A DNA stretch of 64,000 nucleotides from Balanoglossus misakiensis (lineage: Eukaryota > Animalia > Hemichordata), in assembly GCA_040954595.2 (NCBI GenBank), contig CM082588.2:9222844-9286843 (forward strand), in the 5' to 3' direction. The notes beneath the pieces were generated by a model, which saw only the letters and a program-made list of their open reading frames with translations, was not told the origin of the DNA and did no database searches. Positions within the stretch are counted from its first letter, which is position 1, and the number at the start of each line of letters is the position of its first letter. Shown here one piece after another: positions 1 through 64,000 of the stretch. A program made the translations under genes and the position numbers.

Positions 1-200
1 GCGCTAAGTACATGTATCTTGCCCAGATTTTGGTCTAAGTAATATCGTACTCTGGAAAGTATATTTTCTGTCAACGCGTGAAATGCCTCGGTGAGAAACT
101 TTCCTGTGAATTCAATTTGTGACATTCAATATAATTCACCAGGGCAGCTTCAAATTAAATTGCATAAAACCAAGGAAGAATGTCTTCATTTATTTTCTAG

Positions 201-2523
201 ATCAGTTTCGATGCTTCCAAAGTGGCAACTGCTTGCCCGGACAATGTGTATGTGACGGCCATTTTGACTGTGGTGATGGAGACATTTCTGATGAACAGGG
301 ATGCAGTGAAGGCTGCGGAGAAATTATTTTTGATGACAGAGGTACTATCTCCAGTCCAGGCCATCCGAACGATTACAGCAACTTCCAAGACTGCTGGTGG
401 ACGATATCTGGGCCACCCAAGTCCAAGATAGTGGTCACGGTGAGACATTACATTGGTTCATACGGTATTTCTGTATATCATATTATCACAAAATGGCTCC
501 AATTAGTTTATTATCACATGTCATTGGTGAAAAGAATAAATTGAATCGGACCTAGATAAGACCAACTCAAACAAAGTACCCAGGCTACAATGGGATGTTA
601 ACTTGTGCGGTAGCAATTGGTGATTATGAAAGTTCTTTTTTTCCACAAAACAGCGTAAATAATATCTCATTGTGATAAGGCCAAAATAAAAAAATGTGCT
701 GTTCCGATTACCCGACATACCCTAATAATAACCCACCGACCCTTAACTTTTAGCGCTTCGTAAACCCGGAAGTAAAAATAACGATGTCAAATATACAAAA
801 TTTATGAAAATTGTGCGAATCATGCGAGAACGATGACGAAATCGTGCGCATCACTATGACGTCAACGGCTGCCAAAGATATAACCTACCCCTTTTATAAT
901 ACTCTGTAATCGGAACAGCACATATTATTTTTGGGCCTTAGCGGTGGTGCGGGGTTGTGCTAAGCATTTGTTACGGTATCTCCTCAAATGCTGCCTATAC
1001 GTATCTGATCACGAACCACATTCTTTCTTCATGCCTATAGGTTTTGCAGTTTGAAACTGAAAGTTATCACGACAGCTTAGAAGTGATCGATGGACCAACG
1101 TATGACCACCAGAATTTGCTCAGCGCACACAGTGGTAGCATTATCCCTACCATTCCAATATCATCCAGCAATACAATTATGCTACGATTTACCAGCGACC
1201 ACTCAATTGTGTACACGGGATTTGTGATATTTTGGAAAGCAGGTAAAACATTCTGAACTTTCAGTTGTGTCCACACACACAAATTTTTATGTATAGGCGC
1301 TGAGGTTCATTCCCATAGACAATGGGTTGCGGAGAGGTGTTTATCCTTACACCGGCTCAGGTCTGGCCGGCAAAGCCGTCTCAAATCTGAGTCGTTTCAG
1401 GGCCACTTAGGCTGCATTCACAAACACCTCTGGAGGGGGGGGGGAGAATTGAGGGGTGGGGGGAATTTGAAAAAATTGAGGGTATGTAAGGGGGGGATTT
1501 GAAATAATTTAGGGACTGAAAGGGGGGTCTTGAAAACTTTGACGACTAAATATTTATTTTGAGTCCACTAAAATGCAGTTTCGCGCCCTTAATTTTACAA
1601 AATTTTCTAATGTGTGAGGGGGACACACCCTCCCACACCCACCCCCTCCATTCATCAACACCTTTCAATCATTGACTGATTTATCTAGTGTCCCAGGTCA
1701 GGGGACTTGCCCCCACCCCATGATAACTTTGAGCGGCGACGGTTAAATTTGTCCTCCCCAACATACCGGTAGTTGAGTTAATTTGCTTTTGCCGGGTTCA
1801 TTAAAATGCAGCTTTGAGCTCTGTATTTTATAACATTTTCTTACGTGGGAGGGGGACACCCCCTCCCAAACCCACCCCCTTCAATTCTCGGTTTACAATG
1901 TCTCCCAACACAGAATACAAATACTTAAAAAATAAAAACAATGTTCAGTTTTAATACCCACTGATGAGGGGAAACATCAGTTTCAAAATCTTTTCATGGG
2001 AACGCTGTTTCTCTTTTTTACAAGATATATGTGTTTTGCTCTGTGAAAGAAAATGGGGGGGGGATTTCAAAATTTTGGCAGTACGGAAGGGGGGGATTTG
2101 AAAATATTTCGGGTTGTGTACGGGGGGCATGTGAAAATTAGCAGTAAAAAATTGAATTCTCCCGCCCCCCCCCCCTCCAGAGGTGTTTGTGAATGCAGCC
2201 TTAAACGCCAGTATTTGATCTGAGACATTTCAGAAATGAAATGTCTCTTAATGGTCCCTGTGTGACCCCATATGATGTTGGCCAATTGGCAATCTCCTCA
2301 CACAGCCAGCCCGAGAATTCTACTAATCCTTGACTGAAGTGGACAGTCCTTTATCTCCTGTACAGGTTTTATGGTACATGTACTTAGGCTGGTGTGAATA
2401 CAGAAAGAACTAGTTGGAATTGTATGCAATACGCAAGTGGTACCAAAATCATTCAAAGATTTCATCGAAACTTTGGACAGCATAATGATAATGAGAGGCA
2501 GGTGGTGGGCGGGCGGGCGGCCG

Positions 2524-2559
<36 letters not shown>

Positions 2560-4676
2560 GGCACGCACCGTCGCACGCAAAGAGACAGATTGACAAGCAG
2601 ACATGCAGAGACAGACACTGCATTTTCGTCTAATTTGTAATATTTCCGTCAGAGTTACTCCATTTCTCAGAGAAGGAAAGTATAATTTGACACTTTATTA
2701 TAAGCTGTTTACATGTCTTTCATATTCTGTCTAGTTACGTTTGAGTGTGGAGGTGAAGTCATTGCACATCCATTTTATCAAAATTTGACAAGTACGGGAT
2801 TTTCGTCCGGGTCGAATTATCTAAATAACGAAGAATGTGAATGGTTAATCACTGCGTACGATTCGACAAGTATATTAACCCTTCAGGTATGCAATTGCTA
2901 TTTCAGATAATTATTATTATTATTATAAATTTTATTTCAGGATACACATACACGTATTTTACAAATACCAATATCATCCCATAAAACACACATAAAACAC
3001 AGACAAATAGTCAAAAACCCTTAAAAACGGGGACTGACATAAAACATTAAAAATCTAAAAATACATCACAATTCTATACGTGGCTTGAAAGCACGCGTAC
3101 AAACACTTACACACGTGTGTATAAAATGAAGTCTAAATTTATCCAAAGCCTATTCTATATACAAAAGACGAAAAGACGGAAACGAATCAGTTCGTGCACT
3201 CTCATAATAAACGCGGATTCAAAAGCATATTCTGCGCATTTTAATAACGTTGGTCCACATATTGTAGATGTATAACTTTGCAGCTTTTACGTTCACATTG
3301 CTCATGTCACATAAAGTAAACACTTCAGGTACAATTGCATAAATATGGACATTTTCCAGTTTTTGTCCTTCGAAACTGAGACGAACAAAGATATTGTATA
3401 CATCAATGACGGCGGCAGTCCACAAGCTGAGAACAGAATAGCAGAACTGTCTGGGTTCTCCCTCCCGGAAGTACTTATAAGTACCGGAAGTGATCTTGGT
3501 GTTTTGTTTGTCCCTGATGCTAGCGGTGTCTATGCTGGTTTCCGTGCAATATATAAAGCAGGTATGTTACATAAATCAGGACATACAAGTTTACAACTCT
3601 ATAATCCCCCTTTTTCACCTATTTCAAGATAAAGGCTTTAATTGCATAAAGGTCGAGCGCACTCATACACACACTTACACACGTGTGTATGACAATAGCT
3701 GAAATTTATTGGTAAATAACATTTGACGCCCGCCACATTCTGAAATTCCGTAAATACACCAATCGGGAACATGTATAAATTAACTTTTAAGCGTTTGTGA
3801 CTGCTTTGGTTTCAGGATGTGAAGACATCAGACTGTTTCAGAGTTCTGGAATAATACAAACACCGGGTTATGGCCTGACAACATATCCTCCATCAACGAG
3901 TTGCTCATGGCAAATCATTGAGCCGAATGGACACCCTGTTACACTAATCTTTGACAGCAAGTTTGGACTTGAACAAAACAGTGATGGCGACTATCTAATT
4001 GTAATTATAACAGCCTATTTTTCTGGCGTCATCTCTTGTATTTTCGCAAATTGATTGCAGGCACAAGTTGTATATCATGCTTCCTGTTTTTTATGCACGA
4101 ATATATGCATTTGAACTCAATGAGAGGATTTGTGAGTGACATGACTCTCCACTCTTCGGAAATCTCGCCGATATAAGGCCAATAAACTAACATATGCTGT
4201 TCCGATTACAAAAAATATAGTAGGTAGGTAGGGAATTTTTTCCTCAATTTTTTTTATTTATCTGGCCGCTGTAGTGTAGAAGAATGGCGTCATAGTTCTT
4301 GCGTGATGCGCGCGATTCGCGCAATTTTCATAGATTTTGTATATTTGACATCGTTATTATTACTTCCGTGTTTACGAAGCTCTAAAAAGTGAAGGGTCGC
4401 CGCGTTAAAATTAGGGTAAGTCGGGTAATCGGAATAGCACATATTCTTTGTTTTGGCCTGACGTTAAAATGTCATTATTTTTTTATCTGTAGGTTTTTAA
4501 TGGCACTGACGAAACGGGAGAAAGTCTGACGGGAGTGTATTCGGGAAATGCTGCTAGCAGTGCCGATGGAATAATACCACCAAGTCCATTGCGATCTAAC
4601 ACTGGGAAACTGTTTGTCAAATTTAGCACCAATCAGCTGAGGTCTGGTATTGGATTTAGAGCGCGTTTCTCAAAAG
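201..4676 (+). CDS. Exons 1-6 of the giant gene: LDLa repeat plus three CUB domains
   Basis: Translations: FRCFQSGNCLPGQCVCDGHFDCGDGDISDEQGC (LDLa); CGEIIFDDRGTISSPGHPNDYSNFQDCWWTI...FETESYHDSLEV...FTSDHSIVYTGF; CGGEV...YLNNEECEWLI...FETETNKDIVYI; CEDIRLFQSSGIIQTPGY...CSWQI...LFVKFSTNQLRSGIGFRARF. Each CUB is split by a phase-0 intron. Confidence 0.9.
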
Positions 4677-4930
4677 GTATGTAGTGCAAAAAGAATGATC
4701 AGCAGTTAATTTGGACAGGTTTTAATATCAGCTGTAATTTCCACAGCCTTGCTGAGCTCGTTGTGAAATCCATTCGAAATGATACTAGTAGCCTACCGTT
4801 AATTAGGCCAGCAGAGGCGCTACATTCATAGAAATAAACCTGGTTATTAATGTCATGTCAGCGTGTTTGTTTTGACACCACCACCACCACTATCACCATC
4901 GCCACCACTAACACCACCACCACCACCACC

Positions 4931-4962
<32 letters not shown>

Positions 4963-7900
4963 CAACAACAACAACGACGACGACAACAACAACAACAAAA
5001 ACAACCAATTAAACAATCGAGATAAAATAAATTGTTGCATTGTCCAATATTTATGGACTGATGCATAACTACTGAGCCATTGACACCATCTATTTCTTTA
5101 CTAATCTCATCAATCCACCAGATTGTCCAGAACTGTTGGTCACTCCTGAAACGATATTGAGCACACAGAGTCGCGCGTACGGCGTCGTGATTGATTTTAG
5201 CTGCATTTATGGATACGAGTTGGTTACATACAATGTGTCAACCATAATCTGTGAATATGGAGGCCAATGGAATTTCAAGTCAACCGATCTTCTACCAACG
5301 TGTCTTCGTAAGTTGTCCACAATAGCAGAAACTTGGTCCGCTTGATACACGGAGGATGTTAAAGGGACAAAGTCTCTCTCTCGCTGCCCTTACTGTACAT
5401 GTGAATATATAGTGAATGAACATTCAACCACACACACCTTCCATCCCTTGTAAATGAATAATCGGTCTCTACCATTTATTCACTATTGGCGAGTTTTTAC
5501 TCTCATATCATACAAGCGGGATTGAAGTTGTGTGTGGTCGAACGTTCATTCACTACATGACACATAAATATAAACAGTGCCTTGTATCAAACATAATCAA
5601 GGGCAAAAGGGCAGCGAGAGAGAGACTTTGTCCCTTTAAATGTGTTGAATGTTGTGTGTTAAACATGGAATTATCCGTGATTATACACTGTGACAAGATA
5701 CCACTACGCCATATACAAATGTGATTGTCGCATTTTAGTCAGTTTTGTTTGCCACAAGGTAACATCCTCATTCTATATTTTATGACGATTGATAACAGAA
5801 TTAATGCAATGTAAAACAAAACTATGGTACAGCCTGTTGTCATACTATTCAATTACAGACTATTAGACTAAAGTCACACAAATGTTTTAATGTCTGGTTT
5901 TTCACGTATCAGACATTTTTCAATGTCTATTTCCACCATTTTCACACCATCTACAGAATCTAAAAGTTACATCATATAAACATGTCCTGGGTCATTTTGG
6001 TGTATTCATTAACGATTGCAAGCCATGAAAAGCCCACATATGCCCGTTTACATAACTACATATTATGTACTTGACGTATTACATTTATTCAGTTCTCTCT
6101 GATTTCGTGTGACATCATCAATACCAGTTGTTATCTGGAGATTGATAAATTAAAAATAAACAGTATTCCAACAATAAACATCAGCTGTCACACCTTGGCT
6201 TGCAATCGTTGACAATGCCGTCGATGTCCAAACTTACATATGCATTGATTTCAATTAATGTTCACTGCAATGAAACCGCGCAGGTGTATTCTGTTCACAA
6301 CCTGAGCAAATCGCCAATGGAAACCTCAACGGAGTTACAAGCCAAATGTACCTGGGTGTCGCTTCATACCACTGCATGGATGGTTATGTATTTGCCCGAC
6401 AAAATGTGACTGAAATGACTTGCCAGGCCAATGGGCAATGGGGTCCTGAAGTGCCGCAGTGTTTAGGTAGGACATGTTCACATTTTCTTTGCCACAGCTA
6501 CCCAATGACATGTTACTATTGAAGGGATCAGATACGTGATATGATCTAAAGGACATTTCTGTTGAGGGTGAAATGGAGATAAATGTTCTAAAAGTCATGT
6601 TAGGTGATTTTTTTAGTATGCAACCATTCAGGTTGTCAGTCTCTTTCGCAGCCATGTTTCCATTAATTATGTTTGATACAAGACACCGTTTATGTTAATG
6701 TACATGTAGATATATTGTGAATCAACGTTCGACCACACACAACTTCCATCCCGTTTGTAGGGTATGAGAGTAAAAATCTCACCAAAATAAATAAATGGTA
6801 AACACCAATTATTCATTGTGGCGAGTTTTTTTACTTTCGTGTCTACAGTTGGGATGGAAGTTATGTGTGGTCGAACGTTGATTTACTATATATACACATG
6901 TAGAATAACATAAATGTTGTCTTGTATCAAACATAATTATGGAAAAAGGGCTGTGAGAGAGAGACTTACAGTTCAAACCTATGCCTTTTCCAAAAGAAAA
7001 CAACATATTGGAATCCACAAGTATCTCATGCTCTTGGGATTAATCGATATGTGTTTCATTTCTTTTCTTTTTTGACGGCATCTAGAAGTCACATGTCAAT
7101 ATATCCCTGGGACTGATATAGTTCAAGTTACTGCTGTGAATAAAAGCCAACATTTTGTCTTCGGTGACATCATTGACTACATCTGTCCGGAGGGATATGA
7201 CGTCATAGGCTACACTACCGCTACCTGCATGGGAGATGGTTCGTGGTCGAGTGACCCGCCGTTCTGTCAATGTGAGTGAAAGGTCGATTTAAGCGGAGCT
7301 GGAGCTTAGAGAGATGGGTAATTTTTTCAAAGAGCAATACATCAAGCGATATCGTTGGCCATATAGGCATTTTATTCTGTAATTTAATAGCTACAGGCAT
7401 TATATTGTGTTCTGACACATCGTCGCTACTTCAACCCGTTCCACCGTGGAACTGTTACACATCTCCTGGTGCAAACCAATTTTGTAGCGGTTGTTATGCT
7501 ATCATTCTTTAGACATTACTCTGCATGTGACAGCTACCAAGGCGCCTCTCACGAATTCCCGGGACTTTTAGCCACGCATGAATCACTAGAAGATGACCAT
7601 TGGAATACGACGTGCCGCTGTGTCCCCGCTCAAATATCATTTAAAAAGGACTAGCGCTCACAATTATTATTGTTTTCTTATTCCAGTACGCAGTTGCAAA
7701 AGAATCGATCCCACGCCACCTAACACTTTTATTGTCGATGATGGTCCATACTACGTGGGAGATATTGTCTCATTTTCTTGCGCCAGTGGATACTCAATAC
7801 CTACAAATGGGTCCGATCAGCTAACATGCCTGACGAATGGAACCTGGGATGGGTCACCTCCAGTTTGTTTAGGTAAATGCAGAATACTTTTACTGAAAAA

Positions 7901-10900
7901 AATGAATCTAAGTGAAGACATTATTAAAGGGACAAAGTCTCTCTCTCGCTACTCTATTCCCTTCAATTATGTTTGATACTAGGCACCGTTTGTGTTATCC
8001 TTCATGTGGATATATAGTGAATCAACGTTCAACCACACACACCTTTCATCCCACTTGCAGACACAAGTGAAAAACTCGCCGAAATGAATAATCGTTCTTT
8101 ACCATTTATTCATTTTGGGTGAGTTTTTACTCTCATATCATTAACCACATATACACATGTACATTAGCATAAACGGTGTCTTGTATCAATCATAATAATG
8201 AAAACCGGTCAACGAGAGAGAGAGACTTTGTCCCCTTAACGTCACGTTTCTACAAAAAGGTGATAAACATGGCGGAGTCGTTAAATAATAACAGCAGAAA
8301 GTCTACGATTCTAGTATTTTGTCAAGGAAGACTGAATGTTTTCATCACACGACAATTCTCATTTCTCTTTCATCAAGATGTGAACGAGTGCAACAATGTT
8401 TCGTGTGGAAACAACTCCTTCTGTCGTAATTACAATGGAGGGTATTCCTGCGAGTGTTTCCATGGCTACCAATATCTGGATAAGAGCAATGCGACTTGTG
8501 AAGGTAACAATAAACATGTAATATCAGAAATTGTCTTTTTATAATATAGTTCCTTTACTATTTTATTGCGTTTTTATCTATGCTAACCCTTCTGTAGAAT
8601 TTCGTCAAAACTATGTAACGTACAATGAAGCACACTATTTATATCATAATTAGCTTCTCAATTGAATTCTTCATTAATTATAGTATCAGGCCAAAATAAA
8701 AAAAAATATTTGCTGTTCCGATTTCCCGACCTACCCTAATTTTAACCCGCCGACCCTAAACTTTTTAGAGCTTCGTAAACCCGGAAGTAAAAAAAAATAC
8801 CGATGTGAAATATACGAAATAGATGAAAATCGCGTGGATCACGCGAGAACTATGATGCCATTCTTCTACATTAAAAGTTAAAAAAAACCCGCAAAATAAA
8901 CAAAATTTCCTACCTATCTACCCTATTTTTGAAAACCATGTGATTGGAACAGCACATGTTATTTTCTTGGCCTGACATTTATTTTTCAGACATAGACGAG
9001 TGTAATACACCAGAATTAAATGAATGTAATCATATATGCCAGAATAGGCAAGGTGGATACCAGTGTTCATGCTATGAAGGATACCATTTAATGGGTTCTG
9101 TTGAAGGAGAGGACTACATTGGTAGCAGCCAATACGATGCTTTTGTCAGCAATGGACCTCAAGTCAACAGAACGTGTATTCGTAAGTTGACGATACTAGG
9201 CCCCAAATAAATATGTACTATTCCGATTACCCGACCTACCCTAATTTTAACTCGCTGACCCTAAACTTTTTAGAGATTCGTAAACCCGCAAGTAAAAATA
9301 ACAATGTCAAATATACAAAATTATGAAAATTGCTCGAATCACGCGAGAACAATGACGAAATCGCACGCACTGCGCAAGAACAATGACGTCATTCTTCTTC
9401 ACTACGGCGGCCAGAGAAATTTAAAAAAATCAAAATAAAAAATTCTCCCTACCTGCCTACCGCTTTTTTGAAAACCATGTAATCGGAACAGCTCATATTG
9501 TTTTTTGTCTTAGACAACTGTTTCATACTGCAAACAGAAATGTGCTCTTTACCTCGTGAAGCTAGTACTGCCAACACTGGATATACTCACAATTATCATT
9601 AGTGGGATAGCTAAGTATATTAACTAATCATAGAACATTTTAAGAGCTTAAACGATAATGTTCAAATGGTGTGTTAGAAATAGGATCGTAATTATTTTAT
9701 TTTGCAGCAATGGTGTGTGACCTTCCCATTGACGTTGAAAATGGAATCGCATACCAAAATCTAGCAAATCCATACCTCATCGGAAAGAATACAACCAAAG
9801 TTCTCCTAAACACGTCGATAGAAGTCATTTGTGACAGAGGTTATGAAGCAAATGGTACCTCGATCGTTATTTGCCAAAAAGACGGATTGTTTTCTGGTCC
9901 TCTTCCTACGTGTGTGGGTGAGTAGATGTCCCAATTTATTTGTACATGCATTGATGGTATAACCCTTACAACACCTCTGCACCGTTATATATTATTATTT
10001 TGCAATTGTTATGCTTAAACTCTTGCCGACCCAAGTACACCCAATATCTAACAACACTACGGTAAATTTCTATGTAAGTTGCCATTCAAAACAAATAATT
10101 GACGCTTCTAGCAGTAGAGAGCACACATAAACAACGATTGAACTTGTAGATTTATATATCATTTGATCGGAGATGTTAATGAAACAAATGAAACCACAAG
10201 GATCGGTGTCAAACTTTCTGATTGGCCCAACAACATTACAAATATGGAATGGTAGAAAATCAAGCCTTTGTTTATATGTGAGATCAAACGTAGATATACT
10301 TTTCTGTCGCACCAGAACATGTAGCTGTGATTTCTTGTTACACGTCTTTAATTACTTTCAGTTGCATCGTGTGGTGAACCTGAAAATATCAAAAATGGAT
10401 TCCACGTTATCAGTGACAGTAACATCTATCAAAGTAGAATAGATTATTTCTGCAACGAAGGATACTATCTTCATGGCAACAGATACCGGATATGTGATTA
10501 CAGTCCCACACAGGAAAAGTATGAATGGTCTGGCCTGACGCCCGAATGCAAACGTAAGAAACATTTTAGGTAGACGACTATACCCAAACGCAGTGCATGG
10601 TTATCACATGATAGCCTTACAATATTGAGAAAACAGTGTTGCAATAATTAATGTTATTAATTTCACAATAGTGCCACAAGAGAAGGATTATTAAATGCAT
10701 CAGTGCAGCATTTTGTATATTGATCAGTTGGGATGCGTTCATTGTTATGATTTTTAAACATTTTGGAATTAACTTGGAACCCCTGTTTTTTTATGTTTAT
10801 AGTTAACTGATACAGTTCCTGCTATGCATTAGCAAAAGTATCTATGGTCAAACACACACCGACACAGACATTTTTTGTATTTAGTTGTAGATTGCGGAGA

Positions 10901-13900
10901 GATTTCTCCCCCAAAATATGGTAACATAGTTAACATTGACAATGCAACTAGCTGGAACAGCGTTGTGTCCTTCAATTGCGACAGCAGATACTCTTTAATC
11001 GGATCTCAGTACCGTTACTGTCAATCAGATGGTACGTGGAATGGAACGATTGTGCATTGTATCTTTGTGGGTGAGTAAGATACCACTTATATAAACTCGC
11101 CAAAATGAATAATCGGTCTCTACCAGTTATTCATTTTGGCAAGATTTTTACTCTAATATCCTACACACGGGATGAAAGTTGTGTGTGGTCAAACGTTGAT
11201 TCACTATTTATTCACATGTAGAATAACATAAACGATGTCTTGTATCAAACATAATTAATGGAAAAACGGGCAGCGAGAGAGAGACTTTGTCCTTGTCAGG
11301 GCATCCTTAGTAACAAACTTCTGTGTGTACGGTTCACAGGTGACTGCTTTGATCCGGGTGTACCTCTTAATGGTCAGATTCTTGGTGGTTCCTTCACAGT
11401 AGGTTCAATGTTCAGGTTCACATGTAATCCTGGTTACGATTTGAGTGACGAATATCCTCTATTATGCTATCAGAACGGAGGCATTGTTACATCATCATCA
11501 ACATCATTTACAACAAGTCAAACGTCCTGGGAAGAAGATGTTGGCTCGACAAAACAGTTATATATTACCCCAACAAAGACATCGGTTGAAACTGCAACTT
11601 CTGATGGCCACTATACAGTCCAGAATAGTTATTCAGAAGTGGTTACTGGCGGAGACCTATACAACTTTTCAAAAAATATACACACAACAGTTGAGGCACA
11701 CTCTTCAGAAATGACTAAATACATAACTACCTCCCGAGAAATGATCCCTGCTACAGATGATAGGAAATCCACGGAAATGATTACCAGTGTTGCTCAAACT
11801 GCTGAAAAGTATATTGGTGCAGAAGACACTGAATTTGTCACTGCTTCAGACCAAAACCTATTCCCCGACTTTAACACGGGAGATCAGACTATCTCTACAG
11901 CACAACCTCATGAAACGGAAACATTTATTAGTAGATATATCCTTATCAATAGAACTGACTCATCAGAAATGACCGATGGCAATGACCTGACGCTCAACTC
12001 AGAAATAAATACTGCTACAGAACCCATTGACTATGACCAAATGGTTTCAACAATAGATCAATCAACCTCCGTTGAAGCTACAGAGAGGCTGTTAATCACC
12101 ACTAGTAAACATGAAACCACCTCACCAGAAATAATTACACCCATAGATGAAACGAACTCTTTAGTAATGACCACAGCCAAAGAACCAACTCTCTCATCTG
12201 AAGCCATTACAGTCACAGACCAAATGGACACTGTAGTCAATGGACACCCTCATCAAACTATCTCGTCTGAAATAATTACTTTTACAGGCGAAACAAACAC
12301 TCTGCTAGTAATGACTGGCACAGATAAATCTGTGATATCGGAAGCCATCACTACTACAAACCATCGCAACACGCAACTAATAACAATTACAGCACAACAA
12401 AGCAGATCCCCTGAAATGATTAATGCTGTAGACCAGGTGACCACAGGCAAAGGACAAACTATCTTGCCTGAAATAATTACTTCTACAGATGGAACAGACA
12501 TTCTACTAGTAACCGCTCGCACAGATCAAAGTATTTGGCCGGAAGCCATTACTGGTACAGAGCACCAGGATAGGGAAGAAATGATGACAAAGCAAAGTGT
12601 ATCCTCTGATACATTGTCTACCAAAGACCACCTACTTAAAGCTACCAGTAGAGATCAAACAATATCACATGAAACCATTACTTTAATGGATGAAACAGAC
12701 ACTCTGCAAAGGAACGCTAGCGCAGATCAAACTGTCTCACCCGAAACCTTTACTTCTGCTGATGGGACAAATTCTCTACTTATGACCATAGGCATAGATC
12801 AAACTACGTCGCCTGAAATAATCACTTCAACTGATGAAACGGACACTCCACTGATGGCAACTAGCACAGATCAAACTGCAGTACCTGAAACCTACACTAC
12901 TACTGATGGAACAGGTATTAGACTGATAACAACGACTACAGATTATACTGCAGTACCTGAAACCACCACTTCCAGTGATGGGACACGGACACTACAATTG
13001 ACCACTGGCACAGATCAAACTGCGGTACCTGAAGCCTTCACTTCAACTGATGGGACAGGGACTCTACTGCTGACCACTGGCACAGACCAAACTGTGGTAC
13101 CCGAAGCCTTCACTTCAACTGACGGGACAGGGACTCTACTGCTGACCACTGGCACAGACCAAACTGCGGTACCCGAAGCCTTCACTTCCACTGACGGGAC
13201 AGGGACTCTACTGCTGACCACTGGCACAGACCAAACTGCGGTACCCGAAGCCTTCACTTCAACTGACGGGACAGGGACTCTACTGCTGACCACTGGCACA
13301 GACCAAACTGCGGTACCCGAAGCCTTCACTTCCACTGACGGGACAGGGACTCTACTGCTGACCACTGGCACAGACCAAACTGCGGTACCTGAAGCCTTCA
13401 CTTCAACTGATGGGACAGGGACTCTACTGCTGACCACTGGCACAGACCAAACTGTGGTACCCGAAGCCTTCACTTCAACTGACGGGACAGGGACTCTACT
13501 GCTGACCACTGGCACAGACCAAACTGCGGTACCCGAAGCCTTCACTTCCACTGACGGGACAGGGACTCTACTGCTGACCACTGGCACAGACCAAACTGCG
13601 GTACCCGAAGCCTTCACTTCAACTGACGGGACAGGGACTCTACTGCTGACCACTGGCACAGACCAAACTGCGGTACCCGAAGCCTTCACTTCCACTGACG
13701 GGACAGGGACTCTACTGCTGACCACTGGCACAGACCAAACTGTGGTACCCGAAGCCTTCACTTCCACTGACGGGACAGGGACTCTACTGCTGACCACTGG
13801 CACAGACCAAACTGCGGTACCCGAAGCCTTCACTTCCACTGACGGGACAGGGACTCTACTGCTGACCACTGGCACAGACCAAACTGTGGTACCCGAAGCC

Positions 13901-16900
13901 TTCACTTCCACTGACGGGACAGGGACTCTACTGCTGACCACTGGCACAGACCAAACTGCGGTACCCGAAGCCTTCACTTCCACTGACGGGACAGGGACTC
14001 TACTGCTGACCACTGGCACAGACCAAACTGCGGTACCCGAAGCCTTCACTTCCACTGACGGGACAGGGACTCTACTGCTGACCACTGGCACAGACCAAAC
14101 TGCGGTACCCGAAGCCTTCACTTCCACTGACGGGACAGGGACACTACTGCTGACCACTGGCACAGACCAAACTGTGGTACCCGAAGCCTTCACTTCCACT
14201 GATGGGACAGGGACTCTACTGCTGACCACTGGCACAGACCAAACTGCGGTACCCGAAGCCTTCACTTCCACTGACGGGACAGGGACTCTACTGCTGACCA
14301 CTGGCACAGACCAAACTGCGGTACCCGAAGCCTTCACTTCCACTGACGGGACAGGGACTCTACTGCTGACCACTGGCACAGACCAAACTGTGGTACCCGA
14401 AGCCTTCACTTCCACTGACGGGACAGGGACTCTACTGCTGACCACTGGCACAGACCAAACTGCGGTACCCGAAGCCTTCACTTCCACTGACGGGACAGGG
14501 ACTCTACTGCTGACCACTGGCACAGACCAAACTGCGGTACCCGAAGCCTTCACTTCCACTGACGGGACAGGGACTCTACTGCTGACCACTGGCACAGACC
14601 AAACTGCGGTACCCGAAGCCTTCACTTCCACTGACGGGACAGGGACTCTACTGCTGACCACTGGCACAGACCAAACTGCGGTACCCGAAGCCTTCACTTC
14701 CACTGACGGGACAGGGACTCTACTGCTGACCACTGGCACAGACCAAACTGTGGTACCCGAAGCCTTCACTTCCACTGATGGGACAGGGACTCTACTGCTG
14801 ACCACTGGCACAGACCAAACTGCGGTACCCGAAGCCTTCACTTCCACTGACGGGACAGGGACTCTACTGCTGACCACTGGCACAGACCAAACTGCGGTAC
14901 CCGAAGCCTTCACTTCCACTGACGGGACAGGGACTCTACTGCTGACCACTGGCACAGACCAAACTGCGGTACCCGAAGCCTTCACTTCCACTGACGGGAC
15001 AGGGACTCTACTGCTGACCACTGGCACAGACCAAACTGCGGTACCCGAAGCCTTCACTTCCACTGACGGGACAGGGACTCTACTGCTGACCACTGGCACA
15101 GACCAAACTGCGGTACCCGAAGCCTTCACTTCCACTGATGGGACAGGGACTCTACTGCTGACCACTGGCACAGACCAAACTGTGGTACCCGAAGCCTTCA
15201 CTTCCACTGACGGGACAGGGACTCTACCGATGACCACTGGCACAGATCAAACTGCGGTACCTGAAGCCTTCACTTCAACTGATGGGACAGGGACTCTACT
15301 GCTGACCACTGGCACAGACCAAACTGCGGTACCCGAAGCCTTCACTTCCACTGACGGGACAGGGACTCTACTGCTGACCACTGGCACAGACCAAACTGTG
15401 GTACCCGAAGCCTTCACTTCCACTGACGGGACAGGGACTCTACTGCTGACCACTGGCACAGACCAAACTGTGGTACCTGAAGCCTTCACTTCCACTGACG
15501 GGACACGGACACTACAATTGACCACTGGCACAGATCAAACTGCGGTACCTGAAGCCTTCACTTCAACTGATGGGACAGGGACTCTACTGCTGGCCACTGG
15601 CACAGACCAAACTGCGGTACCCGAAGCCTTCACTTCCACTGACGGGACAGGGACTCTACTGCTGACCACTGGCACAGACCAAACTGTGGTACCCGAAGCC
15701 TTCACTTCCACTGACGGGACAGGGACTCTACTGCTGACCACTGGCACAGACCAAACTGTGGTACCCGAAGCCTTCACTTCCACTGACGGGACAGGGACTC
15801 TACTGCTGACCACTGGCACAGACCAAACTGCGGTACCCGAAGCCTTCACTTCCACTGACGGGACAGGGACTCTACTGCTGACCACTGGCACAGACCAAAC
15901 TGCGGTACCCGAAGCCTTCACTTCCACTGATGGGACAGGGACTCTACTGCTGACCACTGGCACAGACCAAACTGTGGTACCCGAAGCCTTCACTTCCACT
16001 GACGGGACAGGGACTCTACTGCTGACCACTGGCACAGACCAAACTGCGGTACCTGAAGCCTTCACTTCAACTGATGGGACAGGGACTCTACTGCTGACCA
16101 CTGGCACAGACCAAACTGTGGTACCCGAAGCCTTCACTTCAACTGACGGGACAGGGACTCTACTGCTGACCACTGGCACAGACCAAACTGCGGTACCCGA
16201 AGCCTTCACTTCCACTGACGGGACAGGGACTCTACTGCTGACCACTGGCACAGACCAAACTGCGGTACCCGAAGCCTTCACTTCCACTGACGGGACAGGG
16301 ACTCTACTGCTGACCACTGGCACAGACCAAACTGCGGTACCCGAAGCCTTCACTTCCACTGACGGGACAGGGACTCTACTGCTGACCACTGGCACAGACC
16401 AAACTGCGGTACCCGAAGCCTTCACTTCCACTGACGGGACAGGGACTCTACTGCTGACCACTGGCACAGACCAAACTGCGGTACCCGAAGCCTTCACTTC
16501 CACTGACGGGACAGGGACTCTACTGCTGACCACTGGCACAGACCAAACTGCGGTACCCGAAGCCTTCACTTCCACTGACGGGACAGGGACTCTACTGCTG
16601 ACCACTGGCACAGACCAAACTGCGGTACCCGAAGCCTTCACTTCCACTGACGGGACAGGGACTCTACTGCTGACCACTGGCACAGACCAAACTGCGGTAC
16701 CCGAAGCCTTCACTTCCACTGACGGGACAGGGACTCTACTGCTGACCACTGGCACAGACCAAACTGCGGTACCCGAAGCCTTCACTTCCACTGACGGGAC
16801 AGGGACACTACTGCTGACCACTGGCACAGACCAAACTGTGGTACCCGAAGCCTTCACTTCCACTGATGGGACAGGGACTCTACTGCTGACCACTGGCACA

Positions 16901-19900
16901 GACCAAACTGCGGTACCCGAAGCCTTCACTTCCACTGACGGGACAGGGACTCTACTGCTGACCACTGGCACAGACCAAACTGCGGTACCCGAAGCCTTCA
17001 CTTCCACTGACGGGACAGGGACTCTACTGCTGACCACTGGCACAGACCAAACTGTGGTACCCGAAGCCTTCACTTCCACTGACGGGACAGGGACTCTACT
17101 GCTGACCACTGGCACAGACCAAACTGCGGTACCCGAAGCCTTCACTTCCACTGACGGGACAGGGACTCTACTGCTGACCACTGGCACAGACCAAACTGCG
17201 GTACCCGAAGCCTTCACTTCCACTGACGGGACAGGGACTCTACTGCTGACCACTGGCACAGACCAAACTGCGGTACCCGAAGCCTTCACTTCCACTGACG
17301 GGACAGGGACTCTACTGCTGACCACTGGCACAGACCAAACTGCGGTACCCGAAGCCTTCACTTCCACTGACGGGACAGGGACTCTACTGCTGACCACTGG
17401 CACAGACCAAACTGTGGTACCCGAAGCCTTCACTTCCACTGATGGGACAGGGACTCTACTGCTGACCACTGGCACAGACCAAACTGCGGTACCCGAAGCC
17501 TTCACTTCCACTGACGGGACAGGGACTCTACTGCTGACCACTGGCACAGACCAAACTGCGGTACCCGAAGCCTTCACTTCCACTGACGGGACAGGGACTC
17601 TACTGCTGACCACTGGCACAGACCAAACTGCGGTACCCGAAGCCTTCACTTCCACTGACGGGACAGGGACTCTACTGCTGACCACTGGCACAGACCAAAC
17701 TGCGGTACCCGAAGCCTTCACTTCCACTGACGGGACAGGGACTCTACTGCTGACCACTGGCACAGACCAAACTGCGGTACCCGAAGCCTTCACTTCCACT
17801 GATGGGACAGGGACTCTACTGCTGACCACTGGCACAGACCAAACTGTGGTACCCGAAGCCTTCACTTCCACTGACGGGACAGGGACTCTACCGATGACCA
17901 CTGGCACAGATCAAACTGCGGTACCTGAAGCCTTCACTTCAACTGATGGGACAGGGACTCTACTGCTGACCACTGGCACAGACCAAACTGCGGTACCCGA
18001 AGCCTTCACTTCCACTGACGGGACAGGGACTCTACTGCTGACCACTGGCACAGACCAAACTGTGGTACCCGAAGCCTTCACTTCCACTGACGGGACAGGG
18101 ACTCTACTGCTGACCACTGGCACAGACCAAACTGTGGTACCCGAAGCCTTCACTTCCACTGACGGGACACGGACACTACAATTGACCACTGGCACAGATC
18201 AAACTGCGGTACCTGAAGCCTTCACTTCAACTGATGGGACAGGGACTCTACTGCTGGCCACTGGCACAGACCAAACTGCGGTACCCGAAGCCTTCACTTC
18301 CACTGACGGGACAGGGACTCTACTGCTGACCACTGGCACAGACCAAACTGTGGTACCCGAAGCCTTCACTTCCACTGACGGGACAGGGACTCTACTGCTG
18401 ACCACTGGCACAGACCAAACTGTGGTACCCGAAGCCTTCACTTCCACTGACGGGACAGGGACTCTACTGCTGACCACTGGCACAGACCAAACTGCGGTAC
18501 CCGAAGCCTTCACTTCCACTGACGGGACAGGGACTCTACTGCTGACCACTGGCACAGACCAAACTGCGGTACCCGAAGCCTTCACTTCCACTGACGGAAC
18601 AGAGACTCTACCGATGACCACTGGCACAGATCAAACTGCCTTATCTGAAGCCTTCCCTTCCAATGATAGGACAGACTATTTACTGATAACCACTAACACA
18701 GATCACACTTCATTACCTAACACAATACATTCTACTGATAGAATGGACGCTGTAATGTTTACCACTAGCCAAGCTCAAGCTGCATCACCTGAAACCTTAA
18801 CTACCACTGATGGAAGGGACACTCAACAAATGACCACTAGCACATATCAAAGTACATCACCTCAAACCATCACTTCTACTGATGGAGCCATTACTTCTAC
18901 TTATGAAATCGATACTCCACTGTCAACTACAAGCACAGATGAAAATGCACCACCTAAAACCATCACTTCTACTGATGGAGCGGACACTCTACTGATGACC
19001 TCTAGCACAGATCACAGTACATCACATGAAAGAATCACTTCAACTAATGAAATTGACACTCCACTGATGACCAATAGCACATATCAAACTACATCACCTC
19101 AAACCATCACTTCTACTGATGGAGCGGGCACTCTACTTATGACCACAAGCACAGATCAAAGCTCATCACCTGAAACAATCACATCTACTGATGAAATGGA
19201 CACTCCAAGAATGAACACTAGCACAGATCAAAGTACATCATATGAAGCCTTTTCTTCTACTAATGAAATGGATACTCCACGAATGACCACTAGCACAGAT
19301 CAAAGTACATCACCTGAAAGAATCACATCTACTGATGAAATGGACACTCCACGAATGACCACAAGCAAAGATCAAAGTACATCATATGAAGCCTTTTCTT
19401 CTACTAATGAAATGGATACTCCACGAATGACCACCAGCACAGATCAGAGTACATCACTTGAAAGAATCACATTTACTGAAGGAATGGACACTCCACGAAT
19501 GAACACAAGCACATATCAAAGATCATCACCTGAAGCCATCAATTCTACTGATGGAACGGACACTCTACCGATGACCACTTACACAGATCAAAGTACATCA
19601 CATGAAAGAATCATTTCTACTAATGGAGCGGACACTCTACTGATGACCACTAGCGCAGATCAAAGTACATCACATGAAAGAATCACTTCTACTGACGGAA
19701 TGGACACCCCACGAATGACCACCAGCACAGATCAAAATACATCATATGAAAGAATCACTTCTACTAATGGAGTGGACACTCTACTGATGACCACTAGCAC
19801 AGATCAAAATACATCATATGAAAGAATCATTTCTACTAATGGAGCGCACACTCTACTGATGACCACTAGCGCAGATCAAAGTACATCACATGAAAGAATC

Positions 19901-22900
19901 ACTTCTACTGACGGAATGGACAATCTACGAATGACCACAAGCACTGATCAAAGTACAACATATGAAGCCCGTTCTTCTACTAATGAAATGGATCCTCCAC
20001 GAATGACCACTAGGACAGATCAAAGTACATCATATGAAGCCTTTTCTTCTACTAATGAAATGGACACTCCACGAATGACCACAAGGACAGATCAAAGTTC
20101 AACACCTGAAAGAATAACATCTACTGAAGGAATGGACACTCCACAAATGACCACTATGACAGATCAAAGTACATCATATGAAGCCTTTTCTTCTACTAAT
20201 GAAATGGATACTCCACGAATGACCACTAGCACAGATCAAAGTACATCACCTGAAAGAATCACATCTACTGATGAAATGGACACTCCACGAATGACCACAA
20301 GCAAAGATCAAAGTACATCATATGAAGCCTTTTCTTCTACTAATGAAATGGATACTCCACGAATGACCACCAGCACAGATCAGAGTACATCACTTGAAAG
20401 AATCACATTTACTGAAGGAATGGACACTCCACGAATGAACACAAGCACATATCAAAGATCATCACCTGAAGCCATAAATTCTACTGATGGAACGGACACT
20501 CTACCGATGACCACTTACACAGATCAAAGTACATCACATGAAAGAATCATTTCTACTAATGGAGCGGACACTCTACTGATGACCACTAGCGCAGATCAAA
20601 GTACCTCACATGAAAGAATCACTTCTACTGACAGAATGGACACCCCACGAATGACCACCAGCACAGATCAAAATACATCATATGAAAGAATCACTTCTAC
20701 TAATGGAGTGGACACTCTACTGATGACCACTAGCACAGATCAAAATACATCATATGAAAGAATCATTTCTACTAATGGAGCGCACACTCTACTGATGACC
20801 ACTAGCGCAGATCAAAGTACATCACATGAAAGAATCACTTCTACTAATGGAGCGGACACTCTACTGATGACCACTAGCACAGATCAAAATACATCACATG
20901 AAAGAATCACTACTACTGACGGAATGGACAATCTACGAATGACCACAAGCACATATCAAAGCTCATCACCTGAAGCCATCAGTTCTACTGACGGAACGGA
21001 CACTCTACCGATGACCACTATCACAGATCAAAGTACATCACATGAAGGAATCACTTCTACTATTGGAGCGGACACTCTACTGATGACCACTAGCACAGAT
21101 CAAAATACATCACATGAACGAATCACTTCTACTATTGGAGCGGACACTCTACCGATGACCACTAACACAGATCAAAGTACATCACATGAAAGAATCACTT
21201 CTACTATTGGAGCGAACACTCTACTGATGACCACTAGCACAGATCAAAATACATCATATGAAAGAATCACTTCTACTGACAGAATGGACACTCCACGAAT
21301 GACCACTAGCACAGATCAAAGCTCATCAGCTGAAACAATCACTTCTCCTGAACGAATGGATACTCTACTGATGACCACTAGCACAGATCACAGTACATCA
21401 TATGAAAGAATCACTTCTACTGACGGAATGGACACTTCACGAATGACAACTAACATATATGAAAGTACATCACCTGAATCCATCACCTCTACTGATGGAA
21501 TAGATACTTTACTGATGACCACTAGCACAGAAAAAAGTACATCGCCTGAAGCAATCACTTCTACAAATAAAATGGACACTCTACAGATGACCACTAGCAC
21601 AGATCAAAATATATCACCTGAAAGAATCACATCTACTAACGAAATTGACACTTCACGAATGACAACTAACATATATCAAAGTACATCACCTGAATCCATC
21701 ACATCTACTGATGGAATAGATACTTTACTGATGACCACTAGCACAGAAAAAAGTACATCGCCTGAAGTAATCACTTCTACAAATAAAATGGACACTCTAC
21801 AGATGACCACTAGCACAGATCAAAATATATCACCTGAAAGAATCACATCTACTAACGAAATTGACACTTCACGAATGACAACTAACATATATCAAAGTAC
21901 ATCACCTGAATCCATCACCTCTACTGATGGAATAGATACTTTACTGATGACCACTAGCACAGAAAAAAGTACATCGCCTGAAGTAATCACTTCTACAAAT
22001 AAAATGGACACTCTACAGATGACCACTAGCACAGATCAAAATAGATCACCTGAAAGAATCACATCTACTAACAGAATTGACACTTCACGAATGACAACTA
22101 ACATATATCAAAGTACATCACCTGAATCCATCACTTCTACTAATGGAGCAGACACTTTACTGATGACCACTAGCACAGATCAAAATACATCATATGAAAG
22201 AATCACTTCTACTGACGGAATGGACACCCCACGAATGACCACTAGCACAGATCAAAGCTCATCAGCTGAAACAATCACTTCTCCTGAACGAATGGATACT
22301 CTACTGATGACCACTAGCACAGATCAAAATACATCATATGAAAGAATCACTTCTACTGACGGAATGGTCACTCCACGAATGACCACTAGCACAGATCAAA
22401 GCCCATCACCTGAAGCCATCAATTCTACTGAAGAAATGGACACACTACAAATGACCACTAGCATAGATCAAAATACATCACATGAACGAATCACTTCTAC
22501 TGATGGAATGGACACCCCACGAATGACCACAAGCACAGATCAAAATACATCATATGAAAGAATCACTTCTACTAATGGAGTGGACACTCTACTGATGACC
22601 ACTAGCACAGATCAAAATACATCACATGAAAGAATCACTTCTACTGACGGAATGGACACCCCAGGAATGACCACCAGCACAGATCAAAGTATATCACATG
22701 AGAGAATCACTTCTACTAATGGAGCGGACACTCTACTGATGACCACTAGCACAGATCAAAATACATCACATGAAAGAATCACTTCTACTGACGGAATGGA
22801 CACCCCACGAATGACCACTAGCACAGATCACAGTACATCACATGAAAGAATCACTTCAACTAATGAAATGGACACTCTGCGAATAACCACTAGCACATAT

Positions 22901-25900
22901 CAAAGGCCATCACCTGAAGCCACCAATTCTACTGAAGAAATGAACACCCTACAAATGACCACTAGCATAGATCCAAGTAATTTACCTGAAACAATAAACT
23001 CTACTGGTGGAACGGATACTTTACTGATGACATCTAGCATAGATAAAAGTACATCGCATGAAACACTCACTTCTACCGACGGATTAGACACTCCACGAAT
23101 GACCACTAGCACAGATCAAAATACATCACCTGAACCAATCGAATCTACTGATGGAACGGACACTCTACTGATGACCACTAGCACATATCAAAGTACATCA
23201 CCTCAAACCATCACTTCTACTGACGGAATGGACACTCCACGAATGACCACTAGCACAGATCAAAATACATCACATGAAAGAATCACATCTACTGACATAA
23301 TTGACACTCTAAGAATGACCAGTAGCACAGATCAAAGTACATCACATGAAACCATTTCTTCTACTAATGAAATGGACACTCCACGAATGACCACTACCAC
23401 AGATCAAAATACATCACCTAAAAAAATCACATCTACTGATGGAATGGACACTTCACGAATGTCAACTAAAATATATCATAGTACATCACCTGAATCCATC
23501 ACTTCTACTGATGGAATGGATACTTTACTGATGACCACTAGCACAGAAAAAAGTACATCGCCTGAAGCAATCACTTCTACAAATAAAATGGACAGTCTAC
23601 AGATGACCACTAGCACAGATCAAAATAGATCACCTGAAAGAATCACATCTACTAACAGAATTGACACTTCACGAATGACAACTAACATATATCAAAGTAC
23701 ATCACCTGAATCCATCACTTCTACTGATGGAATGGGTACTTTACTGATGACCACTAGAACAGATCAAAGCTCATCATCTGAAACCATCACTGCCACTGAT
23801 GGAATGGATACTTTACTGATGACCACTAGAACAGATCAAAACTCATCATCTGAATACACCACTTCCACTGATGGAATGGATACTTTACTGATGACCACTA
23901 GAACAGATCAAAGCTCATCATCTGAAACAATCACTTCCACTGATGGAATGGATACTTTACTGATGACCACTAGAACAGTTCAAAGCTTATCATCTGAAAC
24001 AATCACTTCTACTGATGGAATGGATATTTTACTGATGACCACTAGCACAGATAAAAGTACATCACCTCAAACAATCACTTCTAATGATGGAGCAGACACT
24101 CAACGAATGACCAGCAGCACAGATCAAAGTAGATCACCTGAACCCACCACTTCTACTCATGGAACAGACATTACAGACCATGAGACAAGTGTACATAATG
24201 CAACGCCTTCACAATTAACTGTTACAATGGACGGAAGGAATGTTACTGCGCTAATGTCAGGTACAGTACAGCCGCACAGTCAATCAATAGGTGCTGCGAT
24301 GCTAAAATGTATTACACTGAAATGAAACAACATAATGAAGCAGTATAAAACCACTTATGAACACGAATGTGATTATTTTGTAAGCAAATAACAAAGAATT
24401 GTTGACAAAGTTACTTTGTTTTCCAGATCGTGATGTGGGATATTCACCTCAAGCGACCAGTTTTGCCGTCCCAACTACCGACGCCTTGGTGTCTGACCAC
24501 AATGTAACCACTGATGACGTTCAAACCGCCAACAAAAGTCTACAAGGTACGTTTAGGGGTAACACTTAAATCAGGCTGTACGAGCTGGAATTGGGTAGCC
24601 GCCATCACGAGAGTAAGAACATTCGCCAAAATGAATAATCGTTCTCTACAATTTATTCATTTTGGACGAGTTTTTACTCTCATATCCTACAAACGGAATT
24701 GAAGTTGTGCGTGGTTGAACGTTGATTCACTATATATCCACATGTACATTAACACAAACGGTGTCTGGTATCACACATAATTAATGGAAAAGGGGCAGCG
24801 AGAGAGAGAGACTTTGTCCCTTCAAGGCAGCTCATCTTAGATTGTTTGTATTTGAATTCACAGTGCGCAAAAGGAGATCTGTTGAAGACTCTTATTATAC
24901 GAGTGAAGCCGAGCGAACTGATATGTATTCAAGCAGAGAAGTCATACTATATGGTAATGATGATGCGATGTTTTCGGTTGCGTGGAATGCAACTGTCCCA
25001 ACATGTATAGGTTAGTATGCTATCGATACGTACTTGTAATTAATTGTCGGTTTCCTACATTCTGGGTTACAGTAGAGGCAAATTTCGGCCACAGTTATTG
25101 GTAACATGCTGATCCTGTAATGCTGGCTTCATTTCATATTATTTTGAACTTAGATTTATTTTGTGGTTTTGACAATTTTATTATTCATTTACAGATGTTC
25201 AACCGCCTATTTTGCAGTGTCCAAATAGTTTCGTTATATTTGTTGACAACGAGGATTATAATATCACCTATCCTGATGTTTATATAAGTGACAATGAGGG
25301 TATATATGATGTGATAATGGACCCTCCGAATGGGACAGTTACAGCTTTCCGTAATTTTGTCAGTGTTAACATAACTGCTATTGATTATAACGGCAACAAG
25401 GCAGAGTGTCACTTTTCTATTCAAGTAAAACGTGAGTATTTCACATATTTCGTTCATGATTTAAAGGAATTATTACACCTATTTTTATTTCATTTGAGTG
25501 TTAAACATTTATTTAGTAAAATAACCATTTTATCCAAATCAAGACATTATATTTCGGCTATGGTTTTCTATAATTAATGATTCATTAATAAAATCGTCGA
25601 AATTCATGTCCCTCAGAAAAAATCTCAATTCGTATTTGCCGCGTATAGACCACGTGACATGACGTCATTGGGGAAGTCGTTGCCAGTACGTAAACAGTGA
25701 TATCGTTGCACAGCCTAGCCCAAAGCGAGAGTCCCGCGTTTCCATCATTATTATCAAACGATGCGTCGTCGGGGGCTGTAAAAACACTATCCGTAGTGTT
25801 CATAGATTTCCGAAAAGCAAAGGACTGAGAGAAAAATGGGAGCGCTTCGTACAAAACGGCCCAAAGGTCACTACATCGCCGTAAAGGTAATGATGAATGG

Positions 25901-26894
25901 AACTGTACCGGTGTTATGCCAGTTTTGGGTAACCGGTCGCTTTTGAACAGAGAGTTTATCTGTGATATTTATGTATGAAATTTGTCGTCCCATTACGTTT
26001 TTTTCACAACAGAGATGTCAGCAATGATGTTTTAGTACGGACCGTGTCGGCATGGCGTAGTGCCGCGCACCGGGTTCTTTGTGTATATATCGGTGACCAG
26101 ACGAGCGCAGACCTCCGTATCGGGGAGGCAGATCGGCTACGAGAATATTTGAGTTTCACTGAACCACTCCATGAACATTTTATTGGACATATTTATTGTA
26201 AAATAAAAACAAACAAACAGAAAATGATGCTTATTCACCAATCTATATTTCCCACTCGAGAAAATTCAGGCGAATCTGGACCCGCGCTTGCATGCATTTC
26301 TTCGCTCCGCATCGACGGTTGCCCACCAGCCCGAACAGGTTGAGGAGATACCTCACGCCTTGCTGGTTCAAATCTATACGGCTGTGGCCAGGAATTTCCT
26401 TGAAAGCAGCGACGAAGAGCCCAAAACTCTCCATCGCTACTGTCTGAATCATATACTCTCCCAACAAATTGCCTCGTCATTGACCGTGTTTACCGTTGAC
26501 GCCATAAAAGTCAAGTAGACGACATGTACGCCTCTCGATGCGATGAATTGTAGACTGAAGGCGAAGGAGAGCCCCCCAATGACGTCACACGTAACGGGGC
26601 CGTTCAGACAGAGATTTTTTTGAAGGGGTGAACATTTATTAGGATAACATTTATTCATCGACGAGAATAAAAAAAAAAAACGACACCAGAATTCAAATCA
26701 TGAATGCAATTTTAGTTTACGGTCAAAAAATGAAAAATACATTTTGATAGGTGTAATAAACTCTTTAAATCACGACAAGTCAATGGGAGGATCGAAGTTA
26801 TTCTGTAGTTAATTAAAATTGTAAAACATTGATAACGTGAAACTATTTAAATACTATACTACTACTACAACCAGTGCCGCCACCGCCACTTCTG

Positions 26895-26969
<75 letters not shown>

Positions 26970-29900
26970 CTGCACCACCACCACCACCACCATTATCACC
27001 ATCATAATTATCATAATCATCATTATAGCCGCCGCCGACATCGCCATCGTCACAGTTGTTTACATCTACTTCCATCAGATAAACTCTGTTTCTGATGAAG
27101 TATTTTTTACAAATGTATTATTTGCAGCCCAAATATGCTCGGAGCTGTCTCTTCCTACGCCCGCTGACGGTCACAAGTCCTGCACTACCACAATGTTTGG
27201 TCTAGATGTTTCTGCATTGTCCTGCAATGTCTCATGTCCACTGGGGTATGATTTCATTGGAGACATTGAATCACCTGGAGTCTATGTCTGTGATGATGGT
27301 GGATTCTGGAGTCCGAACAACTCCGTCCCTGATTGTTCGGGTAAGTGAATTGTATCGTTAGTCAAGATATCCCATATTCTACTTTTTGTGTGTCCCAGCT
27401 CTTTGGGTCAATCCACTCAGCAGTCATTGCTCACACACGACTTCTTAAAATTTGTCAATACTCTAAGTGAAATTTGATATAGTTTTGCCTACGTTTTGTT
27501 GTACGTTTCCCCTGTACCGTTTCCCGCTCAACACCCTTCAACTTGATCAAGCATCGTTTGGGAAGTAATTTTGTGTGCACATGTGTAATAACCCTTTTTT
27601 ATTGTTACCTATATTGAAATCAATTCCGGACTCGAATTCAGCTTCCTGCAATACCATTGCTTAATGCACACAATGTTGGTACCTGTAATATTTAGCATTT
27701 TGTCATCCCTGGGTAATAGTAAAGAAAATGTCTAATTTATGCAAAGAACAAGAAACCGACAGAAATATCAAAACCTCTAGGGAATTCAGATTTGTATATG
27801 ACGCTTCGCTCGTCAATAACTGATTTCCGGGAGGCGTGTATATCATATATGTATTGTTTATGATATATGTGTTCTAGCATAGAACTGACTATGGTTCTAG
27901 TTTCTTGCAGACAAAGAGAAGAAGTTGTCCACGAAAAGTTTACACACCTATCAGTATAGTGGTATAATCCAAATAATGTGTGTGAACAAAACAAAACATT
28001 AACTATTTTTTATTTCAGAGCAGAAGACGCCAAGCTATTGCCTGACACTCACTTGTGAGTACCTCGCATCATCACAGGTCTCCATTACAGGCTGCCAGTC
28101 ATATTATGAATCTGTGCTAATGACTGCATACCTGGCGTTTATTGAAGCGGATTTATTTGCTCAGTGCGCAGTAGTGAAAATAATGGCTAGTACAAACGCT
28201 GTCACCATGACAGCAAATGCAACAACGGTAAGTCACACATGGATACTTGCAATGTACTTGTAATGGCTATACGTGTGAATGTGTTGGACGGTGAAAAAGC
28301 ATTGTCCACTATACATGTACAGAACGCCTAAACGTAACTTATTGCTTTGCGTATTATATTGACAAATACTTTTATGACCGTTTTGCATGGCAAAGTGGTA
28401 AGTTAAATACACACCCACTAAGGTTTACATCATTAGTGATAATTATTCATTTCCAAAATGATATTGGTCTCGCCAAAAGCGGAGTAATTCTTATTGAACT
28501 TATCTGTGGCACCCACTGGAACAAGTATAATCAGACCGATTCGAGATATAGTCAACTAGAGTGTATTGCCGAATGAATGGACGGATCTAGGTGTCTGTGG
28601 AAAGAGAGACGACCCAGCGGTGATGCCACATCTCAACTGATTGAATTCTGATGGTTATGTGAAGACGTTGGTTGCGATGACTTTCACCCCTTCACAATAT
28701 GCGTCCATGCCCATGTCAGCTCAATAGACACAACGACCGTCAAAATGGTACTCCCACAATGAAGTCTAAGTGCTCTGCATCCATAGCTGCAGGTGACCCA
28801 CTTTCCACCCAGAGTCCTCACCGGGTATTACCCTCAATGCGTTGAGCGTTCCATAATAAAAATGCGCAAGAAAAATCCAGACTGGCTCATAGAGATAAGA
28901 TGATCCCGATTGATTCTGTACATGGTCATTTGTCCGCAGGTTGAATTCATGTTGAAAGCAATGCTGGAGACGCCATCTTTGAATCTGACCAGTGACGAGG
29001 AATCTTTATGCGGTTTGAGTACGTTAAATAATCTAAACATCACGGATTTTCTGTTGACTGTCGGTACGATCAGGTCTGACAACAATACCTGTCCAGAACT
29101 GAATCTTCTCACACCACCGGGGAAGAACGATGTCAAGTTGTGTTGTGGCGATGGTCAAATCTTTAAATCAAACTTCTGCTGTAAGTTTGGATTTCTTAAA
29201 TTCCATTTTTTTGTGTGATTCAATTTATGATACAGGCAACTTAGAAATGCATGGCGGTGTTGGAGCAGGCAATGCTAAACAAAATATTGCATATAGGCCT
29301 ACATGCTTGAAAGGTCACAGACGGTTCGTATCGTATTGCAAAACAGTGTTAAGCATTTTTCTACTTTGGTATAAAATATTTACAGCTGACTTTTACCGCA
29401 TATTCTTCGATATCAAATGACGTCAGACACGCACAGGCGCAGTTACGTTGGCATTCAAATTTCCAGATGACTGGCAACTTCAACAACGTGGTGCAGACAA
29501 AGACTGTGCAAACGAAACCATGAGGCTGATAGGGGAACATACCTGATACATGTTACGGGTCTGGCAGTTCTAAAGAAAAACATACTCGGAAAAACTTTTA
29601 CTGGATGCCGAAATATTGCTGGCCCGTCATCTGGAAATGACAACGCCGTGGGTCACATGGCAAGATCACGTGACTGATACTAAAGAATAGTGTTTATATT
29701 ATCAACTTATGCGTTTAATTATCAATGTATCAATGGCCTATATTGTACAAGCTACTTAATGCAGTTTTCTCCAAAAGACATTTACATGTGTTCACCTTGA
29801 TGAAACGTGTTTAAAATTTACAGTGAGCTGCACGGCTGGTACATACGCTGATAATAATACATGTTTGAGTTGTCCAACGGGAACATATCAAAATGAAATC

Positions 29901-32900
29901 GGTCAGACATCTTGTGTTTCCTGCCCCAGTGGTTATTTTACCGAACATCAACGTAGCAAATCGCGCAACAGCTGCCGAGGTAGGACTTGCGTTTAATATA
30001 AAATATTTCAATGAATCTGATGACTATTATAGTGCACTCATATACTCGGGACATTTAAGACATGTCGTCACAATCGTTCGTTGTTTTGACAAAAATCTGT
30101 AATCTTTTAAATTGTGTTCACCATCACACAAGAAAGTCAATACGTTTATGTACATAGACAGTCGCATTCATTTCAGTTGTTGACATTTCATACCGTTGCT
30201 AGTAAAGACATGTTTTTCTCCCGACATACCATGTTATTTGTTATTAATGTCATCATCATGTTAGGCCTGTAAGTTTTGTTTGCTACTAAAGACGGTATTA
30301 TGACAGCAACTTGTGCAATACAGGCTTCTTCAATATATCTTTTTTCAATTACTAATATTTAGAAAAAGACTATAAGTCAGAAATTTGTGCCACGGTAAGA
30401 ATTCTGGCTGCCTTAAATAGGTTTTCACTTTGCGCTAGGGGGTCAAATCGCATTGCATTCTGGGTGAAAAGTCGACAACCCACTGTAGTAAGAGATAGAA
30501 GAAATGGTATGTTTACTGTATTTCATGACTTCCTTTGGTCGTACATGTCTGCCTTTGTAGTTAGCATATTAAATTCATTAACCCTTTTCACATTTTGTTA
30601 TTTTTCCAGTTAAAAAGTTTCAGAATGACCCATCATCACTTTAGCTCATGAACTCCCATTTCTTAAACATGGCAAAATTCGGCCATCTTGAAATTGTGTC
30701 GACCATATGAGATTTTCATCACTCACTTAGGTAGCTCAAAACCTATTTAAGGTAGGGAGAGTTAACCCTTTAAAAGTAAATAAACTTTTTATACTTTCAG
30801 CGCAGTGCGAACCAGGTTTCAAATCCGACACAGGCCTTGAACCATGCCAACAGTGTCCAATCGGATCGTACCAACCGAATGTAGGTGCAACGCGCTGCAT
30901 TTTTTGTCCAAACAATACATCAACTTATGGCGTGGCAAGATCAGAATATAACTGCAAAGGTAAACATATCCATATGGTGTTAGTTTTTTCAGTCGGCACA
31001 GTGTTGTAAATTGTAGTGACAAGCGATGTCATGGATATATATTATTTTTTGATATCCGTAAAGTACAAATTTCTCACTAAATTATATATTGATTTTTTAT
31101 CAACAAAGAGTATTGTCCAGCTGGCTTTTATTCACCTACTGGTCTCAAGCCATGCGTGCCATGCCCTCGTCATTTCTTCCAACCGAACATTGCCTCCACA
31201 ACGTGTGAAGAATGCGATGAGAAGACGGGAACAATGATTGATGGAGTCAAAACTCGCGATGATTGTACAGGTGATGTTTCTCAAATGTCGTAATAGATGT
31301 CTTCATACAATTATCATGTAAATATTCCATCGAGATTCCCTCGTCTATACTACCAGGTTCACACACTGTACAATTTGAGACACTACTTGCCCATGGTAAA
31401 CACAGAGCGTTAATCCTTGGTCTTTGGAGTCAGGTTGTGTCCACACACAAAGTTTATATATAGGCACTGGGGCTCGGCCCCATAGACAATGGGTTGCGGA
31501 GAGGACGTGTTAATCCTTACACTGGCTCAGGTCAGGCTGGCAAAGACGTCTGAAATCTAAGCCGTTTCCGGAACACGTAAACCGTTCACACATAATAATT
31601 TACGCCAGTATTTGATCTGAAACGTCTTCATGGTCCCTGTGTGACCCCATAAAAGTACCCCTTTCTAATAAACGTTTATGTCCAAGTCAACAGTTCTCGA
31701 TATTTGTGGCGAGATAACACCCTGTTATAACAACGGTACCTGTATAAACACCGGCAGATGGTTCAAATGTAGATGTACAGAAGACTATAGTGGGTAAGGT
31801 CAATTATATTCTAATTCTGGACTGAATTCCCTCTTGCCAATGTCACAATCACTTTTTTAATGGCGATACTAAATTCATTGTGTAGAAATTAAGCGGATAC
31901 TGTGGCAGATTGCCAGAACAAATTATCAATTATAATGAAGCGAAGGATATCCATTAAAATAGACAAAATATGCAAAGATCACATTTTGTCTTTCAAGTAA
32001 AGTATATTGAACTACAACATGTGAGTAACATGATGGTACACAAGTTTATATTTGCAGCGTTTATTGTTAAGTTGATTTAAAAGAGTATGCATCTCAAAAT
32101 TCAAAGTCTTAAAACTTTTATTAATATTTTACTGACGGGCACTATGTACTGTTCTCTCCTAAATGTGAGAAAGAATTGGGTTTTACGTGCGATTGTTAGC
32201 CAGTTTTGAAATTGAAAATGGCTTCCAATTTCATTGTTAACTGTATGGAGATACTTTAAAGTGATTTTTGTGAAAACAAGATAGGGAAGACCATGTTTTG
32301 TCGTTGTTTTCAAAAAGACTCCTCACACATTTTATTCAGCAAAAAATGAAGAACATATTATCTATTTTGTCTTTAGTTCACGCTGTCAAATGCCCGCTCT
32401 CTGTGCAAGTAGCCCCTGTCGCAGTAACGGAACCTGTACAGAGATTTCATCGTCACATGAACGATTTAATTCCTACTATTGCACATGCGTGGACGGTTAC
32501 ACAGGAGACTTGTGTGAATTTGAAGTTGACGAATGCTCTTCTGAACCATGTCAAAATAACGCCACGTGTGTTGACGACGTCAACGCTTTCAACTGTAACT
32601 GTATTGAGGGGTTCACCGGCAGAATCTGTGAAGTTAATATCGATGAATGTGCAAGTTACCCCTGTCAAAATGATGGCTACTGTATGGACGGAGTCGATGG
32701 ATACAGTTGCATATGTCGATCGGGATATACAGGGAACAACTGTGAAATAGACACAGGTAAATGTGACTATATTAATAAAAGTGTAAGCGAAGCCTTCTCT
32801 GACCGGGAGCATTTCTTATGACAAATATTCTTCGTAATTTGAATGTCAATGATCTTTTCAGCGCTGTTACGTCATGAGAAATATTAATTTAAGCTTAGTT

Positions 32901-33780
32901 GTACTCTCTCATCATGGTGTGCGTTTATTTATTCAGATTCATAAACTGCATATACTTTTATTAACATACAGTTTTTGACAAATTTGATAGAGTTGTGCTT
33001 GTCTGTCGTCTATTAAAGGGACAAATTCTCTCTCTCACTACCGTTTTTCCATTAATTATGTTTGATACAAGACGCAGTTTATGTTTTTCTACATGTGGAT
33101 TTAGTGAATCAACGTTCGACCACAAACAACTTCCATCCCACTTGTAGATACAAGAGTGAAAAAACTCGCCAAAATGAATAATCGGTCTCTTCCATTTATT
33201 CATCTTGGCGATATTTTTACTGTCCTATCCTGCAAACAGGATACAAGTTGTTTGTGGTCGAACACTGATTCACTATATATCCACATGTAAAATAACACAA
33301 ACGGTGTCTTGTATCAAACATAATTAATGGAAAAAGGGCAGCGAGAGAGAGACGTTGTCCCTTTAAGTATCCGAAACCATCATCAAGGTAACAAGCTAGG
33401 CAGTATTCTATTGGGCGCAACAAGGAGAGATTCGATGAATCCGATCATTTACTTGGTCGGCGATTCCACAAAGCGAATCTTTGCTGCTTGTCAACCTGTT
33501 CATCTTTTTTGATTTGCAAGATGAATGTGCATCATTCCCGTGTGTCAATAATGGAACTTGTATAGATGATGTCGGCGGCTACCAATGTCACTGTTTCGAT
33601 GGTTATTTTGGAGACAGATGCCAACATCGTGTTAACACATGCCTTAGTGAACCCTGCGGAAATGGTGGGAAATGCACGGATAATATGCATGACTACTTCT
33701 GTGAATGTTTTGATGGCTGGTCAGGTAAGTAGCATACAGCAGGCACGCCATACGATACTCAGGCTGAAATAACCTGGTGG

Positions 33781-33830
<50 letters not shown>

Positions 33831-36800
33831 AAAGGGTTGAGGCATGCCTACTTTTGTTTAAAAACGTATATTAGTGGATATCTATACGAAAGTAATGCCA
33901 AAACAAACACGCTGACATGACATCAATAACCAGGTTTATAACTAACGGTAGGCTATCATTTTGAATGGATTTCACAGTGAGCTCAGCAAGGCTCTGGAAT
34001 ATACAGTTGATTTTAAAAGCTGTTAACTGCTGATCATTCTTTTTGCACCACATACCCTTTTGGGTTGACGGTGATGATGGGGCGTGTCTTATATTTACAA
34101 CTTGAGTTTCGTCTAACCGCTGCACACAGAATAATATGGGGGCATCATAAGTTTGATTAGACCACCAGACGTAAAGCCGATGCTCTTACGATAACCTTGA
34201 CTACATAGTAATGACCAGAGGCGGTCAGCATTCCATAATATTTGCTTGGAAGTTGACTTGACATACACAAAGAGGGCGATTAAGGCCATTAATTACATTT
34301 GATCTCTTGAAGGGGCTCACTGTGAAATAAGCACCAATCCTTGTAATACGCAACCTTGTCTAAATAATGGAACCTGTGAAGAAGACCTCGAGCAGAATGA
34401 TTATAAATGCACATGCATGCCAGGTTATGAAGGCAGTTCGTGTCAGGTGAGTGTTTCTTATTGAAATTAAAATGCGCCACGAAAATCAAAGTCTTAAACT
34501 TTTGCTCAATGTAAATTAAGGATGCTGTCTCTTAAAATTGAGAATAAACATAGGAGGTTGACGTGCAAAAGTTTAAATAACAGAGCTAAATCGACCCAAA
34601 TTATCTTGAAGTCAAAATTCAAAATGGCCACCAATCTCCGAGACTCGTACTACCTTAAGGATTTGATCCCATGTTATACATACTAATCACATTCCATCTG
34701 GTGACGTAAACCATTCAGACTAACAGTACACAATACATGCATTAATACTAAAATTTCAATTGATAAATTCTAAAACTTTCTTGCACTCCCTTCCCTGTGA
34801 TAATTTATTGAAGATCACGTGTCTTGATGATTGACTTTCATTTTCTTCATTCAAGGTCGTTGTCAATGAATGTAACTCGAGTCCATGCAAGAATGGTGCC
34901 ACATGTAGCGATGTTTTGAGTGGTTATCAATGCTACTGCCAAGCAGGTTACTCTGGGAGCCAATGCACCGTCAATATCAATGATTGTAGTCGTAATCCAT
35001 GTCACAATGATGCCGAATGTATTGATCTCATTGATGACTATACATGCAGGTGGGTACATGTAGTTGTGTTTGTCATTTCAAATCTGACAAATATCTCTGA
35101 GTTGTGTTGTGTGTTGTGTTGTGTTGTGTTGTGTTGTGTCACAACTCTTATTGTCATTCGTTAATATAAACGGTTGAAACGTTAATACGACTGTACTGTG
35201 TATTTAGTTTAATTATCACAGGAAATAATGCAATTTTGCAATGCAAAAACAGACGAATAGATAAGTATTGTATAATTATGTTATTTATTGCAATGTTAAT
35301 TGAGGTGCCCGGTTGGGTATGAAGGTAAAAACTGCAGCCAAGACATCAATGACTGCATAGGAGTGACCTGCATGAATGGGGCAACATGTGTTGAAGGAAT
35401 AGCAAATCACACGTGCATTTGTACTCCAGGTAAGTTTGTCAGTATCTTTTATTATTTCTGTCTCGATTCTATTCATAGTCTTGACCTTGAAGAATATTAT
35501 CCCTGCATTGGCAGCATTGGCTAGTTGTCACCTTGCATTCAATATCTGACGTACAGCAAGGACGTTACAGGAACAGTATGCTGGTTGATTTTGTTTATTT
35601 ACGAATTCCAAGCAAGATCGAAGCCACGTCTAAATTAACCAATATGACTACCAATGAATGTTCTCTATCTTGACAACGACCACTGCAAACCATTAACCGT
35701 GACACTAAAGACTAAAGTACATATCTGCCAGCACAGCAGAAAATGTAGTTTGTAGCAGCCACACCAATTATTTGCGAATTTTGTTCATTGTATTTTAAAG
35801 GTTTCCATGGCGACAACTGCGAATACAATGTAAATGAGTGTGATTTTGGAGTATGTCAACATCAAGCAACATGCGTCGATGTATATGGTACCTATTACTG
35901 TATATGCCCTAGTGGGTTTGAAGGAACACACTGTGAGGTTAATATTAATGACTGTCTAAATGTGAATGGCACGTGTCGAAACGGAGGAGAATGCATCGAC
36001 GGTATTGATGAGTTTTACTGTTTATGTACACATCTCTATGAAGGGCCACTATGTGAGAAAGGTAAGGTACTATTTTTCACAACCTATAACCATTAAAATG
36101 TCGACTGACAGCTACAGTCTATGCCCTTTCTGAACAGGGCTAGTACAGCGTATGGTAGTGAGTATACACTCCATACATGCATGAAATTTTTATAAAACTT
36201 AAATAACTGGTAAAGAACGTTGAAATTAGTAGTTCGGGATATAAAGTAAAATGTCAGCATATTTTCGATGTACGAAATACTAAAATGTCAAATTTTGCTC
36301 CGTACGTGAAACTCAATTATTATGTTCAAAAGATAACTAGAGTGTTTAAATACTATTAACAACAACGTACACAACTATTACCAATGTATTTTATGAAATA
36401 ATTACGAAAATACAAACGTACATAGCAAAGAGGCATATTCTATTTTATATTATTGCGTGTAACGCTTTATGCCATAAATGTTGAAGATCCTTCTGTTTCG
36501 TCACTTTTGCTTCACAGAAAAGTCAGCGGATTTTGATCTACTCTTTATGTCTGCAAATTATTCTGCGTCTGAATCCAGCACGTTTCTTTGCCAGAGAAAC
36601 TTCACCATGTCCTTCTGGGTTCGCTTTGCTTACAGTGGTCATACTGGTGAATATTTATCCCTCAATGGATATACCAGGTAAGGCATGTCATGTGCAGCCA
36701 GGTTAGAAGATTAGTCAGTTTCATTGATCATGGCAACAGGATTGTCCTAGTGAGTACATCGGATGTCAAAGTTGCAGTTTTTCACCATCGGCACCCAACG

Positions 36801-39800
36801 TTATTTGCAAGATCGTCTCATAGGTATTCATAGAACATGAATTTTGCTGTACAACATATTTGGAATGTCGAATTAATTAAGCCGCTTTTTGTTAAAGTCT
36901 GATTCTATCATTGACCTGTTTACACACAGCGGCGGAATATTCGATAAAGAGTTGGCGTCTTTCAACGATAGTCTGGCAACGGTAGAAGAGGGGCGAATAA
37001 ATAATGGACAATGGCATCACGTGATCGCTGTCATACAATGGCCGACAATGACAACATTTATGGACGGGATGTTATCTGGTCACGTTCACTTGCAAACACC
37101 TCCAGTCAAGTAAGTTCTAAGTAAAGGATTAAAACGCTTTCACTGCTTGGGAGTGACTATATATATTCATTTGCGATTTGAGATTTTGTGCTAATATCAA
37201 ACTTACACATTTCGCATTACATTTCGCGAGAATTTGTGAGAACTTCAAAGCTTCAATCGCAATCGCCGTGGAGAACAGACAATCATAGTAATTAAAATAA
37301 CGTCTGTACTATACCAAATAAGCTGATTGCAGATGTTAGTATCATTTGATATCAAATGACGTCAGACGCGCTCAGGCGCAGTTATGTTGGCAATCAAATT
37401 CCCAGCTGACGGGTAACTTCAGCAATGTGGTGCAGACAAAGACTGTGCAGACGAAATGCCATGAGGCTGATCAGGCACCATACCTGATACATGTTACGAG
37501 TCAGTTGGTACTAAAGTAAAAACCTACTCGGAAAAACTTTTACTGGATGCCGAAATATTGCTTGCCTGTCATCTGGAAATGACAACGCCGTGGGTCACAT
37601 GACCAGGTTACGTGATTGATAGTAAAGAATTGATGACGTTTCATTTCCTCAATATTATGAAAGTAACTAATGCCTTCATCTTTTGCAAGATGTGCGATTA
37701 CTCTTGGACAGATGTCGAATTCAGGGCATGGCACCAGAGAAGCGAATGATGTATTTCAGGGGGAAATCAGCCAATTGAATGTATATGATTGGCTTTTTCC
37801 TATCAACGAGATTGACGTCATAGCTGGCAACTGTTCACAGACTCTACCAGGGGAAATAGTGCCTTGGGTAGCCATGGTGGACAAGATGTCGGGTGACGTC
37901 ATCAAACGGCAACCATCAATCTGTGGAGGTTCAGAGTGTCCACAAGGACTGAGTGGAACATTGTGTGATGTTACAATAGGTAAAGATAAAAACTGTTTAT
38001 CGTAACATTCGAGATTATCAGCAATTACAGTGCAGGCAAACGCGAACTTCTGTTTAAAGTCCCCATAGCTGCCAAATTTCACATATTTTTTTCCACAATA
38101 AAAAAACTTCAAATATATTCCCTATCCTCTAAAATCCTCACCATTGAGCCATATTACTTGTATTTGCAAGTGTTTGCCATCTCTTTGCGACGCATACCAC
38201 GATAGTTGCGTACTGTTTGTATGGAGGCCGATGAAATTGGTGCGGCACCCTTTTAATATTACATAGCGTGTTCAAATTACAACATGCAGTCACAATCGGG
38301 CATCGATAAGGTGTTCATGTATACCTATCAGTAAGCTTATTTAGATGGAAAATAAAATCATGAAAAAAATTCATAAAGTGGCAGCTCTGGCTTTAACATG
38401 ATTAACAAGTAAAGTGTCGATTAAAATATGAAACAAAAATGGAAGCGTTGATTCAAAAGAACTTTTTATTTTCTCTCTGGCCAGAGATTACCAGTAAAAC
38501 TAGCGTTATTCCGTAGTCAATGTAAGCCTTTCATCAAATTGAATCTAATGCTTGAATAGGGCCCCTAATAAAAAGAAAGTTAAACTCCACGTTGTCGACA
38601 AAAGGTAGTGTACTGATATTTAATTTAACTAATTATATATTGGCAGTCTAAAATGAAAGGCATGACAATAGCGAATTTGGAGAGTCCTGGAAAATTATGA
38701 AATCCCCGGAACCTGAACGCAGCAATCTCGCGAAGAACTCTAACGCCCCATGACGTTTCTTTCAGATAAAATGCCGCCTCGTGTTCTGCGTTGCCCAAAT
38801 GATACATGGATTATAAATCCCACAAGTCGTTTATCTATAGGTATGTGGGAAGAGCCAATATTCACAGATAATGTCCAAATTGCTAACATATCAGAGTCCT
38901 ACAGAAGAGGTAAGTTTTAAATTTTGTATTCAAAGTTATGAAATAGACAAAACTGTATCAGGCCAACAAAATATTATGTGCTGTTCCGATTACATGGGTT
39001 TCAAAAATAGGGTAGGTAGGTGGGAATTTCTTTTTATTTTGCGATTTCTTTTTATTTATCTGCCCGCCATAGTGTAGAAAATGACGTCATACTTCTTGCG
39101 TTGTGCGCGCAATTTCGTCATAGTTCTCGCGTATTTCACGCGATTTTCATCTATTTCGTATATTTCACATCGTCATTTTTACTTCCGGTTTTACGAAGCT
39201 CTCAAAAGTTTAGGGTCGGCAGGTTAAAATTAGGTTAGGTCGGGTAATCGGAGCAGCAGATATTTTTTTTTTTTTTTGGCCTTAATACTAGGTAACGTGA
39301 TAAAAACAGTATACAGCTGATTGAAGAGTTGGTTAAATATGTAAACATGCAAAAGGACGTTCAAATAAAATGCTTGTTATGTCGTTACTCGTACTCTTTA
39401 ATAAGGTATGGGTAGCTGCAGTTGGGATACATTAAACCTGTGCTTAACGTTGATAAAATATAATTTTTTTAAATTACAGGCGGGGTATTTGCATGGGGGC
39501 AATATTTAATTACATACGTTGCCACGGATACATCTGGTAACACAGCCGCCTGCATTTTCATTTTGTATGTTTTGCGTAAGTTACTTGTTTTTATTTGTTT
39601 AAATAGTGAATCGCTTTGTGGGCTTCATTAATCGGGATAAATTGGTCGTTTTATCTATATAAATAAATACTATGCCTGAGCGACCAGTGACACCATTTGC
39701 ATATAGGTAACTGTAAAGAGTGTGTTTGGATGGCAGTGAAATGGTTCCTTCTGCCAATATCGAGTCTGTGATACCAGCGGTACATATGCAGATACAGGTG

Positions 39801-42800
39801 TGTATGATAGGACAAACTTGAAATATATCATTGCTTGGAACACTGAGAGTATCGACTACAACAAACACAATACTTGAACTGTCGTATAGATAAAGGGTCG
39901 GACAAATGTGTCGTTCCCTATTTTATTAAATTTATACTGTAATTTGTAACGGAGTATTGTTTTCATGGCCAGCATTTGACTGTGCAATACCAGCTCCTCC
40001 AGTCAACGGTGCCAGGGTATGTGATAGCTGGCAGTATGGTGCATTCTGTAGCATAGACTGCCTAGAAGGTTACGAATTCTCGTCGTCACCAGCTACGTAT
40101 TACGTATGTGGTCGTGAAAGAACTTTCAATCCAGCCAGTCCTGACCAACCTGTAGTGTTTCCAGCTTGTGCTGGTAAGTATGTGATATTTTGATTTGTCT
40201 ATCCTGTGTGATCTGTGATCATTTCTCTCATAAACACCGCCGCGATACACCAGAAACATTGTTGTCAGCAACAATACATGTTCTAACAGACCAAAACATC
40301 GACACAATTTATTCATCTCAGTTATCTTAAAAGCCCCTATAGCTGTCAAATTTCACATATTTTCTTCCACATTACAAATACATTCCCTCTCCTCTGAAAT
40401 CCTCAACATTAAGCCATATTACTTGTATTTGCATCAGTTTGTCATCTCTTGGCAAAACATACCACGATAGCTGAGTACTGTTTGTATGGAGGCTGATTAA
40501 ATCGGTGCGGCACCGTTTTAATACATAGCGTTTTCAAATCGCTACATACAACCACAATCGAGCGTCGATAAGGTGTTCAGTAAGCTGATTTAAAAGTCAT
40601 GAAAATAATGGACAAAGTGGCAGCTCTAGAGGCTTTAATCAGCTGAAGCCGTATGTTTGCATCAAATACTTTGTGTAACTATTTACATGACAAGACATTT
40701 GGTGCTCGGAATGAAAAGGATATATACCGAATATTGCCATCACACCGGAGTTTATAATATTCATATTAATTTGTTTAGCGGCCAGTGTTGCCAATTCCCG
40801 AGTAGAAGGTAAAATGGACTATGCCACTGCTACATGCGATGAAGACACAACTAACTCCCTCCTTGCTACTTTTGGGGAGACGCTTTCATATCTGCACTCT
40901 GTCTTCGGTATCTGTGGTGCTCGTGATTGTACACTTGATGACAATATCAACATAATATGTTCCTCGGCCAAGAGGAAAAAGCGACAAACATCAACGGGTT
41001 TAACAGTACAGTTCACTGTACCTTCCAACAGGTAAATGAAACAATCAACTTCTTAGAACTCGTAGCATTTACAAAGAATATGTTCTGAACACTAATACTG
41101 TTCTTGAAACATTTTCGAAGTGTTCGATTATCTTTTAATTCAGTTGCTTAGGTTGCCCCGCACAAAACTTGCGAAGGAATACCAAAGAACCGTTGGATTC
41201 TCATGGCCCCATATATGTATAATTTATTTATTCACTCAGAAATTAATTTACTCGATATTAATTTATTGATTACTTTCGGTAAACCAATGGGTTAGAGGCT
41301 CATTTAAAGACACCGGTAAACCAACCTACACAAAATTATAATATATAGAAAAGAGCAACTACTGTGTCCAATTGTGGTGTTAATTAATTTGTGTCTTTTA
41401 ATGTTTCCTCAAGTCTTGAGGGAAGTTTTACCGGGTCCTTACCGGTTTGGGAGAACCCCCGTCCCCCGCGAATTTCACCAGGACCTCGGGAAGTGAGAAA
41501 TTAATGCTCTTTGTTAACGGTCGAATTTGACGAAATGTTGATTTTAATTGGATTTTTTCTTGATGTACTAGTTCTCTTGACGTCGACTTCATTATTGCGG
41601 GCGCTGTGGGTGATGGCTTATTCAATACTCTAAACTTGACGGTTGACCCTGAAAGCTTTGTCATTGAGAGCACTTTATACTGTATGGAAGGACAAGTACT
41701 TACAGATGGTAGATGCGGTAAGCCCTGTCACATCTCTGTGTCATACCGATGATACCCATGTCATTATGAAGCCAGAGAAAATTCAACAATACTTCTAGTG
41801 GCTTAATTGCCAATAACAGAGTCATTTCATGTCAAGTTGCTTTAAAAGCATCTTCGGTTCATTTATATCATTACCCATTTCCTCTCATGAACAGTTAATT
41901 GCGGGCTTGGCGAATATCATGACACATCTATTGAACAGTGTGTACAATGTATGAAGGGTATGTACCAAGACAGAGAGCAGCAAACGAGCTGTCAATCATG
42001 TCCATCTGGTACCACTACGCAGGCGCCAGGATCTATATCTAGTTCACAGTGTGTGGGTAGGTGATATTCTTTACTATCAATCACGTGATCTGACCATGCA
42101 TGTCACCCACGGCGTTTTCATTTCCAGGTGATGGGCAAACAATATTTCGGCATCCAGTAAAAGTTTTTCCGAGTATGTTTTTTTTGCTTTAGAATTGCCA
42201 GACACGTAACATGTATCAGGTATAATGCCTTATCAGCCTCATGGCGTTTCGTCTGCACAGTCTTTGTCTGCACCACGTTGTTGAAGTTGCCCGTCTTCTG
42301 GAAATTTGAATGCCAATGTCACCGCGCCTGAGCGCGTCTGACGTCATTTGATAGTGAAGAATAAAGTTTTTTTTTTTATGAACACATCTGTTTCATGCGT
42401 ACATAGGAGTGCTCACAACATAGGACAAAATTATCACAAGCAGACGGTAGCTACACTCCCATTTTATTACACCACGTGTTCCAGCGCTTGTATTTCAGCT
42501 ATTCCTCAATAGCCCCTATCGCAGTAAACCGTAGTGTCGTGTCCAGATGTAATATGAAAACGAATTTCTAGTTTTGGTGGGTGTTGCTTAAAAAATTAAT
42601 TCTTGATTTGCATGATTTTTCCTAGACAATTATGACAAAGTTGGTAATGAAAGCTGTACTGTAAATATTGTATATATTAGTTGTGAGCAATTGTGAATAA
42701 TTAACTCCATTCGTATCTCTCTTTTAGAATCATGCAAGATTGGTCATTTTTTCGATATAGGCACTGGCATGTGCCAATCTTGTCAACCAGGCTATTATCA

Positions 42801-45800
42801 AACTGAAGAAGGCCTATTTTCGTGTCTGGCCTGCACTAGTGGACTGACAACAAGTGGATTTGGAGCTTTCACTATTGATAATTGCACAGGTAGATTCTTG
42901 GCCTTTAGTTCTGTTAATTATATTGCATGTTGTTCCTTCATGAATCAAGCTTGTCATTTCGATCAACTATATCATGTTTAACATTTCTGAACATATAACA
43001 TATGATTCAATGCGACATGCTAAATTCAAACGAAAAAATATATATATTTATGCATATTATAACCGATGTGTATACGCCCCGTCTTGCAATGATAGCTTCT
43101 ACAAACAGACAGACAGACAGACTGGCAGACGTGAATTGGAGTGTAATAGTTAACAATGTGCTAGTGTAAGGTACTTACATGTACTTGTGTGTGGTTGCAT
43201 GTATGCATGTATCTGGCAATCATTGTGAATCAGTAAGTACACAAGATGGAGAATTACCAAGCTTTAAAGCTATAGTCACTGTTCTATTGATGTGGCTACC
43301 AGTAGTAGTCTCTGACCAGTTCAGTGGAACTTTGGACAAGCAGAATCGTCAATTGTGTTCTTACGATTGGCCCATTTTACCCGCTGTGTTTCCAAAACCC
43401 CGAAGCTCATTTATTGAAATGTTACTCTTCCACCCTATGATGTTTCTTTCGTACAGCTGCTTGTAGAAATCCTGGTGAGGAACAATCCGCCAACGACACG
43501 TGCGTACCGTGTCCTCGTGGTAGTTACCGGTCAGACCCAGAAAATCAGCCCGGTTGTGTGCCGTGTCCGTTCGGGTACACAACTGAAGTGGTGGGTGCCA
43601 CATCAGCCACTGAATGTAACATTGGTAAGTCATTGGGGACTGAAAGGGCAGAAATTGTCAATGCCTTATGAAGTGTGTCATCTCATGTGTGTGACACCTC
43701 ACCAGTTTTTGTTTTAGGGGTAAACCCAGTGACTACAGTCCTTTGCTTGTCATGCTTGCCTTTATTTTGATTCTAAACACAATGAAAGAATTGTTAAACG
43801 TCAACCTGAATTCAAAATGAGAATATAATTTGGTTGAGTGGCGGTAGGGTGTGTCTATATCGCGCAATGCGTTGGCATTTAACGTTCACTGAATCGTGTC
43901 GTTTAAGATTTTATTGTCTTATTCTCCAATCCAGGACCATATCATGACATTTCTTTTCTTGCGTTCAACAAGTCAAATGAGTAGAATAGCACATTATTGA
44001 TTTATGGAATTCAAGCATTTTAAATTCTTTTTCAGCTGACTGTAACGTTGGTTACTATCGCAATGTGACGCTCAACCTTTGTGTTAAATGCCCAATTGGA
44101 TTCTACCAGAATGAAATGCATCGAGACTACTGTAACAAATGTGCCGAGGGATATACCACATCTACAACAGGTTCAATAGACATAACTGAATGTGTAGGTA
44201 AGTGTCAATAGGATCTCACATTGTATAACTTGAACTTCTCATTGTGAAAAAAATGTAACTGAAGAGGCCATTGGTTATTTTTGGACTTAGTTAGGCTAGG
44301 TTATAGACTGCCCTTTCACGTCTGTGTCATAACATCAATTTGGCGTTGGATGGGGACTGTGAGCACGCCAGAAATTTCAACCAAAATCACCAATTCATAC
44401 TCACATAAAGAATTTTACATACTGGTGGCCGGCTGAGACTAACTTACATTTGACATGTCTATCTGAGAACTATTTGACACGTCTATACCTGCGTTCACAC
44501 CTTGACTTCGATCAATAGTTTTTTGAAATGCTTATAAATTGTATTCTGGTTTGCATTGTAACTTCGGTACCTCTAAGCTTCAATGTAATTCTTCTGCAAT
44601 GTTCGACCTGACATAAAGAAAACTAAATTAACTGTATTGTTTCCGCCAAAGCTACTGTGAGTGTCAGCCCAAACGTCCAGGAAATGACGCCATAACGTAT
44701 TTCGTCACGACACATAACAATTCAAGTAAGGCTTGCCATTGGAAAGTATTTGTGTAAATATTCTTTAGTTTTACGCGTATATATGTTTAAATCTAGTTTT
44801 TGTTTACTGATGTAGACTTGGACGAGTGTTTGGTGGACATAGATGATTGTGCACTACACGCAGACTGTATTAATATTGTGGGCAGCTATCGATGTGTCTG
44901 TCAAGATGGTTATGTAGGTGATGGCTTCAGCTGTACAAGTAAGTTATATCACCACATGTTGGCATTTCAACTGTAAGTAGATATCGACAGGCAATCGACA
45001 GGCAATGTGTGTGCCATGGTGTTTGTTTGTTTGTTTGTTTGTGCGTGCGTGTGTGAAAGAGCGATTCTGAAGCGTATCGTGAGAATCGATTTCTCTATAT
45101 TCATGAGAAATATATCAGAATGTAAATATGTTTTTAATCAAGTCAAAATAAAATCATCGTTCCTTTTGTTTTACTTTAACATAAAAATAATTGAACTAAA
45201 ATATAGATGTTTTTATTTATATTTTGGTGTGTATGTCTGAGTGAGAAAGCACAAGGCGACAGAGAACGTGTGTGTGTAGGTATAGGTGGGTAGCTGGCAT
45301 ATATATTACTCTAAACAATATCACATGTAAATGGGAATATATAATAAATACGTTCAATATAAGCGGATGTTCACTTGAGATCATTTTGATTGTATATTTT
45401 TACGCTTTAGCTATTATTATGGCGTTAACTGCGCACATCTACCGGCAACATTTCTTTGTGGATACACAGTAAATCATCACTAAATCATCTTATTTAACTG
45501 TTGAACAATACACACAAGAACGGGAGTTTTCATACTTATACTGCATTTTTTCTGTTAGATACAGACACCAATCAAACGTCTGAAATAAGTACTGCAGCAC
45601 TTCCAAAGAATGGAACACTTCATGAAGAAGGTAATACAACTGTTCATATGACTAGAAAAGTCGAGTGTAGTTTTTTTAATGAGACAAATATTACTGGTGA
45701 CCGAGGTTGAGTACCACAAACATTGAGGCAAATTGGAGCCCTATGACACCACATTGTGCGCAATGAATATTTGGCTTGTGACCCTCCAGAGTCATGCTTT

Positions 45801-48019
45801 CAGCAATTTGGGAGGGGAGGGGTGTCATTTATGCATGGTAGCTGATCCACAAATACCATCTAGACCTGACCCTATAGTCATAAAAATGACACATGTTTAA
45901 ATCATGTTGGATAGAACACTTAGTTGATTTATCAATGCGTGTCGTGGCAGAAAATTACCAAACATGCTAGGTACGAAGAACGTAGCGTCAAAGACTTTTT
46001 GGTCCCATCTGGGGATTACACAGAAATGTGTGTATGCCACTAGGAACAGGCCTACCGAATTTCAAAGCAATTTGACAAGTTGTTTCGGAGAATAGACGCT
46101 GCCTCATATTGGCCAGATGGTTTCAATCTTGGTGGTGGAATTGGGTTGATTTTTGTGGCAATTCCTTTTCGTTTATCTTGTTGTGATTTCTAGATTATTA
46201 TAACTGTGTTTAGGATATGGACTTATCTGTGCTAAAAGTCTTTATTTCTCCTGCTGAATATTGCATTTCTATAAGGCCAAAAAATACTTTGTGCTGTTTC
46301 GATTCAATGGTTTTCAAAAATAGCGTAGATAGGTAGGGAATTTTTTTTATTTTGCATTATTTTTATTTCTCTGGCCGCCGTGGTGTAGAAGAAAGACGAG
46401 TCTGTACAAAGTTTGGGGTCGGCAGGTTAAAATTTGGCTTGTCGAGTAATCGGTACAACACATATTTTTTTATTTTGTCCTAAGGTCTAACTCTCAATCG
46501 CACGTGATTAAATTAATGAACTGGATATTGTGCATAATATTCATTATTTCTGTCCTCTATAACAGGAACCGGGATAGTTATTACAAGTACTGAATCACTA
46601 ACGACCAGCACAGTGACCACAGATAGTAAAAGCAAGAGTTCAACTAATGAAGGTAATTTGGTGTCCAAAACGCCATTTTTGCCCACTTCCACCAAAATGC
46701 AGTGTTTTTTGCATAATTTACTTGACCTGGGGTTGTATGTAAAAAGAAACCGCCAAAATCGCAGTTCGCTTGATAGAAATATATTTTTAAAAAATGCAAA
46801 AATAATACTACCAAAGCTACAAATGCGAATATTATCATTGACATCATATATGTATTTTTTCCATTCCAGAAAGATTCGATATTACTGTCATAACAAGTTC
46901 AATAGTGTCTGCTATTGCATTTGTATTAGTGATTGCAGTTATTATTCAATTGATAATAATCAGGTAAGGTTTTGTCTGAAGGATGTTCGGTCGGTTAAAA
47001 TGAAATTATTGTCATTTGGCGTACTTTTTCCCAAAAATGATCACTGAATTTATTTTTATTTGACTGAGCTATGTTCAAGTATTTAAAAAATGACAATAGT
47101 TCTGTGCGTACATTTTTAAATGTTAAGATCATCATTGCTGCAGAGAAGACTGAATCATACCTGTTAAATTAACATCAAACAAATATGTAAATTCTTTGAC
47201 ATCAAATGACGTCAGACGCGCTCAGGTGCAGTTTAAAGGTATACGGTCACCTATGGAAATTTAGCTACAGTTACCATGGTAAACTTGAGATCTAGCCAAT
47301 CACGGATTTTCAGTGGGTGGCACACGCGAAAAAGAGAGTGCCACCATATGTTCTTTAGAACCCTCAAATACGCCATTTCAGCCATATATGGGCGTGTGTA
47401 AATTGGAAGTGACTGTATACCCTTAACGTTGGCATTCAAATTTCCAAATGACCGGCAACTTCAGCAACGTGGTGCAGACGAACGCCATGAGGCTGATGAG
47501 GCACATGATACCTGATACATGTTACGTGTCTGGCGGTTCTAAAGTAAAAACATACTCGGAAAAAGTTTTACTGGATGCCGAAATATTGTTTGCCCGTCAC
47601 CTGGAAATGACAATGCTGTTGGTCACATGGCCAGATCACGTGATTGATACTAAAGAATTTCCCAGTTATCTAATCCGACTGTGTGTTGTTGTTTCAGGCG
47701 GATGGCACGGCGTCGTGACAGAATTCTTGCAGAGCAACAAGAGAAATTGATGAGAAATTTCATTTTGGGTGAAACCATTAGTGAGTTGATATTTGACGGT
47801 GCTGACATGTTAGGCAGTTTTGCCACAACTCAAGAGCCAATGCGAATACCCAGGGCAAGGATTGAGAACGGGGCTATTCCCTCCGACTTCTACCACTACA
47901 ATCCTGTCTATGCCATTGGTTATGGACGCAACTTCCGAAATGAAGCGAATATTGCTTCGGTCGATGTCATGGTGCATTCGGATACACTTCAGTCCCAACC
48001 AGAGTCTCAATATTTCTAA
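201..48019 (+). CDS. Giant multi-exon type I transmembrane protein, Uninflatable (Uif)/SVEP1-like (LDLa-CUB-Sushi-EGF-mucin-HYR-GCC-EGF-pentraxin/LamG-TM); 5' end lies outside the window
   Basis: 49 AG/GT-bounded exons with compatible phases: 201-439, 1041-1242, 2735-2886, 3360-3561, 3816-4000, 4493-4676, 5122-5307, 6284-6466, 7086-7271, 7687-7872, 8378-8503, 8990-9181, 9708-9917, 10362-10553, 10885-11070, 11340-24260, 24427-24546, 24864-25010, 25195-25431, 27128-27340, 28019-28227, 28940-29180, 29824-29979, 30801-30959, 31109-31270, 31694-31793, 32377-32756, 33521-33724, 34313-34446, 34856-35049, 35305-35429, 35801-36061, 36518-36677, 36930-37109, 37690-37979, 38766-38909, 39480-39575, 39973-40173, 40779-41031, 41572-41717, 41895-42056, 42728-42889, 43457-43624, 44036-44197, 44816-44938, 45559-45630, 46566-46652, 46870-46963, 47698-48019. 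Summed length 21,596 nt starting in phase 1 closes exactly on the stop codon. Domain order resembles Drosophila Uif (from recalled architecture). Confidence 0.85.
679..937. mobile_element. MITE family A (ggccaaaa...gtgctgttccgattac TIR)
   Basis: About 30-bp TIRs and T(N)A-type flanks; at least 7 copies in the window. Confidence 0.85.
1264..2271. repeat. Interspersed repeat family E (host of the 1410-2200 MITE)
   Basis: gttgtgtccacacac...cccatagacaatgggttgcggagag...gtccctgtgtgaccccata also occurs without the MITE at 31434-31651. Confidence 0.8.
1410..2200. mobile_element. PIF/Harbinger-like MITE nested in another repeat
   Basis: TIR ggctgcattcacaaacacctctggagggggg / cccccctccagaggtgtttgtgaatgcagcc; direct TTA target duplication at 1407-1409 and 2201-2203. 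Confidence 0.85.
2523..2560. repeat. (GACA)n microsatellite
   Basis: Direct reading. Confidence 0.95.
4177..4458. mobile_element. MITE family A copy (opposite orientation to 679-937)
   Basis: Same TIRs; internal sequence is the reverse complement of the 679 copy. Confidence 0.85.
4876..5005. repeat. Compound (CAC)n/(CAA)n/(CGA)n microsatellite
   Basis: Direct reading; intronic. Confidence 0.95.
5122..7872 (+). CDS. Exons 7-10: four Sushi/CCP domains
   Basis: Phase-1/phase-1 exons of 183-186 nt at 5122-5307, 6284-6466, 7086-7271, 7687-7872, each with the C..P...C..GY...C...G.W....P.C pattern. Confidence 0.9.
5363..5635. mobile_element. Non-autonomous TTAA element family B (Kolobok-type termini)
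   Basis: TTAA|agggacaaagtctctctctcgctgccc ... gggcagcgagagagagactttgtccct|TTAA; largely palindromic. Partial copies at about 6632-6967, 11094-11293, 24625-24821, 59420-59498. Confidence 0.85.
7928..8235. mobile_element. Family B TTAA element copy
   Basis: Same TIRs, TTAA on both sides. Confidence 0.85.
8378..9181 (+). CDS. Exons 11-12: two calcium-binding EGF domains
   Basis: DVNECNNVSCGNNSFCRNYNGGYSCECFHGY (8378-8503) and DIDECNTPELNECNHICQNRQGGYQCSCYEGY (8990-9181). Confidence 0.9.
8689..8972. mobile_element. MITE family A copy
   Basis: ggccaaaataaa...gctgttccgatt ... attggaacagcacatgttattttcttggcc. Confidence 0.85.
9199..9510. mobile_element. MITE family A copy
   Basis: ggccccaaat...ttccgattacccgacctacc ... 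gtaatcggaacagctcat. Confidence 0.82.
9708..11070 (+). CDS. Exons 13-15: three Sushi/CCP domains
   Basis: 9708-9917 (CDLP...CDRGY...CQKDGLFSGPLPTC), 10362-10553 (CGEP...CNEGY...CDYSPTQEKYEWSGLTPEC), 10885-11070 (CGEISPP...CDSRY...CQSDGTWNGTIVHC). Confidence 0.88.
11340..24260 (+). CDS. Exon 16: 12,921-bp giant exon encoding the N-terminal three quarters of a Sushi domain plus about 4,260 aa of Thr/Ser-rich mucin-like repeats
   Basis: Acceptor ttcacag|gt at 11339/40 and donor tcag|gtacag at 24260/61. The frame has no stop over 13 kb, including the highly diverged repeat portions. It begins GDCFDPGVPLNGQILGGSFTVGSMFRFTCNPGYDLSDEYPLLC. Confidence 0.85.
12970..18640 (+). repeat. Homogeneous coding minisatellite, 72-bp unit (TDQTAVPEAFTSTDGTGTLLLTTG), about 78 copies
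   Basis: Near-identical tandem units acagaccaaactgcggtacccgaagccttcacttccactgacgggacagggactctactgctgaccactggc, visible directly. Confidence 0.97.
18640..24170 (+). repeat. Diverged 72-bp coding repeat array (TDQSTSHERITSTDGMDTPRMTTS-type units)
   Basis: Same 24-aa register with substituted units. Degenerate units also occur upstream of the homogeneous block (about 11900-12970). Confidence 0.93.
24427..25010 (+). CDS. Exons 17-18: end of the S/T linker, RKRR furin-type site and C-terminal strand of the interrupted Sushi domain
   Basis: 24427-24546 DRDVGYSPQATSFAVPTTD...; 24864-25010 VRKRRSVEDSYY...FSVAWNATVPTCI. Both are phase 1/1 with good splice sites. Confidence 0.82.
25195..29180 (+). 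CDS. Exons 19-22: HYR domain, Sushi-like domain and Cys-flanked SEA-like linker
   Basis: DVQPPILQCP...TAIDYNGNKAECHFSIQV (HYR, 25195-25431); CSELSLPTPADGHKSC...CNVSCPLGYDF...YVCDDGGFWSPNNSVPDC (27128-27340); 28019-28227 and 28940-29180 are in frame and end in CCGDGQIFKSNFC. The SEA-like label is tentative. Confidence 0.8.
25465..26764. mobile_element. Internally deleted Kolobok-type DNA transposon (1.3 kb) with THAP and KolX remnants
   Basis: TTAA flanks at 25461-64 and 26765-68. Imperfect TIR aggaattattacacctat / ataggtgtaataaactct. + strand 25756-25860 KRCVVGGCKNTIRSVHRFPKSKGLREKWERFV (THAP N-half). - strand 26480-26240 ...QPYRFEP...RVGNIDW|gt (KolX/P2X7-C-terminal-like). Confidence 0.78.
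26895..27025. repeat. (TCA)n plus (CAC)n microsatellite
   Basis: Direct reading; intronic. Confidence 0.95.
29403..29687. mobile_element. MITE family C (TA flanks, ttctt...aagaa termini)
   Basis: TA|ttcttcgatatcaaatgacgtcagac ... cacgtgactgatactaaagaa|TA; 4 copies in the window. Confidence 0.82.
29824..31270 (+). CDS. Exons 23-25: three GCC2/GCC3 (Ephrin-receptor-like) Cys-rich repeats
   Basis: C..CP.GTYQ...GQTSC..CP motifs, e.g. CLSCPTGTYQNEIGQTSCVSCPSG, SDTGLEPCQQCPIGSYQP, SPTGLKPCVPCPRHFFQP. Confidence 0.88.
31434..31651. repeat. Interspersed repeat family E, copy without the MITE
   Basis: Collinear with 1264-1409 plus 2204-2271. Confidence 0.8.
31694..36061 (+). CDS. Exons 26-32: tandem array of about 12 Notch/fibropellin-type EGF repeats
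   Basis: Repeats such as [36 protein letters not shown] and [36 protein letters not shown] across 31694-31793, 32377-32756, 33521-33724, 34313-34446, 34856-35049, 35305-35429, 35801-36061. Confidence 0.9.
33017..33362. mobile_element. Family B TTAA element copy
   Basis: Same TIRs, TTAA on both sides. Confidence 0.85.
33780..33829. repeat. (GAT)n microsatellite
   Basis: Direct reading. Confidence 0.95.
35101..35139. repeat. (GTTGT)n microsatellite
   Basis: Direct reading. Confidence 0.9.
36518..37979 (+). CDS. Exons 33-35: pentraxin/laminin-G-like domain plus short EGF-like segment
   Basis: SADFDLLF...FTMSFWVRF; INNGQWHHVIAV...FMDG; ITLGQ...FQGEISQLNVYD...IAGNC...GEIVPW, then CPQGLSGTLC. 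Confidence 0.87.
37343..37629. mobile_element. MITE family C copy
   Basis: Collinear with 29403-29687. Confidence 0.8.
38058..38392. mobile_element. Non-autonomous TTAA element family D
   Basis: TTAA|agtccccatagctgccaaattt ... aaagtggcagctctggct|TTAA; 3 copies in the window. Confidence 0.8.
38766..41717 (+). CDS. Exons 36-40: second HYR, Sushi-like domain and SEA-like region with a KRKKR site
   Basis: DKMPPRVLRCP...WEEPIFTDN / GGVFAWGQYLITYVATDTSGNTAACIF (HYR); CAIPAPPVNGARVCDSWQYGAFCSIDCLEGYEF; ICSSAKRKKRQTST; LTVDPESFVIESTLYCMEGQVLTDGRC. Confidence 0.85.
38961..39281. mobile_element. MITE family A copy (reverse orientation)
   Basis: ggccaacaaaa...gtgctgttccgattac ... gtaatcggagcagca...ttttggcc. 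Confidence 0.85.
40331..40634. mobile_element. Family D TTAA element copy
   Basis: Collinear with 38058-38392, TTAA flanks. Confidence 0.8.
41895..44938 (+). CDS. Exons 41-45: four GCC/Ephrin-receptor-like repeats and one calcium-binding EGF
   Basis: CVQCMKGMYQDREQQTSCQSCPSG; CQSCQPGYYQTEEGLFSCLAC; CVPCPRGSYRSD; CVKCPIGFYQNE; DLDECLVDIDDCALHADCINIVGSYRCVCQDGYVGDGFSC. Confidence 0.88.
42067..42361. mobile_element. MITE family C copy (reverse orientation)
   Basis: Reverse complement of 29403-29687, TA on both sides. Confidence 0.82.
45559..48019 (+). CDS. Exons 46-49: S/T-rich juxtamembrane stalk, transmembrane helix and about 105-aa cytoplasmic tail
   Basis: 45559-45630 and 46566-46652 are S/T-rich. 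46870-46963 encodes ITVITSSIVSAIAFVLVIAVIIQLIII, followed by basic RRMARRR in 47698-48019. The tail contains YHYNPVY and ends SQYF-stop. Confidence 0.82.
46275..46480. mobile_element. MITE family A copy, internally deleted
   Basis: Both TIRs present, centre shortened. Confidence 0.75.
47192..47657. mobile_element. MITE family C copy interrupted by a nested TTAA element
   Basis: Family C sequence resumes after 47426. Confidence 0.82.
47237..47422. mobile_element. 186-bp nested TTAA element (Kolobok-type termini)
   Basis: TTAA|aggtatacggtcac ... gtgactgtataccc|TTAA inside family C. Confidence 0.8.
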
Positions 48020-48266
48020 ATACTGAACAAAAGACATTTTATGAATGCTTGACGGAAATGTGATCAATGATATAGCGTGTAAAGGAGAGGCTATTTAGTG
48101 ATAGTTCAAGTTGATTTTACCCGGATACTTATTAGTTACTGGTAGCTATGATGTTTGTATTCCAATTCCTATTGAACCACGTTCATCATGTACGAGAAAA
48201 CGTGTATTATAATTGAACCCATCTTAAGAGCTACTTAAACATGAAATTCAATGTTTGTAAGCTTCC

Positions 48267-48272
48267 AATAAA
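48267..48272 (+). promoter_or_regulatory. Candidate polyadenylation signal of the giant gene
   Basis: AATAAA about 250 bp after the stop codon; position-based only. Confidence 0.4.
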
Positions 48273-48585
48273 GTCAAGTATGCTCTGATTCGGTCGTTGT
48301 CTGTGGCTTTGGTTGCATGTAGACAGACTGAGCGTGTGAGCGATTTTTTCCAAGATGTGTTTCGAACCCAGGAATGATTCGCCAGAACGTTATATTTTCT
48401 TTCACTTCCACTAACCAAGTTTAGTTCAAGTTTGTTTAACTGTATCATTACTGCATGGTTCTAACATTGACCACCTGTTATTCTGATACACAAACTCTTC
48501 TTAAAATCCACTCTTTGTCACCAAAGGCAAAACTGCATCATTTTTTCAGTAACACTACAGCCCGTGTGAGTTGGGACTTTCTTTA

Positions 48586-48902
48586 GCCCCCCAAAAATAT
48601 GACTGTGCTGATCGGATTACTCGACCTACCCTTATTTTAACCCGCCGACCCTAAACTTTTTAGACAGTTCGTAAACCTGGAGGTAAAATAACGATGTCAA
48701 ATATACAGAATTTATGAAAATTGCGCGAATCACGCTCCCCATACGATGAAATCGCGCGCACCACACAAGAACTATGACGTCATTCTTCTAAACTGGCGGC
48801 CAGAGAAATAAAAAAATCGCAAAATAAATAAAAAATTCCCTACCTACTACCCTGTTTTTGAAAACCATGAAATCGGAACAGCACATATTATTTTATTTGG
48901 CC
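48586..48902. mobile_element. MITE family A copy
   Basis: gtgctgatcggattactcgacctacc ... aatcggaacagcacatattattttatttggcc. Confidence 0.82.
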
Positions 48903-48974
48903 TTATTATCCTGTGTAATCTAAACCGTAAGTCCCCGCGCCCTTGTAAGAGTAACCTACACATCACAACACAGC

Positions 48975-49516
48975 TAGACTGTCGACAGTCCCTCGCGCCT
49001 AATGTGTATCGATTTGGCGTTTCGTGCGAGGGCCGTAAGGCCCGTATCTTTTGAGGGCCGAAGGCGCGATTCGGTGTTTCGTGGTTCGAGGGCCGTAAGG
49101 CCCGAGGGCGTGGCCCGAGGGACTGTTATAGCTTGTTTCGCCCTCACACGGCATTGTCAGGAAATTCACCTGTAACGCAACTGGCTTTAGTTCGGGACAT
49201 GTAAACATGTGACAGGAGCATTCGTCTATATTTTCCAAGAAAGGCTTCTGGGCTTCCGAACACAAGATTAAAGCTCCCCTTCACCAGATTTGCTTGAACT
49301 TGATGATCGGACGAGCTAACATGTTTACATGTCCCGAACTAAAGCCAGTTGCGTTACAGGTGAATTTCCCGACAATGCCACGCCCTCGGGCCTTACGGCC
49401 CTCGCACCACGAAACACCGAATCGCGCCTTCGGCCCTCAAAAGATACGGGCCTTACGGCCCTCGCACGAAACGCCGAATCGACACACATTAGGCGCGAGG
49501 GACTGTCGACAGTCTA
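48975..49516. mobile_element. Foldback non-autonomous DNA transposon with about 200-bp TIRs and an 8-bp TSD
   Basis: TAGACTGTCGACAGTC... / ...GACTGTCGACAGTCTA termini; direct repeat AACACAGC at 48967-48974 and 49517-49524. Confidence 0.88.
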
Positions 49517-50014
49517 AACACAGCATGAACGCCGCTTAGTTGTATAATGTTAGACACATACATTTCTTTTGCTTAGTACGTCATTTCGCATTACAGGGGG
49601 TAGACTTGGCATTCTGTAGACTTGCTCCAAGTCTATGGGCTGTGTAGGGAACGTGTCGACGCTACCCGAAACCACAAGCTCAGTCGCAAATTCGAAACTC
49701 GCCTCACTACCAAAAACACGCTTAAGGCAAGCATGCATGCAAAAAGTATTGAAATTATTTATTAAGACAAAAAACCACCGAAAACACAAAAAGTATTGAG
49801 ATTTAAAAATCACCAAGCGACTAGTGGGCTAGTCTAGGCATTCTGGGAATTGACACCTGCATGACAAATGCATGGAGTACTGGTTCACCTAAAAATCACC
49901 TTGCTCATGCTCTGTGATCAACGGCTATTTATTGGTTTAGCATACACAATGCTTGGCTGACACATATCCCTGCTTTTATCTTGATCTCGGCCACATCATC
50001 AGTTGTCACGTTAA

Positions 50015-50353
50015 AGCCTCCATGCAGAGCTGCCAAATTTCACATATATAATTCAAATCTATTCCCTGTCATTTAAAATCCTCATCATCAAGCCATAATC
50101 CTTGCATTTGCATCAGTTCGTCATCTCTTGGTGACGCATACTACGATAGCTGTGCACTGTTTGTATGATGGCTGATTAAAACGGTGCAGCACCCGTTTAA
50201 TATACAGTGTATAGCATGTTCAAATTGCAACATACAGCCACAATCGGGCATCAATAAGATGTTGATGTATACCTATCAGTAAGCTTGGTGTACCATTCTA
50301 CGTTGGAAAATAAAATCATGAAAATACTGCAAAATACGGCAGCTCTAGGGGCT
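50015..50353. mobile_element. Family D TTAA element copy
   Basis: Collinear with 38058-38392, TTAA flanks. Confidence 0.8.
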
Positions 50354-52509
50354 TTAACCCTTCTCTCGTTCGACCAGGGTTGTAGTGATTTGCAAGCTAC
50401 AGACTGTGACATTGCGTCAATAAAGCACATCACATATGCCATGCTGGTGGACAGGCTGAATAAAACTTTGATCAAAAACATTATTGAGATAGTTAAAAAT
50501 AACCCTTTATTGTTTCTTATTAAGCATTTTGTCAATGATAAACATTATCACAATAAAAAACTGTGAAGTAAATTGGATATGTTTTTGTCAGGAAAATAGA
50601 TTTGCATTTGTCACCATAACAGAGTCACAATGGCTGACAATACAGTGTACACTCCGACATGTTTTTGTTTTTGCGAATTGCATAGAATTGAAAAAAAATT
50701 GCATATTTCCCATGTCGTCTCATCTTCTATAGTAATGGGTGCTTTCAAATATTAAATTTGTTTAAAGTGATGAGTTCGAATTCCGTTTGTTTTATTTTTT
50801 TGGCGACACGAACAGCACCCAAACAATTCCTTTCAGAAAGGGAATTTCCGTGGGCCTTCGTAATACAAACGTGTCGTAAACACATTTGGCCATATTTACA
50901 AAAGCATATTCCCATCAGTTTGACCTGAACAAATATTTCAATTACAAAACAGCGTGTTCCTGCGCCAGTGGTACGCCAGTAAGGTATAAATTAAAATTAC
51001 GTAGGCCTAACTTATATACAAAATTAATGCAGTATTCACAGGTAATTTTACACTTGTAATATGCCATTGCGTTTGGGCTGAGTCATCACTATGACTAATA
51101 CCATGGACAATAGTACATTCGCCCTCATGATGACTGTGCAGCAAACACACCCTTGTACTAAACCATGTAACGTACATACCCTATCACAACCCTGTCATAG
51201 TAGTGCCTTTATCAGCAAAGACGCCGCTCAGTTGTAGATTCTGCTGTCAGAACACTGATAAAATGTTGTGAATAACGAGTGGTAAATGGTCTGAAATACC
51301 TTCAGTGCATGAAACAATGTATAATTATGTGTATCCACATGACACTCTCAACCACTTTGACGTGTCTAAACTCGGTGGGCGTACACGGACTTTTACCCTG
51401 TATGCGTATATATAAAAATGACTCATTTTATATATACACGTCCAAAATCCAAGATACACTATTTCCGTCCACCAGTGATTCGGTCAAGTCGTGTGCATTG
51501 ATACAGTCAAACATTGCAGTACACACACCTGGAAGCACAGCTCTGAAATTGTACCACTCAGGTATATATCTGACCGCTCCTTCGGCATTTTGCACCAGAG
51601 CCAGTTCCAGGCATGTCCCACAGCCTTTACTTTCTGTTCTTGCAGTGCATATATTCAAAATAACCGGTTTTACTCACTCCCAATTTTATATCTGGCATTT
51701 ATTACACTGGACATTTAGTTCTTCACGGGACTTTCGCAGTGTTTCCTAACCTTGAAACTTAGCTTAACTATAAAAAATCGGTTATATATTGAGTAAGCAG
51801 AGATTTAAAAAAAAACATATTTCTAAACATGCATGGTCATTGCAGACAAGTTTTCTCTTTTGCATAGTAGCCGGGTATGGTTACACCGAGCACTCTCAAA
51901 TGACAACAAATTAATTATTATATTTCTAACAAAATTATTAAGACAAGAATGCAATAGGCCTATTATTGCATAAAAGTTATGATAAACTGGTTATATTGCA
52001 TTTGCGAGTAAATGACTAAATCAGGCGATATTTTCCTAAGCCAACGAGATCATGCGAGATTTTTCGTGGGAACGTAGTTTTAAGGGAATTCTCATGTGGC
52101 ACAGGACAACCAACACGTGGCACTGAAGTTGAAATTTTTGTATAAACCCTGCACGTTTTTTTAGTTTCATACAAAGCTTGGCTTGTATTACTTAGCTGGC
52201 AGCCCGTTGATGCGGTAATTAAAATTAACCGAGTCTCGCGAGATCTTCAGAGGAAAATCATCAAGTGACATGCCAAGCTGTCACGCCCACCTGCATCTGA
52301 CTCACACGTAAAAACCAATGTAAAGTTGTCTCCTATGTCTCCTATGTGAATATTGTATCCATTGCCAGTACCACTGGGCCTAATTGTCCGATAGGAATTC
52401 ATAAAATATTGCAAGTGCAGCTTTCAAAAACGTTTTCAAGATTGGATCCCAACCTTGTACGCAGACGTAACCTTGACAACCATAATCCGCCAGGCCTACA
52501 CAATGCTTA

Positions 52510-53140
52510 TCATTCCATGAAATGAGAATTGTTTTCGCAATACATGTGTATGTTTGACAGGGCGCACCGTCTTCGACGATATCTAGGGCTGTTTTTATAC
52601 TGTAGAAGCTGATCGTTGAAATCTTCGTCGTCCGTGGGATCCTCCTCGCTTACTGCCGCAGAGTAGACTGATTTGAGTCTGTCCATTTCAGCTTCGTCTA
52701 AACTTTGCAACACATCGGGCACAGCATTTCTACGAAGGTTAAACCGTCCGGTCAATGTCGGTGTAAATCCTGACCTTGAACCCATTCTCCTTTCCTGGAC
52801 AATTCTAGTCGCCGACCGTGAACAATTTCACAACACCTGTGAAATAGCCTATACAGTCCGTTGTCAGCTGGCTGAAATAATCGACTCACAAAGAATTTTG
52901 CCGTCCTGTGCAAAGGGAAGTTTAAACAGATACGTCAATGTCCCGCCGTTTCGCTATCGTGATCCTTTGCAGGGCTTGTCCCTGTGTTGCCAGTTGTTGG
53001 ATTAAAACTTGTGCATCGACCAGATTGTCCGAGTTGTGGTCCAATTTGACTCAGCTGGTGTGAAATCAGTTTGTACATCAAGCGTGTATGACATTCGGGC
53101 GAAAGAACTGTACTCGTTGTGTGCACAAACGCGTGGTGTA
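52510..53140 (-). pseudogene. Possible decayed THAP-domain (transposase N-terminus) remnant
   Basis: In order on the - strand: PRVCAHNEYS, LFKLP, VCCE..FTVGD, then RFNLRRNAVPDV (AVPTIF-like box) and an acidic stretch. Frames are broken. Confidence 0.4.
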
Positions 53141-54769
53141 AACTCCAAGGAGACGCGGAAAGTGTAAGAGAATACGGAAAGTACTCCAGGCACAGCTATG
53201 TATGACAGTTACATACTTCATGCTTGTCAGCAACTGACGTCACCTCTGCTTTCATGACGTCAGGCTCTATTGTCAAAGATGTAGGTCACGCATGAAACTA
53301 GGTCCTTCGGTTCCTTTTGTCAGCCATTGTATAAAGTGGGTGCTGTTTCATACCTATAGGTCCAGGTCAATTTCTGATTGTCGCCTGGTATTTAAATATT
53401 GATTCAACTACAATAAAGTGGAAAATTGAAGGCGATTTATGCAACAGTGCGTGTTAAGATTTTTTGCACTTTCCCATTGTTAGCTATAGAGAAAGCAGAT
53501 ATGCTACGGTAGTTTACTGTGGTGTCAGGTGACTGAATGTTCACCGTCATCACATAATTTCAACTCAGCAATGCTGTGTTTCCACAACACTTGTACTGGA
53601 TGTCACGTCACAACAGGGCAAGGAGGAACAATGGCATGATGCCAACACGTATCTGGTCGAACGATATATGACTCATAAATGGGAAGGGCATCAAGAACTG
53701 ATGATTGATACATTATATGAGACTGTATTAAATCCAATGAATAATTAATTATATAACAATAGACTCAAGAGCAGTGGGTCGCCATTTTAGTTCAATTGCA
53801 GTGCTAAATATTGGAGTTGACGGACATCCTCACATACATACATAAATGTAAAGTAAGGGTAGCTGGAGAAACGATAGGTGGTGTAATCTCTACAACATTG
53901 TTTTGTGAATCTCTGGACTCACTCATCTGGAGACTAAACTAGCAAAAACGCAAAGGGGAAGACGTGGTTATATGCAGGTACACAGGTGGTGTGGAATGTA
54001 GGTTGGGGTGGGCATGCAAAATTATTAATAAAAAATAAAATTTGCTATCCAAAATTAAAATTTTGTTTTCAAAAATGAGAGTTGTGCAAAGTAAACATAG
54101 TTTTACTGTCAAAAAAAAGTCCATCAAAATTACAGCTGCCTCCACTAAAATTAAAGTTTGCATTTTGGGACAAAGATAATGTCTACAATAAAAGTTTAAC
54201 TTTCAAAAATAATAATTTACCCTTGCGTGTAAGGGCAACCATACCAATACCATAGTTTCCTTACACAAAAAATAAACCAGAAAACAAACACTAAACACAA
54301 TTGACACAGATCCATTACAGAATGGATTACACATACCTTCAATGAAAGAGGAAAATACACACACATTTCCACTATACAACAGTCAGCACGACCCAGAACA
54401 AAACAACAAGATACGACAACGCTTAGAAATTAATTATTGAGGTGTGGAGCCTCTTTCTCTTTAATTACATACACTTCGAGTGTGAATATATCTCGCAACC
54501 CAGGCAGTTATGACAGTTGCTTCTTGTACAAGTGAAGGATATATCAATGATTATCATGGAAATTCTCAGATGAGAACACATTTTGACAATTTTTCCAATA
54601 TTTAAATTCACAAAGACTGGTTGGCAACTCAGGAAATATTCAATTCAGTTTCTAGAATAATTGTCTATTTTTTCTTTTTCAAAATAAATACATGTACATA
54701 CAATTTTCAATGTAGGAAAAGAATCTTCTGACAATAACACAGTACGAGCAAGTCAAATATGGAGGATGT

Positions 54770-54960
54770 GCATTTTCTTCTGCTGCTCCAAAGCTCTCTG
54801 CCTAATGACATTCAACTAGCACCCAGTCTAGACTCTTTCAAGAGAAAACTGAAAACGTATTTGTTTGAAAAAAGCCTACGATGTGTGAACAACCATCAGG
54901 CGCCACTGAACAGAACTTCCGGATTTTGGTGCCAAATTTGTTGTTTGATTGTTTAATTGA
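54770..54960 (+). mobile_element. 3' remnant of an L2/CR1-clade LINE
   Basis: Translates, with one frameshift, to AAPKL/LPNDIQLAPSLDSFKRKLKTYLF, the typical ORF2 C-terminus. It is followed by an ggcgcca...tggtgcc stem and a short TTG-rich tail. Confidence 0.7.
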
Positions 54961-56423
54961 ACTTTTCCAAAGTAGTCTTAATTACAGTAGCTTGACGGAG
55001 AGGTTCATGTGATTATTTCATTTGAGATCTGCCCCCCCCCCAAACAACAACAACAACAACCAACCAAACAAACAAACTACTTTTCCCCATTCATATTCCC
55101 TTTTCATTGCCCATTCAAGGGACAACAAGCCAATAACAAAAAAAAATCCCTACACTCTGTTACCCATATTTGAACAGTTGAGTGTATAGCAACTTTGAAT
55201 TCCTGTTGTACTTTGAACACTTTTCTTTGTCTTCAAAATATTGTACCACAAAACCAGATGATTGGAAGTCCACCAAATTTGTACAAATCATTCCAAGCAT
55301 TGTGTTCTCAAAACCTGTCTGTCAGGAACTTTCTCCCTTTCTTAGAATTTTAACTATGACAATTTAAACAAACTAGTTGATGAGAAAATGAATTTTGAAT
55401 AATTATTGTGATAACGATAAAGTGACTTTAAAAAATCTGAGATGCGGTTTATCTACAAATTATACATGTTTCAAAATGTTTTAAAAAATTGCCATCACTT
55501 ATGTGGGTACGCTGTTTCAAGCACATTGCCTACAAATTTTTGGACACAGAAAATTTGCCTTGATGTATAGGTCACTGCTGTAAAGATATTGTTCGATCAA
55601 GAAATTTGCGATTGCAATTGTCTCGTTCCATAAGATTACATTCAGATTGCTAGAAAACTTAATGCTATTGTCATTTTCATAAAATTCTACATATAGCTCA
55701 GTCAAGTAAAAAATAAACTCATTGATCAGATAATATCTTATGGTCACCATGCTGTATTTGAGATAAAGTTTATAATGTTCTGCCACTAGCAGACAAACCA
55801 TTGGTGATAAAAATGCTGACTCAGCAGTTTTCGTCTATTATCAACTAAATTTATAGCCTTGTATTTCAAAAACAAGCGCGGTGACCCCTATATTTTATCA
55901 CAGATTTGTGTAATACATGTAATGTATGTTACTATGAACGCCTTGTATATTACTCTCTGTAATACTGCCCTCTATGTTGACTTATGGTAATAAAGTGAGC
56001 TGCCATGTTTTGGCACTCATGTTGGACAGTCCAATACATCACAATACATACAAAGGAGAATCTAAAATCCACAATTATAATAAAATGACAATAATTTAAA
56101 TTTCAACTGACTACATGTACCGTAAAAAAAATTTTTCTGCATCATTTAAGTACACAAATAAACACAAGCTACCCTCACTGTGTTCACAATAGTACATACA
56201 TGTTTGCAAATAAAACTAAATGTATACATAAACACTGAAATGCTCACTTCATTTAAATGTTGTACATACATGTCTATGATAGCAAGAAAGCAGCACAGAA
56301 TAAAATTTGACTGAAAGATTTTCAGTCATACATAAAAAAACCCACATGAGTTTGCTTTATATGGAAAATTCAACTAATCAAAGATGTGTGTAAAAGTAGT
56401 TGTAACAAAATCATTTTAACATT

Positions 56424-56633
56424 CAGTGTTTTATCCAGGATGGCATCAACAGGGGGGGGGGGGGTATGTCCCTCTTTGCAAGAATATTTGGCAGGGGGGA
56501 TTCCACTCTGGCAAGGGGGGAATGTATTGTAACATCACTGTAACAGGCCCCCCTTGACAAGTTGTTAGGGGGTGTCAACATGCCAACAGTGGGTGAATCC
56601 CCCCCCCCCCCCCCGAATCTAGAGGAAACACTG
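56424..56633. mobile_element. 210-bp TIR element with an apparent 6-bp TSD
   Basis: cagtgttttatccagga / tctagaggaaacactg imperfect TIR, AACATT directly repeated on both sides, poly-G and poly-C subterminal tracts. Confidence 0.65.
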
Positions 56634-57220
56634 AACATTGTAAGACCCTGAACTTATGTACACATTCCATGATGTAACCCATGCAGACAACATTTTGTAA
56701 ATGCCCCAAGCTTAAAAAAAGGTAGAAATTGTTTGGCAGTTGAGTTGAAAGACATGCTGGCTAGCTTGACTACAGCAAACTTTAAAATCATGTGGCCTAA
56801 CAGTGATGATATTTTGAGTTAATTATGTGTGTGTCAGTTTTGTGTGTAGACTTCACAGCTGTCAAATGATACATTTACTGAGGGGTCTGAATAAAAGTAT
56901 TTTCACTGCTGAAAGGTGTTCATCATTTCATTGTATAAACCAAACTGTACGATCCGATTAATATATCGGTTTATGGCACATTGCCAGTGACACTGAGTAC
57001 ATGATTAAAATTTGTTTAAATTTCATTCATTCATTCATTCACAGACTGGAGTGAAAAAAGTATCCAGCCTGCCTTTCCCGTAATAAGTCGGGTAAGCGAC
57101 CCCAACCGGGCAAACACCTACCATAAAATTCTCCTGAACTTTAATGTTGAGGTCATATTCTCAATGCCCCCCCCCCCCCCCCCCCCCACCCAAAACACGA
57201 TCTGTTTACACTTATAACTA

Positions 57221-57827
57221 CCGTAGTTTGCCGGGTAAGAGCCCCGGGTGCTGGGCCAACAGATTAGCGAAAAAACAGGGGGGGGCTTTAGCCCGGATAT
57301 GGCCTCGAGATTTATGCAAATGAGGGATGGCCACCTCGACTTTTATGCAAATTTTTGAGTGGTTCATTCTCCGAGTCCAAGTCGGGATCTTCCAATGTTG
57401 GGTGTTTCGCGTCGAGGACGGACTGAAGCAGCTCCACGCGGCCGCTTTGGAAAGCTCCCCGGTGACCTCACACGCGGCAGCGCGTCCATCTACGTGATCG
57501 TTGAATTCGACGCACGGTCCCGAGGGACCTGTCTGAGGTCATGTTTTCTAGAGCGGCTATATATAACTCAGCGTGGCCAGTCGGCCGCGGTGGGTACGAT
57601 AATCAGCGCGAAAGTAAATCATCATACATTTTTTTTTTCACTTTTAGTGACTTTGGGGATGAAAATCCGCCTTTTTTGCATTGCACTTTATTAAATTTCC
57701 AAGAATTTAATGGATATTCGGCCGGGGGGGGGGGCTTTAGACCGGATATGGCCTCGATCTACAAATGGGCCCTAAAACCAGGGGGGGGCGTTTGTCCGAG
57801 CAGGGGCTCTTACCCGGCAAACTACGG
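57221..57827. mobile_element. Tc1/mariner (pogo/Tigger-like) non-autonomous element
   Basis: TA|ccgtagtttgccgggtaagagcccc ... ggggctcttacccggcaaactacgg|TA; 25-bp perfect TIR. Confidence 0.85.
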
Positions 57828-58057
57828 TATAGGTAAAAATTTGATGAAGAAAACCATGACCAAGTGTTTTGTTCTTGAGCTTTTTGTCACTGTGCCTCAG
57901 CTCAAACAGACAGACAGGGTAATGACCTTTTCTGACTTCAAACCAGACGTGAATAGTTGATTAGGGAAGAGGTCATTTTATAACAGGTGTTGTATTTTCC
58001 TCTCATATATGGAGAAGGTCAACATTTCACTATACTCTCTGTTTACTTCCGTCTCTC

Positions 58058-59287
58058 TTAGGTTTCTGAGAATATCAGAACACGATAACGCTCCACAATA
58101 ATTATTTTGTCTGGAATGCCATTAGGTATGCATAAATTGATTGGGGCAGATAGACTAGTTATTTCACTTGATAAGTTGCCTTTCTTGTCATATTTGAGCA
58201 TCTTTCCTGTGCCACAATCACAGACATAAATGTTATCCTCCCTGTCTGTGGTAACACCGAGTGGAAGGGAGAGATTGCTGTCATCATTGCCACCACAGCC
58301 AAACTGATACAGATATCCACCATGTGCATTCAACACCTGAATTCGATGGTTACCATAGTCAGACACTATCAAGTTGCCTTCAGAATCTATAGCTGCGTTA
58401 TTGACATGTTTGAACTCACCAGGACCGCTGCCGTATTTGCCAATGGTTATGAGGTGTGCATGTGGTGGTGTCACAGAAAACACCTTGATGCAATGCCTCA
58501 ATCCATCCACAACAAACAACACTTTCTGATCAAGCCCCAGGAAGACCCCACAAGGATCACCAAACTGGCCCTCTCCAAATGTATACAACAAGTCACCAAA
58601 ACGATTGGTCACCACAATCTGGTTGTTGCCCCCAACACCACATCTACCAGTGGTATAATCATAAATACCACCATCAGTAACAAAATAGATATCCTTACTA
58701 GACACAGCTATATTTGACGGGCAAAATGGTTTCTTTCCAGAAAACGTGAATTTCAAATATCTCTTGAAATTCAGGTGTTCATCATAAACATGAATCCTGT
58801 GATTTCTCATATCAGTAACAAGAATATCTCCTTGGGAATTGACACAGGCTGACCATATATTACTAAACTGACAATTCCCATTGCCTTTCTCACCTATTGC
58901 TTTAGATAGGTGCCACTTTGGTTTGACATTGATTGTGTAAGGGCTACCTTTGACATGCTTACCCACTAGAGTAACTGATAACTGATAGCTGCCAGCTTTG
59001 GTGAAGTGAATGCGCAAACTGCCAATGACATTGTCTGCATGGTCGTCATTGTGGGCTAAGATGTGTACATGTTCAGGTGTTACACTACCAGGTTGTATGA
59101 TCTCTGCCTTGAGACTGCTGGTGCTACTAGAAACCTTAAAGTCGCCTTGGAGAAGTATTTCTGCGCGATCATTCACTTTGATGCCTTCAGGGATAGAAGC
59201 GTGTATATTGTCGTGGAGGCCCAGCATTCCCAGGGTTCCTGAGACTTCCAGACGTCCTTTAGAAAAACCTGGAAGTTTGTGTGCACC
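58058..59287 (-). CDS. TRIM-NHL gene exon 2: filamin-type Ig domain plus NHL repeats
   Basis: Acceptor tttccacag|ggt (phase 0). AGSYQLSVTLVGKHVKGSPY (filamin); GEKGNGNCQF...ILVTDMRNHRIHVYD, GSGPGEF...LIVSDYGNHRIQV, LSLPLGVTTD..DNIYVCD (NHL). Spliced product 749 aa. Confidence 0.92.
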   Translation of the reverse strand, partial: GAHKLPGFSKGRLEVSGTLGMLGLHDNIHASIPEGIKVNDRAEILLQGDFKVSSSTSSLKAEIIQPGSVTPEHVHILAHNDDHADNVIGSLRIHFTKAGSYQLSVTLVGKHVKGSPYTINVKPKWHLSKAIGEKGNGNCQFSNIWSACVNSQGDILVTDMRNHRIHVYDEHLNFKRYLKFTFSGKKPFCPSNIAVSSKDIYFVTDGGIYDYTTGRCGVGGNNQIVVTNRFGDLLYTFGEGQFGDPCGVFLGLDQKVLFVVDGLRHCIKVFSVTPPHAHLITIGKYGSGPGEFKHVNNAAIDSEGNLIVSDYGNHRIQVLNAHGGYLYQFGCGGNDDSNLSLPLGVTTDREDNIYVCDCGTGKMLKYDKKGNLSSEITSLSAPINLCIPNGIPDKIIIVERYRVLIFSET

Positions 59288-59699
59288 CTGTGGAAAAATA
59301 ACCAACATACAATATAACTATAATTTTACTACCCGTGAGATTATTACCTCATGGGAAATTATCATGAAATTTATTTTCAAACTGTACTTATATTAGGCCA
59401 ACTGTATTTATGCACTGTAGCATATGCAAGTATTAACATAAATGGTGTCTTGTATCAAACATAAATGATCAAAAAAGGGCACCGAGAGATAGACTTTGAG
59501 TGCATATGCAAACCTTTAACCAGCAATGTGTGTGTTTGGCTCTGCTGCGCTTATATGGCTGCACATGTGAGTTGTTTGCTCCCAACTTAGGAAACGAAGT
59601 CCAATTTAATGTTTGAAATGACCCGGGGAGTAACTGCTAAAGGCTTTAGCAGGGATGTATATGCCATACAAAATCATCATTATTATTATGTACATGTAC

Positions 59700-60719
59700 C
59701 TGTAATGGTTGGGTAGCCAGTGCTATCATCTCATCCAAATTGTTTGTTGTGTCGATCGCAGTTGATACCAGCTGTGTATCATTGCTGTAGCGGACCAGAC
59801 CTTGTAAGAAGAGACTCGTTGTTTCAATATTCTCTCTCATTTTTGTAAGCATCACCTTTTCATTCTCAACACTTGCTTTATTTTGCAGGTAGCTCGTCTG
59901 AAGGTCACTCAGAATTCTTGCCTCTTCTTCCCTGATCTTGCGAGAAACAGTCTCTTTTGCAGCGTGGGCATGTGTCTTGATGATGTTCATTTCTCGTTCA
60001 TATGCTTCATCAAGTTCATTTGTAACGCCGTTTTCATGAGCAAAGAACTGGAACATTTCTGTCTTTTTCTGTTCCAGTTCCTCCAATTTCACGGAGAGCG
60101 AGCGTCGTACATCGCCAGCCGCCTCCTTCAAGTCTCGACGTTCGTGAGCAGAATGCTTCAAGACAGTACAAGCAATGCAAACACTGGACTCGCAGGTATC
60201 GCAGAAGAACTCCACCTTTTTATCCGGGTGATCAGCACAATTTACGCTCGGCTGGGTATTGGCTACGTTGTTTCGCTTTGCCTGTTCGTATTCGTCGAGT
60301 GACATGATACGGTGTTGGCGAGTGGCTGGAAACTTGGTGTGGGCGTTTGTGCAGATTTTACAAACATAAAGGGAGCACTCTACACACCTGTTGATCGGCG
60401 TACCTTCTTGGCAGACATTGCACTCGATAGTTTGTTGTTGCGTCTGGGTCTCGATAATTTCGATGATGCCATTAACGAGAATACTCGCCGGTAGTTTCCC
60501 TACGCCCTCGCTTGGGATTGGACACGGGTGACGACATGTTGGACATTGCACAACTCGTTGATCTTTCACAAGCGCGACCAGACATTCCTCACAAAATGAA
60601 TGGTGACATGGGAGAATTTTCGCTTTCTTGTAACGCTCCAAACAAATAACACAGGTCAAGAAATGTTCGTCGATTTTGTCAATGATAGGTACTCTTTGTG
60701 AAACTGAGGAATCAGCCAT
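59700..60719 (-). CDS. TRIM-NHL E3 ubiquitin ligase (TRIM2/3/71-like), exon 1: RING, B-box1, B-box2, coiled coil
   Basis: Starts MADSSVSQ at 60719. CVICLERYKKAKILPCHHSFCEECL...CPTCR (RING); CNVC...CVEC...C..C...H (B-box1); CADH...FFCDTCESSVCIAC...H..H (B-box2). Donor CAG|gtacat at 59700. Confidence 0.92.
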
Positions 60720-60923
60720 GGTCCCCCCGTCTGAAGAAGAAATCGGTAAACTACCCCGGCGACGTCGGTGCCAGAATATCGAATCGATCGAGTACTTTTC
60801 AAAAGAACGCCCTCGTTTGACCCCGGCGTCCAAAGTCACGTGCATGTCACGTGAGACATGCCACTTGACATGCCATGTTTTTTCAGCAAGCTAAAGGGCT
60901 CTAAAAGAGGCGCCACAAACAAA
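60720..60923. promoter_or_regulatory. Compact bidirectional promoter region between TRIM-NHL and IRAK1BP1
   Basis: 204 bp between divergent ATGs, CpG-rich. Two GTCACGTG E-boxes (60835-60842, 60846-60853) and a YY1-type AAAATGGCG overlapping the IRAK1BP1 ATG. Confidence 0.7.
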
Positions 60924-61205
60924 ATGGCGTCCACATACCGACCTGCACAGGTATTCGCCTCGTTTACAACGTCTCCGCCTAAATACAAACCAAATAAAGC
61001 GATCGAATCCGAGGAAAAGCCGAAGAAGCAACAGACAGAACGAGAGATTCAAGTGTCAGCTACAGGGGAAGCCTTTTTAGCACCGGACAGAGCTAAGGTG
61101 ACAGTGTCAGTGACCAGTACGAAAGAGAATGTCGCCGACGCTAAGAACAGTGTGACGCGTCGACTCGATTACATTCTGCAGAGTCTTCACACGCATGGTG
61201 TAAAA
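60924..61205 (+). CDS. IRAK1BP1: Interleukin-1 receptor-associated kinase 1-binding protein 1 (SIMPL domain), exon 1
   Basis: MASTYRPAQVFASF...REIQVSATGEAFLAPDRAKVTVSVTSTKENVADAKNSVTRRLDYILQSL matches the SIMPL/IRAK1BP1 N-terminal motif. Donor aaa|gtaagt. Confidence 0.88.
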
Positions 61206-61261
61206 GTAAGTGGAATGTTCTACTACAAGCCACATCAGCGTTGTTTATACAGGGTTGGACA

Positions 61262-61424
61262 TTGCTGCAGCTTTGTAGCCCTATGGCTTCCCTTGACGTT
61301 TTTTGTTTTGGTCGGGGAGATCCGAGACATTCGGTCGAACGAAATTTTACACTCCAGTCCACAATTTTCCCGACCAATAAAAAAAATCGTCAAGGGGAGC
61401 CGTAGGGCTACAAAACTGCAGCAA
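61262..61424. mobile_element. Hairpin MITE-like element in IRAK1BP1 intron 1
   Basis: About 55-bp imperfect inverted repeat ttgctgcagctttgtagccctatggcttcccttgacg... / ...cgtcaaggggagccgtagggctacaaaactgcagcaa; TSD unclear. Confidence 0.7.
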
Positions 61425-61709
61425 GGTAACAAGGTTAGATACAGAGATCAAAGGCTGAAAGCAGTCACATGACTTCAAGTTCAAATCACCCAGTGATCGC
61501 GAAGCCCTGCCAGCAAATATTTTCCAGTATCGGCAAAAATATTTTCATAATTAAGCAAGCAGTATTTTCCAGTTGCAACTGGGAAACGCAAACGATTTTC
61601 ACTCTCCTTGTGCACAGATAAGATTAAACATTCGAAGGAAGATTAAATGACTTTATGAACATGTGTGTAGGTACCTAAAAATGAAGCGAGTCAAAGACAG
61701 TGGAGGGAA

Positions 61710-61796
61710 TAGCTGCAGTTCAGTATCTCAAGGTCTTGCCGTCTACCACACAAACCTGGGCATAACATGTAACGTCGAGCTACTGAACTGCAGCTA
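61710..61796. repeat. 87-bp inverted-repeat mini-element
   Basis: tagctgcagttcagta ... tactgaactgcagcta, a 16-bp perfect inverted repeat. Confidence 0.6.
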
Positions 61797-62220
61797 TGTG
61801 TATCTATAGAGAGGGTTCTGGGAAATGCATGAATGCACATATATTGTAGTTACAGTTTAGAATGTATACCTGGCACACAATGTTACTTTGTACCATGTTG
61901 TGCATACAGTAACTGTATCAAGCTAAGAAAGGTTGGCATAGCAACCAGTCTACTTTCCTGCCATTAGTGTTATATAAAGATTTCTCTTATTGCTGGCTAT
62001 CCACAAATTTTGATCTGTTAGTTTTCCGCACACATAGTTACAGAGCATTATTAAGCATAGTGGCCACTACTCTAGTCTTTAACAGTAGAACTAATTAACA
62101 TAACAAATTAGCTGCTACTCTGTAAGAAATTTCTGGGGAGAACGCTGGTTACATGTATATGTATTACTAAGTGATGCATACATTACACTGAAGTATGTAT
62201 TTCTTTCTCCACTATACTAG

Positions 62221-62417
62221 GAAGGTGACTTAGATATTTATAAAAATATCCAACGAGTTGACGGCCTATATGAGATGAAAGCTGAAGTCACTGTACTGTT
62301 TGTTGATTTCAACAAATGCCAAGCAACTTCCAACTTTCTTGTGGAAAAGTTAGACAACACAGTGACTGTATCACAACCACAGTTATTTCATAGTCACCAA
62401 CGGCTAGAAATGCTCAG
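62221..62417 (+). CDS. IRAK1BP1: IRAK1BP1 exon 2 (gene continues beyond the window)
   Basis: tactag|EGDLDIYKNIQRVDGLYEMKAEVTVLFVDFNKCQATSNFLVEKLDNTVTVSQPQLFHSHQRLEML|gtaaga. The NFLVEKLD motif is characteristic of the family. Confidence 0.88.
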
Positions 62418-62781
62418 GTAAGAAACGTCAAAATTTTCAAATTTTGTACTTGCAAGCATTTGTTACAGTTAAAGTGCGTTGGGCCCAGAGACAAACACTA
62501 TTTGTGGGTGAGAAATAGTATCAGAGCTTCAAATAAACAGTATCAGGAAGAACACTGGGTAAAAATGTGCCCTCTATAAAGCCTATATGACGCGTCACTG
62601 ACTCCACAAACTCACTGGTGACTCAAGAAAATTATCCACTATACCTGTAAAGGTTTGGGGCTGATTCAGAGAGGTTTTTAGAACTCCTCAAATTGACTCA
62701 ACACTTTTAAAAAGTATGTTTTGTTAGAGGGCACACTAATAAATATATCAAAGTGGATTTTAAAGCAATTTTTGTGTTTAA

Positions 62782-63056
62782 AGGGACAAAGTCTCTCTCT
62801 GGCTGCCCTGTTTTCCATTAATTATGTTTGATACAATACACCGTTTATGTTAATGTTCATGTTTATATGTAGTGAATGAACGTTCAGCTACATACAACTT
62901 CCATCCTGCTTGTATGATTTGAAGTAAAAACTCGCCAAGAATGAACAAATGGTAGAAATTATTCATTTGGGTGAGTATTTTTAGAATAACATGAACAGTG
63001 TCTTGTATCAAGCATAATTAATGGAAATAGGGTAGCGAGAGAGAGACTTTGTCCCT
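62782..63056. mobile_element. Family B TTAA element copy in an IRAK1BP1 intron
   Basis: TTAA|agggacaaagtctctctct ... gagagagagactttgtccct. Confidence 0.82.
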
Positions 63057-64000
63057 TAGGGAAGTTGAAGGACACCTCTCCACAAGGGATGTGCGATCGG
63101 TAAAATTGAAAACATTGTCATTTCCTTTACTTGTGTATATTGGGATTCTCTTTTGTATTTATAATGAAAAATAAAATAATAAAATAAAGGGGTCATCGCA
63201 CTTGTTTTCAAAATACATCCCATTTAGGACAAGTTGTCTCAGTGTTTTCTCCAGTACGTGCGATCGCGCGATTCCCCCTCTTTTACACTTGAAGCGCCCC
63301 TTGTAACAAGTTCAGGGGGCGACAATCGCCCTTTCATGAGCAGCCCACCCGGCCAGTACATGCGCGTCCAAGCCTCCGTAGCATGCACCGTCAGTCAAAA
63401 CACTGGGAAAACGGCCGATATTACTGCGTGCTGGCCTATACATTTTAACTTCCCACCCCCCAAAACTATGTTGTAGATGACTTTCACATTCATTTACGTG
63501 TAATTTAGCTCCAGGGCTATAGTGTGCAATTGTTGGCACAGCCTATCTGGATACGGTCTAAATTTAGAGCACATGCTCTGCACTCAAGTGAACTTGTTGT
63601 TATGGCGACTTTTGAAATTGGGTTGGCAGGTAACAATTTTATGCAAATTAAAGAAACTGCCTTCATGCCATGACGATTATCAAGAATGTATCAGTTTTCC
63701 ATGACCTTGATTTCTTACTTAGGAAGGAAAGTCATTCAATATGTACAGAGACTGTTTATTTGAGCAGTGTGCCTAGCCACAGATGGGGAAGTGTAGGCAG
63801 AAATCTGAAGAAATGTATAACTCTTCAATTTATTTAACTATTAATGGTTTCACAATCTAATATTTTGGCAGCTAAACAAGAATTTTTTTTCTCAGGTATA
63901 GAATTAAAGAAAGACACTATTGTTTTAGCAGTTGCATTTATTTTATTCATTTAACTCTACTTGCCAGGGGAGCAGTTAATCAGTCACTCTCCTACCACTT

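What the first reader, a model, noticed from the sequence alone, without database searches (positions are those of the whole stretch)
11340..25010. A mucin of about 4,340 residues is inserted inside a single Sushi/CCP domain
Seen: exon 16 opens with Sushi Cys1 (11345), Cys2 (11423, TCNPGY) and Cys3 (11465, PLLC), then runs into the T/S repeat array with no further Cys. The missing end of the fold, WNATVPTC (Trp 24983, Cys4 25004), appears only in exon 18, just before the HYR exon. In neighbouring Sushi exons Cys3 and Trp are about 5 residues apart (CQSDGTW), and 10 in exon 14; here about 4,344 residues intervene. Established: Sushi domains pair Cys1-Cys3 and Cys2-Cys4. Inference: the mucin is not an in-line spacer as in typical membrane mucins but a giant loop projecting sideways from a split domain. 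I do not know of a described example.
Basis: partly seen in the sequence, partly recalled or inferred. Interest (0 to 1): 0.9.

Follow-up and report, generated by a model that had tools for sequence, protein, structure and literature searches.

The report
Giant mucin inside split Sushi domain
A predicted cell-surface receptor gene, closest to acorn-worm genes, places 4,344 threonine/serine-rich residues between the two halves of one small Sushi domain, a split its relatives share with very different inserts, and a furin motif at the insert's end likely turns it into a long sugar-coated side arm held on by one disulfide bond.

Summary
In a 49-exon, 7,197-residue open gene model, Cys1-3 of one Sushi domain are separated from its Trp and Cys4 by 4,344 cysteine-free residues, 43% Pro/Thr/Ser. 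Rejoined in silico, the halves span a whole Sushi profile and outscore the gene's seven intact Sushi exons. The repeat array evolves as coding DNA.

New here: the split is a family trait. Four hemichordate genes (five records, three species) carry the same break, with inserts of 35 to 1,819 residues: furin motifs only, mucin plus expansin-like modules, or unrelated repeats. All have furin motifs in the insert; here RKRR lies 39 residues before the Trp. So the mucin is probably cut into a free-ended side arm tethered by the Cys2-Cys4 disulfide, not a closed loop.

Splicing, cleavage, glycosylation and fold are inferred; structure prediction was inconclusive. Closest analogues: insulin-receptor insert domain, Ebola GP mucin region. 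My ten paper searches found no described case in a Sushi domain. The scan had not noted this family before; one giant-virus note reports other domains nested in a Sushi-like module.

The parts
201..48020 (+). Host gene, 49 predicted exons, 7,197 residues, 5' end outside the window: LDLa, 3 CUB, 4 Sushi, 2 EGF, 3 Sushi, split Sushi, HYR, Sushi, unnamed module, ephrin-receptor-like Cys repeats, EGF array, pentraxin/LamG, HYR, Sushi, unnamed module, Cys repeats, EGF, S/T stalk, transmembrane helix, cytoplasmic tail
   Evidence: open model; Pfam on 14 pieces: Sushi, HYR, Pentaxin; other domain names read from the translation and from Pfam on homologues; 38-43% identity to hemichordate proteins in the best segments
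11340..11467 (+). N-half of the split Sushi domain (Cys1 11345, Cys2 11423, Cys3 11465), start of exon 16
   Evidence: aligns with homologue N-halves
11468..12844 (+). 5' part of the insert: unique then degenerate T/S-rich repeats of the 72-nt family
   Evidence: 32% S+T over 11468-12982
12845..18674 (+). Repeat array 1: 81 copies of a 72-nt (24-residue) unit, 96% matches, with a block of 21 units repeated 2,664 nt downstream
18932..24164 (+). Repeat array 2: about 73 diverged copies of the same 72-nt family, 80% matches, no stop or frameshift
24260..24325 (+). Predicted exon-16 donor (after 24260, weak) and read-through stop at 24323-24325
   Evidence: no AATAAA/ATTAAA in 24261-25200
24427..24546 (+). 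Exon 17, 40 codons, T/S-rich continuation of the insert
   Evidence: acceptor score 10.0, donor 6.0
24866..24877 (+). Furin-type motif RKRR at the start of exon 18, 39 residues before the Trp
   Evidence: similar motifs 10-17 residues before the Trp in 7 of 9 homologue records
24983..25010 (+). C-half of the split Sushi domain (Trp 24983, Cys4 25004) and phase-1 donor
25195..25431 (+). Exon 19, HYR domain that follows the split Sushi in every family member examined
   Evidence: HYR 7e-07
40973..40984 (+). Second furin-type motif, in the membrane-proximal unnamed module
   Evidence: basic motifs at the same place in homologues
46870..46963 (+). Exon 48, hydrophobic transmembrane segment
   Evidence: Translation (by eye; no predictor run)

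Best explanation
The gene is predicted to encode a large single-pass receptor in which the last Sushi domain before the first HYR domain is split between Cys3 and the Trp by a 4,344-residue T/S-rich repeat, and furin likely cuts at the RKRR motif near the insert's end, so that the insert would become a free-ended, probably O-glycosylated side arm. Steps: (1) shown in sequence: the halves, the insert, the absence of Cys in it and the furin motif. (2) Shown by comparison: the same break, with furin motifs, in four hemichordate genes. (3) Inferred: exons 16-17-18 splice as modelled. (4) Inferred from the canonical Cys1-Cys3, Cys2-Cys4 pairing: the two halves close in the ER, Cys2 waiting for a partner 4,366 residues later. 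(5) Inferred: after cleavage, the outer subunit (CUB/Sushi head plus mucin) stays on the membrane subunit through one disulfide and the Trp strand. (6) Inferred function: a glycocalyx brush roughly 1-1.5 micrometres long if extended (0.25-0.35 nm per residue, recalled), whose length can change by repeat gain or loss without changing the distance between the binding head and the membrane. The loop acts as an evolutionary cassette slot.
For: Rejoined halves 55.6 bits over the full profile, with controls. Exactly four Cys are available, none in the insert. A profile of the family's halves aligns across both halves to solved CCP modules of CR1, CR2 and CD55, with the gap in the Cys3-Trp loop. Same split in Ptychodera XP_070567428 (insert 1,506), Saccoglossus LOC100378937 (two models, 121 and 1,819), a Ptychodera paralogue (954) and a Glandiceps paralogue (35); all 5 records with both halves have furin motifs in the insert, and deleting the insert raises each score by 11-15 bits to full length. 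In the orthologues the sequence after Cys3 is also P/T/S-rich at once (47-61% in the first 100 residues). Three mollusc-type records have a furin motif 15 residues before the Trp. Coding test: 0 in-frame stops in exon 16 against 238 and 369 in the other forward frames; 0 of 7 stop-making codon variants seen against 97 of 209 others in array 2, P about 0.013; 166 of 177 windows matched the unit well enough to place and all 166 were in frame; pN/pS 0.28 and 0.75. No GT donor scores above 0 between Cys3 and 11638. The break is unusual: of 3,876 Sushi matches in 180 fetched proteins, 27 stop early; 6 are this family, and the pre-HYR Sushi of a SVEP1-like protein is intact.
Against: No junction of this gene has been seen in RNA; homologue records are database gene models whose RNA support I could not inspect. 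Exon 16 has weak splice sites by the gene's own matrices (acceptor 2.7, donor 2.6) and stronger in-frame donors lie inside it (12914, 22976). All six exon skips tested among exons 16-18 keep the frame. AlphaFold2 on the 35-residue-insert paralogue left the Sushi part below pLDDT 50, with a shallow alignment. AlphaFold2 folded six repeat units as a beta-solenoid (pLDDT 78.7). In the Ptychodera paralogue the furin motifs are at the start of the insert, 925 residues before the Trp, so the geometry is not universal. In 4 of 9 homologue records the N-half is absent, so the split is not shown there. Cleavage and glycosylation are untested.
Confidence: 0.7

Rival explanations
1. One reading: the insert is inside the Sushi domain but stays uncut, as a closed giant loop.
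For: Same sequence and homologue evidence for the split. Furin motifs are not always used, and O-glycans or N-glycans nearby could block the site (general knowledge).
Against: A furin-type motif sits 10-39 residues before the Trp in the window model and in 7 of 9 homologue records, although the inserts share nothing else; the shortest insert (35 residues) is little more than three such motifs. That points to selection for cutting.
Confidence: 0.1
2. The array is coding but the main transcripts avoid the full model: exon 16 is skipped, shortened at an internal donor, or ends a secreted mucin at the read-through stop (24325), so the full-length split-domain protein is minor or absent.
For: Weak exon-16 splice sites and stronger internal donors and acceptors; all tested skips are in frame; the two Saccoglossus models differ by about 1,700 insert residues, which may be alternative splicing.
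Against: No poly(A) hexamer in the 940 nt after the donor. Exons 17 and 18 have good sites. Three Ptychodera isoform records all keep the insert and differ only by single residues at junctions, one just before the furin motif. Both Saccoglossus models keep both halves.
Confidence: 0.1
3. The insert is not a disordered mucin but a folded beta-solenoid rod of about 175 coils (possibly Ca2+-bound) grafted into the Sushi loop.
For: AlphaFold2 gives a regular two-strand coil per 24 residues, pLDDT 78.7, pTM 0.74. Pro is only 4%; array 1 falls on the folded side of the charge-hydropathy line; some positions are nearly fixed.
Against: [quoted passage not shown] 25 of 62 distinct array-2 units have Pro inside the predicted long strand; array 2 and the 5' part fall on the disordered side. 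Alternation of conserved positions is not significant (p 0.06-0.12). No solved structure matched the model at E <= 0.001. Orthologue inserts are irregular P/T/S tracts.
Confidence: 0.07
4. The Sushi domain is dead: the N-half is a truncated remnant, the Trp-Cys piece is a separate cap for the HYR domain, and the mucin is an ordinary in-line spacer; or the array is an intronic satellite or an assembly inflation.
For: The C-half alone scores only 5-7 bits. In the AlphaFold2 model the Trp-Cys piece is confident next to HYR while the N-half is not. Near-identical array-1 blocks could be mis-assembled in copy number.
Against: Both halves keep all four Cys, the Trp and the Pro across three hemichordate species, and each would otherwise have an unpaired Cys. 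The array shows the coding signature above. Array 2 alone has 62 distinct units of 72, so over 1,700 residues do not depend on collapsed or inflated identical copies.
Confidence: 0.03

Closest known systems
Hemichordate LOC100378937-type proteins (Saccoglossus XP_077862127.1, Ptychodera XP_070567428.1, Glandiceps LOC144433174), all 'uncharacterized' in the records
   Same: Same domain order and 38-43% identity in the best segments; the window protein is sister to these three with support 97/95 (12 rows; two SVEP1-like rows dropped for short matches); same split Sushi and furin motif in the two full-length ones.
   Different: Their inserts mix P/T/S tracts with Cys-containing expansin-like (DPBB_1, below Pfam cut-off in Ptychodera) and other modules; the window's is a pure, Cys-free, 24-residue tandem repeat, 2.4-fold longer. 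The window row is a long branch (1.16), so paralogue or distant orthologue is open.
Drosophila Uninflatable (Uif)
   Same: Large single-pass protein with C-type lectin, three CUB, CCP, HYR and EGF domains (PMC3340373, passages); apical in epithelia, with a 'presumed cleavage site' (PMC12867482, section 7).
   Different: Uif has two FA58C domains and three HYR; Pfam finds no FA58C and two HYR in the hemichordate proteins. No mucin or split CCP is mentioned in the passages read. I could not obtain the Uif sequence, so orthology is untested.
SVEP1/Polydom
   Same: Shares Sushi-HYR, ephrin-receptor-like, EGF and pentraxin modules and has a furin site (PMC13722417, passages).
   Different: Secreted, has vWA and a long C-terminal CCP array; the pre-HYR Sushi was intact in the 1 of 4 SVEP1-like records where my pattern located it.
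Insulin receptor insert domain
   Same: A disordered, glycosylated insert holds an RKRR furin site and is cut into two parts on two chains (PMC7039211, passages). That it sits within FnIII-2 and that the chains are disulfide-linked is recalled.
   Different: Fibronectin-III host, about 120 residues (recalled), not a tandem-repeat mucin.
Ebola virus GP mucin-like domain (architectural analogy only)
   Same: Unstructured O-glycosylated region of about 150 residues on a furin-cut, disulfide-linked heterodimer, shielding the surface (PMC3656028, passages). Its position just before the furin site is recalled.
   Different: Viral fusion protein, no Sushi domain, about 30-fold shorter.
Heligmosomoides TGM, HpARI and HpBARI CCP domains with insertions
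   Same: CCP folds that tolerate insertions (PMC9163516 and PMC10516467, passages).
   Different: A 23-residue ordered insert in the hypervariable loop, not the Cys3-Trp loop; no cleavage; about 190-fold shorter.
Membrane mucins (MUC1, MUC4, MUC16) and CD55/CD46 stalks (recalled)
   Same: Single giant repeat exon rich in T/S, and a cleaved ectodomain that stays on a membrane subunit.
   Different: Their mucin region is terminal or in line between whole domains; here it interrupts a domain.

Membership tests
Sushi/CCP domain (PF00084) | Four Cys and a Trp before Cys4 in the canonical pattern | tested here: met
   met only across the insert
Sushi/CCP domain (PF00084) | About 60 contiguous residues reaching the Pfam cut-off | tested here: not met
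   Native N-half 20.0 bits (cut-off 20.7), profile 8-47 of 56; exon 18 no hit. Full-length score only after in-script deletion, on my own profile
Sushi/CCP domain (PF00084) | Compact beta fold with Cys1-Cys3 and Cys2-Cys4 disulfides | tested here: inconclusive
   AlphaFold2 on the short-insert paralogue: Sushi part pLDDT under 50, HYR over 90
Membrane mucin | Long tandem-repeat region rich in Pro, Thr and Ser in one large exon | tested here: met
   T 28.5%, S 10.1%, P 4.0%; 12.9-kb exon; 72-nt arrays. Pro is low
Membrane mucin | Dense O-glycosylation and extended, unfolded chain | not testable with these tools
   Composition suggests it; AlphaFold2 solenoid is a known artefact class
Membrane mucin | Transmembrane anchor and cleaved ectodomain | tested here: inconclusive
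   Hydrophobic segment and two furin motifs present; cleavage untested
Uninflatable (Uif) | Three CUB, multiple CCP, HYR and EGF domains with one transmembrane helix | tested here: met
Uninflatable (Uif) | Two FA58C domains and three HYR domains | tested here: not met
   No FA58C and two HYR in hemichordate homologues; none seen in the window model. Filed as Uif-like only
Uninflatable (Uif) | N-terminal C-type lectin domain | tested here: inconclusive
   Outside the window; the orthologues' N-terminus looks lectin-like by eye but Pfam did not list it
Uninflatable (Uif) | Orthology to insect Uif by sequence or tree | not tested
   No insect Uif among listed hits
SVEP1/Polydom | vWA domain, secreted, long C-terminal CCP array | tested here: not met
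   No vWA in homologues; transmembrane segment present
Hemichordate LOC100378937-type receptors | Shared domain order, split pre-HYR Sushi with furin motif, and grouping in a tree | tested here: met

The most novel reading that the evidence does not exclude
An old invertebrate receptor family has turned one Sushi domain into a two-piece, disulfide-latched clasp with a furin-cut cassette slot, into which lineages plug anything from 35 residues to a 4,344-residue mucin, expansin-like modules or other repeats, possibly including the FA58C pair of fly Uif. A 55-residue domain would then close correctly across more than 4,000 residues in the ER, and one disulfide would act as the release latch for the whole outer head plus a micrometre-long glycan arm.
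Probability: 0.5. Interest if true: 0.85.

Novelty: new variant of a known kind. Interest (0 to 1): 0.72.

Why it matters
Domain insertions and furin-cut loops are known, but the Sushi insertions I found in print are about 23 residues. An insert about 80 times the size of its host domain would be an extreme test of how disulfide-bonded domains fold across long sequence gaps. It also gives a design for a glycocalyx arm whose length is uncoupled from the reach of the binding head. The paralogue with a 35-residue insert makes the split fold easy to express and solve. The finding also warns annotators: Pfam sees only a sub-threshold half domain, so the split is invisible in routine annotation, and it predicts where to look for the unplaced cleavage site and FA58C pair of fly Uif.

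Tried and rejected
No whole genome is held, so copy number, paralogues and the 5' exons could not be checked. Sequencing-run search for 8370-12840: no RNA holder was listed; no evidence either way, and no reads could be laid. Complex prediction of the window's two halves (51 and 44 residues): no answer, score 0.04 against a mark of 0.34, alignments not used, controls not folded; no evidence either way. AlphaFold2 on the Glandiceps paralogue stretch with an 11-row alignment: Sushi part unresolved; its fold search matched only Ig-like domains through HYR, none at E <= 0.001. Whole-protein alignments A2 and A3 misplaced the short window pieces and were discarded. Homologue search with exon 39: none of 42 candidates scored. 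Search with the N-terminal region was crowded by CSMD proteins, 120 of 514 listed; search with the HYR2 region gave 4 of 166 candidates, all hemichordate; insect Uif was not retrieved. ESM Atlas with P0032: best 0.89, a lead only. Intronic satellite: rejected; the simulation (0 of 300 runs stop-free) treats units as independent and overstates the case, so I rely on the distinct-variant test. Donor just after the PLLC codons: no GT above 0; a phase-1 GC at 11480 fits the GC-donor consensus (recalled) poorly and would still leave a loop of over 40 residues with the furin motif. The similar sequence in introns 15 and 17 is a dispersed repeat with copies in many introns, not a duplication that made the insert. 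Paper searches for a described case: (none found); some searches were for background. The library lacks most subscription papers, including the original Uif description, and I opened no supplements; the eLife figure supplement that places the Uif cleavage site was not seen. Earlier-finding look-ups: no match to this locus or family.


Full report
Observation. The window holds one large gene on the plus strand. A model of 49 exons from 201 to 48020 reads open for 7,197 residues with a single terminal stop; all acceptors are AG and all donors GT. The 5' end lies outside the window. Exon 16 (11340-24260) starts with Cys1, Cys2 and Cys3 of a Sushi domain at 11345, 11423 and 11465. The next Trp-x6-Cys is in exon 18 at 24983 and 25004. 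With exon 17 included, 4,344 residues and no Cys lie between Cys3 and Trp: T 28.5%, S 10.1%, P 4.0%, D+E 13.8%, 37 N-glycan sequons. The junctions are predicted from splice signals, phase and homology.

Do the halves belong together? Pfam Sushi covers only positions 8-47 of 56 in exon 16 and nothing in exon 18. I built a 54-position profile from 200 of 443 intact Sushi domains harvested from 12 CSMD- and SVEP1-like proteins; 393 of the 443 have 5 residues between Cys3 and Trp, within a pattern limited to 3-9. With the insert removed in a script, the window's halves score 55.6 bits over positions 1-54. The N-half alone scores 40.4 and the 7 intact Sushi exons 31.9-51.2. Only 3 of 2,000 random 12-mers matched that score, all true Sushi ends; 0 of 1,000 shuffles did; and the exon-18 piece was best of 1,893 distinct 12-mers in the interval, the best other being 48.0. 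I chose the join to give a 5-residue loop, which helps the score. A family profile aligns over both halves to solved CCP modules of CR1, CR2 and CD55, several of which have a few extra residues in this same loop. AlphaFold2 on a paralogue with a short insert did not resolve the Sushi part (pLDDT under 50; HYR over 90), so the fold is inferred, not modelled.

Is the array coding? Two arrays of one 72-nt family fill the exon: 81 copies at 96% and about 73 at 80%. The reading frame has no stop, against 238 and 369 in the other forward frames; pN/pS to the consensus is 0.28 and 0.75. In array 2, 0 of 7 possible stop-making codon variants occur against 97 of 209 others (P about 0.013). Of 177 windows, 166 matched the unit well enough to place, and all 166 are in frame, including across register shifts. 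No GT donor scores above zero between Cys3 and 11638. Against this, exon 16's own acceptor (2.7) and donor (2.6) are weak, stronger in-frame donors lie at 12914 and 22976, and all six skips tested keep the frame, so shorter isoforms are possible. The matrices were trained on 44 donors and 46 acceptors of the draft model, one acceptor of which was later corrected. A run of 21 units is repeated 2,664 nt downstream, so the exact copy number may be polymorphic or assembly-dependent.

Relatives. A search of 1.84 billion representatives with exon 35 gave 49 hits; names came. Nine records were examined for the split. Five have both halves: Ptychodera XP_070567428 (insert 1,506 residues), two models of Saccoglossus LOC100378937 (121 and 1,819), a Ptychodera paralogue (954) and a Glandiceps paralogue (35). 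That is four genes in three species. Deleting the insert raises each to a full-length match. The orthologue inserts start P/T/S-rich right after Cys3 and also hold Cys-containing expansin-like modules; the Ptychodera paralogue has unrelated repeats. The other four records (a crinoid, a snail, a scallop and a close relative of the scallop record) lack the N-half, so they show only the Trp-Cys-HYR junction preceded by non-Sushi sequence. C-terminal fragments such as P0007, P0011 and P0012 could not be tested. In a tree of the pentraxin-to-juxtamembrane region the window protein is sister to three acorn-worm orthologues (97/95) on a long branch. Among 3,876 Sushi matches in 180 fetched proteins, 27 stop early: 6 are this family, 17 are fish CSMD rows (mostly a Trp-less variant with Cys4 close by) and 4 come from one partial draft model. 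That set is redundant and not a survey of all Sushi domains, and the two paralogue N-halves fell under its score floor.

Exon 18 opens with RKRR, 39 residues before the Trp. A furin-type motif lies 10-17 residues before the Trp in 7 of 9 homologue records; in the Ptychodera paralogue the motifs are at the start of the insert, and in the crinoid record 616 residues upstream. The shortest insert is little more than three such motifs. The conserved core is therefore a Sushi domain with a cleavable loop, and the cargo varies.

Mechanism. Most likely the chain folds with Cys1-Cys3 and Cys2-Cys4 bonds, furin cuts after RKRR, and the mucin becomes an arm attached at its N-terminus to the Sushi N-half with a free C-terminus. 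The outer subunit would stay on the membrane subunit through one disulfide and the Trp strand. Extended, the arm would be about 1.1-1.5 micrometres (recalled rise per residue). It would form a surface brush while the CUB/Sushi head keeps a fixed distance from the membrane. Hemichordate epidermis is strongly mucus-secreting (PMC13554239, one passage) and fly Uif is apical (PMC12867482, section 7), which fits but does not test this. I put the coded split at about 0.85 and the cut, tethered arm at 0.7. AlphaFold2 folds six repeat units as a beta-solenoid, but this is a reported artefact for repeats including mucin 22 (PMC11795689, passages); 25 of 62 distinct units have Pro in the predicted long strand, alternation of conservation is not significant, and no structure matches. 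I keep it as a minor rival.

Comparison with what is known. It works like the insulin-receptor insert domain, a disordered insert with an RKRR site (PMC7039211, passages), and like the Ebola GP mucin region on a furin-cut disulfide-linked dimer (PMC3656028, passages). The largest Sushi insertion I found in print is the 23-residue loop of TGM-D3, in a different loop (PMC9163516, PMC10516467, passages). The protein resembles Drosophila Uif (PMC3340373, passages; PMC13178913, passages; PMC12867482, passages and section 7) but lacks FA58C domains, and orthology was not tested. It is not SVEP1 (PMC13722417, passages). Searches found no described mucin or large insert in the Cys3-Trp loop of a Sushi domain; other papers in those listings were seen as titles and abstract starts only.

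Verdict. A real, conserved and apparently undescribed architecture: a split Sushi domain that serves as a furin-cut cassette slot, here loaded with a 4,344-residue mucin-like repeat. It is a new variant of a known kind. Interest 0.72, limited by the lack of transcript, fold and cleavage data.

Noticed in passing
P0025 about 1270-1470, 2170-2370, 2530-2770; P0050 about 1620-1825, 2220-2425: The Saccoglossus and Ptychodera orthologue inserts contain two or three expansin-like (DPBB_1, weak Pfam match) modules between mucin tracts, unusual for an animal membrane protein.
   Followed up: partly
P0047 383-1336: The Ptychodera paralogue's insert is about 950 residues of Cys-containing repeats with no Pfam family listed, with furin motifs at its start rather than its end.
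   Followed up: no
window 40973-40984: A second furin-type motif in the membrane-proximal unnamed module, also present in homologues; the ectodomain may be cut twice.
   Followed up: partly
window exon 49, 47698-48020: The cytoplasmic tail has an NPxY motif that is also in the Saccoglossus and Ptychodera orthologues, a candidate endocytosis or PTB-binding signal (motif meaning recalled).
   Followed up: no
window 58058-60890, minus strand: A TRIM-NHL-type gene in two long ORFs: RING, B-box, then filamin and NHL repeats.
   Followed up: partly
window 60855 onward, plus strand: A SIMPL/DUF541 gene begins head to head with the TRIM-NHL gene, the two frames overlapping at their 5' ends.
   Followed up: partly
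window 11091-11310, 24623-24829, 5452-5633, 6640-6967, 7930-8233, 33019-33360, 62784-63054: A dispersed, partly palindromic repeat of about 200 nt, 68-88% identical, in many introns including both sides of the insert; probably a miniature transposon.
   Followed up: partly
window 12845-24164: The 24-residue unit looks like two related 12-residue halves; Tandem Repeats Finder reports a 36-nt period at 23788-23972.
   Followed up: partly
window 24261-24325: Read-through past the exon-16 donor adds a short tail with one Cys (24308) before the stop; a secreted form could use it as a fourth Cys. No poly(A) hexamer follows within 940 nt.
   Followed up: partly
window about 48970-49520: A GC-rich stretch that looks like a long inverted repeat just downstream of the gene, seen by eye.
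   Followed up: no
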